From positions 53,654 to 117,653 of the forward strand of contig JAPPFD010000002.1 of assembly GCA_028823995.1 (NCBI GenBank): DNA of 64,000 bases, given 5' to 3'. Made by a program: the position numbers and the translations under genes. This DNA is from a bacterium (GTDB taxonomy: Bacteria; Actinomycetota; Acidimicrobiia; Spongiisociales; ZC4RG35). The notes under the pieces were generated by a model that worked only from the letters and a program-made list of their open reading frames with translations, made no database searches and had not been told where the DNA came from. This document shows, in pieces, positions 1 through 64,000 of this stretch. Positions within the stretch are counted from its first letter, which is position 1; the number at the start of each line of letters is the position of its first letter.

Positions 1-1011
1 GCTTCTCTGGCGTCCGCCGCAGCGCTCTTGCACGCCCTGTATCTGAACCCGGTCGCATGGCTGGTCCTGCGGCTTCTGTCGGGGTTCTGCATGTCGGGCA
101 TCTTCATCACCGCCGAAAGCTGGCTGAACGAGGTCGCCGACAACCGCAACCGGGGTCGGGTCCTCTCCATCTACATGGTGATGGGAATGGGAGGCGCCAC
201 CTTCGGACAACTCCTGATCGGGGTCGACAATCCGGGCGGCTTCGGCCTGTTCATCCTGGTTTCGGTGCTCTTCTCGCTATCGCTGGTGCCGCTGTCGCTC
301 ACCCGCACCAACCCCCCGAGGATCCGCCAACGGCACAAGGCCGACATCGCCGCGGTGTACCGGGCCGCTCCCCTCGCCATCGTCGGCGCCGCGGTGGCGG
401 GCCTCACCCACAGTTCGGTCCTCACCATGGGACCCGTGTACGCCACCCAGGTGGGCCTCACCAGCGCCCAGGTGGGATGGATGATGGGCGCCCTCCTGTT
501 CGGAGCGGTGGCCAACACCATCCCGCTCGGACGCCTGTCGGACCGCTTCCCCCGCCGACGGGTCATCCTGGTGGTCGCCCTGGGGTCCACCCTGGTGGCA
601 GCCCTCATGTCCACCGCCACCGCCGGGCCGGCGCTGCTCACGGCCGCCATGATGATTTACGGGGCCGTCACCTTCCCGGTGTACGCCCTCTCCATGAGCC
701 ACATGAACGACCTCTTGGACATCGACCACCTCATTCCCGGGGCGACCGCCCTGGTCACCTTCAGAGGAGCAGGCGCCATAGCAGGTCCCGTGCTCACCGC
801 CGGAACGATGACGCTCATGGGACCGGACGGCATGTGGTTAGCCCTGGCGGTCTTCCACGGCCTGTTCGTCATCTACATCGTCCGCCGTTTCCTGGCGCGG
901 CCCCACATCCCCCTCGCTCTGCAAAGGGTCTTCGCCCCCATCCCGGTCCGCAGTTCAGCGGTCGTCGCCAACCTCATCCGCCGGCGCCGTCGCGGACCCC
1001 GAGAGGACTGA
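1..1011 (+). CDS. MFS transporter, 5'-truncated at window edge (C-terminal about 330 aa present)
   Basis: ORF 28..1011 is open in frame back to nt 1 with no stop. The translation has multiple hydrophobic TM segments and typical MFS loops (GRLSDRFPRRRV). The reported M at 28 is a TTG, so the true start lies upstream of the window. Confidence 0.7.
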   Translation, partial: ASLASAAALLHALYLNPVAWLVLRLLSGFCMSGIFITAESWLNEVADNRNRGRVLSIYMVMGMGGATFGQLLIGVDNPGGFGLFILVSVLFSLSLVPLSLTRTNPPRIRQRHKADIAAVYRAAPLAIVGAAVAGLTHSSVLTMGPVYATQVGLTSAQVGWMMGALLFGAVANTIPLGRLSDRFPRRRVILVVALGSTLVAALMSTATAGPALLTAAMMIYGAVTFPVYALSMSHMNDLLDIDHLIPGATALVTFRGAGAIAGPVLTAGTMTLMGPDGMWLALAVFHGLFVIYIVRRFLARPHIPLALQRVFAPIPVRSSAVVANLIRRRRRGPRED

Positions 1012-1094
1012 CCTCCCTCCCCGCCACCGGGACGGAGCTTCGCCGCGAAGACCTGCCATCCCCAGCCTGGAACCCGACCGTTAGAGTCTCTTTC

Positions 1095-2759
1095 ATGATG
1101 ACCGGCGCCCGGGCGCTAGCCGAGATGCTCAACGGCTACGGGGTGACGCACGTGTTCATGGTCCCTGCGATCCTGCGGCGCACCATGGTGGAACTGGAGC
1201 GGTTCGGGGTGCACCGCATCGGGACCCACGGCGAGAAACCGGCCGCCTACATGGCCGACGGCTTCGCCAGGATATCGGGCAGGCCCGGTATCTGCATGGC
1301 CCAGGCGGTGGGCGCGCTCAACCTGGCGGCGGGCCTGCGCGACGCTTACCTGGCCAACTCCCCGGTGGTCGCCTTCACGGGAGGCCTCCATCTGACGATG
1401 GCCGACAGGGGCGTCTACCAGGAGGTCGACGATCGGCCCGCCTTCTCCAACGTCACCAAGTTCAACACGTCCATCGAACGGGTGGAGCGGATCCCCGACG
1501 CCATCCGGCAGGCCTTCCGATCGGCTGTGTCGGGCCGTCCGGGACCGACTCATGTCCAGTTCGCGGGCAACGAGGGCCAGATCGACGTCGAGGAGGGCGA
1601 CCTCGACCCGTGGGTCGACGAAGGATTCGCCTCCGTACCTCCGGTGCGGCCCCTCCCCGACCCCGACGGCGTGGCCGCGGCTCTGAACCTGTTGGACCGC
1701 GCCGAGCGGCCCGTGATCGTGGCGGGAGGCGGGGTCCGGATCTCCCGCGCCTCCAGCCAACTGGTGGCCCTGGCGGAGCGTCTATCCATTCCGGTGGTGA
1801 CCTCCCTCAACGGGAAGGACACCATCCCGGGTACCCATCCGCTGGCGGTCGGGGCGGTCGGTCGGTACTCTCGCAGCGCCGCCAACCGGGTGGTGAACCG
1901 GGCCGACTTGATGTGTTTCGTCGGTTCGAGCACCGGCAGCATGACCACCCACTCCTGGCAGGTCCCCGCACCGGGCGTGACCGCCATCCAGGTGGACATC
2001 GACCCGGTCATGCTGGGCCGCAACTATCCCCTGGGGGCCGCCATCAACGCCGACGCCCGCATGACCCTCGCCGCGCTCCTGGAACTGGCCGGCCCGCGGG
2101 ACCCAGGACGGGAGGAGTGGCTGGCGGAGGCGCGCCGGGAGGTCGACGGATGGCGGGAGCAGCACCGGCGCCATCTCGAATCCGATGAGACGCCCATCCG
2201 CCCGGAGCGGATGTGTCGGGATTTGACCGCCCTGGCGCCGGACGACGCCTGCGTGGTGGTCGACACCGGGCACGCCGGCATGTGGATGGGCGGCATGTAC
2301 GACACCCGAACATCCCGGCAGAGCTACCTGCGCAGCGCCGGTCACCTGGGCTGGGCCTTCCCCGCCTCTCTCGGCGCCAAATGCGCGGCGCCGGACCGCC
2401 CGGTGATCTGTTTCACCGGCGACGGGGGGTTCTGGTACCACATAGCCGAGGTGGAGACCGCGGTCCGCTGGGGCATCAACACCGTGACGGTGGTCAACAA
2501 CAACTCCTCGGGCAACCAGTCGACCATCGGCTACGACCGAGCCTACGGAGGAAAACAGACCCCGGAGGGACGCCGCCTCTGGACCTTCACCGACGTGGAC
2601 TTCGCCCAACTCGCCGAGGGAATGGGAGCGATGGGCATCCGGGTGACACGACCCGGCCAACTCCGCCCCGCCCTGGAGCGGGCGCTGGAGGCGGAGTGCC
2701 CGGTCGTCGTCGACGTGGTGACCGACATCGAGGCGCTGGCCCCCCTTCCCGTGGTCTGA
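1095..2759 (+). CDS. Thiamine-pyrophosphate-dependent enzyme (acetolactate synthase large-subunit-like family)
   Basis: In-frame ATG at 1095 inside ORF 57..2759. N-terminal TPP-enzyme pyrimidine-binding region (GVTHVFMVPA, GICMAQAVGALN). Central FAD-like domain and C-terminal TPP-binding motif (FTGDGGFWYH...NNNSSGNQ). About 554 aa. Confidence 0.8.
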   Translation: MMTGARALAEMLNGYGVTHVFMVPAILRRTMVELERFGVHRIGTHGEKPAAYMADGFARISGRPGICMAQAVGALNLAAGLRDAYLANSPVVAFTGGLHLTMADRGVYQEVDDRPAFSNVTKFNTSIERVERIPDAIRQAFRSAVSGRPGPTHVQFAGNEGQIDVEEGDLDPWVDEGFASVPPVRPLPDPDGVAAALNLLDRAERPVIVAGGGVRISRASSQLVALAERLSIPVVTSLNGKDTIPGTHPLAVGAVGRYSRSAANRVVNRADLMCFVGSSTGSMTTHSWQVPAPGVTAIQVDIDPVMLGRNYPLGAAINADARMTLAALLELAGPRDPGREEWLAEARREVDGWREQHRRHLESDETPIRPERMCRDLTALAPDDACVVVDTGHAGMWMGGMYDTRTSRQSYLRSAGHLGWAFPASLGAKCAAPDRPVICFTGDGGFWYHIAEVETAVRWGINTVTVVNNNSSGNQSTIGYDRAYGGKQTPEGRRLWTFTDVDFAQLAEGMGAMGIRVTRPGQLRPALERALEAECPVVVDVVTDIEALAPLPVV

Positions 2760-2822
2760 ACCCACATAGCCGCGGATCACCGCCAGCCACACCAACCGCC
2801 CAGCCTCCGCCCACATTAAAAG

Positions 2823-2854
2823 ACAGTGACCGGTGAGATCACCGGTCACTGTCG
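2823..2854. terminator. Perfect 15-bp inverted repeat (gacagtgaccggtga / tcaccggtcactgtc) between convergent genes; candidate bidirectional terminator hairpin
   Basis: Read directly in the sequence between the TPP-enzyme stop (2759, + strand) and the binding-protein stop (2877, - strand). GC-rich stem, followed by a T-containing stretch (gtcgttt). Confidence 0.45.
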
Positions 2855-2876
2855 AATTGTCTAGTCGTTTAGTGGT

Positions 2877-4298
2877 CTATTGCTCGGCTACGTTGGCGCG
2901 CCAGCCTTCCTCAATGATGGGAACCCAGTCGCCGCGCAACTCGGGCAGACCGGAGATGTCACCGGGATCGACCACCGAGGGATGCCTCGGGACATCGGCG
3001 AAGTGGGACTGTGACTCGACGTTGAGAACGTTGATCTGACCCCAGACGTCCGGATAGGCCTTTTGCAACTGCGCATCAAGGCTCAGCAGGAAGTCTGCTG
3101 TCACCAGGGCGGCCGCCTTGTTGGGCGAGTTGTAGGGAATGGCTACGAAGTTGGTGTTGCCGATCTGACCGCTGGCAAGACCATAGGTCCTGGTCGACTC
3201 GGGGAAGACGCCGCTGTCCACCTTGGAACCCGCGGCCGCGGGCCCGTAGGCGAGGAAGTGGGTGACTTCGGAGTTGGAGTACAGGACTTCCAGAGCGGGC
3301 TGGTCCACCGGGTAGGTGGAGCCTTCACGCCACAGGCAGGGCTCGAGGTCGTTGAGGGTCTGCCAGGTCGCCTCCGCCACCGTGTCGTAGAGAGCCTGGT
3401 CGAAGGGAACCAGGAGGTCCCCGTACCCGCCGGGGAGGATCTTGTTGGCCTCGTTGTAGAACACGTGACGCACGAAAACGCTTCCGGTGAAGTCCGGAGG
3501 CGCCGGATAGGTGAAGGTCCCCGGGTTGGCGCAGGCCTGGGCAAGCAGGGCATCCATGTCCGCGGGAGGATCGGGCAACAGGGCGCTGTTGTAGAACACC
3601 GCCGACTGGGCCTTGTTCCAGGGGGTTTCGCACTCCTCGACCGGGGTGCCGAAGTCGAACAGCAACGTCCCGTCGGTCATGTCAACGTTCTGGAAACTGG
3701 GCAACAGGTCCCAGTAGCCGCACAGCAGCAGACCACCCTGCACCATGGTGCGGAAGTTCTCACCGTTGATCCAGATCATGTCTACCGATCCGCTGGTGTA
3801 CTCGCCGGCCTCGGTCTCGCTGAGCACGGTGTCCACCACGTTGACGGTGTCGGTGACCCTCACCTGGTTGAGGTCGATGTTGAACCGCGACTTGAGTTCG
3901 GCGCCTACCCACTCGTTCACGTAGGCGTTAATCGTGGCGCTGCCGCCCCACATGAACCAGTTGACGCGTCCGCCGTCGGCGGCGGCCACGATCTCGTCCC
4001 AGCTCATTCCGCCGACCTCGGAGTTGTCCACGTCGAGGAGTCCGGGACCGGTCGGGCCCATCATCATGGGCTCCTCTTCCTCCATCTCCTCTTCCTCGTG
4101 GTCGTGGTCGTCCTCCTCCATGGGCTCTTCAGCAGGAGCCGCAGTGGTGGTGGGCGCCGCAGTCGTGGCGGGAGCGGCCGTCGTGGCGGGGGCTGCCGTC
4201 GTGGCGGCGGGCTCTTCGTCGTCACCGCACGCCGCGGCTACCAACGCAAGACACGCCATCACGATCAGCCATCGGGCAAATCGAGAATGCATTTTCAA
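2877..4298 (-). CDS. ABC transporter substrate-binding lipoprotein (solute-binding protein, specificity unknown)
   Basis: N-terminal signal peptide with lipobox (LALVAAAC). Thr/Ala-rich linker (APATTAAPATTAAP) and an acidic His-rich stretch (HDHEEEEMEEEE), then a periplasmic-binding-protein-like body. The first codon of the ORF is TTG. ATG at 4292 (MHSRF...) is preceded by GGAGGA and is the likelier start. Confidence 0.7.
   Translation of the reverse strand: MKMHSRFARWLIVMACLALVAAACGDDEEPAATTAAPATTAAPATTAAPTTTAAPAEEPMEEDDHDHEEEEMEEEEPMMMGPTGPGLLDVDNSEVGGMSWDEIVAAADGGRVNWFMWGGSATINAYVNEWVGAELKSRFNIDLNQVRVTDTVNVVDTVLSETEAGEYTSGSVDMIWINGENFRTMVQGGLLLCGYWDLLPSFQNVDMTDGTLLFDFGTPVEECETPWNKAQSAVFYNSALLPDPPADMDALLAQACANPGTFTYPAPPDFTGSVFVRHVFYNEANKILPGGYGDLLVPFDQALYDTVAEATWQTLNDLEPCLWREGSTYPVDQPALEVLYSNSEVTHFLAYGPAAAGSKVDSGVFPESTRTYGLASGQIGNTNFVAIPYNSPNKAAALVTADFLLSLDAQLQKAYPDVWGQINVLNVESQSHFADVPRHPSVVDPGDISGLPELRGDWVPIIEEGWRANVAEQ
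4141..4215. repeat. About 3.5 copies of an imperfect 21-nt tandem repeat inside the binding-protein gene (encodes the TTAAPA linker repeats)
   Basis: Units gccgcagtcgtggcgggagcg / gccgtcgtggcgggggctgcc / gtcgtggcggcgggctcttcg seen on the + strand. Coordinates are approximate. Confidence 0.5.
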
Positions 4299-4465
4299 TA
4301 GTCCTCCTGTTTGAAAAACGGGTTACCGACTTGCCAACGGCATGAGACATCGCGACAAGTCCGCATATCACCATAGCTTTACGCTGGTTGATCGACAAAA
4401 TTCGCCAGGCAGGTAGGCAAACGGGACCTCACCTCCATTGACGCACCGCTTTAATGATGTGCATC

Positions 4466-4723
4466 ATGCGCATCACGATCTCTCTCGAAGACCAACTTGG
4501 CAAGCAGGTACGCCAGGCAGCCGCAGCCCTGGGTCTCAGCGTGAGGGCGTTCATTACCGAGACGTTGGACGATGCCTTGAAGCGCCACGATCCATCGGAG
4601 CAACCGCCCTTCCGGTCCATCACGATGGGTGGAGTCCATCCCCGTCCGGGAGTAGATCTGGATCGTCCCAGAGCGCTCGACGTCCAGGATGACGAAGCCC
4701 GTTTCGTGTCTGCCCGTCAGTGA
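4466..4723 (+). CDS. Ribbon-helix-helix (CopG/VapB-type) type II antitoxin, apparently without a cognate toxin
   Basis: MRITISLEDQLGKQVRQAAAALGLSVRAFITETLDDALKR is a classic RHH antitoxin N-terminus. The C-terminal ...HPRPGVDLDRPRALDVQDDE resembles the toxin-neutralising tails of actinobacterial VapB-like antitoxins. Alternative ATGs lie at 4454/4457. There is no PIN/RelE-like ORF downstream; the next gene (4758, - strand) is convergent. Confidence 0.55.
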   Translation: MRITISLEDQLGKQVRQAAAALGLSVRAFITETLDDALKRHDPSEQPPFRSITMGGVHPRPGVDLDRPRALDVQDDEARFVSARQ

Positions 4724-4757
4724 CTCGGAGTGCAACCTCCCGATAGCAATGTCCTGT

Positions 4758-5957
4758 TTATTCCTTGAAGGTCTCCCCCGAGGTACGAAACCGCGCCGCA
4801 CCTCGGCCCGGTGCCACCCCCAGCCCGGGTTCCCCACTCAGTCGGAGACGCCCGTCGGAAAGAATGGGGAAGGGCCGGGCGAGACCCTCCCGAAGCGGGT
4901 TGGGGTTGCTGTCCACCTCCAATAGCCCATCACCTCCCACGGCGGCCAGGAGATGTGCCGAGGCCATCAGCCCGATGCCCCCTCCAAGGTGGTGGGGACA
5001 GAACCGCCTGCCGGCCCCAAGCGCTTTCCTCGCGACCCGAAGACACCCCGAGATCCCACCCCACTTGGTGACGTCGGGCTGGATGACAGCCAGCGCCCCA
5101 TCCTGGATTGCGCGGCGGAAGTCACCCTCGCCAATCAGGTTCTCCCCTCCCGCCAATGGGATCGGCGAGACCTCCGCCAGACTGGCCCACACCCCGGTTG
5201 GTTGGTCAGCGGCGATCGGCTCCTCCAGCCACATTGGAGCGTAGGCCTCGAGTACCTTGCTCCACCGCGCCGCCTCCTCCGGAGACCAGGCCTGGTTGGC
5301 GTCCACCGCCCCTGGTGCGTCCGGCCCAAGCAGGTGACGCAACGCCTCTAGGTTTCGGAGGTCGGTCTCCTCGCCGAATCCCACCTTGAGCTTGAAGGCC
5401 CGATAACCCGATTCCAGGGCACCCTGTGCCTGGTCGGTTACTCCCTCCGGCCCGATACCGCTGGCGTAGGCCGCCACGGCGCCGGCACTCGCCTCCCCTC
5501 CCAGGAGTCTCCACAGCGGCTCTTCCGCCCGACGGGCCGCCATGTCCCACAGGGCTATGTCGATCCCGGCGATCGCCTGGGAGAAAGGACCCGGCTCTCC
5601 CGACTGGATGGCCACGATGCGGCTCTTCGAAGACAGGTACTCGTACACCGCCGCCGGGTGGGGCCACTCACGACGCACGATCAGGGGAGCCAGGACCGAG
5701 ACGATCAAACGCGCCCGGTATTCGGCGGCGGGAGCCGGAAAGTTGCACCAGGCCTCCCCGTACCCGACCGATCCCTCCGAGGACCGGACCCTGACCACCA
5801 CCGCCGGACGGTCCTGCATGACACCGAAGGAGGTACGGACGGTACGGGGCGTGGGCGCCCGGTAGACCTCAGCCGACACCGACTCGATGGTGAACGGGTC
5901 GGTCTCCGGCCAGCCTGCGGGGGTCTCCCCCGCCGGTGCGCCGTCTTTGTCCGCCAT
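4758..5957 (-). CDS. Enolase-superfamily enzyme (mandelate racemase / muconate-lactonizing enzyme family; probable acid-sugar dehydratase)
   Basis: ATG at 5957 (MADKDG...) within ORF 4758..6119. MR/MLE N-terminal capping domain plus barrel with the KxK motif (FKLKVG) and conserved D/E metal ligands (DANQAW, EEP). Confidence 0.75.
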   Translation of the reverse strand: MADKDGAPAGETPAGWPETDPFTIESVSAEVYRAPTPRTVRTSFGVMQDRPAVVVRVRSSEGSVGYGEAWCNFPAPAAEYRARLIVSVLAPLIVRREWPHPAAVYEYLSSKSRIVAIQSGEPGPFSQAIAGIDIALWDMAARRAEEPLWRLLGGEASAGAVAAYASGIGPEGVTDQAQGALESGYRAFKLKVGFGEETDLRNLEALRHLLGPDAPGAVDANQAWSPEEAARWSKVLEAYAPMWLEEPIAADQPTGVWASLAEVSPIPLAGGENLIGEGDFRRAIQDGALAVIQPDVTKWGGISGCLRVARKALGAGRRFCPHHLGGGIGLMASAHLLAAVGGDGLLEVDSNPNPLREGLARPFPILSDGRLRLSGEPGLGVAPGRGAARFRTSGETFKE

Positions 5958-6003
5958 CGGGTCAAGTATGGTTATCCGTGGTTCGAACGACGAAGCGAGT
6001 TGG

Positions 6004-8244
6004 ATGCCCGAAGACCTCCCTACCGCCTTACCCGATGCCGACTTCCCCGGCGTGATCGGACCGGACTTTCGCACGTCGACACCCTGGTGGCCGCCGATGG
6101 AGAACGACGCCCGCGGCAAACCCGATGTGGTGGTCGTGGTGCTCGACGACGTCGGGTTCGCAGGGCTGGGGTGTTACGGCGCGGAGATCGACACGCCCAC
6201 CATCGACGCTTTGGCCACCGGCGGCATCCGTTTCAACGACTTCAACGTCACTCCCCTGTGCTCTCCCACCCGGGCCTGCCTTCTGACCGGCAGGAACCAC
6301 CACAGCGTGGGGATGGCCTACCTGTCCAACGTCGACTCGGGCTTTCCCGGCTACCGGGGCCGGGTCACCGAGTCGGCGGCCACCATGGCCGAGGTTCTCC
6401 AGGGCGCCGGCTACGCCACCCTGGCCATCGGAAAGTGGCACCTCGCACCCTTGGAGGACACCACCGCGGTTGGACCCTACGACCAGTGGCCCCTGGGACG
6501 CGGCTTCGGCCGCTATTACGGGTTCCTGGACGCTTTGACCGATCACTTCTACCCCGACGTGGTCGAGGACAACCACCGGGTCGATCCCCCGGGACGGCCC
6601 GAGGACGGCTATCACCTCACCGAGGACCTGATCGACCACTCCATCTCCTACATCCGGGACCAGGTCTCGGTCAAGCCCGAACAGCCCTTCTTCCTGTACC
6701 TGTCCTTCGGGACCGCCCACTGCCCCCACCAGGCGCCCCAGGAATACCTCGACAAGTACCGGGGCCGCTACCACGAGGGATGGGACGTGATCCGCGAGCG
6801 CCGCTTCCGGAGACAGAAGGAACTGGGCATCATCCCCCCCGACGCGGTGCTGGCGCCCCTCAACCCGGGAGTCGAGGAATGGGCGAACCTCACGCCCGAC
6901 CAGCACCGCCTGTTCGCCCGCTTCCAGGAGGCCTACGCGGCGATGCTCGACCACACCGACGCGGAGTTGGGAAGGCTGATGGAGTTCCTCGACTCGATCG
7001 GGCGCCTCGACAACACCATCATCGTGGTCCTCTCCGACAACGGCGCCAGCCAGGAGGGAGGACCGGACGGGGGCGCCGACATCGTCACCTACGAGGAGGA
7101 CCGGTTCTGCACGGTCGAGTTCAACCTGGAACGCTTCGACACCATCGGCGGGCCCCACTCGCAGACCAACATCCCCTGGGGATGGGCACAGGCCGCCAAC
7201 ACACCCCTGCGGTGGTACAAGCAGAACACCTACGCAGGCGGGGTGCGAACTCCCCTGGTCATCTCCTGGCCGGACGGAATCGCCGACGCCGGTGCCGTCC
7301 GGGCCCAGTTCGTGCACGCCATCGACATCGCCCCCACCCTGTTCGACCTGGTCAGGGTGACCCCCAAGGCTTCCTACAACGGAGTGGAGCAGATGCCCTA
7401 TCACGGCGCCAGCATCCGACAGGTCCTCGACCACGCCGACTCTCCGCCTGCCCGCGATCGCCAGTACTTCGAAATGATCGGGCACAGGGCCATGTGGCAG
7501 GACGGGTGGAAGGCCCTGGCCCGCCATCGCCGCAACGAGCCCTTCGAGGACGACCCCTGGGAGTTGTACCACATCGACTCGGACTTCTCCGAGTGCCGGG
7601 ATGTCGCCTCAGACCACCCTGACCTCCTGGCCGACCTGGTCGGCCAGTGGACCGAGGAGGCGGGACGGTACTCGGTGTTCCCCCTCGACGACCGTTACCT
7701 GGCCGTCCGCGCCTCGACCTTCCAGACTCCCGGGTCGCCCAGAGCCCGCGACACCTTCACCTACCTGGGAGGCGCCACCCGCGTTCCCGGCGGCGTCACC
7801 CCCCTGGTCTTCAACCGTTCCTTCTCGATCACCGCCCGGGTCGACCCGCTATCCGAGAACGATCGGGGAGTGCTGGTGGCAGTGGGCGACACCAGCGGCG
7901 GTTACGTCCTGTACCTAACCGAGGGCCGCCTGGTGTTCGAGTACTGCTACCTGGGAGACCGCCAGACCGTCGTCTCCGAGGTGGCAACAGTGCCTGCAGA
8001 AACCACGGAGTTGGCCTTCCGGTTCGAGCGCACCGGCGACTACCGGGGAACCGGACGCCTCGAGGCCGACGGGGAGGTGCTGTGCGAACAATCCATGTCC
8101 GACATGGCCCGCGGCATGATCTCGTGGGGCTCGCTGAGCGTCGGCGCCGACACCCTCTCGCCGGTCAGCGACTCCTACGACGGTGAGTTCGCATTCAGCG
8201 GCAACATCCAACTCATCGAATTCGGCCTGGCCGACCGCGGGTAG
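6004..8244 (+). CDS. Cys-type sulfatase (arylsulfatase AtsA-like, about 750 aa, with C-terminal beta-rich extension)
   Basis: Formylglycine motif CSPTR at the expected position (PLCSPTRACLLTGRNHH). N-terminal metal-binding segment DVVVVVLDDVGF and GKWHL. About 785 aa length class like mycobacterial AtsA. The start is uncertain (ATGs at 5968, 6004, 6097). No signal peptide is evident. Confidence 0.8.
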   Translation: MPEDLPTALPDADFPGVIGPDFRTSTPWWPPMENDARGKPDVVVVVLDDVGFAGLGCYGAEIDTPTIDALATGGIRFNDFNVTPLCSPTRACLLTGRNHHSVGMAYLSNVDSGFPGYRGRVTESAATMAEVLQGAGYATLAIGKWHLAPLEDTTAVGPYDQWPLGRGFGRYYGFLDALTDHFYPDVVEDNHRVDPPGRPEDGYHLTEDLIDHSISYIRDQVSVKPEQPFFLYLSFGTAHCPHQAPQEYLDKYRGRYHEGWDVIRERRFRRQKELGIIPPDAVLAPLNPGVEEWANLTPDQHRLFARFQEAYAAMLDHTDAELGRLMEFLDSIGRLDNTIIVVLSDNGASQEGGPDGGADIVTYEEDRFCTVEFNLERFDTIGGPHSQTNIPWGWAQAANTPLRWYKQNTYAGGVRTPLVISWPDGIADAGAVRAQFVHAIDIAPTLFDLVRVTPKASYNGVEQMPYHGASIRQVLDHADSPPARDRQYFEMIGHRAMWQDGWKALARHRRNEPFEDDPWELYHIDSDFSECRDVASDHPDLLADLVGQWTEEAGRYSVFPLDDRYLAVRASTFQTPGSPRARDTFTYLGGATRVPGGVTPLVFNRSFSITARVDPLSENDRGVLVAVGDTSGGYVLYLTEGRLVFEYCYLGDRQTVVSEVATVPAETTELAFRFERTGDYRGTGRLEADGEVLCEQSMSDMARGMISWGSLSVGADTLSPVSDSYDGEFAFSGNIQLIEFGLADRG

Positions 8245-8566
8245 GTCCGGGAGAAGAGCTAATGGGACCGGGTCGCGAAAAAAGAGGTCGCTGAAGTGTT
8301 GCCACTGTCACAGGCCCCGATGCACATTGGGAGGGTCGAACACCTCCCGGTCCGCTCCGACGTCGCCCGGACCGCACAGAGACCACTGTGAAGCGAGGTC
8401 ATATTCCCAGAACGCGCCCCATGCGGCGACCGGCAAAACGCGCTCTGGCCAAATGGTGGTGGCGGCGGGGGCGGGCCCATCGGGTAATTCCGCGCACCCG
8501 TTTTTCGCGGGATAGGTCTCGATTTCGCGATGTGCCGTTCTGCCGGCCGACTCTCTTTCCTGTCCC

Positions 8567-9781
8567 GTGACTACATCGGCGGAGAGCGGGGCGCTGGTTG
8601 CCGGGGTGGGCATGACCCCCTTCGTCGGCTTCCGGGACGACGCTTCGGTGCGGGACATGGTGGCCGAGGCCGCCCGAGCGGCTCTCCTCGACGCCGGGCT
8701 CTCCTCCCCGTCGCCGGTCGACATGGGCGTGGCCGCCTACGAGAGCGATCACTTCAACCGCCAACTGAGCCTCGGGCAGGTCCTCTCCGACACCGTGGGA
8801 CTCACAGGCAAACCCGTGATGCGCGTGGAGGGAGGCGGCGCCACCGGGGCGCTCGCCATCCGCACCGCCCTGACGGCCATCCGCTCCGGAGAGGCCCGCT
8901 CGGTGCTGGTGTTCGGCGGGGAGACCAACGGGCGCTCGGTGGACCGGACCACCGCCATAGAGATCCTGGCCCTCTCCGCCGACTTCGAGTGGGAGACCCC
9001 GGTGTTCGGCACCTTCGCCGCTCCCTACGCACTGATGATCACAGAGCACATGCGACGCTACGGCACCACCGCGGAGCAGTTCGCCGAGATCGCGGTGAAG
9101 AACCGCCGCATGGCCCTCGACAACCCACTGGCGCACCGCGGCATGTCGATCACGGTGGAGGACGTCCGGTCGTCGGCGCCGCTGTCGGACCCCTACCGGC
9201 TGTTCGACGCAAGCCTCCTGAGCGACGGTGCGGCGGCCGTGCTCCTGGCCACCGGGGACTGGGTCGAGCAGCACTCCCCCACCTTCACCGAGCGCCCGCC
9301 AGTGGCCATCCTGGGAAGCGGGTCCGCCACCGACCGGCCCCGCCTCTCGGACCGATCCGAAGAGATGTTCCCGCACTTCGCGGCCAAGCGGAAAGCCGCC
9401 GCCCGGGCATACCGCGAGGCAGGCATCGACAACCCTCCCGACCAGATCGACCTCGCCGAGGTCTACGACTCCTTCAGCGGAGCGGAACTCCAGGCCTACG
9501 AGGACCTGGGACTCTGCCCGGTCGGCCACGGTGGACTGGCCGCCGCGGACGGACGGTTCGACCAGGGTGGCCAGGTGGTGGTGAACCCCTCGGGAGGCCT
9601 GATGGGGCGGGGCTCGGCGGTGGGCGCCACCGGGATAGCCCAGGCGGTGGAGGTGGTCTCCCAGATCCGGGACGAAGTCGGCGGTCCCCGCCAGGTGCCC
9701 GGTGCCCGCATCGGGATGACCGACACCCATGCCGGGGTGGGGTCGCTCAGCGTGGTGAACGTCTTCGGGAGGGTGGGCTGA
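8567..9781 (+). CDS. Thiolase-family protein (SCP-x / nonspecific lipid-transfer-protein-type thiolase)
   Basis: Thiolase-like fold motifs (GGGATGALAIRTA, NPSGGLMGRGSAVGATG) and a Cys-less active-site region typical of the DUF35-partnered SCP2-type thiolases. Confidence 0.75.
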   Translation: MTTSAESGALVAGVGMTPFVGFRDDASVRDMVAEAARAALLDAGLSSPSPVDMGVAAYESDHFNRQLSLGQVLSDTVGLTGKPVMRVEGGGATGALAIRTALTAIRSGEARSVLVFGGETNGRSVDRTTAIEILALSADFEWETPVFGTFAAPYALMITEHMRRYGTTAEQFAEIAVKNRRMALDNPLAHRGMSITVEDVRSSAPLSDPYRLFDASLLSDGAAAVLLATGDWVEQHSPTFTERPPVAILGSGSATDRPRLSDRSEEMFPHFAAKRKAAARAYREAGIDNPPDQIDLAEVYDSFSGAELQAYEDLGLCPVGHGGLAAADGRFDQGGQVVVNPSGGLMGRGSAVGATGIAQAVEVVSQIRDEVGGPRQVPGARIGMTDTHAGVGSLSVVNVFGRVG

Positions 9782-10257
9782 TGCGGGTGACGGGAACAGA
9801 GCGGAATGTGGGCCCCGACGGCCGACCCGTCTACCTGCTGGGGGTGGAGATGGCCCAGCGCTACCGCCATGCAGTGGGGTCCTCCAGCCCCTTCTACCTA
9901 GGGCTGGAACAGGGCGTCCTCCGCGCCACCCGCTGCACGGGGTGCGGAGCGTCCTGGTTCCCTCCCCGCCGGTTCTGCGAGGAAGACCTCACCGAGACCG
10001 ACTGGTACGACCTCCCCGGGACCGGGACGGTCGTCGCCGCCACCCGGGTGCACAGCCCTCCGCCGTTCGGGGGGATCGATCCGCCCTACGTCCTTGCCTC
10101 GATCCGCCTGGACGGGGTGAGAGGAGGCATCACCCACCGGGTGATCGGCGACGAGACGCCCGAGCACGGCGCGGCGGTCACCGTGGAATTCATTGACGGA
10201 GCACCCGCCCATCCCCTCCTAGCATTCGCCTTCGCAATCGAAGGAGAGGCGCCATGA
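9781..10257 (+). CDS. DUF35 / OB-fold plus zinc-ribbon thiolase-partner protein
   Basis: ATG overlaps the thiolase stop (TGATG). Zn-ribbon-like CTGCGASWFPPRRFC followed by an OB-fold-like segment. Gene order thiolase then DUF35 is the canonical pair. About 158 aa. Confidence 0.65.
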   Translation: MRVTGTERNVGPDGRPVYLLGVEMAQRYRHAVGSSSPFYLGLEQGVLRATRCTGCGASWFPPRRFCEEDLTETDWYDLPGTGTVVAATRVHSPPPFGGIDPPYVLASIRLDGVRGGITHRVIGDETPEHGAAVTVEFIDGAPAHPLLAFAFAIEGEAP

Positions 10258-11096
10258 CCCGCCCGGTCGGGATCGAGATCTTCTACTGGCTGGACAGCTG
10301 GTACGACGACCAGTCGGCGGTGTTCCACAAGGCCGCCGAGGCGGGCTTCGACGGAGTGGAGATGTCGTTCGTGGCCGGGACCGATGTGGGAGTGCGCGAC
10401 ATCGCCAGCACCGCATCGTCACTGGGTCTCGATGTCCTGTGCAGCACCGGCCTCACCCCGACCATGGACGTCTCCAGCCCCGACTCCGGCATTCGCTCAT
10501 CGGGGATCTACCACCTGAAGTGGTGTCTCGACCAGGCCGCCGACCTAGGAAGCCCGATCCTGGGAGGCGTCACCTACGCACCGTGGATGGGGTTCCCCAA
10601 AGGCGACCTCGCCGGTCACCGGGAAAGATCCGCCGAGTCGCTGCACACGGTGGCCGAGTACGCCGCCGAGGTGGGAGTCGACCTGTGCCTGGAGGTGCTC
10701 AACCGCTTCGAGACCTACATGTTCAACACCGTCTCGGACTGCCTGTCGTTCATCGAGACGGTGGGACACGACTCGGTCAAGGTCGAACTCGACACCTTCC
10801 ACATGAACATGGAGGAGGACGACCTGGCCGGGGCGGTCCGCCAGGCAGCCGGGAGGATCGGCCATGTCCAGGTGGCGGCCAACAACCGCCGCGCACCCCA
10901 GTACGGCCACATCGACTGGGCCTCTTTCAAAGAAGCCCTGGACGACGTGGGCTACGACGGCTACGTGGTGTTCGAGACATTTCCCAACTCGGCGGTCCAG
11001 ACCGGCCGGGACACCTACGCATGGCGGGACCTCTACGAAGACCTGGACGCCGAAGCCGCCGGCGCCGCCGCCTTCATTCGCCAACACCTGGCATGA
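10254..11096 (+). CDS. Sugar phosphate isomerase/epimerase (xylose-isomerase-like TIM barrel; ketose 3-epimerase family)
   Basis: AP-endonuclease-2/xylose-isomerase-like TIM-barrel features (GFDGVEM, CLEVLNRFE, metal-binding E/D/H pattern, HVQVAANNR). ATGA overlap with the upstream gene. Confidence 0.75.
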   Translation: MTRPVGIEIFYWLDSWYDDQSAVFHKAAEAGFDGVEMSFVAGTDVGVRDIASTASSLGLDVLCSTGLTPTMDVSSPDSGIRSSGIYHLKWCLDQAADLGSPILGGVTYAPWMGFPKGDLAGHRERSAESLHTVAEYAAEVGVDLCLEVLNRFETYMFNTVSDCLSFIETVGHDSVKVELDTFHMNMEEDDLAGAVRQAAGRIGHVQVAANNRRAPQYGHIDWASFKEALDDVGYDGYVVFETFPNSAVQTGRDTYAWRDLYEDLDAEAAGAAAFIRQHLA

Positions 11097-12109
11097 GCGT
11101 CCGAACCCGGCTGTTTCTCAACAACCCGGCCGACGCGGTCGGAGAAATGCTGGAGGGCTACGCCGCCGCACACTCGGACGTCATCAAGCTGTCCGACGGG
11201 ATGGTGGTACGCGCCACGCCCAAGCCCGAGGGACACGTGGGCGTGGTGATCGGCAACGGGTCCGGGCACGAGCCGGCCATGATCGGCTGGGTCGGAGAGG
11301 GCCTCTTCGACGTCAACGTGCCGGGCCCGATCTTCTCCTCGCCCGGTCCGGGCGGCATAGTCGACGGCATCCGGGCGGCCGACCGGGGCGGCGGGGTGCT
11401 GCTCCTGGTCTCCAGCCACGCAGGCGACATCATGAACGCCGAACTCGCCATCGACGAAGCAGACGACGAGGGCATCGAAGACGTGGAGATGGTGATCCTC
11501 TACGACGACATAGCCTCGGCGCCCAAGGAGCAGATCACCGAGCGCCGGGGTGGCGCGGGGCTGTTCTTCGTCTGGAAGATGGTGGGCGCCATCGCCGAGC
11601 GGGGCGCTTCCCTGGCCGACTGCGCCCGGATCGTCCGCAAGGCCCGCGACCGCACCCGCTCACTGTCGGCCGCCATGGGGACCGTCGCGCACCCGGTCAG
11701 CGGCCAACCCCTGGGAGACCCCGACGACACCTCGGTAGCGGTGGGCCTCGGAGTGCACGGAGAGGCGGGAACCCGCCTGGGCGAGGACGTGGAGGCCGAC
11801 CATATCTCGGAGTTGATGATCCGCCGCCTGGTGGAGGACGCCGACCTCCCGGCAGGCGCCAGGGTCGGTCTCCTCCTCAACAACGGCGGTTCTCTCACCA
11901 TCATGGAACTCTCGGTCCTCTACCGGGGGGCGCGGGCCGAACTGGAACGCCGGGGCATCAAGGTGGCCCGCTCGTGGGTAGGGCCCTACGCCACCACCCT
12001 GGACATGGCGGGCTTCGCCTTCGCCATTTGCCAGATGGACAGTGAATTGTTGGCTCTTTACGATGCTCCCGCCCGCGGCGCCGGTTTCGTCATGCCGGGT
12101 GCTCACTAA
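11093..12109 (+). CDS. dhaK: Dihydroxyacetone-kinase DhaK subunit (Dak1 domain)
   Basis: Dak1-domain motifs (VIGNGSGHEPAMIGWVGEG, LLLVSSHAGD, GxGVHGE). ATG overlaps the upstream stop (ATGA). 338 aa. Confidence 0.8.
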   Translation: MSVRTRLFLNNPADAVGEMLEGYAAAHSDVIKLSDGMVVRATPKPEGHVGVVIGNGSGHEPAMIGWVGEGLFDVNVPGPIFSSPGPGGIVDGIRAADRGGGVLLLVSSHAGDIMNAELAIDEADDEGIEDVEMVILYDDIASAPKEQITERRGGAGLFFVWKMVGAIAERGASLADCARIVRKARDRTRSLSAAMGTVAHPVSGQPLGDPDDTSVAVGLGVHGEAGTRLGEDVEADHISELMIRRLVEDADLPAGARVGLLLNNGGSLTIMELSVLYRGARAELERRGIKVARSWVGPYATTLDMAGFAFAICQMDSELLALYDAPARGAGFVMPGAH

Positions 12110-12115
12110 CCGGCG

Positions 12116-12754
12116 GTGTTGGACGGAGACCTTTCAAGAAGGTTGGTCGACGCCGCCCGGCGGCGGGTGAGCGACCACCAGGACGAACTCTCCCGCTTGG
12201 ACGCGGTGGCCGGCGACGGTGACCACGGGGTGAACATGGCCACCGCCCTCTCCGAGGCGATGGAACGAATCGAAGCGTCGGATGACCCCACGCCCGCCGA
12301 GGTGTTCCGGACCACCGGCCGGGCTTTCCACGACGCGGTTGGCGGCGCCGCTGGAGCGCTGTTCGGATCCTTCTTCGGCGCCATCGGGGGACAACTAAAC
12401 AGGTCCGACAACCCCGCCACTCCCGCGGACATGGTGACCGGCATGGAGAAGGGACTAACCCGGGTGATGCGGATCGGGAAAGTGGAGCCGGGCCAGAAGA
12501 CCATGGTGGACGCACTCACACCGGCAGTGGACGCAGCTAGAACCGCATCCGGAGAAGGAGCCTCCCTGGCCCGGATACTCGACGCCGCCGCCCGGGCCGC
12601 CCGACGGGGAGCGTTGTCCACCACCTCCTTGGAACCCCGAGCCGGGCGCGCCCGCTACGCCGCCGAGCAAAGCATCGGGTCTGAGGACCCCGGCGCCTGT
12701 ACCGTGGCGCTTATATTCGAGGCCTGGGCCGAGGCCGTCGAGTCACAGGGGTAG
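12116..12754 (+). CDS. dhaL: Dihydroxyacetone-kinase DhaL subunit (Dak2 nucleotide-binding domain)
   Basis: Dak2 motifs (DAVAGDGDHGVNMA, GGAAGALFGSFF, ARYAAEQSIG). The start may be GTG at 12113. No dhaM is seen nearby. Confidence 0.75.
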   Translation: MLDGDLSRRLVDAARRRVSDHQDELSRLDAVAGDGDHGVNMATALSEAMERIEASDDPTPAEVFRTTGRAFHDAVGGAAGALFGSFFGAIGGQLNRSDNPATPADMVTGMEKGLTRVMRIGKVEPGQKTMVDALTPAVDAARTASGEGASLARILDAAARAARRGALSTTSLEPRAGRARYAAEQSIGSEDPGACTVALIFEAWAEAVESQG

Positions 12755-12963
12755 CACCGGTGGAAGGAAAGTCAGCTTCGGATCGCGAATCTAATCACCA
12801 AGCGATTCGCTCCCTCATGCCCAAACGCCATTATGCTCCGTGCGTAGGGAGAGAGGAGGAACCCGGGACCGGTGAAGCTCACCAAACGCTCATGTCCCCC
12901 GGACACCCCATCTTCAAAACCGAACGCTGGCCAACTTGAACACAAGGCGAGGACCGTAAGCAA

Positions 12964-13170
12964 ATGTCCGACATGACGACACCAGCCGAGCAAGAACTGC
13001 ATCGGGCCCTACGTATGTTGAGAGACATTCATGCACACCGGTCAACATACGACTACATCAGGGAGGCTTACGAGGAACAGGCGATTGCGACCCGCTTCGC
13101 TTGGGAGGAACTGGGCAAACATCTTCAGACAGCCATTGACCGCGTGGGGACCGCGGTTGCCAATGAGTGA
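12964..13170 (+). CDS. Hypothetical small helical protein (68 aa), first gene of a low-GC two-gene insert
   Basis: ORF only, no recognisable motif. Overlaps the next gene by 8 nt. Local GC is about 55%, clearly below the flanks. Confidence 0.35.
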   Translation: MSDMTTPAEQELHRALRMLRDIHAHRSTYDYIREAYEEQAIATRFAWEELGKHLQTAIDRVGTAVANE

Positions 13171-13591
13171 GTTGGCACAATCCTCGAGTGACGACGAACC
13201 CACCGGCGACCAGACGAAGTCAGGATTGCCAGCCCAACCTGAGCAAATTGATCCCCAGGACCTGGCTGCGGTGTTCAAGGCGTTCTCCGTCCACTTGCAG
13301 TCATGGTGGTCCGGGCCCCTGCCTACCCCCTCGGATTTCGTAGCCTACAACGAAGCCCAACCCGATGCCTCCGAACGCATCCTCAGAATGGCCGAGCGAC
13401 AGCAGCGATACCATATGTGGAACAGGATGGTTCCGCTTCTGGTAATCGCCCTCGGAGCGACTGGATCTCTGTGGGGCGCAATGAACGGCCACAGCTCTCT
13501 CGCATTCGGGGGAGTGCCGCTCGGAACCGGCATCGCAATAGCGGCAATCATTACCGCCAGACGGTTACCCCGACGACTTTCGGGAAGCTAA
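13163..13591 (+). CDS. DUF2335-like predicted membrane protein
   Basis: ATG at 13163 (MSELAQSS...). Conserved DUF2335-like core (ERILRMAERQQRYHMWNRM) followed by two hydrophobic helices. About 142 aa. Confidence 0.5.
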   Translation: MSELAQSSSDDEPTGDQTKSGLPAQPEQIDPQDLAAVFKAFSVHLQSWWSGPLPTPSDFVAYNEAQPDASERILRMAERQQRYHMWNRMVPLLVIALGATGSLWGAMNGHSSLAFGGVPLGTGIAIAAIITARRLPRRLSGS

Positions 13592-13633
13592 GGTAGTCCT
13601 AGTTCAAACCGCCCTCGACTCCCCAGGACTGAA

Positions 13634-15076
13634 GTGACGAATAAGAGGCGAGTGAAAATCGGATACGTTGGGGTGGCGTTCGGCACCTACTACGCCGACG
13701 AGCACGACCAGTACGGCCGGGCGATCAGGGGCCTCGAGGCCCTGGCGGACGAGTTCGACTTCGACCTGGTGGCGATCGACAGCGGCGTCCCCGACATGGA
13801 AACCGCCCTAGAGGTTGCGGCACGGCTCAAGTCCGAACAGATCGACTTTCTCCTTTTGCAGACCGCCGCCTGCGCCTCGGGTGAACTCCTGGAGCCCCTG
13901 GCCGAGGTGGCGCCCCGCCTGGGCATCTGGGCCACTCCCGAGCCGGTCCTGGAAGGCTCCATCCAGCTCCACTCCCTGGTGTCGGCCAGCCACTACGCCT
14001 CCATCATCCGCCGCCACCTGTCGGAGAAGAAGATCCCCTACAAGTGGTTCTTCGGCCACATCGACGAACCCGACACCGACCGGCGCCTCCGGGTGACCAT
14101 CCGCGCACTGCAGGGCATCAAGGCCATGGCGTCGGCGCGGATCGGGTGGATCGGCGGCATCTCGCCGGGCTTTTACAACATGAACTTCGACGAAGACTGT
14201 CTGAAGGACCGCTTCGGCGTCACCATAGGCACCCACTCCATCACAGAAGTTGTGGATCTTGCCCGAAGCATCGACGCCCAATCGGCCCAGTCGATGGTCC
14301 AGACGGCCACCGACCTGGCCACCGAGGTGACCGCCGGCCCGATGGGCATGGACCGCAACGCCCGGGTCTACCTGGCGTTGGGCCAACTGATCAAAGACGA
14401 AGGCTACGACGCGCTGGCCGTGCAGTGCTGGCCCACCTTCCAGGAGGAGTACCACATGGCCCCCTGCATGGCCTACAGCCTCCTCGGATCCGAGGACGGC
14501 TTCGCGGTCTCCTGCGAGGGAGACGTCCCGGGAGCCGTCACCATGCTGTTGATGAACTCGATGTCGCAGATCCACGGCTCCTCCACGCTCCTCGACCTAA
14601 CCGCCCTCGACCAGGCGTCCGACGCGGCGCTCTTCTGGCACTGCGGGGTCACCCCCCGCCACTTCGGAGGCGACAACGGGATCCGCTGGGTCGACCACGT
14701 CACCCTGGGCCGGAAGTCCGACGTCACCTACGGAGTGTCGGGCGATCTTCGCTTCGCTCCCCAGAAGACCACAATCGCCTATGCCGGTGACGACTTCACC
14801 GAGATGTTCATCGCCACCGCCGACGTGGTCGAGACCGGCAACGCCGGATTCGAGGGCACCCGCGGCTGGTTCTCGAACTTCCGCCTCTCGGGCGAACCGA
14901 TCAGCCTCGACGACCTGGTGAACACCGCGGTGGTGCAGGGACACGAGCACCACTTCGCGGTGGCCCAGGGCGACCTCTCCTCAGAGCTTGCGGAAGTGGC
15001 CGCCTGGCTCGGCATGCGCACCACCCGTCCGGTACCCCTGAAGGACTATCTGCAGATCGACGGGCTCAACGCCTGA
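13634..15076 (+). CDS. L-fucose / L-arabinose isomerase family protein
   Basis: FucI/AraA-like C-terminal domain motifs (QCWPTFQEEY, EGDVPGAVTMLLM, FWHCG). 480 aa. Confidence 0.7.
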   Translation: MTNKRRVKIGYVGVAFGTYYADEHDQYGRAIRGLEALADEFDFDLVAIDSGVPDMETALEVAARLKSEQIDFLLLQTAACASGELLEPLAEVAPRLGIWATPEPVLEGSIQLHSLVSASHYASIIRRHLSEKKIPYKWFFGHIDEPDTDRRLRVTIRALQGIKAMASARIGWIGGISPGFYNMNFDEDCLKDRFGVTIGTHSITEVVDLARSIDAQSAQSMVQTATDLATEVTAGPMGMDRNARVYLALGQLIKDEGYDALAVQCWPTFQEEYHMAPCMAYSLLGSEDGFAVSCEGDVPGAVTMLLMNSMSQIHGSSTLLDLTALDQASDAALFWHCGVTPRHFGGDNGIRWVDHVTLGRKSDVTYGVSGDLRFAPQKTTIAYAGDDFTEMFIATADVVETGNAGFEGTRGWFSNFRLSGEPISLDDLVNTAVVQGHEHHFAVAQGDLSSELAEVAAWLGMRTTRPVPLKDYLQIDGLNA

Positions 15077-15099
15077 TCGAGACCCAGGCGCAGAGACTC

Positions 15100-15990
15100 A
15101 TGGAAACATCCGCCGCCGCAACTGACAGTGTCCGATCGGCCCGGCTCCAGAAGGTGGCCACCCCCACCGGGCACTTCGCGGTGCTGGCCATCGACCATGT
15201 CGGATCGTTCGCAGCCACCGTCCGACCCGACGACCCAGGCTCGATGACCACAGAAGACATCTGGGCGGCCAAACTGCCGCTAATCAACGGAGTAGGTCCA
15301 GCGGGAGGAGCCATGCTGATCGATCCCGGGTTCCTGGAGGGAACCGGCTTCACCCGCTCGGGTCCGTTGTCGGAGACCGGCCTGATCCTCGGCATCGAGG
15401 ACGGCGACTACGCGGACGTCCTCACCGCTCCCCGGTTCCTGCCCGGCTGGAGCGTGGAGAGAGCCGCCCGCCTCGGAGTGGACGCGGTGAAGATCTCGAT
15501 GTTCTTCGAGCCCGGCGGCGAAACCACCGCAGCGGAGGCCTTCGTAACCGAGGTGGTGGACCAGTGCCGGCAACAAGACATGCCGCTCTTCGCCGAGCCC
15601 CTGGCGCTCTACGACCACTCCCATGAGCGCAGCGAAGCGGTCCTCGAGGGGGTGCGACTATTCGGACACCTGGGCGCCGACGTCCTGAAGCTCCAGTTCC
15701 CCGAGCCTGCGGAGAACACGTCCGAAGAAGCCTGGACCGAGGCCTGCGAGGAGATCGACCGCCTCAGCCCGGTCCCCTGGGCCATCCTGTCCGAGGGCGG
15801 CGACTACCGACTGTTCCGCCGCCAGCTCCGGGTGGCCTGCCGCGCCGGCGCCTCAGGCTTCCTGGGAGGACGGGCGGTATGGAGGGAAGCTGCAACGGGC
15901 GAAGGGACTCTGGAGAGCGCCGCCGCACGCCTGCGAGAGCTGAATTCAATCGCGGTGACAGAGGGTGTAGATTGGAGAAGTCGAAAGTGA
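15100..15990 (+). CDS. Class I aldolase (tagatose/fructose-bisphosphate aldolase LacD/DeoC-like family)
   Basis: TIM-barrel aldolase pattern with the Schiff-base lysine context (GVDAVKISMFFEP, DVLKLQFP). 296 aa. Confidence 0.6.
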   Translation: METSAAATDSVRSARLQKVATPTGHFAVLAIDHVGSFAATVRPDDPGSMTTEDIWAAKLPLINGVGPAGGAMLIDPGFLEGTGFTRSGPLSETGLILGIEDGDYADVLTAPRFLPGWSVERAARLGVDAVKISMFFEPGGETTAAEAFVTEVVDQCRQQDMPLFAEPLALYDHSHERSEAVLEGVRLFGHLGADVLKLQFPEPAENTSEEAWTEACEEIDRLSPVPWAILSEGGDYRLFRRQLRVACRAGASGFLGGRAVWREAATGEGTLESAAARLRELNSIAVTEGVDWRSRK

Positions 15991-16005
15991 GCGCGAAAGG
16001 CTGGA

Positions 16006-17136
16006 ATGACCGTATTTCCAAATGTGAGTGAGGAACGCCGCCGGGAGATGTTCGCTGACGTGGAGGGGCCGACCCGGGTACTGATCGACACCGACACCAA
16101 CAACGAGATCGACGACCAGTTCGCCATGGCCTGGGCGCTCCTCTCTCCGGAGCGGATCGAGGTGGAGGCGGTGGTAGCCGAGCCCTTCGGTCACCTCCAC
16201 TACCGCGAACGGGTGGTGGAGGCCGCACAGGCCCTCCGGGCGGGCCGCGAGCCCGACTCGGACAACCTGATGGGATACTGGGCGCGCCACCTCGTCTCCG
16301 AAGGCATCGATCCGGCCACCATGGACATGTGGGGCCCCGCCGAGGGCATGGAGACCTCCTATGAGGAGATCAAGACCGTCCTCTCCAAGATGGGCCTCCC
16401 CTCTGACGGCGTGGCCTTCCGGGGCGCCGACCGGTACATGTCCGCTCCCGACATCCCGGTCGAGAGCGAGGGCGCGGAACGCATCATCGAGTTAGCCCTG
16501 GCAAACGACGAACGACCCCTGCACGTGGTGGCGATCGGCTGTGTCACCAATGTCTCGTCTGCTCTCCTGATGGCGCCCGAGATCGCCACCAAGATGGTGG
16601 TGAGCTGGACCTCGGGCTTTCCCACCTGGACCGACTTTACGAACCACACCTCGCTCAACCTGGTCCAGGACCCCCACGCGTCGCGGCTCCTCTACGACTC
16701 GGGCGTTCCCCTGGTGTACCTCCCGGGCTTCTACATCGGCGCCCAGTTGGTGATCTCCCTCCCCGAGATGGAGGCCTACTTCAAGGGCAAGGGCGAGATC
16801 GGCGACTACCTATATCACCTCTACACCCACAACCCGATCCGCATCGACCGGGGGGTCAAGTTCTTCCCCGGCCAGTCATGGATAGTCTGGGACCTGATCA
16901 ACATCGCCTGGCTGATCAACCGCCACTGGGTTCCCACCCGCACCGTGCAGACCCCCCGGCTGGACGAGAACCTGGTCTGGCGGCAACGCTCCGACGCTCC
17001 CACCATGCTGGAGGCGATCGACATCAACCGCGACGCCATCTACGGCGACCTCATCGAAAAGCTCGACCGACAGGACGAGATCCTGCCCGGCGTCCGAGCT
17101 CAGCTACAAAGCATCACCGGAGGCGCCGGCGCCTGA
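16006..17136 (+). CDS. Nucleoside hydrolase (IU-NH family)
   Basis: N-terminal DTDTNNEIDDQFA is the DXDXXXDD Ca-binding signature of nucleoside hydrolases. 376 aa. Confidence 0.75.
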   Translation: MTVFPNVSEERRREMFADVEGPTRVLIDTDTNNEIDDQFAMAWALLSPERIEVEAVVAEPFGHLHYRERVVEAAQALRAGREPDSDNLMGYWARHLVSEGIDPATMDMWGPAEGMETSYEEIKTVLSKMGLPSDGVAFRGADRYMSAPDIPVESEGAERIIELALANDERPLHVVAIGCVTNVSSALLMAPEIATKMVVSWTSGFPTWTDFTNHTSLNLVQDPHASRLLYDSGVPLVYLPGFYIGAQLVISLPEMEAYFKGKGEIGDYLYHLYTHNPIRIDRGVKFFPGQSWIVWDLINIAWLINRHWVPTRTVQTPRLDENLVWRQRSDAPTMLEAIDINRDAIYGDLIEKLDRQDEILPGVRAQLQSITGGAGA

Positions 17137-18179
17137 TGAAAGCCGCTGTGCTCCACCCCGAGGGCGGCCTCGAGATCGAAGAGCGCCCGGTCCCCGAACC
17201 GGGACCCGAGGAGGTATTGGTCTCCCCCCGCCTGGTGGGGATCTGCGGGTCCGACCTCCACTACTACAAGGAGGGTCGGATCGGCGACTGGCGGGTTACA
17301 GAGCCCCACGTGCTGGGACACGAGTTCGCCGGAGTGGTCGAAGAGATCGGACCGGACACCGAAACCGTCCCGGTCGGCACCCACGTGGCGGTGGAGCCCA
17401 TCCTCCCATGCTGGAACTGCGACTCCTGCAACAGAGGGGTCTACAACCTGTGTCCCCACATCTCGTTCACCGGATCCCCCCACACCGACGGAGCACTCCA
17501 GGAGTCGGTGGTGGTCCCCGCCCGGGGACTCCACCCTCTACCCGACGACATGGACTTCCAACTGGGAGCCCTGGTAGAGCCCACCTCCATCGCGGTCCAC
17601 GCCGTCCGCCGGAGCGGCCTGCGACCCGGAGAGACGGTCACCATCATCGGCGCCGGACCGATCGGCCTCCTGATCCTGGCGGTGTGCCGAGGCTACGGCG
17701 CCGGAGCGGTCCACATCACCGACATCGACCCCGGCCGCCTCGCCATCGCCGAGGCCCTGGGCGCCACTACCGCAATCAATGTACGGGGAATGGAGACAGA
17801 AGAGATCCGCCAAGCCACCGACCGGGCAGGCACCGACATCGCCTTCGAAGCGGTGGGAAGTGCCCGGACCCTCGAGACCGCCATGGAACTGGTCCGCCCC
17901 AGCGGCCGCGTTGTCGCGGTCGGCGTCAACATCACAGAGCGCATCCCCTTCAACCTGATGCTCGCCCAGTCCCGGGAAGCCACCGTCATTCCCATCTACC
18001 TGGGACGAGACGCCTTCCCCGAGGCCATCGAACTCCTCAGTTCGGGACGGATCCAGGGTGACCGGCTGGTGAGCCACCGTTTCCCCCTCGAGTTCGCCGC
18101 CGAAGCGATGGACACCGCCCTCCAAGGCGGCGAGGGCTCCGTCAAAGTGATGATCGAAGTAAACAGTCAACCGAAGTGA
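17136..18179 (+). CDS. Zinc-dependent alcohol/polyol dehydrogenase (MDR family, sorbitol/threonine-dehydrogenase-like)
   Basis: GHEFAGVVEEIG catalytic-Zn motif, structural-Zn cysteines (CWNCDSCNRGVYNLC) and Rossmann GAGPIGLL. Start overlaps the upstream stop (TGATG). Confidence 0.8.
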   Translation: MKAAVLHPEGGLEIEERPVPEPGPEEVLVSPRLVGICGSDLHYYKEGRIGDWRVTEPHVLGHEFAGVVEEIGPDTETVPVGTHVAVEPILPCWNCDSCNRGVYNLCPHISFTGSPHTDGALQESVVVPARGLHPLPDDMDFQLGALVEPTSIAVHAVRRSGLRPGETVTIIGAGPIGLLILAVCRGYGAGAVHITDIDPGRLAIAEALGATTAINVRGMETEEIRQATDRAGTDIAFEAVGSARTLETAMELVRPSGRVVAVGVNITERIPFNLMLAQSREATVIPIYLGRDAFPEAIELLSSGRIQGDRLVSHRFPLEFAAEAMDTALQGGEGSVKVMIEVNSQPK

Positions 18180-18195
18180 ACGAGAAGCGGGTGAG

Positions 18196-19080
18196 ATGAA
18201 CCGGTTCCGTCTGTCCGAGAGGGGCGCCGAGCGGCTCAGCATCTCGGTCCTCCTCGCCCCGGCGGTGGCCGTCATCGTCCTCCTCTTCCTGGGAGGACTG
18301 GCGTCGGGTTTCCTGCGGAGCCTCAACTACTTCCCTCTGATCGGGCTGAACGACTTCAATTTCGACGCCTACTTCGCGATCTTCACCGACAACGGGTTCC
18401 TGCAGAGCCTGGTGCTCACCTTCCACATCGCCTTCACCTCCACCCTGATCGCCAGCATCCTGGCGGTGGCCTCCGCGCTGTTGCTCCGCCCCGCCTTCCG
18501 GGGAAAGCGCATCGTCCACTTCTTCTTCTCCCTCAACCTCACCATTCCCCACCTGGTCGGCGCCATCGGAGTCCTCTACCTCTTCCAGAACAGCGGACTG
18601 GTATCGCGGATCATGACCGGCCTCGACATCATCCAACGCCCCGCCGACTTTCCCGCCATGGTGTTCGACCCGTGGGCGATCGGGATCATCATCCAGTACG
18701 TGTGGAAGGAGATCCCCTTCATCGGGGTGATCGTCCTCGCCATCCTGCTGTCGGTCGGAGAGGACTACGAGTCGGTGGCCCGCTCCCTGGGCGCCAACCG
18801 CTGGCAGGCCTTCAGACAGGTCACCCTCCCCCTGATCATGCCCGGGGTGGTATCGGCATCGGTGATCGTGTTCGCCTTCACCTTCGGCGCCTTCGAGATC
18901 CCCTACCTCCTGGGACGAACCTTCCCCGCCGCGCTACCCGTCCTTGCCTACCAGAGCTACACCGACGTCGACCTGGCCGCCCGCCCCCAGGCAATGGCCA
19001 TGGCCATGGTGATCGCCTTCATCTCGACGCTCCTGATCATGGCATACATGAAGCTGTCGCGGGTCTACATAAGGGAATGA
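18196..19080 (+). CDS. ABC transporter permease (PotB/spermidine-putrescine-type, binding-protein-dependent family)
   Basis: 6-TM permease with the EAA-like loop (ESVARSLGANRWQAFRQVTLP). Confidence 0.8.
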   Translation: MNRFRLSERGAERLSISVLLAPAVAVIVLLFLGGLASGFLRSLNYFPLIGLNDFNFDAYFAIFTDNGFLQSLVLTFHIAFTSTLIASILAVASALLLRPAFRGKRIVHFFFSLNLTIPHLVGAIGVLYLFQNSGLVSRIMTGLDIIQRPADFPAMVFDPWAIGIIIQYVWKEIPFIGVIVLAILLSVGEDYESVARSLGANRWQAFRQVTLPLIMPGVVSASVIVFAFTFGAFEIPYLLGRTFPAALPVLAYQSYTDVDLAARPQAMAMAMVIAFISTLLIMAYMKLSRVYIRE

Positions 19081-19093
19081 CGGTGAAACACTC

Positions 19094-19942
19094 ATGACCA
19101 CCGCGCCCGCGCCCCTCCCCGGCATAGCCCCCCGCACAATCGGGCGGACCACCCTGCGCTGGGCGGGGATCATGGGCCTTCTCGCCTTCCTGGTGGCGCC
19201 CATGGTGCCGCTCTTCATCTGGTCGATCAGCTTCCGGTGGTTCTACCCCGACATCCTGCCCAGCGAGTACTCGGCCCGCGCCTGGGAACAGGTGATCTCC
19301 CCCACCAACAACGTCATAGGCGCCACCGGGCAGACCACCCTGATCGCCCTCTTATGCACCGTCCTCTCGGTCCTCTTGGGAGTGCCGGCCGGCCGCGCGC
19401 TGGGACTCCACAACTTCAAGGGAAAGCGCATCGTCGAGGTCCTGATCCTCGCTCCCATCATCGTCCCCGGCCTGGCGGTGGTGCTCGGCATCGACACCAT
19501 GTTCATCCGCTACGGGCTCTCGGGAAACATCCTGGGAGTGACCCTCGTCCACCTGGTGCCCACCCTCCCCTACATGACCCTGGTGATGTCCGGCGTCTAC
19601 GCCAACTACGACGTCGACTACGAGCTCCAGGCGCGCTCTTTAGGCGCGGGACGCTGGGCCACCCAGCGCTACGTCACCCTCCCCGCCGTCTTTCCCGGCG
19701 TGGTGGTGGGCGCACTCTTCACCTTCCTGATCTCCTGGAGCCAGTACGTCCTCACCCTCCTGATCGGTGACGGACAGGTGGAGACCCTCCCCATCCTGTT
19801 GTTCAATTTCGCCCGCTCCGAACCAGCCATCGCCGGCGCGCTGAGCGTGGTCTTCATCCTGCCGGGCATACTGGTGCTGCTCCTGAGCTCCAAGTACCTG
19901 TCCGGCGACAGCGCCGCAGTAGGAGGTATCGGCAACATATGA
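19094..19942 (+). CDS. ABC transporter permease (PotC-type)
   Basis: 6-TM permease with the EAA loop (ELQARSLGAGRWATQRYVTLP). Confidence 0.8.
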   Translation: MTTAPAPLPGIAPRTIGRTTLRWAGIMGLLAFLVAPMVPLFIWSISFRWFYPDILPSEYSARAWEQVISPTNNVIGATGQTTLIALLCTVLSVLLGVPAGRALGLHNFKGKRIVEVLILAPIIVPGLAVVLGIDTMFIRYGLSGNILGVTLVHLVPTLPYMTLVMSGVYANYDVDYELQARSLGAGRWATQRYVTLPAVFPGVVVGALFTFLISWSQYVLTLLIGDGQVETLPILLFNFARSEPAIAGALSVVFILPGILVLLLSSKYLSGDSAAVGGIGNI

Positions 19943-21012
19943 CCCAAGTGACACTCAGCGGACTGACCAAGATCTTCGACCAGAAGTCGCCCCCCGCCGT
20001 GGACAACCTGGACCTGGAGATCGAGTCCGGAAAGCTCACCGCCCTCCTGGGACCCTCGGGATGCGGAAAGACCACCACCATGAAGATGATCGCCGGCCTC
20101 CTCCGGCCCACCGCGGGAGACATCCTCTTCGACGGAGACTCGATCCTCAGCATCAAGCCCGAAGAGCGCGGCGCGGTGATGGTGTTCCAGAACTACCTGC
20201 TGTTCCCCTACATGAACATCGCCGACAACATCGGCTTCGGCCTGAAGATGCGAAAGGTGAACAAAAAAGAGATCCGATCGCGGGTGCAGGACATGCTCGA
20301 CCTGGTGCAGCTCCCCGGCTTCGAGGACCGAAAGCCCAACCAGCTCTCGGGCGGACAGCAGCAGCGGATCGCCCTGGCCCGCGCGCTGATAGTCCAGCCC
20401 AACGTGTTGCTGTTGGACGAGCCCCTCTCCAACCTCGACGCCCACCTCCGCGACGAGATGCGCGTGCTGATCCGGAGGATCCAGACCGAGATGGGGATCA
20501 CCACCGTCTTCGTCACCCACGACCAGGAGGAAGCCGTGGTGCTGGCCGACAAGGTGGCACTCCTATTCGACGGGCGCCTCCAGCAGTTCGACGCTCCCGA
20601 TTCCTTCTACGACACGCCCAACACCGTCGATATCGCCACCTTCTTCGGCGGCACCAACTTCATCCCGGGCTACTACCTGGACGGTACGATCACCACCGAC
20701 ATCGGAGTCTTCGACGCACCCAACTCGCTGGTTCCCGAAGGAGACGCAGTGCTGAGCATCCGCCCCGAAGCGGTCGACCTGGGCGAAGGAGGCGAGAACA
20801 GCGTCTCCGGCACCGTCCTGTCCCATGTCTACGCGGGACGCTACGCGCGCTTCCAGATCAGGATCGGCGACATCGAGATCGAGGCGGTCACCGAACCCGG
20901 ACAGGTCAAGTTGTTCGCCGACGGAGACAATATCCCGGTGAAGTTCGATCCCGACAAGATCTGGGTCCTGGGACCGAACACCGCCGAACAACCCGCCGCC
21001 ACCACCGGTTAG
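19939..21012 (+). CDS. ABC transporter ATP-binding protein (PotA/MalK-like with C-terminal TOBE-like domain)
   Basis: Walker A GPSGCGKTT, signature LSGGQQQRIALARAL, Walker B LLLDEP, H-loop. ATGA overlap with the upstream permease. Confidence 0.8.
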   Translation: MTQVTLSGLTKIFDQKSPPAVDNLDLEIESGKLTALLGPSGCGKTTTMKMIAGLLRPTAGDILFDGDSILSIKPEERGAVMVFQNYLLFPYMNIADNIGFGLKMRKVNKKEIRSRVQDMLDLVQLPGFEDRKPNQLSGGQQQRIALARALIVQPNVLLLDEPLSNLDAHLRDEMRVLIRRIQTEMGITTVFVTHDQEEAVVLADKVALLFDGRLQQFDAPDSFYDTPNTVDIATFFGGTNFIPGYYLDGTITTDIGVFDAPNSLVPEGDAVLSIRPEAVDLGEGGENSVSGTVLSHVYAGRYARFQIRIGDIEIEAVTEPGQVKLFADGDNIPVKFDPDKIWVLGPNTAEQPAATTG

Positions 21013-21019
21013 GGACCCC

Positions 21020-22246
21020 TTGGCCCGCTCCGGTCCTTCCGGTGGGTCCATCTCCACGCCCGACAACGGAACCCGCTGGGGTCTGATCGTCGCCGGATGG
21101 TCGGTGTACGCCCTCTACTACATGGGGAGGGTCAACTTCTCTGTGGCAGTCCCCGGACTCGGGGAGGAACAGGGACTCGACGCCATTCGCATCGGCGCTC
21201 TGGCGGCCGGGTTCTTCTGGGTGTACTCGCTGTCGGCGCTCCCGGTCGGGATCCTGGCCGACCGGATCGGCGCACGCCTCCTGGTCGGACTGGGCCTGGT
21301 GGGAAGCGGGCTGATGAACGTCCTCTTCATCCTGACCATCCACAACTTCGCCCTATCGCTGGTCATCTGGTCGGCCAACGGGATCTTCCAGGCCATGGGA
21401 TGGACACCAATCATGGGAGCAATAGGCCGCTGGGTATCCCAGAAGGGAGCCGGACGGATCATCTCCTCCTTCGGTTCCTCCTTCGTAGCCGGGACCGCTC
21501 TCACCTTCGCCCTAGGGGGCTCCATCGTCGAACAAGGCGGGGTCGCAGCCGTGTTCATGGCCGCCGGCATCGTTCTGATTCCCGCCGGCGTCGCCTGGTG
21601 GATCGGAGTGCGCGATCCGATCCAACCGTCATCGGGTGCCAACCGCCCGCGTGCCTCGATCGCCCGAGCGCTCGGACTCCTCCCCCCGGCGGTGGCCTTG
21701 GGTGCCGCGTTCGTTGCGCTGGTGGTGTGGACGCCTGCCTACTTCGTAGAGGTGCACAACCAGGCGGTGGGCCGTTCCGGACTACTCTCCGCCGCCATGC
21801 CGGCCATAGCCATCGGCGCCATCCTCGCCATCGGGCGCTGGTTTCGACACTCCCGCGGTCCGGGCGCCGCCCAGAGGGGCGCCCTGGTGCTGGGAGCCAC
21901 CGCAGCGGCACTGGCAATGGTCAGCCAGGCGTCCGGTCTGCTGGCGGGATTCGCCACCGTCGCGGTAGCCACCGCCCTGGTCGGCGCGTCATCTTCCATC
22001 GTGCTCAGCCTGTTTCCCAGGATGACCTCTCCCACAGGCGTGGCGTTGGTCAGCGGCATCTATTCGCTGGGTTTCAACCTGGGCGGCGGCGCAGGATCAC
22101 CGATCGTGGGAAGGCTCGTCGACCAGGACGCCTGGGACGGGGTGTTCCTATTCCTGGCCGGATCCGTCCTGGCAGGTGCAATCTGGATCATCGGCTGGTA
22201 CATATGGACACGATCCCGCCTACACGAAGTGAGACTCGGCCGATGA
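21020..22246 (+). CDS. MFS transporter
   Basis: 12 predicted TM helices and MFS loop motifs (ILADRIGARLL). The start is uncertain (possibly ATG at about 21122, MGRVNF). Confidence 0.7.
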   Translation: MARSGPSGGSISTPDNGTRWGLIVAGWSVYALYYMGRVNFSVAVPGLGEEQGLDAIRIGALAAGFFWVYSLSALPVGILADRIGARLLVGLGLVGSGLMNVLFILTIHNFALSLVIWSANGIFQAMGWTPIMGAIGRWVSQKGAGRIISSFGSSFVAGTALTFALGGSIVEQGGVAAVFMAAGIVLIPAGVAWWIGVRDPIQPSSGANRPRASIARALGLLPPAVALGAAFVALVVWTPAYFVEVHNQAVGRSGLLSAAMPAIAIGAILAIGRWFRHSRGPGAAQRGALVLGATAAALAMVSQASGLLAGFATVAVATALVGASSSIVLSLFPRMTSPTGVALVSGIYSLGFNLGGGAGSPIVGRLVDQDAWDGVFLFLAGSVLAGAIWIIGWYIWTRSRLHEVRLGR

Positions 22247-23031
22247 ACGATCGCCAACCCAAACACAGAGCCGTGATGGACCTCGGCCGAGAAGAATGGC
22301 TGGAGGCGCTCGGAATGGACGCCGCAGACATCCCGAAAGCAGTGATCATGGAGGGCTCCTGGTGGCGAGCCCAACGCACCGAGTGGCGCCTGAGCTACCT
22401 GGACGACGTGCGTGAACTCGCCTTCCCAGACATGTTCTACGGCTTCTGGCAAGGATCACCCGTCGTCTACTCCTGCGTCTACGGAGCACCAAGGGCCGTC
22501 GAGTTGGCACACCTGTTCGGAGTACTGGGCACCTCCCGGATGGTGATAATCGGCACCTGCGGCGCTCTAGATCCCGGGTTGGCTACCGGGGACGTGGTCG
22601 TCCCTTCGCGAGCCGTGGCTCGGGAGGGCGTAGCGCACCTCTACAAGACAGTGACCTCAGACCCCGGCATCGTCCGCTCCGACCGGCACCTGACCGCGCA
22701 AGGTAGGACTGCCCTGGAGAACAGGGGTATCAGAACCGCGGACTCCCTACATCTGACCTGGAGTTCCATCTTCGCCCAGAGCGGAGCCATGGTCGAGGAA
22801 TGGCGGGAGACAGCCTACGGATCAGTCGACATGGAAGCCGCCACACTCTTCGCCGTAGCAAAACACTTCGGCTTCGCCGCCACAGCGCTGCTGGTGGTCT
22901 GGGATCAACTCACCGCCGATCGAAGCTTCCTCGACCCCCTAACGCCTGAGGAGCAAAGCAGTCTTGAGGTTGCCAACATGACCGTATTCGAGGCAACTCT
23001 GGACATAGTGTTGAGTCCAGACCACCTTTGA
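22243..23031 (+). CDS. Nucleoside phosphorylase (PNP/UDP family 1)
   Basis: ATG in ORF 21097..23031 overlapping the upstream stop (ATGA). PNP_UDP_1-like motifs (IIGTCGALDP, MEAATLFAVA). 262 aa. Confidence 0.7.
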   Translation: MNDRQPKHRAVMDLGREEWLEALGMDAADIPKAVIMEGSWWRAQRTEWRLSYLDDVRELAFPDMFYGFWQGSPVVYSCVYGAPRAVELAHLFGVLGTSRMVIIGTCGALDPGLATGDVVVPSRAVAREGVAHLYKTVTSDPGIVRSDRHLTAQGRTALENRGIRTADSLHLTWSSIFAQSGAMVEEWRETAYGSVDMEAATLFAVAKHFGFAATALLVVWDQLTADRSFLDPLTPEEQSSLEVANMTVFEATLDIVLSPDHL

Positions 23032-23143
23032 CACATAAACCGGATTACCACAGACTCGCCTTAAGATCGAAGAAAAGCATAACCAACGATTTGGAGGTCA
23101 TCCACGGTCCTCTTCTTCTGGGACCACGACCCAGACAACTCTC

Positions 23144-26100
23144 CTATCCATCGGATCCTAGCAACTCGATCATCCCTTCAGGTAAACCAAAGCGTTCCGA
23201 TACCCTGACTTCCCTAAAACGGCTTGTCCTTCTTCCCAGGGATTCCTCAAGTAAGCTGACGTAGCGCCTTTGTGCACGATAGTCTCTTGCCGGCATCAAT
23301 GCCTTCAATGCTATCACAAACCCCGTTGCTTCATCACCCAGTAATCGATTGTTTTCCAATGTGTTAACTATTCTATTGAAGGCATCGCCGCGTGAACACC
23401 CGATATCTTGGGCAATGGATATCAGATCTTCCTTGCCGCCACCTAGCCAGACATTCTGTTGGCAGAGCTTGATCAACAGACCTGCTAGCTTTTCGTTCGG
23501 CTTGTCAAGCGCTTCGACTTTCTTGATCTCCAGTCCCAGATCGCCTAACTGCCCTCGTTCTGCTACTGCCCCCAGAACCGGCAACATCGCCGTGTCCCTA
23601 TTCAGAACATCGTAAGCTCTCCGCAAGACTTCAACACCATCGTCGACCAGTGACGAGTTACCAACGTGGCAGTCAAAGGAGGAGTGTCTTCTTCCCACGG
23701 TAAGAAATAGCTTTGCCCCAGCAGTTGGTGATTCACTGACCAAGTTAGCCAACACATGAAGGGGAACAGGCTGTCCCGCAGGAAGCACTCGATAAATCTC
23801 TTCTAATGTATCCACATCCGTCTGCCGTAAGGTAGGAAAGTCCTCTAAGCGTGCGGGGAAGGAGTAAAGGAACATTAACCAGTTGATAACTTCAGCAACG
23901 AACTGACGGGACCTACCGGAAGGCAAATTACTAAACAGTGGTATCACATCTTCTAAGGTTCTTCTATCCGCATCCATAATAAACATCGGATTAAAAACCT
24001 TCAACGGCGATAACGTTACTGGAAATCCAGTAGTCCCAATTCTCGCGTCGAACGGCAAACGCTGATCCGCCATTGAAAGCACATCTTCCCACACGATACC
24101 CTCATCGAACCAGCGAGTCTCGGCTGTGATCCAATCGTCTTGGTCGCCCAATCTCCCTTCTTTGGCTCCGTCTGCCAGCTCCAATAGCTTTTTCGCATCG
24201 GTACATGACTCCAGACACGCTACAATAGGCCACGGTAATGTTCGCCACACAGTCCTATTCGCTGCATGGTCCTCGTCAAAGGAGACCTTTGCAAAGGCCT
24301 TAAGTGTACTCGCTAACATATCTTTGGAAGGTGCCTCTAAGAATCTGCCAGCCCACTTATACGGTAGCCAACTGGGATGCCAGTCAGAAATCGCATTAAG
24401 CGTTTGCAAAACCGTCGCGCTACCAGGAGTCAACCGGTTAATTGGCCCGTAGGACAACATCGTATCTAAAACCGTGACTCTAGGGCCGCCGTGATGTCTA
24501 GGAGACTCCAGTATTGAAATCGCGGCTTTTAGGGTCGGGTCCACGTCCTGTCGCTCCAATAATGCCCTTCGTTTTTCTGACTGGAACACACCTACAAACG
24601 TACCAATGGGTGTCCTCGGAATTAGGCGCAGCACCTGCTCAGTTGCCCAACCGTTCTTAGTGTGGTCAGTGTCGGCTAACAGAATATCAACCTGGTCTTG
24701 GACGCCATTAGGCCAATAACTGTTTGCCATGTCGGTAGCCCAGTCGACGTCATTAGCGACAAGCGCAAGTAAACAATTCCAAGCTCCTAAGAACTTAACA
24801 TGGTCGCTACCTGTAAGTCGCAGCCCTAATTCGTCTCGGTAAATGGTCTCCATTTGAGAATCATACACATTAGCTAACTGTGCATGCAGACGGGGGTTGG
24901 CCTTATCCAGCGCTCTAATCGCCAGTCTCCCTAGCAGCGTTTTGTATTTCGGCTGCCGCCGTGCCGAACCCTCCTCTAGCAAGGCGATGGCCAGGTCCGC
25001 ACCCACTAAGTGCAAACCTTCCCCCTCGTTACCGTCTTCTTCATTCAAAGCGGCACAAGTTGAATGCACCAACTCGCGAAGCTCCTGCCGCTGAGCAAAA
25101 CATTTGCCCGCAGCAAACAAGAAAACGTTCCTCCAGAATGGGATGGGAGCTATTTCCTCTAATCGCGCCTGGATGTCGGGATAGGTGTCCTCCACTAAGC
25201 TCTCTGCCGCCATAAACTCTTGCAACGAGCGGATTTCAAATCCTATTCTCTCCGCTTCCATTTCGACCAAAAACACCAAACGCTCCGAGGCCGCTGCCAC
25301 GATCTGTTCGGCGATAGTGCGTCGATCCTCCTCCGGATGTTCCTCCGCCCTTAGCCGCGCTTCTACAAGAGACACAAATCGATGGCGATCCAACAAAGCG
25401 TCTGTTCTGCCTGTCCTTTCAGAGTCCACTTGAAGGATGAGGCCCACTTGGTTGTGGATAGTCCTAATGTCGGGTTCGTATTCACTCAATATCCTTGACG
25501 CAGAGATGTCCCTTTCCATTTCTCTGTCGTATATGACGTCGTAATATGAATTAAACAGATTCCAACGCGCTTGTGGAGGCTGCCCTAAACGATCTACCAA
25601 CGCAGTCATAATCGTTACCTGCAACGGTGTCCTCATCAAACGACTGGTTGATGGATCTCCAAAAGCCCGCCTTAACCGGCCTAACACCTTTTCTTTCCGA
25701 TCTTCGTCAGCACCATACCGGACTGCAGCGAGCCGCTGCGCATAATGCCAACCAAGTTGTTCCGACAACTCGGCCAGATGTTGGTGTTGGTAATACAGCG
25801 GTGAAAAGTCCTCATTGTAGCCTTGGGGGCGACTAGTCGCTATTGAGAGAATGTCCGCGTTAGCACTGCTGGCATCCACCCAGAACTCTCTAATGGCACG
25901 CAGAACTTCATCTCTGTTGCTTGAAGGTGGTACCTCATCTAATCCGTCAAAAATGAAGACACTTGGATAGACCGCGAGGAACTGACGTAGATCCGCCGGT
26001 GATACCTCGGCATCAGTGCGTCTCTTTATTTGTGATGACAAATAGCCAAGCACGGAGTATATTGGCGACTCCGAACTGGGAGCCAAAGCCTTGGCAAAAT

Positions 26101-27205
26101 CGTTTAATGTCAATTTAAAAGGAAAGCGAGGCACGACTTTATGCGAGATGTTTTCGCTTTCGCAATGGTGCTGAATCGTTCCTAAGGCACCCTTTGTGGG
26201 CGGAGACCATGTATGCTCAGGTTTTCTCGCGATGACCGCAGCACGGAAGATTTGGCAAATGAACTGCGTCAACGTAGTCTTTCCCTGACCTGGACCTCCG
26301 ATCAATACAAACCGCCCGCGGGATGCTCCAGCTAAACCTGCCTCAATGCGGTCTGGCACTGGAGAGGCACCCACAGAAGCAGGATCAAGACGTTCGGAAG
26401 ATGCGGCCAATACGTTTCTGATGAATCCTTCCTTAAGCTGAGGCCGGCCGACATCATTAAGATCCTCAAGGGCCTCGCCCAGCATATGTGACCTAATCAT
26501 ATTGGGCTCATGTTGAATAGGCAGGTCAACAAACACCGTGGCTAGAGGTATAGGTTCGTTTACAGTGTGACCAGCTTGCTCCAGATTGACGTACTCATCG
26601 CTTAGCAATTCCTTTTCCAAAAACCGCGTCATGGTAGTATGCATGTCAACCGATGCCGGTTTTAGTGTCGCAAAGGCGGCCGCGAGCACATCGCCTGGCG
26701 TTATGAAAGTGGAATAGGTGGTCCTAACTTCAGGATAAATGTCAAGGAATATGCGAATCTGGTCATAGTCCCATATGGCGTAGTCCTTGAGATGTGATTG
26801 CGATTTGAATTCCTTTAGAACGGCAAATGCCTTGTCTTTGGAACCTTTATCCTTTACTGGTGTTAGAACCACATTCGTAGCGTAAATGAAGAAATCAGGT
26901 GACCGTATGTTGGTGTCTGGGTCGGTATACTTTTGTAACTCGTCCCTTAGTTGCTCTACTGCCCATAGCCCGTCTTCATAGACATTGCCGGAACGCTGCC
27001 GGAATTTTGCCTGTACAACGCCATAACCATCCCAGCCATCTAAATGCGTGGGGTAAGGTACCTTCCGTTCGAAAGTCGCCTCTCGCCCACCGTCGGGGCC
27101 ATCCCCAAACACCACAATCCCAGGGCCCAAAACCTTAGCTGCTAACGCTTGAATCAACTGCTCAAACGAGCGGGGAGATAAAGTTGAAAGGTTGTAGTCA
27201 GCCAT
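23144..27205 (-). CDS. Bacterial NLR-like (bNACHT / Avs-like) STAND NTPase with an N-terminal Mrr-type restriction-endonuclease domain and a long C-terminal helical sensor-like region (1353 aa). Putative antiviral defence protein.
   Basis: Residues 1-70 match the Mrr_cat pattern (SFEQLIQAL...GDGPDGGRE...GVVQAKF). NACHT-type NTPase: Walker A at about aa 300-312 (FVLIGGPGQGKTT), Walker B (VFIFDGLDE) and the NACHT-specific TSR motif (ILSIATSRPQGY). About 750 C-terminal residues are helical-repeat-like. The gene is about 50% GC against a host background near 68%. Confidence 0.75.
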   Translation of the reverse strand: MADYNLSTLSPRSFEQLIQALAAKVLGPGIVVFGDGPDGGREATFERKVPYPTHLDGWDGYGVVQAKFRQRSGNVYEDGLWAVEQLRDELQKYTDPDTNIRSPDFFIYATNVVLTPVKDKGSKDKAFAVLKEFKSQSHLKDYAIWDYDQIRIFLDIYPEVRTTYSTFITPGDVLAAAFATLKPASVDMHTTMTRFLEKELLSDEYVNLEQAGHTVNEPIPLATVFVDLPIQHEPNMIRSHMLGEALEDLNDVGRPQLKEGFIRNVLAASSERLDPASVGASPVPDRIEAGLAGASRGRFVLIGGPGQGKTTLTQFICQIFRAAVIARKPEHTWSPPTKGALGTIQHHCESENISHKVVPRFPFKLTLNDFAKALAPSSESPIYSVLGYLSSQIKRRTDAEVSPADLRQFLAVYPSVFIFDGLDEVPPSSNRDEVLRAIREFWVDASSANADILSIATSRPQGYNEDFSPLYYQHQHLAELSEQLGWHYAQRLAAVRYGADEDRKEKVLGRLRRAFGDPSTSRLMRTPLQVTIMTALVDRLGQPPQARWNLFNSYYDVIYDREMERDISASRILSEYEPDIRTIHNQVGLILQVDSERTGRTDALLDRHRFVSLVEARLRAEEHPEEDRRTIAEQIVAAASERLVFLVEMEAERIGFEIRSLQEFMAAESLVEDTYPDIQARLEEIAPIPFWRNVFLFAAGKCFAQRQELRELVHSTCAALNEEDGNEGEGLHLVGADLAIALLEEGSARRQPKYKTLLGRLAIRALDKANPRLHAQLANVYDSQMETIYRDELGLRLTGSDHVKFLGAWNCLLALVANDVDWATDMANSYWPNGVQDQVDILLADTDHTKNGWATEQVLRLIPRTPIGTFVGVFQSEKRRALLERQDVDPTLKAAISILESPRHHGGPRVTVLDTMLSYGPINRLTPGSATVLQTLNAISDWHPSWLPYKWAGRFLEAPSKDMLASTLKAFAKVSFDEDHAANRTVWRTLPWPIVACLESCTDAKKLLELADGAKEGRLGDQDDWITAETRWFDEGIVWEDVLSMADQRLPFDARIGTTGFPVTLSPLKVFNPMFIMDADRRTLEDVIPLFSNLPSGRSRQFVAEVINWLMFLYSFPARLEDFPTLRQTDVDTLEEIYRVLPAGQPVPLHVLANLVSESPTAGAKLFLTVGRRHSSFDCHVGNSSLVDDGVEVLRRAYDVLNRDTAMLPVLGAVAERGQLGDLGLEIKKVEALDKPNEKLAGLLIKLCQQNVWLGGGKEDLISIAQDIGCSRGDAFNRIVNTLENNRLLGDEATGFVIALKALMPARDYRAQRRYVSLLEESLGRRTSRFREVRVSERFGLPEGMIELLGSDG

Positions 27206-27576
27206 GTTTATGCATCGGCTGCTGTTGTGTGATAGGCGTATCCGGGCGAACCTTTACACGGTCCGGGGCATGCCAGGAAAAGAATTTGAGCATGATGAGA
27301 GAATACTAGCCGTCGACACATCGACTCTGCCGCAAGCCTAGGTGCATGAGGTTGTTCAATGTTGGGTAGTTTCCATACATGCTGCCCCCGAAGCCGCACC
27401 CCCTTTTGCCCCAGAATCCGCGCCCCACACTTCGCCGTAGCTAAACAGTCGGGATGACTGCGACCGCCCTACTGGCACTTCGGCATCAGGGTACAGAGCT
27501 TTCAGGGCCGCTCCATGCGTGTCACACCCGGATAGGTATCCTGGCGGGGGAGCCCATCCCAGGAGGATGATTGAGA

Positions 27577-27924
27577 ATGCGGTTGGAAGACCTGAACCCC
27601 GAAACGGTGGTCGATGGTCTCGTGGCGGGGGAACGGGCCACCGTGGTGGCCGTCTATTGGCATGGTGCGGGGACTGTCCAAGTGGTGTATCGCACATCCC
27701 AAGGTGTGTCTGAGAGGCTTCTGTCCCGCGACGACGAGGCCCGCCTGTTGGTTGCCACCGCAGAGCGTCCCTGGACGCTCGATGCGCCTGGTCACGCTTT
27801 CAAACTCGCATCAGAAGCGCTCCGCATCCACTTGGCGCATCTGTTCGATCCCTACCTAGCCGTCCAAGGGTCGAACATTAGCTGCATGTTGTGGAGGGAA
27901 TCGGCACTGCAGGCCAGAGGTTAG
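27577..27924 (+). CDS. Hypothetical protein (115 aa), divergent from the NLR-like gene
   Basis: Strong RBS aggagga 9 nt upstream of ATG 27577; a TTG at 27571 is also possible. No recognisable domain. Low-GC context. Confidence 0.4.
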   Translation: MRLEDLNPETVVDGLVAGERATVVAVYWHGAGTVQVVYRTSQGVSERLLSRDDEARLLVATAERPWTLDAPGHAFKLASEALRIHLAHLFDPYLAVQGSNISCMLWRESALQARG

Positions 27925-28074
27925 TCCCCTAAACAAAACTCCGTCTTACGGATCAGGGTTGCTAGCTCAACTGGTGTGGAAAGGAGATCTTCCTTTTCTC
28001 TTGCTACGATGGCACTTCGTCCTTGGTGACAGGATCCGTCGTGGTGGGTTGCCGAGAAAAGAGATCTCTGGGGA

Positions 28075-29187
28075 GTGCTGTTTTATAGTATGTTGTCTGA
28101 CTGGGTGGCTTCGATGGAGATGCTTGTGGTGTTCCAGAGAGAGTGTCAGCGAATCTTTGCAGAGTTATCGGAGTGGAATGACGGCCATCCAGAGTGGCAG
28201 AAGATGTTTGGTGGATGGTTGGGGTTGATGTTTACAGCGGTGGTTTTGGCTGGGTCGGGATGGGCAGATCCGGTCCGGCTAGAGGAATTCCTGCGCCTTA
28301 TTGTGACTCCGCTAGCCGTTTTCTGGGGCTTTGGGGAGTATGGCAGAAGATGGCAGTCTGACGACCATCCCGGCGAGGTGGGGCCTTCTTCCGCTGAGGG
28401 TCGAGAAATCGATTGGCGGCGGACATTAGTAGGAGTGACCCACTTGGCAGGAATAGTTGCCGTCCTCGCCATCCTGATTCTTGTGGTTTTCGTTGATGGG
28501 CCTTCGGAACTGTGGACTGCGTTTGCCCCTGGAGTTCTCATTTTTGTGTGTCTAGCGATTACCAACGCTGTCGCTCGTGCAGTGGGCAGCAGGCCGGCCC
28601 GTTTCTCTGTTGCGCACACCGTGCCTGACGTCGGGAGGGGCCGAGTGCTGGCAGCCACGTTGATAGACAGTGTTATGGCGTGCGTATTTTCGCTTTTCCT
28701 GCTGATGATGCTCCTGGCGGCTTTGGCAGTAGAGGACCAGGTGGGTTCCGACATGCTGCCCTTTACAAACAAGGACTTGGGAAATTCCTTCGATGGCATC
28801 TGGATACCGTTGATGGTGTTCTTGGCAGTCTTCTTGGTGTACCGGTGGGTCGCCCTTCGGAGATGGGGATGTGGACTGGGTGGGCTTTCGATGCGATTGC
28901 AACTCCGTGACCACGGGGGCGAGAGGCCAGGACGGTTCAGGCTTCTCCTAAGGTGCGCATTCGATACTGTATGTATGGGTATGGCTGTGGCCGCGGTTGC
29001 GTTCCTCCCGGCCGATCGGGGGGTCCCGGCGATGGGCGCGGTTGTAGTGATCGCTGTTTGCGTTGGTACCAATGAAGGCAGAAGCCTGACCCATGTACTG
29101 TCGGGCACACAGTACGAACTGCGACAACGCGGTGGACCCAGCCAAAGATCGAACCCAAATGGCGGGATAGACCCACTTGAAACCTAG
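28075..29187 (+). CDS. Hypothetical polytopic membrane protein with an RDD-family-like C-terminal region
   Basis: At least 6 hydrophobic helices. The C-terminal segment resembles RDD-domain proteins (RWGCGLGGLSMRLQLRDHGG..RLLLRCAFD). Start uncertain. GC about 54%. Confidence 0.45.
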   Translation: MLFYSMLSDWVASMEMLVVFQRECQRIFAELSEWNDGHPEWQKMFGGWLGLMFTAVVLAGSGWADPVRLEEFLRLIVTPLAVFWGFGEYGRRWQSDDHPGEVGPSSAEGREIDWRRTLVGVTHLAGIVAVLAILILVVFVDGPSELWTAFAPGVLIFVCLAITNAVARAVGSRPARFSVAHTVPDVGRGRVLAATLIDSVMACVFSLFLLMMLLAALAVEDQVGSDMLPFTNKDLGNSFDGIWIPLMVFLAVFLVYRWVALRRWGCGLGGLSMRLQLRDHGGERPGRFRLLLRCAFDTVCMGMAVAAVAFLPADRGVPAMGAVVVIAVCVGTNEGRSLTHVLSGTQYELRQRGGPSQRSNPNGGIDPLET

Positions 29188-29541
29188 TAGCAGGGTGGTT
29201 CAAACCAACACCTGTTCCCCTATGCCAAAGCAGGTCCCCTGTCGGATCCTGTCCAGCAGGGGTGCCACAGGACAAACGGGGAGCCCTCAGCAGTTGGACG
29301 CCGATAATCATGGTCCTAGCGGCAATAACAGCGGGCGTGCTCATCGGCGGGTACCCAGGAGCCGGGCCCGGGTATAGGCGTATCCGCCATAGCACTGCAC
29401 ACCTGGCGAGCAGGATCCAAACGGAACTAATCCACTGTGTCGGGTGCAAGTTATCCCAAAAAGAGCTGACGCCTCTTGGCCACCGGACCTGGGAAGTGCC
29501 AGATAGGGGCCCTCGGGGATGCGGAACCGAAGTCGGATCGG

Positions 29542-30759
29542 CTAGGCGGCGGGGTCGACCAGGCGTCCTATGAATAAGAAGGCGCCGGTTTCGGGGTGAA
29601 CGATGGCCCAGAGGAAGGGGCGGTCGGCGACCACCGTGAGGTCCGGTGGTGGTGGTGCTGACTCCTTGAAGGCCATGGCGGTGGCTGCAGCGGCTTCGGT
29701 GCCTTTCTCGTCGACGATCACCTTGGCGCCGTGGAGGGCGGCGGTGATGAAGATGCCCGGGGCGATGTCATCGAAAGGCGCTCCGGCGCAGAACCCCCGG
29801 GGGCAGAGCCACTCGAACAGGTCGGTGGGCGGCAGGGTTTGTTCCCACTTGGGCATGGTTAGATCGACAAAGCCCTGTTGGGCAATGTCCTCAAGGCCGG
29901 TCAGGTCCTGTGAGTCGAGCAATTCCTCGACCGCTGGAAGTCCTCCTGGGTCGTGGGGCACGATCAGCCACATGGCCAACCGGCCCCCCTGGTATGGGAG
30001 TTGTACCGCGTCGGCGCCGTCGAGTCGGACGAAGCGACGAGCGACCGGCTCCCGGTCGCGCATGAACGGTACCGTCACCGCGAGGCCGTCTCCGGTGGTG
30101 AACGGGCCATCTTCGGTCCACTCGGGGAGGAACGGCTCTGCCCAGTCGGCCTTCAGGTACACCGTGTTCACCAGGACCAGTTCCTGGCTTTGGACGGTCT
30201 GTTCGGTGACGATGGTGGGAACCAGACCGCGGGTGGTGTCCGATACCCATCCGTTGATGGTCTCGGCCGCCGACGCGCCGTCGTCGAGGTCGATCGGGTG
30301 GACCGCCGCTCCGTAGTGGGCGCCGGCAATCTCCAAGAAACCGGGCAGTGGAGAGAACTCGTCGTCGGGGAAGAGACGGTTGGCCACCTCCAGGGTGGTC
30401 GGTTCCACCGAGGCGGTGGCCAGCATCAGATCGACCGCATTGGCCGCAGGGTGAAGATCAAGCTCGGGGAACCCGAAGATCTCATCGAGCACCGCCCCGG
30501 TGTCTCCGGATGCGCCGGCCCGGCTGAGGCTGAAAGCCAAACCGAGGCTGACCGGACTGGAGACCGCGTTGCCCACCAGGTGGCGATGAAAGTCCCAGCC
30601 GGCCGCGTTGGCTCCGGCCACCCAATCCGCCGTCGGCGCCAGGGGATCGGCTGGCAGCCGGTCGGCCACCGGCTCCAACAACGTCGTGGTGGTGACCGAG
30701 GGACCGCATGCCGCGGTCAAGAAACACAGGAGAACGAGAAACCTGAGCAATTTTGTCAT
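29542..30759 (-). CDS. Serpin-family protease inhibitor, lipoprotein (bacterial serpin)
   Basis: ATG at 30759 (MTKLLRFLVLLCFLTAACG is a signal peptide plus lipobox). Serpin hinge GTEAAAAT, then the reactive-centre loop. C-terminal serpin signature (VADRPFLWAIVHPETGAFLFIGRLVDP). About 405 aa. Confidence 0.8.
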   Translation of the reverse strand: MTKLLRFLVLLCFLTAACGPSVTTTTLLEPVADRLPADPLAPTADWVAGANAAGWDFHRHLVGNAVSSPVSLGLAFSLSRAGASGDTGAVLDEIFGFPELDLHPAANAVDLMLATASVEPTTLEVANRLFPDDEFSPLPGFLEIAGAHYGAAVHPIDLDDGASAAETINGWVSDTTRGLVPTIVTEQTVQSQELVLVNTVYLKADWAEPFLPEWTEDGPFTTGDGLAVTVPFMRDREPVARRFVRLDGADAVQLPYQGGRLAMWLIVPHDPGGLPAVEELLDSQDLTGLEDIAQQGFVDLTMPKWEQTLPPTDLFEWLCPRGFCAGAPFDDIAPGIFITAALHGAKVIVDEKGTEAAAATAMAFKESAPPPPDLTVVADRPFLWAIVHPETGAFLFIGRLVDPAA

Positions 30760-31034
30760 AGCTTGTTCGATCGTAAGAAGAGCCTCAGAGAACCTCGTTG
30801 TCAACTCTAGAACGCGGCCTAGCAGATGTGCGGAGACCACATGGTCGGCTATTCGAAGGGACGCCGGGGCCAATCGAGGAGGACGGCCCACTTATCATCC
30901 TCGACCAATGGCCTCTTTGATTGACCACTTCTCTCCTCCAAAGCGCCCCTCAACGCGACTCGGGGAGGCGAAGTGTCACACCCCCTTCCCATGCTTGCTG
31001 CAAGCAGCATTCCAGCAGGGAGGAGGCCTACATC

Positions 31035-31784
31035 TTGAGTAACCGATCTGGGATCGAGTGGACTGAGACGACGTGGAACCCGACGACTGGTTGCGACCAG
31101 GTGTCCATGGGGTGTGACAACTGCTACGCGCTGACTTTCGCGAAGCGTCTCAAGGCCATGGGCCAACCCAAGTATCAGAACGACGGTGATCCTCGCACCA
31201 GCGGTCCCGGATTTGGACTCACCCTACACCCGGATGTCTTGGCCGAGCCAAGGCGATGGAGGGCGCCTAGGTTGGTGTTTGTGAACTCAATGAGCGACTT
31301 GTTTCATCCCGAAGTCCCTCTCGAGTTCATCCAAGAGGTGTTTAGTGTGATGGCCGAAACGCCACAGCACACCTACCAGATCCTTACCAAGCGTTCCAAG
31401 CGACTTGCATCTCTCGGGCCCCAGCTGGACTGGTCCCGAAATGTTTGGATAGGTGTCAGCGTTGAAACCAGTCGCTATGTCTTCCGCATCGACCACCTCA
31501 GAACCGTTCCTGCCGAAGTCCGCTTCATCAGTGCGGAACCTCTACTGGGTCCTCTTCCCAATCTGGATCTCTCGGGCATCCACTGGCTGATCGCAGGGGG
31601 AGAGAGCGGCCCCGGGGCAAGACCCATCGAAGAAGCATGGGTCCTCGACTTGCGGGATCAGTGTGCAGCCGCCGACGTAGCCTTCTTCTTCAAGCAGTGG
31701 GGAGGCCTCCACTCAAAATCCGGTGGCCGGGAACTTGATGGTGCTCTATATGACAATTTGCCATCACTCAGCAAGGCAAGCTAG
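31035..31784 (+). CDS. Phage Gp37/Gp68-family protein (DUF5131) with an N-terminal three-Cys motif
   Basis: TTG start at 31035 preceded by ggaggagg. N-terminal IEWTETTWNPTTGCDQVSMGCDNCYA matches the family hallmark (C-x6-C-x2-C). About 250 aa. Confidence 0.7.
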   Translation: MSNRSGIEWTETTWNPTTGCDQVSMGCDNCYALTFAKRLKAMGQPKYQNDGDPRTSGPGFGLTLHPDVLAEPRRWRAPRLVFVNSMSDLFHPEVPLEFIQEVFSVMAETPQHTYQILTKRSKRLASLGPQLDWSRNVWIGVSVETSRYVFRIDHLRTVPAEVRFISAEPLLGPLPNLDLSGIHWLIAGGESGPGARPIEEAWVLDLRDQCAAADVAFFFKQWGGLHSKSGGRELDGALYDNLPSLSKAS

Positions 31785-31798
31785 GCCGGGCCAACATT

Positions 31799-32785
31799 GT
31801 GCGGGTATGGGGATGCTGGACCAAAGGCAAGTTGGACATTCTGCGGCGGTATCTGGATGCCTTCACCACAACGACCAAGCACAAGTCAGATGAAAGGATT
31901 TATATTGATGCTTTCGCTGGTGAGCAGGAAAACCGACTTCGTCTGACAGATGAGCCTCTGGAAGGTTCGGCAAGAATTGCGTTATCAATTGAAGATCCAC
32001 CCTTCACCCGATTGCGTTTCTTTGAAACCGAAGCCAACGCATCCGCGCTTGAGTCATCGTTGAGGCGCGACTACCCAAACCGTGATCTGGAAGTGTTAGG
32101 TGGGGATTGTAATGAACTCATCCCCAGGGAACTTGCTCGGTTGCGGCGGCTCAATCGAGTTCCGACGTTCGCCTTTATTGACCCTAACGGTATGGAGGCG
32201 GAGTGGCGAACGTTAAAGGCATTGGCGCATTTCAAAGAGGGACACCGGTGGAAAGCCGAGATTCTCTACTACTTTGCACCGCCGATGTTTACGCGAGTAT
32301 TGCCGGTTGATGGCCAACCGGTCAGCAAGAAAAACGCTGCGAGAATTGATCGTCTCTACGGTACGAAGGACTGGCGTTTCATTTACGAGGCCCGCCTACG
32401 TTGTGCCTTAGAGCCTTGGCAAGCCCGACAAGAGTACCTCAATCTGATGAGATGGCGCATGGAAGAATCCTTAGGATATGAATGGACACTCCCGATTGAA
32501 GTTCGAAATGAGCGGGGCGTCGTCATCTATTACATGATCTTTGCCACTGATCACGAAGCGGGTGAACGCATAATGGGGAGCGTTTACGCTAAAGCTGCCG
32601 AAGAGTTTCCGATAATGCGCGAGAAGGCGCGAAGGATTCGCAAACAGGAAGAAAACAAAGAACGCGGCGTAACAAGCCTTTTCGGTGAGGACGATGGAGA
32701 ACTCTGGGGCCCAATTCTGCCAGGAGAACGGTTTTACGAACACGAGCCACCTACCAGGCCATGGTTCCTGCGCGAGTGCCCTTGA
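31799..32785 (+). CDS. Three-Cys-motif partner protein TcmP-like, with Rossmann/methyltransferase-like motifs
   Basis: Immediately downstream of the DUF5131 gene. N-terminal WTKGKLDILRRYLDAFTTT resembles the TcmP family start. IYIDAFAGEQ and FAFIDPNG resemble MTase motifs I and IV (weak). GTG start. About 48-50% GC. Confidence 0.55.
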   Translation: MRVWGCWTKGKLDILRRYLDAFTTTTKHKSDERIYIDAFAGEQENRLRLTDEPLEGSARIALSIEDPPFTRLRFFETEANASALESSLRRDYPNRDLEVLGGDCNELIPRELARLRRLNRVPTFAFIDPNGMEAEWRTLKALAHFKEGHRWKAEILYYFAPPMFTRVLPVDGQPVSKKNAARIDRLYGTKDWRFIYEARLRCALEPWQARQEYLNLMRWRMEESLGYEWTLPIEVRNERGVVIYYMIFATDHEAGERIMGSVYAKAAEEFPIMREKARRIRKQEENKERGVTSLFGEDDGELWGPILPGERFYEHEPPTRPWFLRECP

Positions 32786-32972
32786 ACTCGATGGAAGTGT
32801 CACTGGCCTGCGAGCATCACAGCACTGCTGGCAAGAACGATTTAGCCAACCCCCGTTGTTTCATCACCCGGTGCTACAACTAAGCGATAGATCGAGAGGG
32901 TGCCCCAGCAACACTTCCGCGTCGGACTTCCCGACCTCGATCGCCAACCCACATGGGCATCGGAAGGTCAGA

Positions 32973-33827
32973 TCAGTTCTGGTCCCCACCCACAAAGGAA
33001 GAAAGCACCTCCGGTATCGCCTCCCATGCAACCGAGCGGGTGAGACGATTCAGTGTTCCCACCCCCACACTCTTCTGTCCACCAAGTTCCTCATCGAGCA
33101 CTGAGGTTGGGACCACCCAAAATACCCAGCACAGTGGATCCTGAACATCCTTATTGGTTGCGGGTACGGTGTCATGAAGGCAGAACACATAAATGTCAGC
33201 CAGACGCCGGGGCGGATCGAAGGTTTGCCACTGGTCTGTGTCGGGATCCCATGCCATCTTCCTAGGCCTAATGTCGAATCTCGGTGTCGACATCTGTTCG
33301 AGGTTCCACGTCTGGCTGATTCCCGAGGCCTTGACTTCGATGGTGAGGTTGCGGTAGCGGAGATCATACGAGTTCCACTCGGTTCGATGGTCGGCGTCAT
33401 CAATGATGCCGAGTGCTTGACCGACCAGCCACTCGGCATATAAGCCTCTGTTGACGTTGTCAACAAGATTCCCGACGGCCCAACGGTTGAAGCTCCCGGG
33501 TGGAGGGCTGGGGGGAGGCTTAAGCCAAACAATGGGAATGTCAGGAGCAGCAGGCGACAACAAATCCATCGCGTGGTACATCTCATCCTGGTAGTAGAGC
33601 CACCAGCGCCCCATGGGCCCTCCTGCCCAGCTGTCAAACCCCAGTTCTATCCCGTTGCCAAGCTTGATAAGCGCTATGGCTTCGAATTCCCACCATTCGT
33701 TGTACCGGGGGCCGGCAAACAGTTGGGGGCCAAAGGCCAGGTAGGAATGCTCTCGCTCGATCAGCCGATATACAGCTACCGATCCTTTGGTGATCCTGTC
33801 GGGTTCTCCGTTGCGTTCTCTGTTCAT
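32973..33827 (-). CDS. Hypothetical protein with a C-terminal PD-(D/E)xK-nuclease-like signature
   Basis: The E...D...E-x-K arrangement (YAEWLVGQALG ... YDLRYRNLTIEVKASG ... DIYVFCLH) is typical of the restriction-endonuclease fold. Second gene of an operon with the HNH-DUF433 gene (ATGA overlap). Confidence 0.45.
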   Translation of the reverse strand: MNRERNGEPDRITKGSVAVYRLIEREHSYLAFGPQLFAGPRYNEWWEFEAIALIKLGNGIELGFDSWAGGPMGRWWLYYQDEMYHAMDLLSPAAPDIPIVWLKPPPSPPPGSFNRWAVGNLVDNVNRGLYAEWLVGQALGIIDDADHRTEWNSYDLRYRNLTIEVKASGISQTWNLEQMSTPRFDIRPRKMAWDPDTDQWQTFDPPRRLADIYVFCLHDTVPATNKDVQDPLCWVFWVVPTSVLDEELGGQKSVGVGTLNRLTRSVAWEAIPEVLSSFVGGDQN

Positions 33828-34384
33828 AGAGTCTTGGCCCTAACGGTTCGCAGAAGCTCGATCTGACGGTCGATGATCCGCTCGGCATCCGACATCTCGA
33901 TGCCCTCGTAGCAATCCAGGAACTGGTCGAGGGTTATGCCTTCGTTGAGCTCCTCGAATAGCTCGGCAATAGGCAACCAAGTACCGGCAAATACCCACTC
34001 ACCGCTAAGACGGTCCGTACGTCTCTCAACAGCTCCGCATGTTTCCCAGATCGACTGGCGTTGTTCTGAGGACTTGCCGAATTGCCTCACTACAAGGGGT
34101 GGCTGCCACCCGCAACCGCAATTCCGCTCGGCCGCGAGGCGACGCTCTGGTGATCGGTAGTCAATGGGTTGATCGGTTTTCCGTCGATTGCAAGTTTGGC
34201 AGAGGGTTTGGAGGTTGTTCCAACAGTCTGGCCCGTCAGCGGCTTGCGGGACTATGTGGTCGATCTCAAGATCCTGGGAGCTTCCGCAAGAAAGGCATTG
34301 ATCCCCATCGAGACTGAACACCCGTTCGCGACGTCCCTTCTTTTTACTCATACGTGGGAATCTTAACGAGCGGGTGTGACGCAT
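33824..34384 (-). CDS. HNH endonuclease fused to a C-terminal DUF433 domain
   Basis: HNH motif CLSCGSSQDLEIDHIVPQAADGPDCWNNLQTLCQTCNRRK. C-terminal GTWLPIAELFEELNEGITLDQFLDCYEGIEMSDAERIID matches DUF433. The likelier start is ATG at 34351 (MSKKKGRR). Confidence 0.7.
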   Translation of the reverse strand: MRHTRSLRFPRMSKKKGRRERVFSLDGDQCLSCGSSQDLEIDHIVPQAADGPDCWNNLQTLCQTCNRRKTDQPIDYRSPERRLAAERNCGCGWQPPLVVRQFGKSSEQRQSIWETCGAVERRTDRLSGEWVFAGTWLPIAELFEELNEGITLDQFLDCYEGIEMSDAERIIDRQIELLRTVRAKTL

Positions 34385-34574
34385 TCCCCTCGGGTTCGTG
34401 CCGAAGCAGGGGAAAGCGGCAACACCCGCGCCGGTTACCGCCTCGAAACTGCTAACAGCAACACCAGAACGGCCGCGCCATGACCCACCATGCCGGCTTC
34501 ATCCGCCGGAGATACTGACCGGGTAGGCAACCGAGGCCCGTGCAACGCCGATTTCTCTCTCCTCCTAGGGTCTC

Positions 34575-34600
34575 GGGATTTGTCATAATATAATGATCTT
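34575..34600. promoter_or_regulatory. AT-rich near-palindrome (tgtcataatataatgatc) just upstream of the GntR gene; candidate operator or -10 region
   Basis: Seen in sequence about 5-25 nt upstream of the gntR-family start. 12 of 14 positions of tcataatataatga are dyad-symmetric. Coordinates are approximate, because text and ORF track disagreed by 1 nt here. Confidence 0.3.
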
Positions 34601-34602
34601 CC

Positions 34603-35352
34603 ATGAGCGGCGGCTTGGACAGACACCTTCAACGTGGCCCTCTCCCACTGTGGTTCCAGATCAAGGAACAACTCAGACGGGCCATCGATATGGGCGAGTG
34701 GGCGCCGGGCGAACAGTTGCCAACCGAGAGCGAACTCACCGAGTTCTTCGGTGTCAGCCGGATCACGGTCCGTACTGCTTTCGAGCGGCTGGGCGACCAG
34801 GGTCTGGTTGAACGGACTCCCGGGCGGGGCACCTTCGTGGCCCAACGCAGTTTCGAACAGCCGGTCACTCGTCTGGCCGGATTCCACGAGGACATGGCTA
34901 GCCGTGGCTTCGTCCCCTCCGCTCACACCCTCTCAGTCGGAGTCGTTCCCGGACCCTCCGATGCGGCGTCGGCACTGGGTGCCGAGGGCGAGGACCTGGT
35001 GGAGGTCCGGCGTCTCCTCTCAGCCGACAACACGCCCATGGCTTTCCAACACGGCTATCTGCCTACCTGGGTGTTGGGAAACGGCGAGTTCACCACCGCC
35101 GACCTTCACAACAAGTCGCTTTATCGGATCATGGAGGAACGGACCGCGTCGCATCCGGCGACCGCCGAAGGGACCATCGAAGCGGTCCGGGCTGACCGCA
35201 CCCGAGCCGACCTGCTGGACGTGCCGGAGGGATCGCCCCTCCTCCTCGCCACCCGCTTGTCTCTCGATAGGTCCCGACGCCCGGTCGAGTGGGTGCGGCT
35301 TTGGTACCGGGCGGACCGCTACCGCTTCCGGGTGGAGTTGCAACTCCCATGA
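34603..35352 (+). CDS. GntR-family transcriptional regulator (HutC subfamily, UTRA effector domain)
   Basis: N-terminal winged HTH (LPTESELTEFFGVSRITVRTAFERLGDQGLVERTPGRGTFV) and a C-terminal UTRA-like domain. 249 aa. Confidence 0.8.
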   Translation: MSGGLDRHLQRGPLPLWFQIKEQLRRAIDMGEWAPGEQLPTESELTEFFGVSRITVRTAFERLGDQGLVERTPGRGTFVAQRSFEQPVTRLAGFHEDMASRGFVPSAHTLSVGVVPGPSDAASALGAEGEDLVEVRRLLSADNTPMAFQHGYLPTWVLGNGEFTTADLHNKSLYRIMEERTASHPATAEGTIEAVRADRTRADLLDVPEGSPLLLATRLSLDRSRRPVEWVRLWYRADRYRFRVELQLP

Positions 35353-36251
35353 TCGACGTGGTGGGTGACGCCTGTGTCGACCTGGTCCTTCCAGTTTCCC
35401 GGGTCCCGGACCCGGATGAGAAGGTGCACACCGGGGAGGCGGTGGTGAGCCCCGGCGGGGTGGCGCTGAACGTGGCCGTCGCCCTGGCTCGGCTGGGTTC
35501 GGAGGTGGCCCTCCATGCCCGGGTCGGCCAGGACGCCTTCGGTTCCATGGTGCTGGAGACACTCGAGGAGGAAGCGGTGAACACCACCAGCGTGGTGACG
35601 GACCCTTCCATCGACACCTATTTCACCATGTCGCTGATCACCGACGACTCTCCGGAAAAGCGCATGGTCGTGGCGGTCACGCCCGGTCTGTACCCCGCCG
35701 AGGCCACATTAGGACCCTCGACGTGGGGTCATACGGCGCCCTTCGATCTGGATGCCGCCGCGAAGGTCACCGACCGGTGGCGCACTCTCGGCGTCCCGTT
35801 CTCGATAGATCTGGAGCCGGCCTGCATACCCGAAGATCCGGCCGAGATCGCCTCGGTGACCACCGGCGCCGACACCCTGATCGCCAATGCCCGGACCCGG
35901 GATCTCCTTGCGGAGTCAGCCGAGGGCGCGCTCGATGTCCTGTCGGGGCCGCTCGGCGGTCGCCACGCAGTGATCACCGGCGGATCCGACGGGATCGTCT
36001 TCCGCTCGGAGGGGACCACTGGTCGGATCCCCGCCCACCGGGTGGATGCGGTCGACACTACCGGGGCCGGCGACGGCTTCGCGGCCGGATACATCTGGGC
36101 TCGCACCCGGGGTTCTGAGGTCGTCGAAGCGCTAAGAGTCGGAGTCCTGGTGGGAGCGCTGGCCTGCCGGAGCCTGGGAGCGCTGGCATCGTTTCCGCGA
36201 AGAGAGGAGATCGATCCATGGCTCAGGACCCAACGGGAGGACAGCTCATGA
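35349..36251 (+). CDS. PfkB-family carbohydrate kinase (ribokinase-like)
   Basis: ATGA overlap with gntR. PfkB signatures (GGVALNVAVALARLG and the C-terminal DTTGAGDGFAAG anion-hole motif). Confidence 0.75.
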   Translation: MIDVVGDACVDLVLPVSRVPDPDEKVHTGEAVVSPGGVALNVAVALARLGSEVALHARVGQDAFGSMVLETLEEEAVNTTSVVTDPSIDTYFTMSLITDDSPEKRMVVAVTPGLYPAEATLGPSTWGHTAPFDLDAAAKVTDRWRTLGVPFSIDLEPACIPEDPAEIASVTTGADTLIANARTRDLLAESAEGALDVLSGPLGGRHAVITGGSDGIVFRSEGTTGRIPAHRVDAVDTTGAGDGFAAGYIWARTRGSEVVEALRVGVLVGALACRSLGALASFPRREEIDPWLRTQREDSS

Positions 36252-37090
36252 GCCTGCTGCCCAAGAAGCCGGATCCTTTGGCGGCTACATTCGATCAACC
36301 CAAGCCGATCATCGGCGTCATACATCTCCCTCCCCTTCCCGGGGCGCCCCGGTACGACGGCCAACCGGTGGAGGAGATCTACGCGGCGGGAGTGGCGGAC
36401 GCGGTGGCCATGTCGGAAGCGGGGATCGATGGGATCATCGTCGAGAACGCCTTCGACCTTCCCTTCTCCCGGCCCGAGGCGATCGGCGCCGAGACGGTGG
36501 CTGCCTTGACCGCGGCCGGTCTGCGGGTCCGCGACGCGGTGGATCTCCCGATCGGGATCACCTGCGTCGCCAACGGGGTGATACCCGCCCTGGCCATCGC
36601 CAAGGCGGTGGGCGCCCGGTTCGTGCGAGCCAACCAGTGGGCCAACGCCTATGTGGCCAACGAGGGGATCATCAACGGCCCAGCCGGCGAGGCCCTTCGC
36701 TACCGGTCGGCGATCGGAGCCCGGGAGGTACAGATCTATGCCGACGTCCACGTCAAGTTCGGCGCCCATGCCATCACCGCGGACCGCTCGGTGACAGAGC
36801 AGGCCCGCGACGCCGAGTTCTTCGACGCGGACGTGCTGATCGGGAGCGGACAGCGCACCGGGTCTCCCACCGAGGCGGGCGAGATCCGCGCCATCCAAGC
36901 CGGCACCTCGCTTCCGGTGCTGGTGGGAAGCGGCATGGACGTGGACAACGCGGCGGAACTGCTGTCTGTGGCGGACGGCGCGATCGTGGGGAGCTCAATC
37001 AAATACGGAGGCACCTGGTGGAATCCGGTCGACCCCTCCATCGCCAGAAGGCTGATGAAGGTCGTGCGGAGCGTAAGAAACGGAAAATGA
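36248..37090 (+). CDS. BtpA/SgcQ-family TIM-barrel protein
   Basis: ATGA overlap with the kinase gene. BtpA-like motifs (IIGVIHLPPLPGAP, IIVENAFDLPF, VLVGSGMD). Confidence 0.65.
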   Translation: MSLLPKKPDPLAATFDQPKPIIGVIHLPPLPGAPRYDGQPVEEIYAAGVADAVAMSEAGIDGIIVENAFDLPFSRPEAIGAETVAALTAAGLRVRDAVDLPIGITCVANGVIPALAIAKAVGARFVRANQWANAYVANEGIINGPAGEALRYRSAIGAREVQIYADVHVKFGAHAITADRSVTEQARDAEFFDADVLIGSGQRTGSPTEAGEIRAIQAGTSLPVLVGSGMDVDNAAELLSVADGAIVGSSIKYGGTWWNPVDPSIARRLMKVVRSVRNGK

Positions 37091-37112
37091 AAGCAACATC
37101 TAGGAGGACAAA

Positions 37113-38681
37113 GTGAAGCATCACCTGCGGTTGTGGACCGCACTGTTTGCCATCCTGGCTCTGGTGGCCGCATCCTGTGGCGACGCCGAAGACGAGGCCG
37201 AGGTCGCCGAGCCGACCACCACGGCGGCGGCTCCCGAGCCGGAGCCGGAACCCGAGATGGCCGATCCCGGCACCCCCGGGAACATCCCCGACCCGGGCAC
37301 CGCGGCCGGACGCTTCGACGGAGTCGAGGTCGTGGTGGCAGGCCCGGCAGGCCAGCTCGAATACATGAAGGACAAGGCAGCCGAATGGGCGACCGAGACC
37401 GGCGCCACCGTCCGGGTCGACGAGATTCCCTTCGGAGAACTCAACGACAAGGTCCTGGCGGCGCTCTCCACCGACACCTTCATCGCCGACGTGATCAACA
37501 TCGGTTCGAACCTGGGTGGCGACCTGATGGGCGGCGGATTCATGGCCGCCGCGCCCGAGTGGGCCCAACAGCGGGCCGATTGGGAAGGCATCCTTCCGAT
37601 CTTCCGTTCGAACCAGTTGTCGTTCGGCGGGGTTGCCTACGGAATGCCCTGGGACGGCGACGTCCTGATGTACTACTGGCGCGCCGACGCCTTCGAGGCC
37701 AACGCCGACGCCTACGAGGCGGCCACCGGCAACGCCCTCCGTCCGGCCGAGTCGTGGAGCGAGTACGCAGAAATCGCCAAGTTCTTCACCGAGAACGACT
37801 GGTCCGGCCAGGACGAGGGTTACGGCCTGGTGGAGTTGCCGATGCGCAACAACCAGGGTTGGAACGGCTTCATGACCCGCGCCGCGGGATACGCCAAGGC
37901 GCCCAACGACCCCGGCTTCTTCTTCGATCCCGAGACCATGGAGCCCCGGATCAACAATCCGGGCTTCGTGCGGGCTCTCGAGGACTGGGGAGCCGTGATC
38001 GAGTACGGTCCCCCGGGAATGCTCAACTTCGGTTGGATCGAGAACGCCCTCAGCTTCGTGGGCGGCCTGGCGGCACAGGACATCCAGTGGGGAGACATCG
38101 GCCCGATGTCCAAGTCTCCCGACTCGGTCGTCGAGGGAGCGGTCGGATACGGCCCCGCCCCCGGCGCGGATGAGTACTGGGACCCGGTTGCCGAAGAGTG
38201 GGCTTCCGGTGACGGACCCAACAAGGCGCCGTTCCTAGGCTTTGGTGGATGGTTCAACCTGGTTCCCGCCACATCCAACCACCTGGCGGCCGCCTTTGAC
38301 CTGGCCTCCTTCCTGGGCAGCCCGGCTGTCCTGGCCGAGGCGGCTGTGACCGCCGGAACCGGCGTCAACCCCGGGACCGCCGCCACGCTCGATGTGGACC
38401 TGTGGGTGAGTGCGGGATGGCCCGAGGACGAGGCGAAGGCCTACACCGACGCCATCCGGGCGTCGCTCGATCACCCCAATGCGGTGTTCGACATGCGCCT
38501 GCCCGGCTTCCCCGAATACAAGGACGCATTGGAACTGGCAGTGTCTGAGGCTCTGTCCGGTCAGCACAGCGCCCAAGAGGCACTGGATGAGGCCGCGGAC
38601 AAGTGGAATGAGATCACCGACCGTCTGGGTCGTGACGAACAACTCCGCATTTACCGCGAGGCCCTGGGGCTTACCGGCTGA
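37113..38681 (+). CDS. Sugar ABC transporter substrate-binding lipoprotein (family-1 extracellular solute-binding protein)
   Basis: Signal peptide plus lipobox (LALVAASCG), a Pro/Glu/Thr-rich linker and an SBP fold. 522 aa. Confidence 0.75.
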   Translation: MKHHLRLWTALFAILALVAASCGDAEDEAEVAEPTTTAAAPEPEPEPEMADPGTPGNIPDPGTAAGRFDGVEVVVAGPAGQLEYMKDKAAEWATETGATVRVDEIPFGELNDKVLAALSTDTFIADVINIGSNLGGDLMGGGFMAAAPEWAQQRADWEGILPIFRSNQLSFGGVAYGMPWDGDVLMYYWRADAFEANADAYEAATGNALRPAESWSEYAEIAKFFTENDWSGQDEGYGLVELPMRNNQGWNGFMTRAAGYAKAPNDPGFFFDPETMEPRINNPGFVRALEDWGAVIEYGPPGMLNFGWIENALSFVGGLAAQDIQWGDIGPMSKSPDSVVEGAVGYGPAPGADEYWDPVAEEWASGDGPNKAPFLGFGGWFNLVPATSNHLAAAFDLASFLGSPAVLAEAAVTAGTGVNPGTAATLDVDLWVSAGWPEDEAKAYTDAIRASLDHPNAVFDMRLPGFPEYKDALELAVSEALSGQHSAQEALDEAADKWNEITDRLGRDEQLRIYREALGLTG

Positions 38682-38776
38682 CATCTAAAGCAGCGCGCGC
38701 ACCGGTCCGTCCCGGCAGGTCGCTGGGACGGACCGGGCTTGCGCCGCGCTGGTTCATCTCGCCCGCCACCACCGCG

Positions 38777-39601
38777 GTGCTGGCCCTCAGCATTTTTCCG
38801 CTGGTTTTCTCGCTGGGCCTCACCTTCACCAACGTCAATCTCTTCCGGCGGGTGCCGCTTCGCTTCGTCGGCCTGGAGAACTGGGCGCGCATCTTCTCGG
38901 ACGAGGCTCTCCTGGAGACGCTGGTCAACACCGTCATCTTCGTGGGCGGCGGCGTGGCGATCCAGTACTCGTTGGGCCTGGCGCTGGCGGTGGCGCTCAA
39001 CCGGGGCCTTCGGGAACAGCGCCTGATGCGCGTCCTGTTCCTGCTCCCGATGATGGTGAGCCCCATCGCGGTGGGCTTCATCATCGGGCGGATGGTGTTC
39101 AGCGAGGGCTTCGGGCCGATCAACGACATGCTTGGGGCCCTGGGCCTTCCGGCCGTGGCCTGGGTCACCTCGCCGGGCGTGGCCAAGTTGACCATCATCC
39201 TGGTGGACACCTGGCAGTGGACGCCCCTGATGATGCTGTTGATCCTGGTCGGTCTGCAGGGCATACCCGGTGAGCCGATCCAGGCGGCCCGGGTGGACGG
39301 CGCCTCGGAGTGGCAGATCTTCCGCCACATCGTCTTCCCACTCCTGCTGCCGGTCAGCATCACCGCCATCCTGATCCGCGCCCTGGAGGCGTTCAAGATC
39401 ATCGACATCATCCGGGTGGTGACCGGCGGCGGCCCGGGACGCGCCACCGAGTCGGTGACCGCGTATGTCTACAACGTCGGCGCCAAGCAGGGTGACCTGG
39501 CGTACGCGGCGTCGGCAGCCTATGTCCTGCTGTTCGTGGTCATCGGGGTCAGCTTCCTTGCGCTGTATGTCATGCGCCGGGTGCAGGCGAGGTACGAATG
39601 A
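38777..39601 (+). CDS. Sugar ABC transporter permease (MalF/UgpA-type). The N-terminus probably extends upstream of the annotated GTG.
   Basis: EAA loop and 6 TM helices. The in-frame upstream translation (...LGRTGLAPRWFISPATTAV) looks like the canonical N-terminal cytoplasmic and TM1 region. It has no ATG/GTG/TTG back to the SBP stop; a CTG sits at about 38678. Confidence 0.7.
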   Translation: MLALSIFPLVFSLGLTFTNVNLFRRVPLRFVGLENWARIFSDEALLETLVNTVIFVGGGVAIQYSLGLALAVALNRGLREQRLMRVLFLLPMMVSPIAVGFIIGRMVFSEGFGPINDMLGALGLPAVAWVTSPGVAKLTIILVDTWQWTPLMMLLILVGLQGIPGEPIQAARVDGASEWQIFRHIVFPLLLPVSITAILIRALEAFKIIDIIRVVTGGGPGRATESVTAYVYNVGAKQGDLAYAASAAYVLLFVVIGVSFLALYVMRRVQARYE

Positions 39602-40434
39602 AGGGTCGACTGATCACCCGTGCGTTCCTGGTGGCGGCGGCCTTCGTCACCCTCTTTCCCATCTACTGGATCGTGATCACCTCCTTCAAAACCCAACTCG
39701 ACATCGTGGTGAACCCCACCTACCTGCCTTGGGTCGACTTCATGCCCACCCTGGAGGGCTGGCGGTGGTTGCTGACCGAGGCGCGGGGGGACGTGATCCG
39801 AGCCATCACCAACAGCTTGATCGTGTCGGGGGGCAGTGCGGTGATCGCCACCATGCTGGGCGCCGCGGCGGGGTACGGCCTCACCCGCTTTCAGTACCGC
39901 TGGCGGTTCTGGCGCAACGAGGACATCGCCTTCTGGTTCATCTCCCAGCGGATGCTTCCGCCCGTCGCCATCGTGCTGGCCTTCCTTCTGATGTTCCGAT
40001 GGCTCAGCCTGCTGGACACCCAGGTGGGCCTGACCATCGCCTACACCGGGTTCGCCATCCCCTTCACCGTGTGGATCATGCGCGACGCCTTCGCGCAGGT
40101 GCCGTTGGAGTTGGAGGAGAGCGCGGGGGTGGACGGCGCATCGGCCGCCGGCATCTTCTTTCGCATCTCCCTCCCGCTAGCGCTCCCGGGGGTGGTCGGG
40201 TCGATGCTGTTCGCCTTCGTCTTCGCCTGGAACGAGTACCTCTTCGCACTGATGCTCACCTTCCAGGAAGCCACCACGGTGCCCCTGCTCCTGGCGTCGC
40301 GCATCACCTCGTTCGGGACGCATTGGGACCAGCTGTCCGCGCTCACTCTCACCAACTTGATTCCGGCCGCGATTCTGGGGATCATGCTGGAGAGGTTTTT
40401 AATCAGGAACAGAACGGAAGGATCCCTCAAATGA
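39598..40434 (+). CDS. Sugar ABC transporter permease (MalG/UgpE-type)
   Basis: ATGA overlap with the upstream permease. EAA loop (ESAGVDGASAAGIFFRISLP). Confidence 0.75.
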   Translation: MKGRLITRAFLVAAAFVTLFPIYWIVITSFKTQLDIVVNPTYLPWVDFMPTLEGWRWLLTEARGDVIRAITNSLIVSGGSAVIATMLGAAAGYGLTRFQYRWRFWRNEDIAFWFISQRMLPPVAIVLAFLLMFRWLSLLDTQVGLTIAYTGFAIPFTVWIMRDAFAQVPLELEESAGVDGASAAGIFFRISLPLALPGVVGSMLFAFVFAWNEYLFALMLTFQEATTVPLLLASRITSFGTHWDQLSALTLTNLIPAAILGIMLERFLIRNRTEGSLK

Positions 40435-41087
40435 CCACAGGCGTCACCTTCATCACCGAAGCACTACGGCTTCCGGGCGCGATTGCCGAGTTGTCGCGGA
40501 CACTGCGGAGTCTCGGCGACGCCGGCTGGCTGCTGGATCCCCAGCACATCGCCGGCCGGCGGGAGACCGGCGCGCCCACCGTCTACTGGTCCGAGCCCTT
40601 CGGAGACACCGCCGCGTTCGGCCTGTTCGAAGCGCCGGGTCTCGAGGAGGCGCACCGGGGAATCAGCGAGTTGGTGAAAGCTGGCTGGGGGTGGATGTTC
40701 GGACGGACCCAGTGGATCGTGGGGCCCCGCGACCTTCCCCCGTCGCTGGGTGAAGGACCGTTCGAGCAGGGTCTGGGGTTCCTGGCGCTGTGGGATTGGA
40801 ACGACGCCTGGCACAGCGCAACGCCCGAGGAGCGGGCCGTTTACGACCGCGACTGCGATGTGGCGTTCGCATACGACGTGGAGTTGGGGATCGACATTTT
40901 CGGCCGCTTCGACACCGCCGGGACCTCGGACTGGGACCATGCGGCGTTGTGGGAGGTGCCGGACCTTCCGACCCTCACCGAAGCCATGCACGGACACGAG
41001 ATCCAGGACGACTTCATGTTCACCACGTCTTACCATCTCATCGGGCGCCCTATCGCCTTCGACCGATTGGAGGAACAGCTCCAGTGA
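40431..41087 (+). CDS. Hypothetical protein (218 aa), translationally coupled to the sugar ABC permease genes
   Basis: ATG overlapping the permease stop (ATGA). No confident family; it may consist of two small alpha+beta domains. Confidence 0.4.
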   Translation: MTTGVTFITEALRLPGAIAELSRTLRSLGDAGWLLDPQHIAGRRETGAPTVYWSEPFGDTAAFGLFEAPGLEEAHRGISELVKAGWGWMFGRTQWIVGPRDLPPSLGEGPFEQGLGFLALWDWNDAWHSATPEERAVYDRDCDVAFAYDVELGIDIFGRFDTAGTSDWDHAALWEVPDLPTLTEAMHGHEIQDDFMFTTSYHLIGRPIAFDRLEEQLQ

Positions 41088-41401
41088 TCACATGGATACA
41101 CACCTACCGCCCGCGGCCCGACTGGTACGAGGCCACCAGGCAAGCCCGGGACCGGTTGCTCGCCGGCTGGGACGGCGCAGCTTCGGTCTCGATCGAATCC
41201 GGCGCCACCCGGGTGGGTCCGCTGTCGATCCGCGGCCAGTCCCGCCAGGAGCACCTGGAGATCTGGACCTTCACCGACCTAGAGGAACTCGAGAACCACT
41301 GGACCCGGCTCCGGAAGCTTGGCTACGCCGATTGGCGGGAGTCCGAGAACACCGTCGCCACCGAGATCGTCGAGAGCAGGCTCACCGGACCGGCACACTG
41401 A
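41084..41401 (+). CDS. Hypothetical small protein (105 aa)
   Basis: GTG start overlapping the upstream stop (GTGA), with GGAGG about 10 nt upstream. No confident family. Confidence 0.4.
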   Translation: MITWIHTYRPRPDWYEATRQARDRLLAGWDGAASVSIESGATRVGPLSIRGQSRQEHLEIWTFTDLEELENHWTRLRKLGYADWRESENTVATEIVESRLTGPAH

Positions 41402-41464
41402 GGGTCCGGGTCCCTAAGTTGCCCTGAGTCCCCGGCGTCGAAACCGACGGGCGCCGTGGTCCAG

Positions 41465-41794
41465 TTAGCCCGTTTGTGCAGCAGGAACCTTGGCAAGCCG
41501 CTCGGAAATGCGGTCCTGGGTGGTCTCAAGATCGTATTGGCTCTGCAATCCCATCCAGAACCCCGGAGAATTACCGAAGAAGCGAGCCAGCAGCAAAGCG
41601 GTCTCGGCTGTAATGGCCCGGTCACCATGGACGATGGAGTGAATCCGCCTGGCGTCCACTCCGATAGCTTTGGCCAGCCGGTACTGAGTGATTTTCATGG
41701 GAACGAGGAACTCCTCGTTCAGGATTTCACCCGGGTGGATCGGGGGTAGTTTCGACTCGGTGGTCATCTGGGCCTCGACTTCAGTGGTAGTCAA
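41465..41794 (-). CDS. higA: HigA-family antitoxin (XRE-type HTH)
   Basis: PIHPGEILNEEFLVPMKITQYRLAKAIGVDARRIHSIVHGDRAITAETALLLARFFGNSPGFWMGLQSQYDL is a near-textbook HigA sequence. Start may be the second ATG (41767). Confidence 0.75.
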   Translation of the reverse strand: MTTTEVEAQMTTESKLPPIHPGEILNEEFLVPMKITQYRLAKAIGVDARRIHSIVHGDRAITAETALLLARFFGNSPGFWMGLQSQYDLETTQDRISERLAKVPAAQTG

Positions 41795-42086
41795 CTATCT
41801 CGACTTGGTAGGCGTTGCCGTCGCTCCATAGGAAGCAGATCCGCCATTGATCGTTGATGCGGATGCTGTGCTGTCCGGCACGATCTCCCGACAGAGCTTT
41901 CAGCCGGTTCCCCGGCGGAATCCGAAGGTCCTCGAGATTCATGGCATTGTTCAGGATCATCAGTTTTCTCTGTGCTCGCCTCTGGATGTCCTCAGGCAGT
42001 TTCCGGACGCGACGACGCTCGGCGACCGCCTGGGTGTCTCTGTTCCGGTAGCTCCGGATCACAGCACTCGAATAATAGCGCGCCAC
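41781..42086 (-). CDS. higB: HigB-family toxin (RelE/ParE superfamily; plasmid-maintenance-system killer protein)
   Basis: VIRSYRNRDTQAVAERRRVRKLPEDIQRRAQRKLMILNNAMNLEDLRIPPGNRLKALSGDRAGQHSIRINDQWRICFLW matches HigB. Sits upstream of higA in the same orientation. Alternative GTG start at 42062 gives the canonical 94 aa. Confidence 0.7.
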   Translation of the reverse strand: MARYYSSAVIRSYRNRDTQAVAERRRVRKLPEDIQRRAQRKLMILNNAMNLEDLRIPPGNRLKALSGDRAGQHSIRINDQWRICFLWSDGNAYQVEIVDYH

Positions 42087-42328
42087 ACTATTAGTGGCAA
42101 GTACAAATGCCTATGCCTTGGTGAATTCTCCAAAAGATAGCCGAAGGATGGGCGGCGGGTTCGCCAGCCCTACGGAAAGGGTGGCAGGCTCAGCCGGGAG
42201 CCCTTACCCGGTATCCCCGGGGTGGTGGTTGCCCCATGACAGGTAACCATCCGCATGCCAGACACCGGATGCATTACCCCCTGATGGCCAGGAACAACTC
42301 GGCCGGTTCCGGTAAGTACCATCGAGAC

Positions 42329-43330
42329 ATGTCCGAGGGCAGCTTCGGGGTGATTCTGCCGAGCAACCACATCAGGGAAGCGATTCCATTGGCCAAGTGG
42401 GCGGATGCCGAGTCCGTCGACTCGCTCTGGACCATCGAAACCCGGCTGACAGGAGATGCGATCACCCCACTCTCGGTGTACGCAGCCAATACGGCCCGTA
42501 TCCGCGTGGGTACCGCCGGAATCCCCATCTGGACGCGGAATCCCGCGTTGATCGCTCAGACATTCGCGACACTTCATGCGCTGGCGCCCGGGCGATTGGT
42601 GCTCGGTCTGAGCGCCTGGTGGGACCCGTTGGCGACTCGCGTGGGTCTCAGCCTCCACAAGCCCGTTAAGGCCATGCACGAGGTCATCGAATCGATCCGG
42701 CTTCTTCTTACTGCAGAGGGTCCGGTGAGTTACGCCGGCGAATTCGTCCGGCTACGGGATGTTCTGCTGGAGAACCGGGGTGAAGATACGCACAAGATCC
42801 GAATCTACGTAGGCGCCGTGGGCCCTCAGCTTCTGCGTTTGGCCACCCGCGTGGCGGATGGCATCGTATTGAACGGCGGTCACACCGTGGCCGTAATCCG
42901 CCGCGAGGTTGAGGTGATCCGCGAGGAGGCGATGAAGGTGGGCCGCCCCTTTGACGAGATTGAGATTCTCAAGATGATGCGGATCCGTGTCGATGACAAC
43001 AAGCAGCGGGCGATTGCAGGGCACAAGCCGGATGTTGCACGCTACATAGCCGAACAAGCCCACATCGCCCGGTCATCTGAAGCCGATCCCGAGCTTGTAA
43101 CCCGTCTGAGATCGATGATGTCCTGGCCTTCATCCGAGAGCGAGGCCGTCAGGGCTGCTGGCCTGATCCCAGATAGTCTCGTCGAAAGCCTCGGGTGTTA
43201 CGGTGACCCCCAAGAGGTGCGCGAGAGACTCCGGGAGTACATGGCGGCTGGTATCACGAAGCCTCTGCTCCTACCCGATAACATCACGTACATGCGCCGA
43301 GCGGTAGACCTGATGCTGGAAGGCTGGTGA
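42329..43330 (+). CDS. Luciferase-like (LLM-class) flavin/F420-dependent oxidoreductase
   Basis: ATG at 42329 (MSEGSFGVILPS) in ORF 42236..43330. LLM TIM-barrel pattern. Paralog of the gene at 47387. Confidence 0.7.
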   Translation: MSEGSFGVILPSNHIREAIPLAKWADAESVDSLWTIETRLTGDAITPLSVYAANTARIRVGTAGIPIWTRNPALIAQTFATLHALAPGRLVLGLSAWWDPLATRVGLSLHKPVKAMHEVIESIRLLLTAEGPVSYAGEFVRLRDVLLENRGEDTHKIRIYVGAVGPQLLRLATRVADGIVLNGGHTVAVIRREVEVIREEAMKVGRPFDEIEILKMMRIRVDDNKQRAIAGHKPDVARYIAEQAHIARSSEADPELVTRLRSMMSWPSSESEAVRAAGLIPDSLVESLGCYGDPQEVRERLREYMAAGITKPLLLPDNITYMRRAVDLMLEGW

Positions 43331-43412
43331 CTTGACGCCTCCATGCTGTACACCGCGCCGGAAGAGCATGGCCGACTAGCCATCCACGGACGCCGTAGCG
43401 AAGGGTGACGCT

Positions 43413-44369
43413 GTGCTTGAAGTCACCAACCTCAAGGTCCACTTCACAACGAGGCAGGGAACCGGGCGAGCTGTCGACGGTGTCTCCTTCCATTTGGACC
43501 GAGGCGAGACGTTGGGGTTGGTGGGCGAGTCGGGATGCGGAAAGAGCATCACCGCCCTCTCGATCATCGGGCTGCATCCGAGGCCTGCCTCGAGGATTGT
43601 CGGCGGTGAGATAGAACTGGACGGGGAGTCCATTCTCACGCTTTCGAAGCGGGAGATGCGAAAGGTCCGAGGAGAACGAATCTCCATGATTCTCCAGGAT
43701 CCCCTGACGTCGCTGAATCCGGTTCTCACCATTGGCAAGCAGGTGGGCGAGCCGTTGCGACTCCACCGCAACATGGACAAGGCGGCGTCGCGGAATCGGG
43801 TGATCGAGTTGCTCCGTCAGTTGCACATCCCCGAGCCTGAGTCGAAGCTCGGTGATCACCCCCACCAGTTCAGCGGCGGGATGCGTCAGAGAGTGGTGGG
43901 GGCGATCTCGCTGGCCGCAGACCCTGATCTGCTCATAGCGGACGAACCAACCACCGCGCTGGACGTTACGATCCAGGCTGCCTTTCTCGCTCACCTGAAA
44001 GCAGTCCAGAGAGCGCGGGGTCTGGCGATTCTGTTCATCACTCATGACTTCAGCATCATCGCCAAGATGTGCGACAGGGTGGCTGTCATGTACGCAGGAA
44101 AGATCGTTGAGACCGGACCCACCGCTGAACTGCTCTCTGATCCGAAACACCCTTACACCCAAGCGCTCCTTGAATCCGTTCCGTCAGTCGACCGGGGCAC
44201 GGAGCGGCTCCACTCCATCGGGGGGAGTCCACCGTCGATCTACGACCTGCCGAAGGGATGCACGTTCGAACCGCGATGCCCACACGCCATGGACCGCTGC
44301 CGAGAGTCCTATCCCCTGCGGTTCGAGGTCGCCGACGATCACTCAGCGAGTTGTTGGTTGCTGGAATGA
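43413..44369 (+). CDS. Peptide/nickel-type ABC transporter ATP-binding protein (DppD/OppD-like)
   Basis: Walker A GESGCGKS, signature FSGGMRQRV, Walker B LLIADEPTTALD, C-terminal oligopeptide-ATPase extension. Confidence 0.8.
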   Translation: MLEVTNLKVHFTTRQGTGRAVDGVSFHLDRGETLGLVGESGCGKSITALSIIGLHPRPASRIVGGEIELDGESILTLSKREMRKVRGERISMILQDPLTSLNPVLTIGKQVGEPLRLHRNMDKAASRNRVIELLRQLHIPEPESKLGDHPHQFSGGMRQRVVGAISLAADPDLLIADEPTTALDVTIQAAFLAHLKAVQRARGLAILFITHDFSIIAKMCDRVAVMYAGKIVETGPTAELLSDPKHPYTQALLESVPSVDRGTERLHSIGGSPPSIYDLPKGCTFEPRCPHAMDRCRESYPLRFEVADDHSASCWLLE

Positions 44370-45385
44370 GCCGCCCCGATCCCATCATCGGCGTCAGAGA
44401 CCTGAAGAAACACTTCCCGGTCGGCGGTGGGACTCTGTTGCCGGGACGGGGGAGGAAGCTCCTTCATGCTGTGGATGGTGTGACCTTCAACCTCCATGCA
44501 CGAGAGACCTTGAGCCTGGTTGGCGAATCCGGTTCGGGAAAGACGACCACTGCTCGCATGATCCTCCGGCTCATAACCCCCACGTCCGGCCGTGTCGTCT
44601 TCGAGGGGGAAGACGTGGCGAACTTACGTGGCGCCGGGCTGAAGCACTTTCGGGCATCGGTTCAGGCGGTGTTCCAGGACCCTTGGAGTTCTCTCAATCC
44701 CCGCAAGCGCGCTGAATCGATCATCGCCGAGCCCATGGTCATCAACCAACCGCTGCCGAAGGAGGAGCTTCGGGCTCGTGTCGAGGAGCTTCTTGCTGCA
44801 GTGGGGCTCGGTCCCGCCGTCATGAGGCATTACCCGCACGAGTTCAGCGGTGGAATGCGTCAGCGCATTGCGGTTGCCCGGGCACTGGCGCTCAATCCAT
44901 CCGTCATCATCCTCGACGAGCCCGTCTCAGCACTTGACGTCTCTATCCGGGCTCAGATCATGAATCTCCTTCGTGATCTCCAAGAGACCTTTCATATTTC
45001 ATATCTACTCATCGCTCACGACCTGGCGACCGTCCGCTATCTGAGCGACAGGGTGGCTGTGATGTATCTCGGAAGACTGGTGGAGGTGGCGCCTTCGGAA
45101 GAGCTGTTCGAGAACCCGCTGCATCCCTATACCCAGGCGCTCATTGCCGGCTCACGATCGACCACAATGGTGGATGAAGAAGCAGCACGTCTTCTGGCTT
45201 CCGACATCCCGTCGCCCGTCAAGCCCCCTTCCGGTTGTGCCTTCTATGCGCGCTGTCCGGTCTCGGTGGCAGCAAAGAGCGACGACCCGACCTTCTATGA
45301 AAGGACCGTGACCGAGAGACCGGGGCTCATCGAAGTCCGGCCTGGTCACCTGGTCGCCTGTCATCAATTCGATCCCAAGGATTGA
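44366..45385 (+). CDS. Peptide/nickel-type ABC transporter ATP-binding protein (DppF/OppF-like)
   Basis: ATGA overlap. Walker A GESGSGKTT, FSGGMRQRIAVARAL, IILDEPVSALD. Confidence 0.8.
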   Translation: MSRPDPIIGVRDLKKHFPVGGGTLLPGRGRKLLHAVDGVTFNLHARETLSLVGESGSGKTTTARMILRLITPTSGRVVFEGEDVANLRGAGLKHFRASVQAVFQDPWSSLNPRKRAESIIAEPMVINQPLPKEELRARVEELLAAVGLGPAVMRHYPHEFSGGMRQRIAVARALALNPSVIILDEPVSALDVSIRAQIMNLLRDLQETFHISYLLIAHDLATVRYLSDRVAVMYLGRLVEVAPSEELFENPLHPYTQALIAGSRSTTMVDEEAARLLASDIPSPVKPPSGCAFYARCPVSVAAKSDDPTFYERTVTERPGLIEVRPGHLVACHQFDPKD

Positions 45386-45609
45386 GAGGACAGTCCGGCG
45401 ATTCGGTTGCGCAAGCTCGCCAACCGCCGAGTCCGTTCACTCCTTTACGCCACCAGACTCAACTGGGACGTCCCAGCATCGGTATTCCTCAGTGAGTCCG
45501 ATGAGTCTTCAAACACCGATTATGGAAAATATGTTGCATCTTCCAAGGCTGGCATCCGATTGTTGCGTTAGGGTTTCTGATAGCCCAATCCCGATTTGGA
45601 GATTTCATA

Positions 45610-47349
45610 ATGCGACGTCACCTGGCTCTCTTGTCTTTACTCCTACTGATACTGGCTGCTTGTGGAGACGGTGATGCGGACACACCTGCAACCACCGAAG
45701 CCCCGGCAGCGGCTACCACTGAAGCCACTGCTGCACCCACCACCGAACCCACCGCCGCGCCTACCACTGCGGCGGAGACCACAACCGAAGAAACGACTGC
45801 GACGACCGAGGCGCCGGCCACAACGACGACTGCCGCCGCCGCCCCGCCGGCGGTTGTGCCCACGGGGACCGTGACCGTCGCGCTTCCAACCTTCGGCAAT
45901 GAACTCCTTGATCCGACCCGGTCCTCGAACCCCGACCTGCCCTACTGGGCCAACTCCTTCGACTTCCTCCTAGGCATGGATGAGAACGGGAACCCGACCA
46001 CCGAAACCGGTGCGGCAATATCGGTCGAATCCTCCCCGGACGCCAAGGTCTGGACGATCGAACTCCGCGAGGGCATGACTTTCCACGACGGTGTGGAGGT
46101 CACCGCAGAAGACGTCGCCTTCAGTTTCGAGTTGTACGCCAGGGAAGAGTCTGCCTGCACCTCCTGCGGAAAGATGCAGAGAAACTTCGATTCAGCGACT
46201 GTCACGGGCACATACACCCTTGAAGTGACCTTCAAGGAGCCGAACGCCCTGTTCCTTCGGGACCTGACCAGAGTGAACGACACTCTTGCCATCATTCCCA
46301 AGCACCACTGGGAAGCAGTGGGTGGCGGCGATGGGTTCAACGAGAATCCTCTCGGAAGTGGACCCTATGTCTTCAGCGATCGCGCCATCGGAGAGTACGT
46401 CGAGTTCAAGGCGAACACCGAATACTGGAACCCTGACCGGATACCCGGGTTCGAGACTCTTCGCATAGTCCTCGCTCCTGAAGCGACCAGCCGACTGGCT
46501 CTGCTCGAGCGCGGAGACGCCGATCTTGCCTTGATGGACCCGTTTACCGCCCCCGACGTGTTGGCGGCCGGTTTGGAGATTGCCGGGCCGAAACGCGTCC
46601 AGACATTGAGTATGGCGTTTGGTATGCCCTGGAAGACCGAGTTCTTCTACAACGACCAAGCTGCCCGTGAAGCTCTGATCAAAGCAGTTGATGTCGCAGC
46701 GATCGTATCCGCCATTTACCCTGAGGGCACCGCCACACCGGCCGCCAGTTTCGCAGCGGTTCCCAGCCAGGAAGGGCACGATCCCAGCCTGACGCCGTAC
46801 GTGTACGATGCTGCCGCCGCCGCGCAGGAAATCCAAGACCTGGGGCTGGCCGGCCAAGAGATCACCATGTACCAATACGCGTTCGGCGCAACGCCGGAGT
46901 TCCCGCGGATACAGGAAGCTGTGGCGGCCTTTTGGACCGTGGCCGGGCTTAGCCCTCAGTTGAGGCCCACCGATTTCGCCACCATCCGTCCGAATTTCCT
47001 CGAGGCCCCCTACTTCACCGAGCCCTTTACGCACCTTTGGTTCGTCACGGCCGGCACAACCACAGAGAACGCTCTGAGGATCGGGGTCATCAGCAAGGAT
47101 GCCGGCGGCTTCTACGCGGCCTTCGGCGATCCGGAACTCGACGACATCTACAGCCAATACCGATCGGAAGTTGATCCCGGGGAGAGAGAGGCTCTGGCCG
47201 GCAGGGCTGTCAGCCTGATCTACGACACCTACGCGGTGCTTCCCATCGCCACTACCGACATGATCTGGGGCATGGGTCCGCGGATATCCAGTTGGTCGCC
47301 GACCAACGGGTCTGTGGCGGCCGTGAACTTCGAGACCCTCCGGCCATGA
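45610..47349 (+). CDS. Peptide/nickel ABC transporter substrate-binding lipoprotein (family-5 SBP)
   Basis: Signal peptide plus lipobox (LLLILAACG), a long Thr/Ala/Glu linker and an SBP_bac_5-like body. 579 aa. Confidence 0.8.
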   Translation: MRRHLALLSLLLLILAACGDGDADTPATTEAPAAATTEATAAPTTEPTAAPTTAAETTTEETTATTEAPATTTTAAAAPPAVVPTGTVTVALPTFGNELLDPTRSSNPDLPYWANSFDFLLGMDENGNPTTETGAAISVESSPDAKVWTIELREGMTFHDGVEVTAEDVAFSFELYAREESACTSCGKMQRNFDSATVTGTYTLEVTFKEPNALFLRDLTRVNDTLAIIPKHHWEAVGGGDGFNENPLGSGPYVFSDRAIGEYVEFKANTEYWNPDRIPGFETLRIVLAPEATSRLALLERGDADLALMDPFTAPDVLAAGLEIAGPKRVQTLSMAFGMPWKTEFFYNDQAAREALIKAVDVAAIVSAIYPEGTATPAASFAAVPSQEGHDPSLTPYVYDAAAAAQEIQDLGLAGQEITMYQYAFGATPEFPRIQEAVAAFWTVAGLSPQLRPTDFATIRPNFLEAPYFTEPFTHLWFVTAGTTTENALRIGVISKDAGGFYAAFGDPELDDIYSQYRSEVDPGEREALAGRAVSLIYDTYAVLPIATTDMIWGMGPRISSWSPTNGSVAAVNFETLRP

Positions 47350-47386
47350 CGAGCAGTCACGGAAAAGCCTGAGAACGCGTCGCTCG

Positions 47387-48385
47387 ATGAACGACCTGCC
47401 CAAAAGATTCGGAATCAAGCTGCCGGGCGCCGGAATCCGGAACAATATCGAGTTGGCTCAATACGCCGACGACGTTGGCGCGGAGTCCGCCTGGATGGCC
47501 GAAGGGCGTCTCACCTTTGATGCGATAACCCCGATGGCCGTATATGCGGCGAGCACGAAGAGGATCAGGGTCGCATGTGGCGTGCTCCCCACCTTCACTC
47601 GCAATCCGGCCCTGATCGCACAGACCATGGCGACCTTGGACTTCCTGGCGCCGGGGAGGATAATTCTCGGTCTGGGTGTATGGTGGGATCCGATCGCCAC
47701 CAAGGTTGGCATTGACCGCGGGACCAAACTCATCCGGGCGGCCCGTGAATACCTCGAAGCGATTCGACTTCTGCTGGAACGCAGGGAACCGGTCACCTAT
47801 GAGGGCGAATGTGTACGGCTCAATGACGTGTTCCTCGACCACGGCGCAACCGGTCCACACCATGTTCCGATCTACCTGGCGGCCGTCGGCCCGCAGATGC
47901 TCAGACTGGCCGGTCGCCTTGCCGACGGTGTGGTCCTGAACAGCAGTCACACTGTCGAGGCCACGCGGGACGAGGTTGAGCAGGTGCGGGTGGGAGCCGA
48001 GGCAGCAGGCCGCAGCCTCGACGACGTGGACATCGTGCAGCCATGCACCATTCGTCTCACGAACGACAAGCCGGCCGCCATCGCCCAGGACAAGGTGGTA
48101 GTCACACAGTTCATCGCGCAGCAAGCACATGTTGCGGGACCTACCGGGATCGAACCGGAGTTGGCTGATCGAATCCGGGACATAGTGGGCGGTTGGCCGG
48201 CGAGCCCAAGCTCCATCGTGGAGGCGTCCAAGCTCGTCCCCGACGAGATCATCGAGAATATCGGTTGTTACGGGAGCGAAGATGAAGTGAGAGAGCGGCT
48301 GCGCGCATACGAAGGAGCAGGGGTGGACTGCCTCTATGCCGCAGCCGACAAAACGCTGATCGACTTCCTCGCGCAGGGCTGGTGA
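47387..48385 (+). CDS. Luciferase-like (LLM-class) flavin/F420-dependent oxidoreductase, paralog 2
   Basis: About 45% identity by eye to the 42329 gene (RIRVACGVLPTFTRNPALIAQTMATL vs RIRVGTAGIPIWTRNPALIAQTFATL). Confidence 0.7.
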   Translation: MNDLPKRFGIKLPGAGIRNNIELAQYADDVGAESAWMAEGRLTFDAITPMAVYAASTKRIRVACGVLPTFTRNPALIAQTMATLDFLAPGRIILGLGVWWDPIATKVGIDRGTKLIRAAREYLEAIRLLLERREPVTYEGECVRLNDVFLDHGATGPHHVPIYLAAVGPQMLRLAGRLADGVVLNSSHTVEATRDEVEQVRVGAEAAGRSLDDVDIVQPCTIRLTNDKPAAIAQDKVVVTQFIAQQAHVAGPTGIEPELADRIRDIVGGWPASPSSIVEASKLVPDEIIENIGCYGSEDEVRERLRAYEGAGVDCLYAAADKTLIDFLAQGW

Positions 48386-48403
48386 CCTGAACAGTCACTT
48401 CCG

Positions 48404-49219
48404 ATGCTCACTGTAGACACCCACTGCCATGTCCTCGACACATGGTTTGAACCGGTTGAGGTACTCCTGTTCCAGATGGCGCGAGCCGACGTCGACAAAG
48501 CTGTTTTGGTTCAGATGTCCTCCAACTATGACAACAGCTATCTCGTCGAGTGCTCCGATCGATTCCCGGGGCAGTTTGCCATCGTCGGGTCCGTGGACAC
48601 TTCCGCACCAGACTGCCTGGAGAAACTCGAACACTGGGCCGGCCTGGGTGTGGTGGGGGTCCGGCTCACGCCGATGCAGAGGTCAGGAGGCGAGGATCCT
48701 CTGGCGGTCTGGAAGAAGGCGGACTCGTTGGGCATGTTGGCGGATCTGTGGGCCCTGCACGGCCCTGACGCCATGAAGGGATTCGTGTCCGATGAATTCG
48801 TCGGATTGGTGGAACGCTTTCCGCAGATGCCATTCGTCATCGAACACCTCGGTTTTGTCGCCAATGATCCCGATCCTCCCTATGCCGACTTCACAAGGAT
48901 CCTGGCGCTAAGTCGATACCCCAATGTCTTTATGAAACTTCCCGGGATCGGCGAGTTCGTTCCCAAACCGGTCCCTCACCGCAGTCCACCATTTGACCTT
49001 GACGCTATCCCACCCTTCATCGACATGGCTCTCGATGCTTTCGGGACGGATCGGGTAATGGTCGGCTCCGACCATCCTCGCTGCTCGGACTGGGAAGGCT
49101 ATTCGAACGTCTTCGGGTACCTGCGGGAGTACCTCGGGCGCTTGCTGAACGCCGACGAGATGGCCTCGGTCCTGGGGGCTACCGCCGAGCGGATCTATTT
49201 CGCCAACCACGTGGGGTGA
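48404..49219 (+). CDS. Amidohydrolase-2 family metal-dependent hydrolase (PF04909-like TIM barrel)
   Basis: N-terminal DTHCHV and C-terminal MVGSDHP metal-ligand motifs. Confidence 0.65.
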   Translation: MLTVDTHCHVLDTWFEPVEVLLFQMARADVDKAVLVQMSSNYDNSYLVECSDRFPGQFAIVGSVDTSAPDCLEKLEHWAGLGVVGVRLTPMQRSGGEDPLAVWKKADSLGMLADLWALHGPDAMKGFVSDEFVGLVERFPQMPFVIEHLGFVANDPDPPYADFTRILALSRYPNVFMKLPGIGEFVPKPVPHRSPPFDLDAIPPFIDMALDAFGTDRVMVGSDHPRCSDWEGYSNVFGYLREYLGRLLNADEMASVLGATAERIYFANHVG

Positions 49220-49341
49220 AAATCGTGGCCCCGGGGTATGACACCCTTACACGAAGAGGGTGTTCGGTCGTGAGCCGGCGTCCTGGCCACGGCGAAAGTG
49301 GACTCGAAGGGTACGCGAACAGTACCCGGTGCGGTGGCTGA

Positions 49342-50481
49342 ATGAGGCCGGCTCGGGTTACGACAGTCGCGTCGAGCGTGGTGGCGCTCGCTGCCGTACC
49401 GGTATTCCTAACCGGTGCCATGGGCGTGCAGATACGCGCCGAATTCGGGCTTGGTCCTGCTGGATTCGGCATAATGCTGAGCGCGTTTCACGTCAGCTCT
49501 ACCTTGGCGTCGCCGGCCTTGGGGCGCGCTGCCGAAAGACATCCAGCGTCAATGCGATGGGCTGTGACTCTCACTCTTGTATCCCTTGTCGGTGTCGCGC
49601 TGGGCGGGAGAAGTCCCGTCCTGTACGCAGGATTCCTAGTTGGGACCGGGCTGGGGTTCGCACTGGCGCAGACTTCTACCAATCTCTTCATCACCCGAAC
49701 AGTGCCTGCCGGCAACCGGGCCACGGTGCTGGGCATCAAGCACGCTGCCATACCACTGGCGGCTTTGTTGGCAGGATTGGCGGTGCCTACGGTTGCCGTG
49801 ACGATCGGCTGGCGCTGGGCCTTCGCCATCGCGGCAGGCGGTGTGACTCTCCTATTGGCATGGCTGCCGAAGTCGTTCGCCGGGTTCAGGAACCCTCCCC
49901 CGCAGGATGGCGGAGGCAGTCCCCCGAAGGAACTCGTCGTGCTGGTAGTGGCGACCATTCTGGCGATGGCCAGCGGTTCTGCTCTCAGTGCTTTCCTGGT
50001 CTCCTTCGCGGTCGCAACGGGCATCGGCGCGGCTTCCGCCGGTTTCCTGCTGTCCGCAGGCGGCGCCTCGGCTATTGCCATGCGAGTCACATGGGGATGG
50101 TTGGCCGATCGGCGGTCGACCCGAGGTTTCTTTGGCATAGTGGGGCTTCTGACTGTTGGCAGCGTGGGCTATCTGCTGCTCAGCACCGAGCAGCCAGCGC
50201 TGGTCCTCGTCGGGGCCATGACCTCGTTCGCGGGGGTTTTGGGTTGGTCCGGGCTCCTGGTTCACGCGGTAGTTGACAGGAATCTTCAGGCGCCCGCCCG
50301 CGCCACAGGGGTTACCCAAGTCGGGTTCTACGCCGGAGGCGGTATCGGGCCGCCACTCTTCGGTTTTCTGATCGATCAATTCTCGTATCGCTTCGCATGG
50401 ATGACAGCCGCAGGCTTGGTGCTGGTCGCAGCCGGTCTCGTGCTTGCAGTGGAGTTGAGTAGTCGCGCCAAACAGACCTGA
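49342..50481 (+). CDS. MFS transporter
   Basis: 12 TM helices. Start uncertain. Confidence 0.7.
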   Translation: MRPARVTTVASSVVALAAVPVFLTGAMGVQIRAEFGLGPAGFGIMLSAFHVSSTLASPALGRAAERHPASMRWAVTLTLVSLVGVALGGRSPVLYAGFLVGTGLGFALAQTSTNLFITRTVPAGNRATVLGIKHAAIPLAALLAGLAVPTVAVTIGWRWAFAIAAGGVTLLLAWLPKSFAGFRNPPPQDGGGSPPKELVVLVVATILAMASGSALSAFLVSFAVATGIGAASAGFLLSAGGASAIAMRVTWGWLADRRSTRGFFGIVGLLTVGSVGYLLLSTEQPALVLVGAMTSFAGVLGWSGLLVHAVVDRNLQAPARATGVTQVGFYAGGGIGPPLFGFLIDQFSYRFAWMTAAGLVLVAAGLVLAVELSSRAKQT

Positions 50482-50643
50482 ATACTCGAATGTGGATCAC
50501 GCACCAACTCACCTGCAAAAGGAAGCATCCTGGGGGCTCACCAACACAACGACCAGCTCAAAGTCGACACGAGAGTTCACGGAAACACTATTCTCAACTC
50601 ACACTGAGGTAGGTTGTCCATCCTGAATAGGAGGTCTGGCCGG

Positions 50644-50865
50644 ATGAGCCCAGCTATTCCGGAGATGGAACGTTACCGCCAAATCACCCCCGGGTCTCGA
50701 GCGCTATGGGAGCGAGCCGCACGTGTCCTGCCGGGCGGGGACACCCGATCCAGCGTCTATTGGCGACCTTATCCGATCTACCTCTCACGCGGTGCCGGCG
50801 CCCGGGAGAGCCTTGGACGCGTAGTGACTCACCTCGGATCAGCACCGTCGAAGGTCGGGGCCTGA
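50644..50865 (+). pseudogene. Remnant of a class-III (glutamate-1-semialdehyde aminomutase-like) aminotransferase gene: N-terminal about 50 aa intact, then truncated
   Basis: MSPAIPEMERYRQITPGSRALWERAARVLPGGDTRSSVYWRPYPIYLSRGAGA matches the conserved N-terminus of class-III aminotransferases up to the GxGA(Y/H) motif. It then diverges and stops after 73 codons. RBS (aggagg) and ATG are retained. The next gene starts at its stop. Confidence 0.5.
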
Positions 50866-52442
50866 TGGTCGAAACTCTCATCAGGAACGGAAAAGTTTAC
50901 GACGGTACAGGTTCAGAGTGGTTCGGCGCCTCCGTTGCCATTGAGAAGGCCAGGGTGCGACTCATCTCGGGTGACACCTCAAGTCTGAAGGCGGAGAGGG
51001 TGATCGATGCCACGGGCAAGATAGTGTGCCCGGGTTTCATCGATATGCACGCCCACTCAACGATGGTCATCCTTGAGCATCCGGAGCACGAGCCAAAGGT
51101 GCGCCAGGGTGTCACCACCGAGTTGATTGGTGTCGACGGCAATTCTTACGCCCCCTTCCTTTCTGCGGAGGACCTCCGTAACTGGGGCATGCTCAACGGG
51201 GGCCTGGATGGTCACCTCCCCGAGGACCCGCAGTGGCTCACCGTCGACGAGTACCTCTCTCAATACGATCGACGGGTTGCCGTCAACATTGCCTATGTCA
51301 TAGGGAATGCTCCTCTTCGAATCTCGTCCGTTGGCTGGAATGACCGTCCTCCCTCTGACTCCGAGGCAAAGAAGATGCTGGAATTGCTTCGTTCCGGGAT
51401 GCGTGACGGCGCATTTGGCATGTCCACCGGGCTCACCTACCCACCAGGCAGCTATGCAACAGCCGATGAGGTCGCCGCGCTCTGCAAGGTTGTCCGCGAC
51501 ATGGGAGGTGTGTACGTCACTCACATTCGTTACGGATCCGGTGATGGCTTCATAGATCCCAACCGTGAGGCGCTCGACGTCGGGAGAAGAACGGGAGTGC
51601 CGGTCCACGTCTCGCACTACGCCAGCACCTGGAAGCGCAACGGCCAGTTCCGCCCCTTGCTGGGCCTCGTGGAGGATGCAAATTCCGACGGCGTTGATGT
51701 GACATTCGATGCCTACCCGTACGTACACACTGGCAGCCGCGCCCTGGTGATGATCCCCGAGTGGACGCATGAGGGCGGGCCGCAGGCCCTTCTGGCGAGG
51801 CTCCGCGATCCGAAGGCTCGCAGTCGGATGCGCCAGGAGACCGATCCGAGAGCAGCTCGCTGGCGAGCGGGCGACGGGATCACGCTGGGCGGGTTCCGTC
51901 AGTCTCGGAACAAGAAGCTTGACGGGATGACCATCGGCCAGATTGCGGACAAGTTGAAAAAAGACCCGCTCGATGCCCTATGCGATCTCTTGCTCGACGA
52001 GGACCTCGGCATCTCAGAGGTGGGTCTGTACGCCAACAACGCCACCAACAACCGCAAGATCCTGGCCCACCCCAGATGCATGGTCGGAAGCGACGCCCTT
52101 CTCCTGGGCGACTACCCGAGCCCGCGGTCCTATGGGACGTTTCCCAAGATGCTGGGTGACCTCGTGCGTGAAGAAGGCCTATTGTCGATGGCGGATGCGA
52201 TTCGCAAAATGACTTCCCTGCCGGCCCAGCGACTCGGGTTACAAGATCGAGGGATTCTGCGCGATGGCTTCGCAGCCGATCTGGTCATATTCGATCCGCT
52301 CAAGATTCACTCGCCGGCCACCCTGGAGAGCCCGCGCCAGTTCCCTCGAGGGATTTCGCACGTCATTGTCAATGGTGTCCTGGTGATAGACGATGGGGAG
52401 CACACCGGCGCTCTCCCGGGCCGAGCCTTGCGGCATGGATGA
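50865..52442 (+). CDS. N-acyl-D-amino-acid deacylase (D-aminoacylase) family amidohydrolase
   Basis: ATG at 50865 in ORF 50706..52442. GFIDMHAHS metal site and D-aminoacylase-like insertion domain. About 525 aa. Confidence 0.75.
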   Translation: MVETLIRNGKVYDGTGSEWFGASVAIEKARVRLISGDTSSLKAERVIDATGKIVCPGFIDMHAHSTMVILEHPEHEPKVRQGVTTELIGVDGNSYAPFLSAEDLRNWGMLNGGLDGHLPEDPQWLTVDEYLSQYDRRVAVNIAYVIGNAPLRISSVGWNDRPPSDSEAKKMLELLRSGMRDGAFGMSTGLTYPPGSYATADEVAALCKVVRDMGGVYVTHIRYGSGDGFIDPNREALDVGRRTGVPVHVSHYASTWKRNGQFRPLLGLVEDANSDGVDVTFDAYPYVHTGSRALVMIPEWTHEGGPQALLARLRDPKARSRMRQETDPRAARWRAGDGITLGGFRQSRNKKLDGMTIGQIADKLKKDPLDALCDLLLDEDLGISEVGLYANNATNNRKILAHPRCMVGSDALLLGDYPSPRSYGTFPKMLGDLVREEGLLSMADAIRKMTSLPAQRLGLQDRGILRDGFAADLVIFDPLKIHSPATLESPRQFPRGISHVIVNGVLVIDDGEHTGALPGRALRHG

Positions 52443-52460
52443 CCAAGCCCAACCTTCGAT

Positions 52461-53852
52461 GTGTCCGGAGATTCGGATGACGCCACCATGATCATCAAAG
52501 GCGGCCGCGTTGTGACAGAAACCGGCGTTGTCGATGCGGACATCCTCGTCGTCGACGGGTCCATCCGCTCGATCGGATCTGACTCTTCCGGGGGTCCGGT
52601 CGTGGATGCTCGCGGAGCATGGGTGTTACCCGGCGTCGTCGATCCGCACCTTCACACATCGGTGGGTGGTTTCCACACCATGGATCCTCTCGCCGAGGAT
52701 CTGAAGGAGGCGACCGCCGCGGCTCTCATGGGCGGTGTCACGACGGTCTCAGCCTATGTCAATCGTGGACCCGGGATGGGACTGATCGACGCCGTCAGAT
52801 ATCAAATCCAGTTCGGGAAAGAGCATTCTGCGGTCGACTTCGCCATCAACGCTCTGTGTCTTCCGGGGGACCCGCTGACCGAGGCGGTTGAGGAGGGCGT
52901 GAGGTTGGGCGTCACCACATACAAGGCCTTTCTCGGGTATTACGTGCGCGGTGTCATGATGGAAGACAACGAGTTGGTCGAGTTGATGACGGCAGTGGCC
53001 TCCCACGATGGCCTGGTACTGATACATCCGGAGAACGGGAGGGCAACCAAGTACTACCACGACATCGAATACGCACACGATCCAACTGATATCGAGGGCT
53101 TTATGCGTTGTTCGCCGGGAATACTCGAAGCCGAAGGCATGTTCCGTGCAGCCGCGCTGGCCGAACTCACCGGGTGCGATGTGCTGTTTGTTCACCTGTC
53201 CGCAGCCGAGACCGTACGCGTGCTCTCCTGGCTCAAGGAGGGTGGAACTTCAGTACGGGTATGGAGCGAGACGCAGCCGCATTACCTCATATTGACGGAG
53301 GACGCCCTCCTCGAGCACGGTCCCCTCGCCAAGATAGGCCCCCCGCTTCGCAGGAGTGAGGATGTGGCTGCAGTCTGGGACGCCGTCGAGGCAGGGCACC
53401 TTGACTTGCTGTCAAGCGATCACTCACCTCGCACGAAGGCAATGAAGCAAGCTGCACCAAACATTTTCGACGCCCCATACGGCGGTATCACGCCGTCGGA
53501 GGCCCTACTTCCGCTTGCTTACGCGCTGGGCGTCGAGACGGGTCGATTCGACATGGGTAGATTGGCGGAGTTGACCGCGACAAGTGCCGCAAAGGCATAC
53601 GGTCTCTACCCCCGGAAAGGCGCCATACGAGTTGGCGCCGACGCCGATTTTGCGATCGTCCCGATCGAGGGGGAACCCCGTGAGATAGGACCCCGGAATC
53701 TGCACGGTCGCTCGGACTACTCGATCTACACAGGCCTCACATCCAGAGGGTTCCCAAAGTACGTGGTGAGGCGTGGGCGTCTGGCAGTGTCGGAGGGTGA
53801 GGTGTTGGACAACCCGAGCGGCAGGTACCTCGCTCGAGGTATGAAGCCATGA
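52461..53852 (+). CDS. Cyclic amidohydrolase (dihydropyrimidinase / D-hydantoinase family)
   Basis: GGRVV...PGVVDPHLH metal site, KAFLGYY (carboxylated-Lys region), LSSDHSP and GADADFAIV. Likely start ATG at 52488. Confidence 0.75.
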   Translation: MSGDSDDATMIIKGGRVVTETGVVDADILVVDGSIRSIGSDSSGGPVVDARGAWVLPGVVDPHLHTSVGGFHTMDPLAEDLKEATAAALMGGVTTVSAYVNRGPGMGLIDAVRYQIQFGKEHSAVDFAINALCLPGDPLTEAVEEGVRLGVTTYKAFLGYYVRGVMMEDNELVELMTAVASHDGLVLIHPENGRATKYYHDIEYAHDPTDIEGFMRCSPGILEAEGMFRAAALAELTGCDVLFVHLSAAETVRVLSWLKEGGTSVRVWSETQPHYLILTEDALLEHGPLAKIGPPLRRSEDVAAVWDAVEAGHLDLLSSDHSPRTKAMKQAAPNIFDAPYGGITPSEALLPLAYALGVETGRFDMGRLAELTATSAAKAYGLYPRKGAIRVGADADFAIVPIEGEPREIGPRNLHGRSDYSIYTGLTSRGFPKYVVRRGRLAVSEGEVLDNPSGRYLARGMKP

Positions 53853-54812
53853 TTGCCGGCTCCCGCGTCGAGTACTGACGGATTCTTCAGAATGACCAGA
53901 GTCATAGCAAGTCGTGCACTGCAAGCGTTGGTCACCCTCCTCGGCGTCAGCGTGGTGGTATTCGCGTTGAGCCAATCGACCGGTAACCCGGTGGACGTCC
54001 TGCTACCGGTAGAAGCGACGCCCGAACAGCGGATGCAACTGATCGATGAGTTGGGGTTGGATGAGCCGCTCGTTGTTCAGTATCTCACGTTTTTGGGCAA
54101 TGTGGTCCAGGGCGATTTTGGCAAATCGATCCGGACCAAGCTTCCCGTTCTGGAACTCGTTGTGGACCGCCTTGGGAACTCGGTCCTGCTGGTCAGCACG
54201 TCGCTGCTCTTCATGCTGGTATTCAGTCTGCCTCTCGGTGTCCTTGCGGCAGTCAAGCGCGATACGATCGTGGATCGGATCGCAATGGGCCTGGCTGTTC
54301 TGGGCCAATCACTTCCGCCTTTTTTCACCGGTGTCCTGGCGATCATTGTGTTCTCAGTCATATGGCAGGTGTTACCTGCGCAGGGTTCGGGCACCTGGCA
54401 GCATCTGTTGCTTCCCGCCGCAACGATGGGCCTGTTCACCGGGGCCGGGATCACGCGACTGATGCGGTCGGCCATGCTTGAAGTGCTGGACAGCGAATAC
54501 GCCAAGCTTGCTCGTATCAAGGGCGCGAGCGAGATGAGGGTTGTGTGGGGGCACGCCTTCCGAAATGCCTTGATTCCGGTCGTGACGTTTGTGGTACTCA
54601 TGTACGGTGTTCTGGTGGCAGCCGCGGTCACCACAGAAGTCGTCTTTGCCTGGCCGGGTTTGGGTCGGCTTGCCTTCGAGGCAGTTCTGTGGAGGGACTT
54701 TCCCGTGCTGCAGGCCGTGGTCATCCTGTGGGCGGCGCTCATTGTCGTTGCCAATCTTCTCGTAGATCTGTCGTATGCAGTCATCGACCCGCGGATTCGT
54801 CGCAGTGTCTGA
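53853..54812 (+). CDS. Peptide ABC transporter permease (DppB/OppB-like)
   Basis: 6 TM helices and an EAA-like loop. Likely start ATG at 53892 (MTRVIASRALQ). Confidence 0.75.
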   Translation: MPAPASSTDGFFRMTRVIASRALQALVTLLGVSVVVFALSQSTGNPVDVLLPVEATPEQRMQLIDELGLDEPLVVQYLTFLGNVVQGDFGKSIRTKLPVLELVVDRLGNSVLLVSTSLLFMLVFSLPLGVLAAVKRDTIVDRIAMGLAVLGQSLPPFFTGVLAIIVFSVIWQVLPAQGSGTWQHLLLPAATMGLFTGAGITRLMRSAMLEVLDSEYAKLARIKGASEMRVVWGHAFRNALIPVVTFVVLMYGVLVAAAVTTEVVFAWPGLGRLAFEAVLWRDFPVLQAVVILWAALIVVANLLVDLSYAVIDPRIRRSV

Positions 54813-55674
54813 GTTCTTCGGCAAGGTACGGATCGGATTGGGCGCGGTGTGGCGCAGCTTTCCCATCCTTCCCCTGCTGATTGTCTTGTTGGCCGTAGCG
54901 GCAGCCCTATTGGCGGACTTCATCGTTCCCCACGGACCGGACGCATTGAACTTGGAGCACGCCCGCCAGGGATGGGTCTTTTCGGAAGGAGGTAGCTGGA
55001 CGTTCCCTCTGGGGACTGATAGCTTGGGCCGCGACATCCTCAGTCGGATTATCAAAGGCGCTCAGGTGTCTATGGCCGTGGCAGCCGGCACGGTCCTACT
55101 TGCGGCGTCTATCGGGACGACCCTCGGTACTATCGCCGGCTACTTCGGAGGTTGGGTTGACACGGTGATCATGCGACTGGTCGACGGTTGGCTTGCCTTT
55201 CCGGCAATCTTGATCGCTCTCGTTTTCGCTGTCACTGTCGGTCCGAGTGTGACGGTTGTGGTGTCAGTAATGGCGCTCATCCTCTGGGCACGCTATGCCC
55301 GTCTGATACGAGGGGAAGTCCTCAGCTTGAAGGAGCGCGACTTCATCGCCCTGGCGCGAGTGGCGGGGGGGTCCCCCTTGCGGATAATGGCTTCACACCT
55401 GCTGCCAAACGTGCTCAACAGCGTGATCGTCCTTTCCACCCTGCAGGTCGGTTGGGCCATCACGGTCGAAGCCACCTTGAGTTTTCTGGGTGCGGGTGTT
55501 CCCCCACCGACGCCAACGTGGGGTGGCATGGTCGCCGAGGGGCGTGACCTGATCCGGTCGGCCTGGTGGATTTCGGTGTTCCCCGGAGCTGCGATAGGCC
55601 TTGTGGTGCTTTCCTTCAACCTGATCGGCGACCGCATTCGAGACCTCCTGGATCCCAAACTCAGAGCGCTTTAG
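54775..55674 (+). CDS. Peptide ABC transporter permease (DppC/OppC-like)
   Basis: 6 TM helices and an EAA loop (ERDFIALARVAGGSPLRIMASHLLPN). The start may be GTG at 54805, giving an 8-nt overlap with the upstream permease. Confidence 0.75.
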   Translation: MQSSTRGFVAVSEFFGKVRIGLGAVWRSFPILPLLIVLLAVAAALLADFIVPHGPDALNLEHARQGWVFSEGGSWTFPLGTDSLGRDILSRIIKGAQVSMAVAAGTVLLAASIGTTLGTIAGYFGGWVDTVIMRLVDGWLAFPAILIALVFAVTVGPSVTVVVSVMALILWARYARLIRGEVLSLKERDFIALARVAGGSPLRIMASHLLPNVLNSVIVLSTLQVGWAITVEATLSFLGAGVPPPTPTWGGMVAEGRDLIRSAWWISVFPGAAIGLVVLSFNLIGDRIRDLLDPKLRAL

Positions 55675-55763
55675 CGGCTCATGGGATTCCGGTGGGGAGG
55701 TTGACCGTCAATCTCTGAGAGCCTCCGGGTGTCAAGGTGTGTCGGTTCCGCAACTGGTGGCGG

Positions 55764-56594
55764 CTATTCCAAGACCTGTTGAGACCTGTAATCGATGCCG
55801 CCAACTGTCATCAGCGTGATCGAGGGTCGCGTCTCAAGGATTGGCAAGGACGCCAGCGCGTTGACAATGTTGAATAGTGTCGGGAGGTCCTCCCACGTCG
55901 ACTCGTGAAAAGACACAGACCCTTCCCCGGTCCAGGCTTCTTTGAGATAGCGACTCAGTTCGGGAGGAGGCGTATACGTGACGTACTCGACATCAGGTTC
56001 CCCCCAGTCGTGGGTCCGAGGCATGTATTTGTAGAGAAGAAGACCCGGTTGGTTCATGGCCAAGTCGGCCATCTCGTCGTCGTCCAACTTGGTTTGCTCA
56101 CGAACCGTCATTGACATGAACTGGTGTCCCAGCCAACCCGCGCTGCAATGTATCGCGCCGTTGGAGTGACGCGGCTCAGGGATCTCCCCGTAGATCTTCG
56201 GATATCCCAGTTCCTCGCGGCCGGTGATAATCGGGTCGGTTAGGTTCTCCCACAAAACCATGAGGAGAGCGCCCGAAGTATTCGTCTGTTCACCACGAAA
56301 GACAACTGGACAAGTGACCCCAAGCGTGTTGTATCCGCGCCCCGCCAGCCACTCGATGTTGGTGATGTAGCTCGCCGTTACGGTGACGATCGGCTCACCG
56401 GCGAGTTCGAATCTGGGCGGAAGTAACTTGTCCAACGCTTCAGCCGTAGTACGAAACCTGACGGAATGAATCGTTTTCTTGGGACTGTCCGGGTTCGCGT
56501 ATCGGTTTCCATCCACCCCCTGTCGAGGACCCAGGCTCGGGCCGAAGTGGGTCGGCATCCTGTACATCTGGCCTGGTTCAAAATCGTATGGCAC
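55764..56594 (-). CDS. Acetoacetate decarboxylase (ADC) family protein
   Basis: ADC-family length and motifs (YGEIPEPR, FHESTWEDL). 276 aa. Confidence 0.65.
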   Translation of the reverse strand: MPYDFEPGQMYRMPTHFGPSLGPRQGVDGNRYANPDSPKKTIHSVRFRTTAEALDKLLPPRFELAGEPIVTVTASYITNIEWLAGRGYNTLGVTCPVVFRGEQTNTSGALLMVLWENLTDPIITGREELGYPKIYGEIPEPRHSNGAIHCSAGWLGHQFMSMTVREQTKLDDDEMADLAMNQPGLLLYKYMPRTHDWGEPDVEYVTYTPPPELSRYLKEAWTGEGSVSFHESTWEDLPTLFNIVNALASLPILETRPSITLMTVGGIDYRSQQVLE

Positions 56595-56670
56595 GGGTGT
56601 CTCCCCTCAATGTAGGGCGCAGGACCCTCGTCCCGCTATTCAGTCTTCGTAACACCCTACCGCGGCCTTG

Positions 56671-58965
56671 CTACGGGGCAGCCACCTGGTATCCCCGGGG
56701 TGGTTGTTCACCCATGAGGTGCTCGACGAAGTAGTCCCAGCGGCGGCGGGTGAAGTAGGGGTCCTCGTTCCATGTGCCCCAGGTTCCGGCGAAGTCGTGA
56801 TTGCGGTTGGGAAGCACTAACAGGTCGAAGTCCCGGTTGGCCGCCACCAGGGCGTCGACCAGTTGCATGGTTGCGGCGGGGTTGACGTTGTCGTCCAGGT
56901 CTCCTGTCACCAGGAGGAGCTTGCCTTGGAGGTTGTGAGCCAGGGTCGGGTTGGCCTGGGTGTCCCAGCCGGGTCCCGGGAGGGGCCCGATCCAGCGTTC
57001 CCCCCAGGTGACGTTGGTGAGCGCCTGGTCGTGGTTTCCCGCCGAGGCGACGCCCACTCGGTACACCTCGGGGTACTCCAGCATCGCCCTGACCGCCGCG
57101 TACCCGCCCGCCGAGTGACCGTAGATGCCGACCCGGTCGAGGTCCAGGTACGGCCGTTCCTCGGCCAGTTGGGCGAGCACCGCCACGTGATCGGCCAGGA
57201 GTTCCGCCGTCCCGGACCTGCCGTATCCGGCATCCAGGAAGGCCTTGGACCGTCCGGGCGTGCCCCGGCTGTCGACGGTGAAGACCACGAACCCCAGGTC
57301 GGCGAGACACCGGGTGCTCTCCCCCACCACGTCGGTGAAGCCACGGGGAGTCCTGGTGGCCTGGGGACCCGGGTAGATGCTCTCGATCACCGGGTACCTG
57401 CGGGCGGGATCGAAGTCATGGGGCAGGACGATCATCCCCCGAAGGTCGGTCTCGCCGTCGCTTGCCCTGGCGGTGAAACTCTCGGGGAATCTCCACCCGG
57501 TGGCTAGGAGTGGGGAGACGTCGGTCCCGGTCACCTGCGCCACCAACTCGCCGGTGGACCTGCGCAGCACCGTCCTGGGCGGCTGGTCGATCCGGGAGTA
57601 GCGGTCCACAAAGTATTGACCGTCGGGCGAGAAGTCCACGAAGGGAGGCCACTCGCCATGCTCGGCGTCCTCGGGAGTGAGGAGGACCGGGTCTCCCCCG
57701 TCGAGGCTCACCGAATAGAGGTGGTGGTAGTAGGGATCGCGGGACGGCTCCCTTCCTGTGCCCATGAATAGGGCGGTCCGAGTCTCCTCGTCGACTCTCA
57801 CCAGGTCGGTGACCAGCCAATCTCCGGCGGTCAACTGGCGGATGGGATCACCGGCACCGTCCAGGAGATAGAGGTGACCCCAGCCGCTCCGGGACGAGTA
57901 CCAGATTATCTCTCTGCGGTCCCTCCCCACCCAGACGTTGGGACGTCCGTAGTAGACGGCGTTGAGGTCGATGGGCGTCTCGCTCGCCTCCTCCACCAAC
58001 ACCGTGCACTCACCCGTCGACGGATCGGCCGAGACCAAACGGACCGAGCGGCGGTCCCGGTCCCAGTCCAGGAAGAAGACCGCGTCTGAGCCGGAGGCCC
58101 ACCAGACGTGTTCCAGTTCGATGGGAGTGAGGAACGGCGACGCGAGCGGTTTCCAGCGCAGGTCGGCGTGCCGGGCGGTCTCCACCTCGAACACGACCAG
58201 TTGCGCCAACGGCAACTCGGCGTCGCCCGGGAGGGCCTGGCGGTAGGAGTGGATGTGGGGACGCAACGATCCCTCGGGAGCGCCCTGGTAGAGGTGCAAC
58301 ATCCCCACCCGCCGTTCATCGAGACGGTGGGTCAACATATAGCGCTCGTCGGGAGACCACACCACCCTGGGGGGAACCTCGCGGTTTGCGAGCCGGTCGG
58401 TCACGGCCGAGTTGCGGCCCTCCGGCGACGACCCGTAGCCATGGGATGGCTGGGCGTCGTTGGTAAGCGCGGTGGAGGAACCCCTGACATGGTCGAACAG
58501 CACCAGGTTGCCGGCGTCGATCCTTGCCTCGTACCTCCCCGATGGAGAGAGACTCCCCCGCGCATCTGTCGGCGCGGAATCGGGCAGCACCGCCAACTCG
58601 GAACCGTAGACCCCGCACTCCCACTGCCGGCCATCGACCTTGAAGCGGATGCGGGACCCTCGGGAGGTGAACTCGAAGGTCTCGAATGGGAGACCGGATG
58701 GGAGGATCTCCCTTCCCAGGGCTTCAGTGAGCGCCTGCGCCACTCCCCTGTGATCGAACGCCTGCTGTTGGCGGCCGGTCGGTGCGTCGACCAGCATGAA
58801 CCGCCCCCCTGAGGCCGACTCGGAGCGGTACCAGAACGAACTGGAGTCCGGGAGCCAGTGCACCGTCGTCTCCAGGTTGAACACCAACGACTTGACGTTG
58901 CGGTAGAGCATTGCTTCGGCCCGCCGGTAGCGCTCCCACATGCCGGACTCGGGAACCGAGTTCAC
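56671..58965 (-). CDS. S9-family serine peptidase (dipeptidyl-aminopeptidase / prolyl-oligopeptidase-like: beta-propeller plus alpha/beta-hydrolase)
   Basis: Catalytic GHSAGGYAA (GxSxGG nucleophile elbow), C-terminal D/H, long N-terminal propeller region. 764 aa. Confidence 0.75.
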   Translation of the reverse strand: MNSVPESGMWERYRRAEAMLYRNVKSLVFNLETTVHWLPDSSSFWYRSESASGGRFMLVDAPTGRQQQAFDHRGVAQALTEALGREILPSGLPFETFEFTSRGSRIRFKVDGRQWECGVYGSELAVLPDSAPTDARGSLSPSGRYEARIDAGNLVLFDHVRGSSTALTNDAQPSHGYGSSPEGRNSAVTDRLANREVPPRVVWSPDERYMLTHRLDERRVGMLHLYQGAPEGSLRPHIHSYRQALPGDAELPLAQLVVFEVETARHADLRWKPLASPFLTPIELEHVWWASGSDAVFFLDWDRDRRSVRLVSADPSTGECTVLVEEASETPIDLNAVYYGRPNVWVGRDRREIIWYSSRSGWGHLYLLDGAGDPIRQLTAGDWLVTDLVRVDEETRTALFMGTGREPSRDPYYHHLYSVSLDGGDPVLLTPEDAEHGEWPPFVDFSPDGQYFVDRYSRIDQPPRTVLRRSTGELVAQVTGTDVSPLLATGWRFPESFTARASDGETDLRGMIVLPHDFDPARRYPVIESIYPGPQATRTPRGFTDVVGESTRCLADLGFVVFTVDSRGTPGRSKAFLDAGYGRSGTAELLADHVAVLAQLAEERPYLDLDRVGIYGHSAGGYAAVRAMLEYPEVYRVGVASAGNHDQALTNVTWGERWIGPLPGPGWDTQANPTLAHNLQGKLLLVTGDLDDNVNPAATMQLVDALVAANRDFDLLVLPNRNHDFAGTWGTWNEDPYFTRRRWDYFVEHLMGEQPPRGYQVAAP

Positions 58966-60137
58966 CGGTCCCGGTCCTCCAGGATCTCAGCCAGCCGCTC
59001 GGCGATGATCATCTCCTGGCCGTCCTGGAGGGTGGAGACCCGGATGTCCATGTAGTCCCGGTCGGGATCGACCCACTGGTAGTGCGGACGGAGGATGATG
59101 CACGGCTCCCCCTGCTGCAACTCCCTCACTACCTCGGCCAAGCTCTTGGGCGAGCGGGAGCGGTCGAAGGTGATCCGGAGGGAGTCGGGCGGCTTCGGCT
59201 CGGCGGTCGCCGAACCGTCGGCGTCGGCGAAGCTCAGGAACGAGAACCCTTCGAGGCGGGTCCGCATGTTGTCGAGGAGCCTCCGGTAGCGGTGGAAGCG
59301 TTCGGCGTGGTCCATCTCCAGCCATTGTTTCAGCGCTGCGTAGGCGGCCACTATCTCGCTGCGCCCAACTTTCATGTGCCTCCCGAACGCCAGGGCGTTG
59401 GGTCCCTCGAAGGCCAGGTAACTGTTCTTTCGCGCCGCCGCGATCCCCTCGGCCGTACCGGTGAGGATGCCCGCCATGGAACCGGCGCCGAAGAACTTGC
59501 CGCTGTAGGTTGCGAAGTCGGCGCCGGCCCGGACGTATTTGCTGAAATTCTCAAGGGGATAGACCTGCTCGGCGGCGTCGACGATGAGAGGCAACCGGTG
59601 GTGCTTGGCGACCTCCAGGACCTGCTCGAACCCGATCCCCCCGGACCCTCCCGGAGCGTAGAAAAAGAGCCCGGCGGTCCTCTCGGAGATGCAGCGTTCG
59701 ATGTCGGAGGGGGTGGTGGAACCGGCCTCTCCGGCCAGCACGATCTTTCCCCCGGCGCCTTCGAGGCTACGGTCGTAGAAGGTCCTCCGGTCGGCGGGGA
59801 CCACGAACTCACAGGCCAGCCCCGAGGTGTCCGGTATCCGGGCCACCAGGTCGTCCCTTCCTCCGGTGATGCAGGCGGCCGTGGCCAACACCGCCCCGGC
59901 GGCGGCGCCCGGGGTGACCATTGCCGCCTCGATCCCCAGCATCTCGGATATGGCCTCCCCGGCTGTGTCGGAGAGGCTCTCCACCTCCACGAATGCCTGG
60001 TTGGCGGCCGCGATCGCCTCGAGGACCGGGCCCGTGGGAAGGCTCCCGCCCAGGCCGGTGAGGTCGTTGTGGGCGTTGATCACCGGACCGATCCCCAGGT
60101 CGGACAGGACAGTGCGGCCGCTCCTTCCCCCGCTCAT
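58962..60137 (-). CDS. SelA-like / DgaE-like fold-type-I PLP-dependent enzyme
   Basis: L-seryl-tRNA(Sec) selenium-transferase-like pattern (VINAHNDLTGLGGS, SGKFFGAGSMAGIL with the PLP-lysine context). 4-nt overlap with the downstream peptidase gene. Confidence 0.55.
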   Translation of the reverse strand: MSGGRSGRTVLSDLGIGPVINAHNDLTGLGGSLPTGPVLEAIAAANQAFVEVESLSDTAGEAISEMLGIEAAMVTPGAAAGAVLATAACITGGRDDLVARIPDTSGLACEFVVPADRRTFYDRSLEGAGGKIVLAGEAGSTTPSDIERCISERTAGLFFYAPGGSGGIGFEQVLEVAKHHRLPLIVDAAEQVYPLENFSKYVRAGADFATYSGKFFGAGSMAGILTGTAEGIAAARKNSYLAFEGPNALAFGRHMKVGRSEIVAAYAALKQWLEMDHAERFHRYRRLLDNMRTRLEGFSFLSFADADGSATAEPKPPDSLRITFDRSRSPKSLAEVVRELQQGEPCIILRPHYQWVDPDRDYMDIRVSTLQDGQEMIIAERLAEILEDRDR

Positions 60138-60194
60138 GACCTAGCCATCCCCCCGGTCGCCACCCGCAACCAGGGGTGTCCGTTCTCTTCTGGT

Positions 60195-61037
60195 CTATCC
60201 GTTGGCCGCATTCTCCTCGTCTTCGGAGAATATCGGAGAGTGGGGTATGCACATGGGCGAGCCGGTCACAGGATCGGGGACCACCGAGGCCTCCACGCCG
60301 AAGCAGTCCCGGAGTAGCCGGGGGGTCAGAACCTCTGCGGGAGGGCCGTCGGCCACCACGTCACCGGCGGACATGGCGATCATGCGGTCGGAGAACCGGG
60401 CGGCATGGTTGAGGTCATGGAGCACCATCACGATGGTCACTCCCCGGTCGCGGTTCAGACCGGAGATCAGTTCCAGCAGGTCCAGTTGGTGCCCGACGTC
60501 AAGGAAGGTGGTGGGCTCGTCCAACAACAGGATGTCGGTCTGCTGGGAGAGCGCCAGAGCCATCCAGGCTCGCTGGCGCTCCCCGCCCGACAGGGTGTCG
60601 ATGGGACGGTGGACGAAATCTGCGAGGCGGGTCATACCGATGGCGTCCTGTATCGCTTCATCGTCGCGGCGCCGGAGCATCCCCAGCGCGCCCACGTGGG
60701 GAAAGCGGCCCTGTTCGACCAGTTCCATGACGGTGAGTTCGGCCGGGACCTCGTGGACCTGGGGAAGGATGGCCATCTGTCGGGCCACCTGGCGTGTGGG
60801 CAGGCGGTTGATGTCCTGGCCGGACAGGTAGACGGCGCCCCGGAGCGGCGCGATCAGGCGCGCCAGGGTCTTGAGGGTGGTGCTCTTTCCCGACCCGTTG
60901 GGACCCACCAGGGCCGTCCTGGTCCCGTGTTCGATGGTGAGGCTGAGCCGGCGGGAGACCACGTGGCTCCCATAGCCGGTGGAGACGTGATCGGTGGTGA
61001 AGGCGGGATCTGACATCATGGGCTCGTGTTCGGTCAT
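60195..61037 (-). CDS. Iron-siderophore ABC transporter ATP-binding protein (FecE/FepC-like)
   Basis: ATG at 61037 (MTEHEPMM) within ORF 60195..61523. Walker A GPNGSGKST, LSGGERQRAWMALAL, LLLDEPTTFLD. Confidence 0.8.
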   Translation of the reverse strand: MTEHEPMMSDPAFTTDHVSTGYGSHVVSRRLSLTIEHGTRTALVGPNGSGKSTTLKTLARLIAPLRGAVYLSGQDINRLPTRQVARQMAILPQVHEVPAELTVMELVEQGRFPHVGALGMLRRRDDEAIQDAIGMTRLADFVHRPIDTLSGGERQRAWMALALSQQTDILLLDEPTTFLDVGHQLDLLELISGLNRDRGVTIVMVLHDLNHAARFSDRMIAMSAGDVVADGPPAEVLTPRLLRDCFGVEASVVPDPVTGSPMCIPHSPIFSEDEENAANG

Positions 61038-62149
61038 CGCATGCGCTCTCTCATAAGGTAGAGGAAGAAGGGCGCTCCCACCAGGGCGGTGAAGGCGCCT
61101 ACGGGGACGCGGCTGCCGCTCTCGGTCTGGATCTCCCAGAAGGGGATCCAGTCGAGCGAGAAGACCCTGGCCAGGAGGTCTGCGCTGACCAGGATGATGG
61201 CCCCCACAAGCGCCGAACAGGGCAGAAGACGCCGGAGGTCGGATCCCACCAGGGTCCGCGCCAGGTGCGGGGCGATCAGACCCAGGAAGGCGATGCCCCC
61301 CACCACCGACACGGATCCTGCGGCCAAGACCACCGCGGTCATGAGGGTGATGGCGCGGGCCTCCTCGGTCCGAAGCCCCAGGCTCACCGAGGAGGCGTCT
61401 CCCAGTTGCAGGGCGTTGGCCAAGGGGACGGCCATCACCACCAGGGGAAGGATGAGCACCGCCACCGGGACCAGGAAGACCAGGTGTTCCCAGGTCCTGT
61501 TGCCGAGCGACCCGACCAGCCACCTCACGATCGAATCGATGTGGCTACCCGAGACCAGGACTATGAACGAGGTGACCGAGGAGACCGCGGCGGCCACGAT
61601 CACCCCGGTGAGAATGAGCCTGACGGGGTCGGTGCCGGCCCGCCGGTAGCTCAGCACGTAGACGAGACCGCCCGCCAGGAGTCCCCCCAAGATGGCCGCC
61701 ATCGGCACGAAGGCGTTGAGGTCGTCGAGCGCCCCCTCCGTTCCGAAGCTGATGGCCAGCGCCAGCACCGCTCCCAGGACGGCGCCCTGGGTCACACCCA
61801 CTGTGGCGGGAGCGGCGAGGGGATTGCGGAGGACCGACTGCAGGAACGCTCCCGAGGAGGCCAGCATAGCTCCGGCCAGCGCGGCGATCAGCACCCGGGG
61901 AACCCGCACCTCCCACACCGAGATGCGATGAAAGACCTCGTCGGCCTGGTCAATGAGCGCCTTCCAGACCTGTTCGGGACCGAAGATCACCGGACCCAGC
62001 ATCACATAGGCGAACATCACTCCTAGGAGCAAGGCTCCGAGGGTCACCAGGATCCGCCGAGAGCCCACCCCGGTGGCTGTCCGATCAGAGACGGCCCCGG
62101 CGCCGGAAACGGTTCCGGGGTGCTGGCCGTTGGGAGACGCGCCGGTCAC
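61034..62149 (-). CDS. Iron-chelate ABC transporter permease (FecCD family)
   Basis: FecCD-type TM architecture. GTG start at 62149 overlapping the upstream stop (GTGA); ATGA overlap with the ATPase gene. Confidence 0.75.
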   Translation of the reverse strand: MTGASPNGQHPGTVSGAGAVSDRTATGVGSRRILVTLGALLLGVMFAYVMLGPVIFGPEQVWKALIDQADEVFHRISVWEVRVPRVLIAALAGAMLASSGAFLQSVLRNPLAAPATVGVTQGAVLGAVLALAISFGTEGALDDLNAFVPMAAILGGLLAGGLVYVLSYRRAGTDPVRLILTGVIVAAAVSSVTSFIVLVSGSHIDSIVRWLVGSLGNRTWEHLVFLVPVAVLILPLVVMAVPLANALQLGDASSVSLGLRTEEARAITLMTAVVLAAGSVSVVGGIAFLGLIAPHLARTLVGSDLRRLLPCSALVGAIILVSADLLARVFSLDWIPFWEIQTESGSRVPVGAFTALVGAPFFLYLMRERMR

Positions 62150-63177
62150 GAGAGGACCCTTCTGCGCAGGAGGCCGCGTTGCATTAGCACCAGGAGCGCC
62201 GGAGCGCCCAGCACCACCGTCCACAGGCCGACCGCGATCTCGTGGGGATGGAGCGCCAGGCGGGCTCCCATGTCGGCCGACAGGACCAGGACCGCCCCGA
62301 TCACGGCCGAGAGGGGCACCACGATCCGGGCGTCGGACGTCCTAAGCAATCTCCGGACGATGTGCGGGGACACCAGGGCTATGAAGCCGATCGGCCCGGC
62401 GATGGCGATCACCGGCGCCACCAGCAGGACCGCCGATGCGAACAGCAACGCCCTGGTCCGCCGGACGCCGACGCCGAGACCCTCGGCCACCTCGTCACCC
62501 AGCTTCAGGATGTTCAACGGCCTCCCAGAGAGGAGGAACACCAACCCGAGAGTGATCGTCCAGGGCGCCACCAGGCGGACCTCCTCCCACTGGACGTCGG
62601 AGAGGCTTCCCACCAGGAAGCGGTAGATGACCGAGACGCCCCCGAAGTTGGGCGCCAGGGTGATGACCGCGATCACCAGGGCGTTAAGAAGAGCGGTGAA
62701 GGCCGCTCCCACCAGCAGCATTCGCATGGGATTGGACTTGAGACTCACCAGCGACAGGATCGCCGTTCCGGTGGCCAGTCCGGCCAGGAGGGCGGCGATC
62801 GGCAGGGCGATGCCCGGGAAGGGGAGACGGAAGGCGATGATGGTGGCCACCGCCAGGGACGCTCCGGCGGAGACGCCGATCAACTCCGGCCCCGCCAGTG
62901 GGTTGCGGAGGGTGTCCTGCATCACCGCTCCCGAGGCGCCCAGCATGGCGCCGGCCACCACTGCGCCGACCACCCGGGGAAGCCGCAGGTTCCGGACGAT
63001 GAACTGGCGGTTCCCTTCCGACTCGGAACCGAACAGGGCTTCCAGGACCTCCCCGACCGACAGGTCGGGCGTTCCCTGCATGAGCGACACCACGGCCACC
63101 AGCGCGCAAAGGGAGACGATGGCGGCCACCACCCCGGCTGCGCGCATCCATCGGCTCCGGTATAGGGAGTCTTTCAC
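62146..63177 (-). CDS. Iron-chelate ABC transporter permease (FecCD family)
   Basis: FecCD-type TM architecture (LLVGAAFTALLNALV, GPIGFIALVSPHIVRRL). Confidence 0.8.
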   Translation of the reverse strand: MKDSLYRSRWMRAAGVVAAIVSLCALVAVVSLMQGTPDLSVGEVLEALFGSESEGNRQFIVRNLRLPRVVGAVVAGAMLGASGAVMQDTLRNPLAGPELIGVSAGASLAVATIIAFRLPFPGIALPIAALLAGLATGTAILSLVSLKSNPMRMLLVGAAFTALLNALVIAVITLAPNFGGVSVIYRFLVGSLSDVQWEEVRLVAPWTITLGLVFLLSGRPLNILKLGDEVAEGLGVGVRRTRALLFASAVLLVAPVIAIAGPIGFIALVSPHIVRRLLRTSDARIVVPLSAVIGAVLVLSADMGARLALHPHEIAVGLWTVVLGAPALLVLMQRGLLRRRVLS

Positions 63178-63280
63178 CTTCTGGGAGGAGGAGGGCCGCA
63201 GGAACCGGCGGCCCTCTCACCTCGGATGAAGGAGGGCTGCGAGCGAAGGAAGACAGCCCTCCTTACATTTACGTGGCCTG

Positions 63281-64000
63281 CTATCGGCCCGCCGGCAACC
63301 ACACCGACAGGTCGCCCGGGTAGTCGTAGAGGTCGGGCCATCCAGCGTTCAGGTAACACTGGTACGCCCACTGGAGCATCAGCAGTCCGTGACCGAAGGA
63401 ACCGGCCGAGTCCTCCTCGCACACCCTGCCTTCGCGATGGGCGTTGGTCTGCAGCCAGACCTCGGCGGTGACGGTGTCCTTTCGGGCGCTCCCGGGCCAG
63501 GTGATCATCACCCACACCTCGGGGTCGACCTCCAGGATGAACTCCCACGAGAACTCGCTGTCGGGAGAGCCCCACTCGGAGACGCCCTGGTCGGGGAAGA
63601 CACAGGTCCCCGCACCCTCGGCATGGAGGAACCGGCAGAACGAGGAGGAGTCCCAGATCATCCAGTTGGTGTCGCCGAACCCAACAGCCACCCTGGTGTC
63701 GACCGCCCCGTCGGGAAGGCTGGCCGCCAGGCCTCCGACGTTGGCCTCGAAGCGGGCGACGGCGGCCGCCGCCTCGTCTTCCTTACCGGTGAGGATGCCG
63801 ACATCGATCCATCCCTCCTTGAGGGTCTCGACGCCGCCGATGTCCACCAGGTACACCGGTGCGACGATCTCTAGGGCGTCGCGCACTTCTTCCTCGCCGA
63901 CCCGGCCGATGATCAGGTCCGGTTCAAACTGGGCGACTTCCTCCACCGACATGCGATCGCCGAGGACGGGGATCGCCGCGGCGCCATCGCCGTAGTAGGC
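63281..64000 (-). CDS. Iron-siderophore ABC transporter substrate-binding protein (FecB-like), 5'-truncated by the window edge
   Basis: Class-III periplasmic-binding-protein features (DLIIGRVGEEE..., Trp-rich C-terminal lobe). The reading frame stays open to nt 64000, so the N-terminus lies beyond the window. Confidence 0.6.
   Translation of the reverse strand, partial: AYYGDGAAAIPVLGDRMSVEEVAQFEPDLIIGRVGEEEVRDALEIVAPVYLVDIGGVETLKEGWIDVGILTGKEDEAAAAVARFEANVGGLAASLPDGAVDTRVAVGFGDTNWMIWDSSSFCRFLHAEGAGTCVFPDQGVSEWGSPDSEFSWEFILEVDPEVWVMITWPGSARKDTVTAEVWLQTNAHREGRVCEEDSAGSFGHGLLMLQWAYQCYLNAGWPDLYDYPGDLSVWLPAGR

What the first reader, a model, noticed from the sequence alone, without database searches (positions are those of the whole stretch)
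23032..34500. About 11.5-kb accessory region with reduced GC, packed with defence-like and nuclease genes, inserted between catabolic operons
GC drops from about 68% to about 50-55% between the nucleoside-phosphorylase stop (23031) and the GntR regulator (34603). The region holds the NLR-like gene, a small divergent gene plus membrane protein, a serpin, a DUF5131/TcmP pair and an HNH-DUF433 + PD-(D/E)xK operon. I could not recognise a tRNA, integrase or direct repeats, so the boundaries and insertion mechanism are unresolved. The serpin gene itself (29.5-30.8 kb) is near host GC, which suggests the region may be a composite of at least two acquisitions.
Basis: seen in the sequence. Interest (0 to 1): 0.7.

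Follow-up and report, generated by a model that had tools for sequence, protein, structure and literature searches.

The report
Defence-gene island at a recombination hotspot
An 11.6-kb low-GC patchwork of immune-type and nuclease genes sits between two nutrient operons of an uncultured sponge-associated actinobacterium, at a spot where each related species carries a different set of anti-phage genes; it is a clear but fairly ordinary bacterial defence island.

Summary
GC falls from 0.62-0.70 to 0.47-0.58 between the phosphorylase stop (23031) and the GntR start (34603). The serpin gene forms a host-like patch at 0.65. Tetranucleotide distance is 9-16 SD above the flanks.

Comparison with 26 related genomes (sponge-associated Acidimicrobiia) fixes the variable segment at 23008-34577. 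Downstream of the same phosphorylase gene, sister species carry other cargo: SIR2-HerA, NurA-HerA, type I restriction, TIR, Hma, dGTPase, type IIG. One relative has only a 2-kb metabolic gene there. This is a hotspot, not a single insertion.

The window's cargo has three blocks with separate histories:
- A (23008-27878): a NACHT-fold NTPase with an Mrr-like nuclease head, a scrap of phosphorylase 3' end, and the first 104 codons of hmaA.
- B (27879-29487): an orphan RDD membrane protein.
- C (29488-34403): a lipoprotein serpin, the DUF5131/TcmP pair, and an HNH-DUF433 plus NhoI-like PD-(D/E)xK operon.

There is no tRNA, integrase or boundary repeat. Duplicated flank fragments and a mosaic phosphorylase 3' end point to homologous-recombination exchange; this is inferred. 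It is a new member of a known kind, of moderate interest.

The parts
22243..23031 (+). PNP_UDP_1 nucleoside phosphorylase gene (262 aa). It is the last gene of the conserved nucleoside uptake and catabolism operon and forms the left flank of the hotspot.
   Evidence: Pfam PF01048, 1.5e-21. Gene call in the source scaffold. Conserved in 26 relatives.
22400..23007 (+). Mosaic 3' two-thirds of the phosphorylase gene. This is a recombined flank that travels with the cargo.
   Evidence: Identity to the closest relatives steps from 94-100% to about 80% at roughly 22400. Pairwise identities among 12 genomes are flat at 77-85%, with no clade structure, whereas MFS shows clades at 92-97%. dS is 0.56-0.94 and dN/dS is 0.11-0.16.
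23008..34577 (.). The variable (accessory) segment, 11,570 bp.
   Evidence: blastn and alignments against relatives. Composition.
23144..27205 (-). A 1353-aa STAND NTPase with a NACHT fold and an N-terminal Mrr-like nuclease motif (GDGPDGGRE...VVQAK). Walker A is GGPGQGKTT (303-311) and Walker B is FDGLDE (419-424). The roughly 600-aa C-terminal region is uncharacterised. Block A.
   Evidence: Weak, sub-threshold Pfam NACHT/NPHP3_N/AAA hits. PADLOC Aga_REase hit on residues 3-136, 2.4e-6. More than 1230 homologues, and all but a few of the 120 listed are near full length. Invariant motif residues. AF2 model of residues 1-750, pLDDT 76. Foldseek top 28 hits are all NLR or Avs3 chains (NLRC4, NOD2, NLRP3, NLRP9; best E 1e-8; Avs3 2e-5).
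27415..27485 (+). Decayed remnant of a phosphorylase 3' end, a scar of an earlier junction.
   Evidence: A 27-nt core at 27421-27447 matches 22839-22865 at 24/27. A 97-107-nt remnant lies at the orthologous position in L034.
27577..27924 (+). Truncated hmaA. The first 104 codons of an Hma-system SNF2 helicase are followed by 11 unrelated codons and a stop. Homology ends at 27878.
   Evidence: PADLOC HmaA positions 2-106 of 1176, 1.3e-30. L034 carries full HmaA, HmaB and HmaC at the same place. L013 carries a full HmaA. Breakpoint alignment.
28114..29187 (+). RDD-family multi-pass membrane protein (357 aa), nearly an orphan. Block B spans 27879-29487.
   Evidence: Pfam RDD 1.4e-8. Hydropathy. 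Only 2 homologues in the protein collection, both in contexts rich in mobile elements. No relative found in the JGI metagenome scan.
29542..30759 (-). Serpin (405 aa) with a lipoprotein-type signal peptide (FLTAAC) and a canonical inhibitory hinge (EKGTEAAAATA). Its composition is host-like. First gene of block C (29488-34403).
   Evidence: Pfam Serpin 1.6e-66. Sequence. GC 0.65 and GC3 0.77. Tetranucleotide z 0.3-1.3. Shared with L036-L037 (87% aa) and, as a 5' fragment, with L033 (90% nt).
31035..31784 (+). DUF5131 (phage Gp37/Gp68-like) protein with a three-Cys motif, CDQVSMGCDNC.
   Evidence: Pfam 2.7e-97. PADLOC PDC-M41B 1e-108. PHROG 2045, 1.9e-76. Start inferred from the RBS and TTG.
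31799..32785 (+). TcmP (three-Cys-motif partner protein), 328 aa.
   Evidence: TIGR04474, 3.6e-52, above its cut-off. PADLOC PDC-M41A 1.1e-28. Homologues in Gordonia and Synechococcus phages.
32973..33827 (-). A 284-aa protein. The C-terminal roughly 170 aa form a PD-(D/E)xK nuclease domain of the NhoI/Eco15I type. The N-terminal roughly 110 aa are found only in the six closest homologues (P0122-P0126, P0129).
   Evidence: Invariant D155, E164 and K166 in 33 homologues. AF2 core pLDDT mostly above 85. Foldseek: NhoI 8rpx, E 8e-4, prob 1.0; Eco15I N-terminal domain 8q5m.
33824..34384 (-). HNH endonuclease fused to DUF433 (186 aa). It sits upstream of the nuclease gene and overlaps it by 4 nt.
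   Evidence: Pfam HNH 7.6e-13 and DUF433 4.7e-6. One homologue is called as a single fused protein, P0126.
34578..34596 (+). ATTTGTCATAATATAATGA, the first conserved bases of the right flank, just upstream of the GntR start. It is probably an operator or promoter element.
   Evidence: Identical in the window, L018 and L033, while everything upstream of it differs.
34603..35352 (+). GntR/UTRA regulator, the first gene of the conserved right-flank operon (GntR-PfkB-BtpA-SBP-permeases).
   Evidence: Gene calls and Pfam. Orthologues in L018 (87% aa) and L033 (96% aa).

Best explanation
Window 23008-34577 is the current cargo of an integrase-free chromosomal hotspot in an uncultured sponge-associated Acidimicrobiia bacterium. 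The hotspot lies between the 3' end of a nucleoside phosphorylase gene and the promoter of a GntR-controlled sugar operon.

The cargo is a patchwork of three blocks with separate histories.
- Block A holds a NACHT-type STAND NTPase with an Mrr-like nuclease head. It also holds two scars: a scrap of phosphorylase 3' end and the first 104 codons of hmaA, left from an Hma system that was deleted.
- Block B holds an orphan RDD membrane protein.
- Block C holds a lipoprotein serpin with host-like composition, the DUF5131/TcmP pair, and an operon of HNH-DUF433 plus an NhoI-like PD-(D/E)xK nuclease.

Turnover. Shown: the breakpoints, the mosaic flank and the duplicated flank fragments. Inferred: DNA from related strains enters by homologous recombination anchored in the conserved flank. 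This would be either a single-crossover (Campbell-type) integration of a circularised fragment or a homology-facilitated insertion. Either route brings a foreign phosphorylase 3' end with the cargo and leaves the old one as a remnant.

Function (inferred). The cargo provides layered immunity against phages and mobile DNA.
- The NACHT protein would sense a phage component through its C-terminal region, oligomerise and switch on its nuclease head.
- The HNH/NhoI-like pair would cut foreign DNA, possibly modified DNA.
- The DUF5131/TcmP chemistry is unknown.
- The serpin is a passenger, more likely aimed at host or environmental proteases.
For: Boundaries. Homology with 26 relatives ends at about 23007 and resumes at 34578.

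Hotspot. Downstream of the same phosphorylase gene, sister species have low-GC cargo (0.54-0.58) of a different kind:
- DUF1883-TIR, UvrD and PLD-SNF2 (L008);
- type IIG methylase and dGTPase (L033);
- NurA plus HerA (L010);
- SIR2 plus HerA (L013, L014);
- HmaA (L013);
- type I restriction-modification (L015, L017);
- full HmaABC (L034).
L018 has only a 473-aa amidohydrolase-like ORF between the phosphorylase and GntR genes.

Blocks.
- L034 shares 23082-27377 and 27482-27878 at 84-86% nt. Its hmaA then continues where the window's copy breaks off.
- L036-L038 share 29488-34403 at 85% nt, next to the same BtpA operon.
- Block B is found only in the window's own population.

Recombination.
- Identity to the nearest relatives steps from 94-100% to about 80% inside the phosphorylase gene.
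- That segment has star-like divergence of 77-85% in 12 genomes, with dS 0.56-0.94 and dN/dS 0.11-0.16. These are old alleles imported by recombination, not local hypermutation.
- Phosphorylase or MFS fragments are duplicated around cargo in the window, L034, L033, L012 (a 3.4-kb second copy at 82%), L030 and L018.

No mobile-element machinery. No tRNA, no Rfam family, no boundary repeats, no recombinase among the ten ORFs scanned, and intergenic gaps of at most 372 bp.

Gene identities. The assembly is reproducible.
Against: - No gene in the window belongs to an experimentally validated defence system. PADLOC gives only candidate families (PDC-M41/M30) and a dead hmaA. The immune function is therefore by analogy.
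- Blocks A and C differ from their counterparts in L034 and L036 by about as much as the adjacent core genes do. They could be old and vertically inherited, with loss in other lineages, rather than recently imported.
- All genomes compared are metagenome bins or contigs. L008 and L033 are linked only by binning.
- The right flank shows no identity step like the left flank.
- The Campbell-type route is inferred from scars. No circular intermediate or donor was seen.
Confidence: 0.75

Rival explanations
1. A single integrative mobile element (genomic island, ICE/IME or prophage remnant) inserted by a site-specific recombinase at an attachment site in the 3' end of the phosphorylase gene.
For: The left breakpoint lies inside the 3' end of a gene, and truncated copies of that 3' end occur inside or beyond the cargo. 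Elements that target gene 3' ends also leave this pattern. Distant homologues of the NACHT and RDD genes sit near integrase fragments elsewhere.
Against: No integrase, transposase, tRNA or boundary direct repeats were found, and intergenic gaps are at most 372 bp. The three blocks are shared with different relatives. The duplicated flank pieces vary from 27 nt to 3.4 kb and are only 74-89% identical. They are homology arms, not a fixed att core.
Confidence: 0.07
2. An old, vertically inherited part of the chromosome whose low GC reflects gene-specific constraints, with independent losses in some relatives. On this reading it is not a horizontally exchanged region.
For: Blocks A and C lie next to the same flanking gene (PNP for A, GntR/BtpA for C) in relatives about 84% identical. 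Their divergence is similar to that of the adjacent core genes, and L036 shows similar GC dips.
Against: The nearest relatives (95-97% in MFS) have none of these genes. Instead each carries different low-GC defence cargo. There is a sharp identity step and star-like alleles in the phosphorylase 3' end. Scars of replaced genes are present: the hmaA stump and the phosphorylase remnant. The tetranucleotide signature is 9-16 SD from the host.
Confidence: 0.12
3. A metagenome assembly chimera that joins DNA of different organisms.
For: The source is a metagenome scaffold. NCBI labels the bin Caldilineaceae although the flanks match Acidimicrobiia. The sample-2 assembly breaks inside the serpin gene.
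Against: Four contigs from other assemblies (sample 2 and two Logan runs) reproduce 22174-30146 and 30384-36930 at 99.98-100%. The serpin gap is bridged by the collinear L036 and L037 contigs from other samples. L034 independently joins MFS, phosphorylase, NACHT and hmaA.
Confidence: 0.02

Closest known systems
Defence islands at chromosomal hotspots of gene flux, as described for enterobacteria, Pseudomonas and Vibrio
   Same: A conserved pair of core flanks. Low-GC cargo that differs between close relatives. Cargo dominated by immune and nuclease genes. Elevated diversity of the adjacent core gene.
   Different: The host is an uncultured sponge-symbiont Acidimicrobiia. No recombinase or tRNA is present. 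The scars are duplicated flank fragments of 27 nt to 3.4 kb. This particular window holds only candidate systems plus a serpin.
Bacterial NLR-like anti-phage STAND NTPases (Avs and bNACHT proteins)
   Same: Three-part layout: an N-terminal nuclease-type effector, a central P-loop NTPase with a NACHT fold, and a long C-terminal region. It is a single gene in defence or mobile contexts. Foldseek hits NLRC4, NOD2 and NLRP3 (E to 1e-8) and Avs3 (2e-5).
   Different: No PADLOC Avs or bNACHT model matched at E 0.01 or better. Pfam NACHT scores below its cut-off (19.2 against 26.7 bits). The C-terminal region has no recognised repeats or target. No phage test exists.
Hma system (HmaA SNF2 helicase, HmaB DUF1156 methylase, HmaC ATPase)
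   Same: Codons 1-104 at 27577-27888 match the HmaA N-terminus (1.3e-30). They are orthologous to the full system in L034.
   Different: Only a stump remains. HmaB and HmaC are absent, so the system is dead here.
PADLOC candidate systems PDC-M41 and PDC-M30 (DUF5131 plus TcmP; NCBIfam 'three-Cys-motif partner')
   Same: Both genes are present, adjacent and co-directional, with strong model hits (1e-108 and 1e-28; TIGR04474 above its cut-off).
   Different: The pair is uncharacterised. The only paper in the library that mentions DUF5131 is a radical-SAM survey. The pair also occurs in a temperate Gordonia phage, next to the immunity repressor. Whether it acts in defence, counter-defence or DNA modification is open.
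NhoI and Eco15I methyl-directed (type IV-like) restriction endonucleases, PDB 8rpx and 8q5m
   Same: A PD-(D/E)xK core with the D...ExK motif. The fold match has probability 1.0 at 17-21% identity.
   Different: TM-scores are modest (0.45-0.51 on the target). The protein has an extra 110-aa N-terminus and is translationally coupled to an HNH-DUF433 protein. Shorter homologues occur without that partner. Substrate is unknown.
Classical integrase and tRNA-linked genomic islands
   Same: Atypical composition, accessory gene content and insertion at the 3' end of a gene.
   Different: No integrase, tRNA or att repeats. Block-wise mosaic history.

Membership tests
Defence island / variable hotspot | The same conserved flanks carry different accessory cargo in related genomes. 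| tested here: met
   In 26 relatives homology stops at 23007. It resumes at 34578 in the relatives that carry the GntR operon (L018, L033). Cargo differs in every species examined.
Defence island / variable hotspot | Composition departs from the host genome. | tested here: met
   GC is 0.47-0.58 against 0.62-0.70. Tetranucleotide distance is 9-16 SD above the flank windows, except over the serpin.
Defence island / variable hotspot | Contains recognised (validated) defence systems. | tested here: inconclusive
   In the window PADLOC finds only candidate families (PDC-M41/M30) and an hmaA stump. The sister loci hold recognised systems: SIR2-HerA, type I RM, Hma, dGTPase, type IIG.
Integrase-mobilised genomic island | A tyrosine, serine or DDE recombinase lies within or beside the island. 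| tested here: not met
   No recombinase family appears in any of the ten ORFs scanned. Intergenic gaps are at most 372 bp.
Integrase-mobilised genomic island | A tRNA or tmRNA target and flanking direct repeats (att). | tested here: not met
   ARAGORN finds 0 genes in 64 kb. Rfam finds 0. No repeat links about 23.0 kb with about 34.6 kb.
NLR-like STAND NTPase (NACHT clade) | A P-loop NTPase with Walker A and Walker B motifs. | tested here: met
   GGPGQGKTT (303-311) and FDGLDE (419-424); most of these residues are invariant and the rest at least 90% conserved in 33 homologues.
NLR-like STAND NTPase (NACHT clade) | NACHT fold (NBD, helical and winged-helix modules). | tested here: met
   AF2 model of residues 1-750, pLDDT 76. 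The Foldseek top 28 PDB hits are all NLR or Avs3 chains, with E from 1e-8 to 8e-5.
NLR-like STAND NTPase (NACHT clade) | Sequence membership in Pfam NACHT at the gathering threshold. | tested here: not met
   19.2 bits against a cut-off of 26.7, covering the P-loop only. A profile search of PDB sequences finds nothing significant.
NLR-like STAND NTPase (NACHT clade) | A C-terminal sensor domain (repeats) and ligand-triggered oligomerisation. | not tested
   Residues 750-1353 were not modelled because of the 1200-aa limit. No domain hit. Biochemistry is needed.
Hma defence system | Intact HmaA, HmaB and HmaC. | tested here: not met
   Only HmaA residues 1-104 remain. The full trio is present in L034.
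DUF5131/TcmP pair (PDC-M41) | Both partners are present and adjacent. | tested here: met
   31035-31784 and 31799-32785. Pfam 2.7e-97, TIGR04474 3.6e-52, PADLOC 1e-108 and 1e-28.
PD-(D/E)xK nuclease superfamily (the 284-aa protein) | A D...(D/E)xK catalytic motif on the restriction-endonuclease fold. | tested here: met
   D155, E164 and K166 are invariant. Fold match to NhoI and Eco15I, prob 1.0. No Pfam or PDB sequence hit.
Inhibitory serpin | A serpin domain with a reactive-centre-loop hinge. | tested here: met
   Pfam 1.6e-66 over 341 residues. The hinge EKGTEAAAATA and the lipobox were read from the sequence. Inhibition was not tested.

The most novel reading that the evidence does not exclude
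Two things could be new.

(1) The phosphorylase 3' end may act as a portable homology arm that moves with defence cassettes. That would give these recombinase-poor sponge symbionts an integrase-free cassette-exchange mechanism, which would explain the star-like allele pattern and the nested flank remnants.

(2) The window may hold up to three untested immune systems:
- a NACHT-Mrr family of more than 1200 members that matched no PADLOC Avs or bNACHT model at E 0.01 or better;
- the DUF5131/TcmP pair;
- an HNH-DUF433 plus NhoI-like two-nuclease operon.
Probability: 0.3. Interest if true: 0.55.

Novelty: new member of a known kind. Interest (0 to 1): 0.4.

Why it matters
Sponge symbionts are reported to be enriched in defence systems (PMC11706023, abstract). 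How that repertoire turns over in uncultured lineages is not documented in the material I could consult.

This locus gives a concrete, well-bounded hotspot. One pair of flanks carries about a dozen different cargos across sister species. The scars are readable: an hmaA stump, phosphorylase remnants and a foreign second copy of the flank. They point to exchange by homologous recombination rather than by a mobile element.

The locus also flags three uncharacterised candidate immune modules that could be cloned and tested.

None of this overturns current ideas. It extends the defence-island picture to a new host group and supplies candidates.

Tried and rejected
- tRNA/tmRNA scan and Rfam at gathering thresholds: nothing found.
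- Direct and inverted repeat search over 22-35 kb: no repeat joins the two boundaries. Only the 27-nt D1 pair proved meaningful, and only after L034 showed a longer remnant at the orthologous place.
- tblastn of the phosphorylase protein against the window: no second copy detectable at protein level.
- Promoter and terminator consensus scan: fewer hits than in shuffles, so uninformative for this high-GC actinobacterium.
- Sequence searches of the PDB with the NACHT-like protein, its family profile and the 284-aa protein: nothing significant. Fold search was needed.
- PHROGs: no hits for the NACHT-like, RDD, TcmP or 284-aa proteins.
- Exact-protein look-ups of the flanking phosphorylase and GntR: only the same population, so no strain with an empty site.
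- JGI metagenome scan with the RDD protein: no relatives.
- Literature search for DUF5131 and TcmP: one incidental mention only.
- Idea that the phosphorylase 3' divergence reflects positive selection or hypermutation: rejected, because dN/dS is 0.11-0.16 with dS up to 0.94.
- Idea that the right flank shows a matching identity step: not seen.
- Reading the 113-aa minus-strand ORF at 27356-27697 as a gene: rejected in favour of the plus-strand hmaA stump.

Full report
**1. The observation**

GC in 500-nt windows is 0.62-0.70 up to 22999. It falls to 0.47-0.52 across 23000-27250 and is 0.53-0.60 to 29500. It returns to 0.64-0.67 over 29500-30750, drops to 0.51-0.58 to 34500, and is 0.63-0.70 beyond that.

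Per-gene values agree: the large P-loop gene 0.50, RDD 0.57, serpin 0.65 (GC3 0.77), DUF5131 0.58, TcmP 0.52, the 284-aa gene 0.56 and HNH 0.56. Flanking genes are 0.63-0.69.

I compared the tetranucleotide profile of 2-kb windows with the rest of the window. It lies 9-16 SD above the mean of 61 flank windows for 23-29 kb and 9-11 SD for 30.5-34.5 kb. It lies only 0.3-1.3 SD above over the serpin. The flank set was defined by leaving out the suspect regions, but the effect is far too large for that to matter.

Four contigs from other assemblies (a second sample and two Logan runs) reproduce 22174-30146 and 30384-36930 at 99.98-100%. The junctions are therefore not assembly artefacts.

**2. The genes**

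- **Phosphorylase.** The 644-aa ORF at 21097-23031 is a frame artefact of high GC. The real genes are an MFS transporter (21020-22246) and a 262-aa PNP_UDP_1 phosphorylase (22243-23031).
- **The 1353-aa protein.** By sequence it gets only sub-threshold P-loop hits (NACHT 19.2 bits against a cut-off of 26.7), and no PDB sequence hit even with a family profile. An AlphaFold model of residues 1-750, built on 33 homologues (pLDDT 76), matches NLRC4, NOD2, NLRP3 and NLRP9 as its top hits. The top 28 hits are all NLR or Avs3 chains (best E 1e-8; Avs3 at 2e-5). 'NLR-like' is therefore justified at the fold level.
- **Its N-terminus.** It carries the invariant pattern GDGPDGGRE...VVQAK. From my own knowledge I read this as an Mrr-type D...QxK nuclease motif. 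PADLOC matches the same residues to an Argonaute-associated REase domain (2.4e-6).
- **Its family.** The family is large: more than 1230 hits, and all but a few of the 120 listed are near full length. A distant member sits in a defence and mobile-element context. The N-terminal and NTPase part recurs on actinobacterial plasmids with other C-termini.
- **The 284-aa protein.** It has no family hit. Its 129 homologues share invariant D155, E164 and K166. The modelled core matches the methyl-directed endonuclease NhoI and the Eco15I N-terminal domain (prob 1.0).
- **Its partners.** Its gene overlaps the upstream HNH-DUF433 gene by 4 nt. One homologue is called as a single fused protein. Shorter homologues occur without that partner.
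- **DUF5131/TcmP.** The pair matches PADLOC candidate systems PDC-M41 and PDC-M30 strongly. It is also present in the temperate Gordonia phage BaxterFox, next to the immunity repressor. The only paper found that mentions DUF5131 is a radical-SAM survey.
- **Serpin.** It has a lipoprotein-type signal peptide and a canonical inhibitory hinge.

**3. Where the window comes from**

The window is part of a 331-kb sponge-metagenome scaffold. A scan of species-representative genomes with the phosphorylase protein returned 26 loci. Nearly all are sponge-associated Acidimicrobiia MAGs, including Candidatus Spongiisociaceae.

The left operon (DeoC, nucleoside hydrolase, dehydrogenase, ABC transporter, MFS, phosphorylase) is conserved in 22 of them. 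In the closest genomes identity is 95-100% aa across most of the operon, falling to about 87% in the phosphorylase.

NCBI labels the bin Caldilineaceae. That is probably a labelling or binning error.

**4. Boundaries and the hotspot**

Nucleotide homology with every relative ends at about 23007, eight codons before the phosphorylase stop. Each genome has its own C-terminal tail.

On the right, homology resumes at 34578 with the motif ATTTGTCATAATATAATGA, just upstream of the GntR start. The variable segment is therefore 23008-34577.

In L018 only a 2-kb stretch lies between the phosphorylase and the same GntR-PfkB-BtpA-SBP operon. It holds one 473-aa amidohydrolase-like ORF; that reading is from its sequence and was not scanned.

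In the closer relatives the DNA after the phosphorylase is low-GC (0.54-0.58) and encodes different immune genes:

| Locus | Cargo downstream of the phosphorylase |
|---|---|
| L008 | DUF1883-TIR, UvrD, PLD-SNF2 |
| L033 | type IIG methylase, dGTPase (on the GntR side; no full phosphorylase on this contig) |
| L010 | NurA-HerA |
| L013, L014 | SIR2-HerA |
| L013 | HmaA |
| L015, L017 | type I restriction-modification |
| L009 | QueC fusion, HTH-M78 |

This is a defence hotspot, not a one-off insertion.

**5. The cargo is a composite**

- **Block A (23008-27878).** L034, a relative about 84% identical in core genes, has MFS, phosphorylase and the NACHT gene (86% aa), followed by a complete HmaA-HmaB-HmaC system. 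The window is collinear with it over 23082-27377 and 27482-27878. Then hmaA breaks off after codon 104, followed by 11 unrelated codons and a stop. The 'small divergent gene' is a dead stump.
- **Block C (29488-34403).** L036-L038 carry serpin, DUF5131, TcmP, the nuclease and HNH in the same order. Identity is 85% nt, next to the BtpA operon, which is 83% identical. The serpin 5' part also occurs in L033 at 90% nt, beside unrelated genes. The serpin, with host-like composition, is the most widely shared part and probably the oldest resident.
- **Block B (27879-29487).** The RDD protein is found only in the window's own population. It has just two homologues in the 5.8-billion-cluster protein collection, both in regions rich in mobile elements.

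**6. Mechanism**

There is no tRNA, Rfam family, recombinase or boundary repeat. Instead the left flank carries recombination signatures.

- Identity to the nearest relatives is 94-100% through MFS. It steps down to about 80% at about 22400, inside the phosphorylase gene.
- In that 3' segment all pairs among 12 genomes are 77-85% identical, with no clade structure. MFS resolves clades of 92-97%.
- Synonymous divergence there is 0.56-0.94 with dN/dS of 0.11-0.16. These are old alleles under purifying selection, brought in by recombination.
- Pieces of the flank are duplicated around cargo:
  - a 97-107-nt phosphorylase remnant between the NACHT gene and hmaA in L034, and its decayed counterpart at 27415-27485 in the window;
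  - a 440-nt phosphorylase 3' fragment next to GntR in L033;
  - a 3.4-kb second copy of permease-ABC-MFS-phosphorylase at only 82% identity in L012;
  - short repeats in L030 and L018.

I infer that DNA from related strains enters by recombination anchored in the conserved flank. This would be either a single crossover with a circularised fragment or a homology-facilitated insertion. It brings its own phosphorylase 3' end and strands the resident one. The scars are shown; the route is inferred. The right flank shows no comparable identity step.

**7. Function**

Function is inferred by analogy with Avs and bNACHT proteins (my own knowledge).

- The NACHT protein would sense a phage component through its C-terminal region, oligomerise and activate its Mrr-like head.
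- The HNH-DUF433 plus NhoI-like operon is a candidate two-nuclease restriction module, possibly modification-dependent.
- DUF5131/TcmP has unknown chemistry. Its presence in phages leaves defence, counter-defence and DNA modification all open.
- The serpin is more likely directed at host or environmental proteases.
- hmaA is dead.

PADLOC recognises none of the intact genes as a validated system.

**8. Verdict**

Blocks A and C lie next to the same flanking gene in relatives about 84% identical, so they are not recent. The closest relatives carry other cargo, so the region is accessory.

This is a well-resolved example of a known phenomenon in a little-studied host group. A paper I consulted reports that defence systems are enriched in sponge symbionts (PMC11706023).

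Interest is moderate. The value lies in the readable recombination scars and in three untested candidate immune modules.

Noticed in passing
window 41300-56600: A second compositionally atypical stretch (GC 0.59-0.62, tetranucleotide z 3.5-7). It starts with a HigB/HTH_3 toxin-antitoxin pair (41465-42086, minus strand) and carries a luciferase-like monooxygenase and oligopeptide ABC transporter genes. It may be another accessory region, with metabolic cargo.
   Followed up: no
window 21020-23031: The 644-aa ORF at 21097-23031 is an out-of-frame artefact typical of high-GC DNA. The real genes are MFS (21020-22246) and a 262-aa phosphorylase (22243-23031), overlapping by 4 nt.
   Followed up: yes
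whole window (source scaffold ROBB21-1_SAMN13943213 scaffold_31): NCBI names the proteins as from 'Caldilineaceae bacterium' (locus tags OXJ55_*). The flanking operon is 95-100% aa identical to Acidimicrobiia sponge MAGs. This is probably a mislabelled or mis-binned MAG.
   Followed up: partly
L012 4470-7837 and 13735-17092; L030 7696-7759 and 9996-10059; L018 9701-10168 and 19555-19811: Relatives carry second copies or fragments of the permease-ABC-MFS-phosphorylase flank around their cargo. The copies are 81-91% identical. L012 has a 3.4-kb foreign-looking duplicate. In L018 the fragments bracket the whole GntR operon.
   Followed up: partly
L045 (Gordonia phage BaxterFox KU963263) 2992-4649: A TcmP homologue (gene 42, 36% aa) lies between the immunity repressor and the integrase. 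A DUF5131 homologue (67% aa) lies convergent with it, on the strand opposite to annotated genes 40 and 41, so it looks unannotated.
   Followed up: partly
window 30146-30384 (inside the serpin gene): The second sample's assembly breaks here: one contig ends at 30146 and the next starts at 30384. In RHO3_bin_31 the serpin homology stops at 30298. This may be a strain-level recombination breakpoint inside the serpin.
   Followed up: no
window 34578-34596: ATTTGTCATAATATAATGA is identical in the window, L018 and L033, immediately upstream of the GntR start codon. It is likely the operator or promoter of the GntR operon, and it marks the exact right edge of the variable segment.
   Followed up: partly
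L009 13934-15742: A 602-aa fusion of PfkB-like, nucleoside 2-deoxyribosyltransferase-like and QueC domains lies next to an HTH-M78 (IrrE-like) protein in a sister species' cargo. It may be a 7-deazaguanine-type DNA modification or defence module.
   Followed up: no
window 13031-13591: A small DUF2335 gene with locally low GC (0.59, GC3 0.65), upstream of the nucleoside operon.
   Followed up: no
window 28114-29187: The RDD membrane protein is nearly an orphan. It has two homologues (65% and 38% identity) among 5.8 billion protein clusters. One lies beside smpB among hypothetical genes, the other among IS elements and integrase fragments.
   Followed up: yes

Follow-up and report, generated by a model that had tools for sequence, protein, structure and literature searches.

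What is a large gene of low GC content doing at the edge of an accessory stretch between two catabolic operons, and does its product protect the host against phages? Within the window (the whole stretch of 64,000 nucleotides that was analysed), this gene has a GC content of 0.49-0.52 against 0.62-0.70 in its flanks, which confirms by measurement the impression of a gene of about 50% GC in far richer surroundings. We propose, with a probability of roughly 0.7, that it encodes a stand-alone, horizontally acquired and nuclease-armed STAND/NLR-type immune receptor directed against phages. The first-pass annotation had divided the protein into a nuclease, a NACHT NTPase and a helical sensor-like region, and that division was essentially right. 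The single open reading frame that it described is there, its product is identical to MCZ0938344.1, a hypothetical protein of a Caldilineaceae MAG, and its parts are the following:

23144..27205, minus strand: complete open reading frame (1353 aa plus stop, ATG start), a REase-NACHT-solenoid STAND in one protein
26795..27205, minus strand: residues 1-137, restriction-endonuclease-like (PD-(D/E)xK, Mrr-like) putative effector domain, from a PADLOC REase-TIR match and the AF2 topology
27005..27109, minus strand: residues 33-67, putative catalytic core FGDGPDGGRE ... W.GYGVVQAK (D38, E42, Q65, K67), from conservation
26336..26794, minus strand: residues 138-290, helical linker in which an NLEQAGH / IPLAxVFVDLP motif is conserved, with two variable loops of low confidence
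25046..26335, minus strand: residues 291-720, NACHT module (nucleotide-binding domain, helical domain, winged helix)
26273..26299, minus strand: Walker A GGPGQGKTT, residues 303-311, with K309, invariant
25934..25960, minus strand: Walker B VFIFDGLDE, residues 416-424, of the NACHT type D-G-x-D-E (D420, G421, L422, D423 and E424 invariant)
25817..25837, minus strand: TSRPQGY, residues 457-463, with sensor-1 arginine R459 (R459, P460, Q461, G462 and Y463 invariant)
23996..25045, minus strand: residues 721-1070, conserved proximal part of the alpha-solenoid (C1), AF2 pTM 0.83
23147..23995, minus strand: residues 1071-1353, distal solenoid (C2), hypervariable or swapped and a candidate for setting specificity

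As modelled, the protein, with its nuclease, NACHT switch and helical sensor, is laid out like an animal NOD-like receptor. All the motifs quoted in the initial description were found (GDGPDGGRE at residues 34-42, VVQAKF at 63-68, GGPGQGKTT at 303-311, FIFDGLDE at 417-424 and TSR at 457-459), at positions that are invariant or near-invariant in 102 full-length homologues. The Walker A lysine is K309, as had been stated; the catalytic D37 that had been named does not exist, the acidic residues being D35, D38 (invariant) and E42.

The central module carries the firmest assignment. The Walker A (GxxxxGK[ST]), the Walker B in the D-G-x-D-E form of Koonin & Aravind (2000), where hhhhD precedes a small residue and another acidic one stands two positions further along, and the sensor-1 arginine are all present and invariant in homologues, and the predicted structure has the NBD-HD-WHD fold of the NACHT clade. 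A fold search with the confident AlphaFold model placed residues ~291-720 nearest to the NACHT modules of the animal NLRs NOD2, NLRP3 and NLRC4, with Avs3/4/5 and plant NB-ARC ranking behind. The Pfam NACHT model (PF05729), on the other hand, stayed below its gathering score (19.2 bits where 26.7 are required, covering the P-loop region only), and the precomputed annotation places it on no family member. An E. coli relative also fails PF05729, yet its PGAP name is NACHT domain-containing protein. Annotation by HMM threshold thus under-calls NACHT proteins that structure comparison readily recognises. The PADLOC (2023) models gave neither a bNACHT match nor an Avs match at E<=1, a result that counts against the proposed receptor.

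The N-terminal domain is putatively a nuclease. A PADLOC model, Aga_REase-TIR-PNTD1-PNTD2, hits 24 of the 24 family members searched (best 4e-11, residues 3-137), and residues 33-67 are invariant or near-invariant both in the 102 homologues and in 43 divergent ones, from which a catalytic role of D38, E42, Q65 and K67 may be surmised. The AF2 model predicts the topology alpha-beta-beta-beta-alpha-beta-alpha-beta for residues 1-137. A PD-(D/E)xK core is defined by the order alpha-beta-beta-beta-alpha-beta, with acidic residues before or at strand 2 and (D/E/Q)xK in strand 3; the order of elements matches and the conserved residues lie at the expected places, although the putative catalytic loop at 35-39 has a pLDDT <50 and matches to the NTPase took up both hit lists of the fold searches. 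Mrr_cat (PF04471) is the top and the only recurrent Pfam family in this domain, with sub-threshold matches in 7/24 and 8/43 members (best E 9.4e-4), but the window protein scores 12.6 bits against a gathering cutoff of 21. With hhalign, the N-terminal profile gave no match to one Mrr protein and, against a 43-member Mrr_cat alignment, a probability of 0.45% and a score of 18, which is not separated from shuffled (13.7±2.8, maximum 22) or reversed controls. The realigned match sets F14-E15, D38-G-G, E42, Q65-x-K67 and T110 onto invariant Mrr residues, although its overall score lies within the controls. We therefore do not claim demonstrated homology to Mrr. When PDB sequences were searched with the protein and three family profiles, neither Avs3 nor Avs4 nor anything else of relevance came up.

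The C-terminal region is where the family varies. Residues 721-1353 are modelled as an all-alpha solenoid, in keeping with the helical, sensor-like region first described; the comparison with Avs TPR sensors proposed along with it drew a blank, as the solenoid has no significant structural match in the PDB, those sensors included. C1 was found in 64/81 genome loci, while C2 is detectable in only 10/81 and has a mean pairwise identity of 0.31; most of 705 representative relatives of the sensor match C1 only.

Homologues occur as single genes in at least 511 species genomes from many phyla, often adjoining restriction-modification or Hma systems, and their modules are exchangeable. In some relatives a hydrophobic N-terminal domain replaces the nuclease, whereas in others the sensor is replaced, as in a gene of an E. 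coli P2-prophage hotspot (a homologue search with the E. coli seed as query gave fragments only, and the intact E. coli gene was found via DNA). The surroundings are those of a defence or accessory gene at six of nine homologue loci, at the E. coli prophage hotspot and at the window locus. This is, as the first-pass annotation had anticipated, a variable context rich in defence or mobile genes, combined with a patchy taxonomy, and not a uniformly core one. The remaining 3/9 loci have plain metabolic or housekeeping surroundings, which counts against a role in defence.

The window locus itself bears probable traces of insertion. The gene forms the left edge of a lower-GC accessory stretch of ~11 kb (23.1-34.4 kb) that has an MFS/phosphorylase/ABC operon on one side and a GntR/PfkB operon on the other; the two catabolic operons do flank it, but they are separated by this whole stretch and not, as had been thought, by the gene alone. 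It adjoins an HmaA remnant and a PDC-M41 candidate, and its left neighbour, listed as one 644-aa ORF, is in fact two genes, MFS (21020-22246) and PNP_UDP_1 (~22240-23031). Two copies of a phosphorylase-gene fragment bracket the gene:

22834..22930, plus strand: left copy of a bracketing direct repeat, within the 3' portion of PNP_UDP_1
27403..27488, plus strand: right copy of this repeat from the phosphorylase gene, decayed and lying upstream of the STAND gene

The right copy is probably an insertion scar, and it is found in the same place at a homologous locus, L005. The duplication is visible at the DNA level only; with the phosphorylase protein as query, tblastn detected nothing in the right flank. 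There is no tRNA that could have served as an integration target. Upstream of the gene, a 113-aa ORF at 27356-27697 (minus strand) was rejected as a partner gene, as it matches no family, shows no conservation at other loci and overlaps the HmaA remnant as well as the repeat scar. The suggestion that the gene has a start and terminator context of its own was not borne out, as consensus scans for promoters and terminators found no sensibly placed site and fewer sites than in shuffled sequence.

By analogy with Avs3/Avs4 and bNACHT25, we can envisage how such a receptor would defend its host. At rest, the NACHT module would be nucleotide-locked and the protein monomeric and inactive. The C-terminal alpha-solenoid, whose distal ~280 residues vary by lineage, would act as the sensor and meet an infection-specific ligand, which could be a protein of the phage or some host factor that infection disturbs. 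The NACHT module would then exchange or bind ATP and oligomerise, gathering the N-terminal Mrr-like PD-(D/E)xK domains into an active multimer. This multimer would cut DNA indiscriminately, destroying the phage genome, killing the cell or both, with abortive infection as the presumed outcome. It is also tempting to speculate, although we think it doubtful, that the family is a pattern-recognition receptor with a solenoid without counterpart among solved sensors, in which the lineage-specific distal ~280 residues set the specificity for a trigger outside the known Avs/bNACHT ligands. This trigger may come from phages that infect poorly studied hosts, Chloroflexota and Actinomycetota among them, and the repeated pairing with Hma could reflect the sensing of an anti-Hma counter-defence.

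Against the proposed receptor count, besides the loci and models already named, the sub-threshold Pfam scores for NACHT and Mrr_cat, the non-significant profile comparison with Mrr_cat and the lack of a structural match for the solenoid. Other readings of the same protein have to be weighed as well. The solenoid might act as a guard, monitoring a host factor or the integrity of a neighbouring defence system such as Hma and not binding a phage protein directly. The proteins bNACHT25/32, which likewise combine nuclease, NACHT and helical domains, need host DnaJ, and our gene recurs next to Hma-type helicase/DUF1156 systems. However, this adjacency holds at only 3/10 loci (L005, L090 and, as a remnant, the window), the gene has outlasted the decay of Hma in the window, there is no detectable similarity to bNACHT25, and a hypervariable sensor tip is easier to reconcile with a rapidly evolving ligand from a phage than with a host factor that is conserved. 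We regard a guard as rather unlikely.

Domains of the Mrr_cat type are characteristic of type IV restriction enzymes, and this, together with the frequent proximity of restriction-modification genes, would fit an NTP-dependent enzyme of that type, whose Mrr-like nuclease itself recognises modified foreign DNA and cuts it, the NTPase and the solenoid serving as regulator or DNA clamp and not as a sensor of infection. Such an enzyme makes no sense when the nuclease can be swapped out, as it is for the hydrophobic, non-nuclease domain of some relatives; besides, the NTPase is a STAND/NACHT switch and not a translocase or a McrB-type GTPase, and the domain search detected no DNA-binding or modification-reading domain, all of which makes it very improbable. 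We give still less credence to a non-immune STAND, a signalling scaffold or regulator that merely happens to lie on an island. Many STAND clades have no role in defence, and the three loci without defence neighbours would agree with it, but the domain search found no HTH or other regulator-type output domain, the N-terminal domain recurs in defence effectors, a relative lies in the P2-prophage hotspot, and both the patchy distribution and the foreign composition of the gene speak against it. Thus, a nuclease-armed immune receptor remains our preferred reading.

Nuclease-armed STAND/NLR-like proteins are established bacterial innate immune receptors, and the architecture itself is no surprise. 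What our analysis adds is a large and well-bounded family, found in at least 511 species genomes and comprising 705 representative sensor clusters, that the 2023 PADLOC defence models miss and that Pfam thresholds leave uncalled. Because it offers clear module borders, natural relatives with swapped effectors or sensors, a hypervariable tip, and relatives in tractable hosts such as E. coli, Pseudomonas folii and P. palleroniana, this family is a ready candidate for trigger-discovery screens.

How does the protein compare with known systems? Avs4 has a Mrr-like nuclease and a STAND ATPase, followed by a TPR sensor (PDB 8DGF), but the NTPase of the window protein is nearer to animal NACHT, and its sensor does not match the Avs4 TPR. 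With no PADLOC model, PDB sequence hit to Avs3/Avs4 or Avs TPR match, we do not place it in Avs1-5. The Mrr-TIR-APAZ partners of short Argonautes (SPARTA subclade) share the nuclease domain alone; the remainder of them is TIR and APAZ, and they act together with an Argonaute. Closer in plan are bNACHT25 and bNACHT32, single-gene defence proteins of E. coli from NACHT clade 6, with an N-terminal PD-(D/E)xK DNase (predicted in our protein; in theirs the nuclease active site is needed, D48A), a NACHT and a C-terminal helical domain. They are, however, 752 aa long and not 1353, have an NCH1 domain of ~170 aa in place of a 630-aa solenoid, and belong to another NACHT clade, with a nuclease lacking detectable sequence similarity, and we rejected bNACHT25 as the family on this lack of similarity.

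The nearest counterparts in layout are the 'REase+NACHT' and 'Mrr_cat+NACHT' entries of NACHT clade 2 (e.g. WP_044834066.1 and WP_125728006.1) in Table S1 of Kibby et al. (10.1101/2022.07.19.500537), long proteins from diverse phyla with a REase at ~17-132, a NACHT at ~233/289-703/737 and, like ours, no annotated C-terminal domain; shared membership is suggested by layout only. The clade-2 proteins assayed in that study (bNACHT20, 27, 30 and 37) have other effectors, and bNACHT27, with a Cap4-type nuclease and a different P-loop, was rejected as the family. At the sequence level, E. coli WP_098027498.1 (1330 aa, from the P2-prophage hotspot) resembles the window protein over the nuclease and linker (residues 1-230, 31% identity, E 4e-29) and the NACHT (residues 296-746, 32%, E 2e-45), while its C-terminal ~600 residues show no similarity, so its sensor differs. 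Its NTPase is that of WP_096949132.1, and the NTPase domain of Nocardia jejuensis WP_084478584.1 is 37% identical to ours (2e-45); both of these proteins are seeds in the systematic survey of defence STANDs by Lee et al. (2026, 10.64898/2026.01.04.697583). The window protein is thus most likely a further member of the already known REase-NACHT kind of antiviral STAND.

The STAND gene is an unbroken open reading frame in the window (23144..27205, minus strand; 1353 aa, ATG start), with a GC content of 0.49-0.52 versus 0.62-0.70 on its left flank and over most of the window. Exactly the same product, annotated as a hypothetical protein, is encoded by a metagenome-assembled genome from the Caldilineaceae (Chloroflexota). 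The first-pass annotation had read this product as a bNACHT/Avs-type STAND NTPase with an Mrr-type nuclease, and our analysis supports that overall interpretation, with qualifications concerning the profile searches, the term "Mrr-type" and the neighbourhood. Every motif it quoted is present and falls among the most conserved positions when 102 full-length homologues are aligned: F14, E15, G34-G36, D38, R41, (E42), W58, G60, Q65, K67, T110 and N111 on the nuclease side, and G303-G308, K309, T311, D420-V425, R459-Y463 and P527-Q529 on the NTPase side. The D37 it named is absent, the acidic residues being D35, D38 and E42. Conservation declines towards the C-terminus: mean pairwise identity is 0.64 in the nuclease, 0.50 in the linker, 0.65-0.70 in the NACHT module, 0.42 in residues 721-1070 and 0.31 in residues 1071-1353.

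We conclude that the N-terminal domain is of restriction-endonuclease type and most probably Mrr-like. This call is based on motif logic together with significant similarity to a single defence-effector REase domain, rather than on success in an Mrr_cat test. Residues 3-137 resemble the PADLOC model Aga_REase-TIR-PNTD1-PNTD2 (E 2.4e-6 with the whole protein), which is matched by all 24 family members searched (best 4e-11); the defence candidate PDC-S73 is matched by 23 of the 24 (best 1e-11). One SPARTA subclade has been described as Mrr-TIR-APAZ, its N-terminal domain being the InterPro Mrr domain (Koopal et al.), and from the model's name we infer that it represents these proteins. Mrr_cat was the sole recurrent Pfam family, found in 7/24 close and 8/43 divergent members (best E 9.4e-4) over profile positions 2-59, the catalytic core; none of these 24 or 43 members reached its gathering score. 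When aligned by hhalign to 43 aligned genuine PF04471 members, F14-E15, GPG, D38-G-G, E42, Q65-x-K67 and T110 were superposed on invariant Mrr residues, with a score of 18 that is not separable from the scores of reversed templates or of templates with shuffled columns (13.7±2.8, maximum 22). "Mrr-type" thus stands as probable rather than demonstrated. The HMM tests suggested at first pass were not passed, and structure instead carries the overall reading of the protein. In the N-terminal domain, the predicted order of elements (helix 11-26, strands 43-49 and 58-67, helix 75-94, strand 105-110, helix 122-136, strand 141-145) fits a PD-(D/E)xK core, in a model whose catalytic loop is of low confidence.

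At the other end of the protein, residues ~721-1353 form an all-alpha solenoid in a high-confidence predicted model. No PDB structure matched it at E<=1e-3; the closest folds were karyopherins, condensin HEAT subunits and ARM proteins (E~5e-3, TM~0.2), and Avs TPR sensors were absent from the matches. Among 81 genome loci encoding relatives, the N-terminal half is present in 81/81, residues 721-1070 in 64 and residues 1071-1353 in 10. Nine of these ten are Chloroflexota relatives, and the tenth is a partial match in a MAG of Acidobacteriota. When 1.84 billion representative proteins were searched exhaustively with residues 721-1353, 705 relatives emerged, 420 of them at 1e-10. Almost all have a length of ~1300-1370 aa and a match beginning near residue 720, and in most the match covers the first ~345 residues only; the sensor is therefore specific to the REase-NACHT-solenoid architecture, with a distal tip that is fast-evolving or exchanged.

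A constant NTPase flanked by exchangeable N- and C-terminal modules is a hallmark of immune STANDs, and both ends vary among the relatives. Four proteins (P0297, P0301, P0314 and P0348; 1456-1512 aa) keep the linker, the NACHT module and the full sensor, at 35-37% identity from residue ~156-186 through the C-terminus, with the nuclease swapped for a ~300-aa domain. This substitute, whose opening segment is hydrophobic and rich in glycine (e.g. GGMTLVGLATGSSPFFSLLLN), may be a membrane-acting effector. Another relative from the sensor search, P0347 (1674 aa), has no N-terminal effector and ~700 extra residues at its C-terminus. Conversely, E. coli WP_098027498.1 (1330 aa; PGAP name "NACHT domain-containing protein") matches the window protein over the nuclease and linker (31%, 4e-29) and over the NACHT module (32%, 2e-45), with no similarity beyond residue 746 of the window protein, its C-terminus being unrelated. 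Its gene, found in 3/5426 complete E. coli genomes and detected by neither PADLOC 2.0 nor Pfam NACHT, lies at 6069-10061 of its locus (NZ_LR782232.1), where a P2-like prophage has its portal gene on one side and its replication-endonuclease gene on the other; this site is the classic hotspot for anti-phage cargo genes.

The neighbourhood was compared with that of an 86% identical homologue (locus L005), whose MFS/phosphorylase flank is common to both.

Features flanking the STAND gene (window coordinates)
21020-22246, plus strand: MFS transporter, gene layout as in L005
~22240-23031, plus strand: PNP_UDP_1 phosphorylase, 263 aa, gene layout as in L005
22834-22930 and 27403-27488: phosphorylase-fragment repeat (in L005, 14187-14283 and 9348-9453)
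27571-27924, plus strand: N-terminal remnant, 117 codons, of an HmaA SNF2-type helicase (PADLOC PDLC00659, E 1.3e-30, profile positions 2-106 of 1176)
28075-29187: RDD-family membrane protein
29542-30891: bacterial serpin (Pfam Serpin, 1.6e-66)
30921-31784 and 31799-32785, both plus strand: DUF5131 gene and adjacent 328-aa partner, two-gene PADLOC candidate PDC-M41 (B 1e-108, A 1e-28), also PDC-M30
33824-34384, minus strand: small HNH endonuclease fused to DUF433, weak PtuB/DpdF-type HNH matches in PADLOC (7e-6)

On the left, ORF 21097-23031 (plus strand, 644 aa) is an over-extended reading frame in GC-rich DNA. Both genomes, themselves ~85% identical, carry beyond the STAND gene a second copy of a ~100-nt piece from the 3' region of the phosphorylase gene (core 24/27 identical). 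The repeat is probably an insertion scar older than the split of the two lineages; neither locus has an integrase. On the right, an intact helicase and DUF1156 methylase adjoin the homologue in L005, beyond the repeat, and in a further locus, L090, so that an Hma defence system has been truncated in the window. The PDC-M41 pair occupies a second lower-GC patch (31-34.5 kb, GC ~0.55), the ORFs beside the HNH-DUF433 gene (32973-33827 and 34435-34926, both minus strand) match no family, and to the right of that gene a high-GC GntR/PfkB operon resumes. The STAND gene therefore lies at the margin of a defence island that is small and partly decayed, and its supposed splitting of two catabolic operons is not a clean one. 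The 64-kb window holds no tRNA, and no promoter- or terminator-like sites were found beyond chance. Strand asymmetry is strong at 28000-29200, over the RDD gene (GC skew +0.30, AT skew -0.24 to -0.30), and a long stretch at ~41000-57000 (GC ~0.59-0.62 versus 0.65-0.70 elsewhere) could be a further accessory region.

At least 511 species-representative genomes encode homologues; they come from Chloroflexota, Actinomycetota, Gamma-, Alpha- and Betaproteobacteria, Acidobacteriota, Verrucomicrobiota, Planctomycetota, Nitrospirota and Riflebacteria. The STAND gene stands alone in 9/9 homologue loci, with no conserved partner gene. Six of the nine have defence or mobile neighbours: type III R-M with PIN, Schlafen and UvrD genes; R-M and transposase genes; transposase, integrase and GmrSD genes; Hma-type SNF2 helicase and DUF1156 methylase (two loci); and an MTase-HNH gene. 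The other three are plain insertions amid housekeeping or metabolic genes. Loci L088 and L089, from different metagenomic genomes, hold homologues with 55% identity to the window protein that share an insertion site between a DUF72 and a short-chain dehydrogenase gene, one with an extra adjoining DDE_3 transposase.

By analogy, the solenoid would bind a ligand, the NACHT module would then drive oligomerisation, and the clustered nuclease domains would become active and degrade DNA. The family is a well-defined target for trigger discovery, and its surprise is moderate to low. The NACHT clade 2 list of Kibby et al. (10.1101/2022.07.19.500537) includes "REase+NACHT" and "Mrr_cat+NACHT" proteins that, compared by layout, have the same domain coordinates as the window protein. 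Lee et al. 2026 (10.64898/2026.01.04.697583), who survey 589 STAND clades and name Avs7-24, include two seed NTPase domains clearly related to it (Nocardia 37%, E. coli 31%). The family therefore falls among the defence-associated NACHT STANDs already known; so far as could be established, it has neither a name nor an experimental member. bNACHT27, considered as its family, was rejected as a different one. The characterised functional analogues are bNACHT25/32 (clade 6; nuclease-NACHT-NCH1, 752 aa), which share no sequence similarity with the window protein, and in which the nuclease-dead D48A abolishes defence and activation requires DnaJ.

Follow-up and report, generated by a model that had tools for sequence, protein, structure and literature searches.

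In the stretch of DNA analyzed here (64,000 nucleotides, hereafter the window), an NLR-like gene with a STAND-type P-loop lies head-to-head with an open reading frame (ORF) of 115 codons, which is itself followed by a gene for a polytopic membrane protein of the RDD family. The arrangement raises the question of whether the two smaller genes belong with the NLR-like gene as parts of a single system or have come to lie beside it by routes of their own. We addressed this question by establishing what the small ORF is, how the same region is organized in related loci, and whether any of the three genes keep company elsewhere.

Organization of the locus

The features of the locus are as follows (coordinates are those of the window; L171 and L002 are related loci described below).

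22834-22930, + strand: PNP_UDP_1 gene, 3' part; left copy of a degenerate direct repeat
23144-27205, - strand: NLR-like ORF, 1353 aa, with a P-loop (STAND-type); context gene
27206-27576: noncoding gap of 371 bp, with no convincing ORF inside
27206-27377: upstream region of the NLR-like gene, conserved with L171
27403-27488, + strand: fossil noncoding copy of the PNP_UDP_1 3' end; right repeat copy flanking the NLR-like gene
27482-27576, + strand: hmaA upstream region, putative promoter and 5' UTR, conserved with L171 and L002
27561-27566, + strand: AGGAGG ribosome-binding site, 10 nt before the ATG at 27577
27577-27924, + strand: 115-aa ORF, with its stop codon at 27922-27924
27577-27879, + strand: hmaA codons 1-101; PADLOC match; predicted small beta-barrel plus helix
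27880-27924, + strand: nonhomologous tail of 14 codons (SCMLWRESALQARG) plus stop, where the helicase frame enters foreign DNA
27880-28113: junction DNA of unmatched origin, 234 bp, 50% G+C, from the breakpoint to the RDD start
28114-29187, + strand: RDD-family polytopic membrane protein, 357 aa from the ATG or 370 aa from the GTG at 28075

Both the long noncoding gap beside the NLR-like gene (371 bp, 27206 to 27576) and the strong ribosome-binding site of the 115-aa ORF (AGGAGG, 10 nt before ATG 27577), to which an earlier note on this DNA had drawn attention, are borne out. The ATG at 28114 is the start chosen for the RDD ORF by the public gene calls, and its frame is open from GTG 28075. 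The sequence across the junction was assembled twice, from two samples and by two pipelines, and the two versions are 100% identical over 6.8 to 7.9 kb, indicating that the junction is real sequence and not an assembly artifact.

The small ORF and the RDD gene had both been described as low in G+C content, which holds only in part, the RDD gene having 57% and the small ORF 61%, compared with 61 to 66% for the flanking host genes; the G+C content of the NLR-like gene is 50%. A low-G+C mosaic (49 to 57%) extends from ~23.0 to 34.4 kb of the window, inside a genome of 62 to 70% G+C, and contains the NLR-like gene, the Hma stump discussed below, a DUF5131/TcmP pair (PADLOC PDC-M41), and an HNH-DUF433 gene. 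A serpin gene lies at 29542 to 30759, beyond the RDD gene. Scans of the window for tRNA, tmRNA, and Rfam families found nothing.

Identity of the 115-aa ORF

Pfam gives no match to the 115-aa ORF, which is recognized by the PADLOC model for HmaA alone (PDLC00659; E = 1.7e-30, 103.7 bits), with profile positions 2 to 106 of 1176 aligning to ORF residues 1 to 104. HmaA is the SNF2 helicase of Hma (helicase-methylase-ATPase), a candidate defense system put forward by Payne et al. (2021, PMC8565338), who counted 1638 instances across 26 phyla. When one genome was scanned for each species, 597 stretches were found to encode an HmaA-type N-terminus; among the 80 loci kept from these, nearly all of the ORFs lying inside the contig are 1165 to 1200 aa in length, and the same N-terminus heads ORFs of 1165 to 1200 aa in more than 50 genomes. 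The full-length homologues match the window at residues 1 to 104 or 1 to 105 only (tblastn with eight homologues and the HmaA of L171, searched against the 64 kb).

Aligned with its relatives, the window tracks the family as far as ...LAVQGSNI, after which the family reads DPLPHQ, where the ATPase core starts, and the window reads SCMLWRESALQARG followed by a stop. At the DNA level, blastn homology to L171, L002, and L001 (an Acidimicrobiia MAG, OZ219757) ends at 27878, one base short of a complete codon 101. Pfam detected neither an SNF2/DEAD ATPase core nor a Helicase_C domain in the ORF, which stops at 115 aa; the stump lacks all of the ATPase motifs and therefore cannot have helicase activity.

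Judged by its sequence, the 115-aa ORF is the leftover first 101 codons of hmaA, a relic rather than a functioning member of an Hma system. The gene that the earlier note had left without an assignable function can thus be named as the 5' stump of the hmaA helicase gene, on the strength of the PADLOC match (E = 1.7e-30) and of its 89% identity to the N-terminus (residues 1 to 104) of L171 HmaA. Its entry in the public record (OXJ55_06895, "hypothetical 115-aa protein") should be relabeled as a truncated hmaA pseudogene.

An intact sister locus and the loss of hmaABC

The NLR-like protein has its closest homologue (86% protein identity) on Logan contig ERR13605529_7612 (L088, or L171 for the entire contig), on which the gene order is MFS, PNP_UDP_1, NLR-like gene, divergent gap, hmaA, hmaB, and hmaC. 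The HmaA of L171 is 1160 aa in length and covers the whole profile (1434.8 bits), its HmaB is a 917-aa DUF1156 methylase (1031 bits), and its HmaC is a DUF499 ATPase with an N-terminal HEPN domain (877 bits) that runs off the end of the contig. Between L171 and the window, DNA homology is unbroken over 20497 to 27377, restarts at 27482, and stops at 27878. Values of dS between the two loci are alike for the stump (0.47), the NLR-like gene (0.44), PNP (0.56), and MFS (0.42), indicating that the locus codiverged and that the stump is orthologous to the intact hmaA. No trace of HmaA residues 105 to 1160, of HmaB, or of HmaC was detected in the 64-kb window by tblastn with the L171 proteins, even at E = 10.

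The comparison with L171 shows that an ancestor had a three-gene Hma system (hmaA, hmaB, and hmaC) standing head-to-head with the NLR-like gene, an arrangement kept in L171, and that the window lineage lost hmaA codons 102 to 1160 together with hmaB and hmaC. The loss amounts to at least ~8.7 kb, counting hmaC only as far as the cut contig of L171 holds it; the right end of the lost segment is undefined, since L171 ends inside hmaC, and deletion followed by insertion and a single replacement look alike. The place of the lost segment is now taken by unrelated DNA carrying the rare RDD-family gene. All that is left of hmaA is its upstream region, ribosome-binding site, start codon, and 101 codons, from which the frame runs into foreign sequence and reaches a stop 14 codons on. 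The junction DNA itself (27880 to 28113) matches neither the fetched loci nor any other part of the window, and a search for repeats, inverted repeats, or element ends at the breakpoint and around the RDD gene yielded none that were convincing, nor was an integrase identified at the junction. The loss was probably recent; the stump may still be transcribed and translated from the hmaA signals, presumably without function, and read-through from the hmaA promoter may add to the expression of the RDD gene. Our main reading, to which we assign a probability of roughly 0.87, is that the locus holds an hmaA stump left by a lost Hma system and an unrelated RDD cargo gene, neither of which is a partner of the NLR-like gene.

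Two further relatives bear on the position of the breakpoint. In L002, the PNP gene has 87% DNA identity to that of the window, the hmaA stump lies 489 bp from PNP, and there is no NLR gene; hmaA is also truncated, at a site 6 to 8 nt from the cut in the window, with different DNA beyond. A junction shared by the window and L002 was considered and rejected, the local alignment being no better than those of shuffles. Synteny with L001 was likewise rejected: L001 shares the stump alone (72% DNA identity), in a setting of different genes.

The 371-bp gap

The gap is a three-part mosaic, made up of the old divergent control region of the NLR-like gene and hmaA together with a fossil duplicate of the PNP 3' end. 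On the NLR side, a blastn block with L171 (window 27377 to 23082, 85.8% identical) reaches 172 bp past the NLR start codon, and on the hmaA side, the upstream region (27482 to 27576) is 83.9% identical to that of L171 and 81.6% identical to that of L002. The repeat copy at 27421 to 27447 is 89% identical to 22839 to 22865 (repeat family D2), the PNP 3' end of L002 matches window 27421 to 27475, and L171 9348 to 9442 matches window 22930 to 22834 (blastn). This degenerate copy of the PNP 3' end is also present in L171, so that part of PNP is directly repeated on either side of the NLR-like gene.

The gap had been predicted to hold divergent promoters and regulatory sites. The two upstream blocks conserved with L171 (27206 to 27377 on the NLR side and 27482 to 27576 on the hmaA side) are in keeping with this prediction, but a scan for sigma-70 consensus promoters, which does not cover other promoter types, returned 0 sites in the gap. 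Terminator-like sites in the gap number 4, compared with 2.3 ± 1.5 expected.

The RDD gene

The downstream protein, which had been described as a polytopic, RDD-like membrane protein, matches that description: it scores 35.5 bits against Pfam RDD (PF06271), above the cutoff of 24.1 bits, over residues 192 to 300 of the 370-aa ORF, and it has at least five hydrophobic segments within residues 116 to 331 (Kyte-Doolittle, 19-residue mean of 1.6). NCBI also names the protein as RDD family. Candidates for the conserved Arg and two Asp residues from which the family takes its name can be seen in the stretches RVLAATLID... and ...CAFDTV.

Only two homologues of the RDD protein were found among 5.8 billion proteins. 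One of them, P0078, has 65% identity, and its DNA (in L089) is 76% identical to window 28131 to 29122; it lies ~800 bp downstream of a tmRNA gene that adjoins smpB and is split by a frameshift. The other, P0079, has 38% identity and lies between integrase fragments and IS481, IS21, and ISL3 elements. The dN/dS of the RDD gene relative to P0078 is 0.31 to 0.42. Neither an NLR-like gene nor hmaA is next to the RDD gene in the context of P0078 or of P0079. In L090, an uncharacterized SNF2-type gene, cut by the locus end, occurs ~6.4 kb downstream.

The RDD gene is best read as rare, independent island cargo and not as a STAND accessory. The only characterized member of the RDD family is an Na+(Li+,K+)/H+ antiporter from Halobacillus andaensis (PMC5996927), and by analogy, the protein encoded here may be a cation/proton transporter.

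Linkage of the NLR-like gene

More than 1200 full-length homologues, most of ~1347 aa, make the NLR-like family a large one. Pfam NACHT reaches 19.2 bits on the protein, against a cutoff of 26.7 bits, and covers the P-loop residues (300 to 320) only; the P-loop and Walker-B-like motifs are invariant in an alignment of 20 family members. A sequence search of the PDB with the NLR-like protein returned no match.

Linkage was surveyed in 80 metagenome loci (874 kb) carrying NLR relatives of 29 to 53% identity, 50 of which have at least 1 kb of upstream flank and 65 of which have at least 1 kb of downstream flank. Homologues of the RDD protein, the 115-aa ORF, or full HmaA occurred in 0 of these 80 NLR-relative loci, and clustering of their 450 neighboring ORFs revealed no recurrent neighbor family beyond near-identical contigs. 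The NLR-like gene behaves as a single-gene unit, and its adjacency to hmaA is a matter of local history.

The survey speaks directly to the suggestion that the NLR-like (STAND) system includes the small ORF and the RDD protein as accessory or regulatory parts. What recommends this suggestion is position: both genes adjoin the NLR-like gene, divergently and across a common 371-bp gap, and in L171, the NLR-like gene again adjoins hmaA. Such adjacency is not maintained, however, in any of the 80 loci, none of which has an HmaA or RDD homologue or any recurring neighbor, and the more than 1200 NLR homologues contrast with the three members of the RDD subfamily (the query included). The stump in L002, moreover, lies beside PNP without an NLR gene, and the small ORF is itself just a piece of an enzyme of 1160 aa. 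We consider an accessory role very unlikely for either gene. The earlier note, which had raised this role, had itself looked to conserved linkage with NLR-like genes elsewhere, and none was found (0 of 80 loci). It had also raised the idea of an independent module, of which one half survives: the stump does come from a separate system, Hma, which once faced the NLR-like gene head-to-head and survives intact in L171, but stump and RDD gene do not make up a joint module, the RDD gene occurring elsewhere without HmaA or NLR. What looks like a three-gene STAND module is an accident of defense-island turnover.

Decay or constraint in the stump

There remains the matter of whether the stump is simply decaying or has been domesticated as a stand-alone mini-protein acting as a regulator, decoy, or dominant-negative partner of Hma-like or RNA-polymerase-associated machinery. 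The state of its coding sequence could be taken to favor domestication: the 101 hmaA codons contain no internal stop or frameshift, and dN/dS is 0.10 against L171 and 0.08 against L002 (0.06 to 0.10 among the stump regions of the window, L002, and L171), compared with 0.14 to 0.22 for neighboring working genes. Such low values, however, fit a very recent loss as well as continued selection on the stump, and they are expected anyway if truncation spans less than ~20% of the branch; by our own estimate, a neutrally evolving stump can have been truncated for no more than about one-fifth of the time elapsed since the split. We take a recent loss to be the simplest reading. The distribution of changes also points away from domestication, in that a three-taxon partition places ~7.5 nonsynonymous changes on the window branch, as opposed to 3 on that of L171 and 4 on that of L002, suggesting mild relaxation on the branch leading to the window stump. 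The start signals (ATG with AGGAGG in the window, against GTG in L171, L002, and L001, and weaker sites in the relatives) and the cuts in the window and L002, which are 6 to 8 nt apart with differing DNA downstream, could again be read in favor of domestication, as could the AlphaFold2 model, in which a complete and confident beta-barrel (residues 1 to 58, pLDDT 87 to 92) is followed by a helix. A Foldseek search of this model against the PDB gave weak KOW/SH3-like matches only (best E = 0.02). Past the breakpoint, by contrast, the tails in the window, L002, L001, and L003 are unrelated to each other, and the 14-residue tail in the window is modeled at low confidence (pLDDT ~46 to 51). In other genomes, true 5' hmaA stumps are 123, 177, 211, and 247 aa in length (two frameshifted genes also occur), and this range of lengths indicates that there is no fixed domain boundary. 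Short database matches, mostly of 72 to 470 aa, from a word-indexed protein search and an exhaustive representative search, form a continuum of lengths, as contig-end fragments do and as a family of conserved length would not. Metagenome contig-end fragments dominate these matches, and the word-indexed search seemingly returns only proteins of up to ~200 aa; for these two reasons, the short matches are uninformative with respect to a stand-alone family. Taken with the unrelated tails, the varied stump lengths, and the excess of changes on the window branch, domestication seems unlikely. It is likewise improbable that a retained and expressed barrel mini-protein modulates some other SNF2- or Hma-like machine, or that it serves as a leader ORF driving the RDD gene from the old hmaA promoter. 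A new question would arise only if the stump proves to be both expressed and constrained.

The stump could also be viewed as part of an otherwise complete Hma system into which a cassette has become embedded, with the remaining hma genes further downstream. Hma tolerates embedded cassettes between its genes, and embedded genes are present in 62.7% of Hma systems (bioRxiv 10.1101/2024.01.29.577857). Embedding falls between hma genes, however, and not in the hmaA reading frame, which is where the window is interrupted, and the search for HmaA residues 105 to 1160, HmaB, and HmaC came back empty for the entire 64 kb at thresholds as permissive as E = 10. An embedded cassette is extremely improbable and was rejected within the window; for it to hold, the missing hma genes would have to lie more than 36 kb downstream.

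The loss of Hma beside an unrelated RDD cargo gene, which we prefer to each of these readings, makes the locus a case of ordinary gene decay in a defense island, with nothing new beyond its annotation. Its value lies in the pairing with L171: together, the two loci form a natural before-and-after pair for the loss of Hma beside a retained NLR-like gene, and they contribute a small data point on the speed with which whole systems are lost from defense islands.

Comparison with known systems

Relative to Hma as otherwise known, the stump corresponds to the start of HmaA, its first 101 residues aligning to the beginning of the HmaA profile. It differs in retaining 9% of the protein, and the SNF2 ATPase lobes, Helicase_C, NOV_C, hmaB, and hmaC are all absent here.

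As for the RapA-type SNF2 ATPases, residues 88 to 289 of L171 HmaA align to RapA (E ~4e-38). The N-terminal domain of RapA has been reported to adopt a KOW/SH3-like barrel fold. The modeled barrel of the stump weakly resembles KOW/SH3-like barrels, with no significant match, and unlike the RapA-type ATPases, the stump ends before the ATPase core.

Like the characterized RDD-family antiporter, the RDD protein is a multipass protein with a Pfam domain scoring above the gathering cutoff. It differs in having an additional N-terminal extension of ~190 residues with further hydrophobic segments, and it belongs to a very small subfamily (three members) found in island and mobile-element contexts.

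With respect to gene turnover in defense islands, the window matches the general pattern, in that a low-G+C mosaic is situated between host genes and its gene content varies among close relatives.

Probable insertion of the NLR cassette

The NLR-like gene, which is of the STAND type, is bracketed by a repeat:

Window 22834-22930 and 27403-27488: degenerate direct repeat, two copies flanking the NLR-like gene

The two copies share a core of 27 nt at 89% identity, and the full repeat reaches over approximately 85 to 97 nt at approximately 74 to 78% identity. The right copy (27403-27488) is a non-coding fossil, corresponding to the 3' end of the PNP_UDP_1 (PNP) gene. The same repeat-bracketed arrangement is present in L171, the sister contig, and in L002, a contig from a relative, the PNP gene and the hmaA stump occur without an intervening NLR gene. 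The NLR cassette thus looks like an insertion into the 3' end of the PNP gene, with the target duplicated in the process.

Truncation and origin of the Hma locus

The breakpoints of hmaA, the SNF2 helicase gene of the candidate Hma defence system, lie only 6 to 8 nt apart in the window (27877-27885) and in L002 (1685-1705), with codon 101 the last retained in the former versus codon 103 in the latter. The DNA 3' of the breakpoint is unrelated between the two (the L002 contig ends 61 nt past its breakpoint). By pairwise dS, the stumps do not come out as sisters; the two truncations may share an origin or may reflect recurrent events. HmaC of the sister contig, where hmaA is intact, carries a Swt1-like HEPN domain at its N-terminus (Pfam, E = 3.9e-19), followed by a DUF499 ATPase.

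L171 2-2752, minus strand: HmaC of the sister contig

Beyond the window's own lineage, the closest stump is in an Acidimicrobiia MAG (OZ219757.1, 10001-10459; 72% DNA identity), among genes unrelated to those neighboring the window's stump and with a GmrSD gene 4 kb downstream. Because this closest outside relative sits in a genome assigned to a phylum other than that of the MAG label of the window (Caldilineaceae), and its flanks are unrelated, the comparison suggests either that the Hma locus moved by horizontal transfer or that the taxonomic label is doubtful.

Composition of the low-GC island

The nearest homologue of the RDD gene (L089, 6538-8777) lies beside smpB, with a tmRNA gene (tag AKPQMALAA) approximately 800 bp upstream of it. 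The homologue's reading frame is broken up between two ORFs that overlap (7697-8110 and 7953-8777), so that it is to be read as a pseudogene or as the product of a sequencing error. In the window, further genes accompany the RDD gene in the island:

29542-30891: serpin gene (Pfam, E = 1.6e-66)
30921-32785: DUF5131 (Gp37/Gp68-like) gene, then a TcmP "three-Cys-motif partner" gene
32973-34384, minus strand: 284-aa ORF and an HNH endonuclease-DUF433 fusion (186 aa)

The serpin gene is host-like in composition (66% GC, GC3 of 0.80) and is flanked by the low-GC RDD gene on one side and the low-GC DUF5131/TcmP pair on the other; therefore, the island is a mosaic rather than a single insert. At its right edge, adjoining a GntR gene, the 284-aa ORF, which has no family match in Pfam, PADLOC or NCBIfam, shares a 4-nt overlap with the HNH-DUF433 gene. 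The TcmP gene matches TIGR04474 (177.9 bits), and together the DUF5131 and TcmP genes correspond to PDC-M41B/A, a candidate system in PADLOC (E = 1e-108 and 1e-28), making them an additional candidate defence pair within the same low-GC island as the NLR-like gene.
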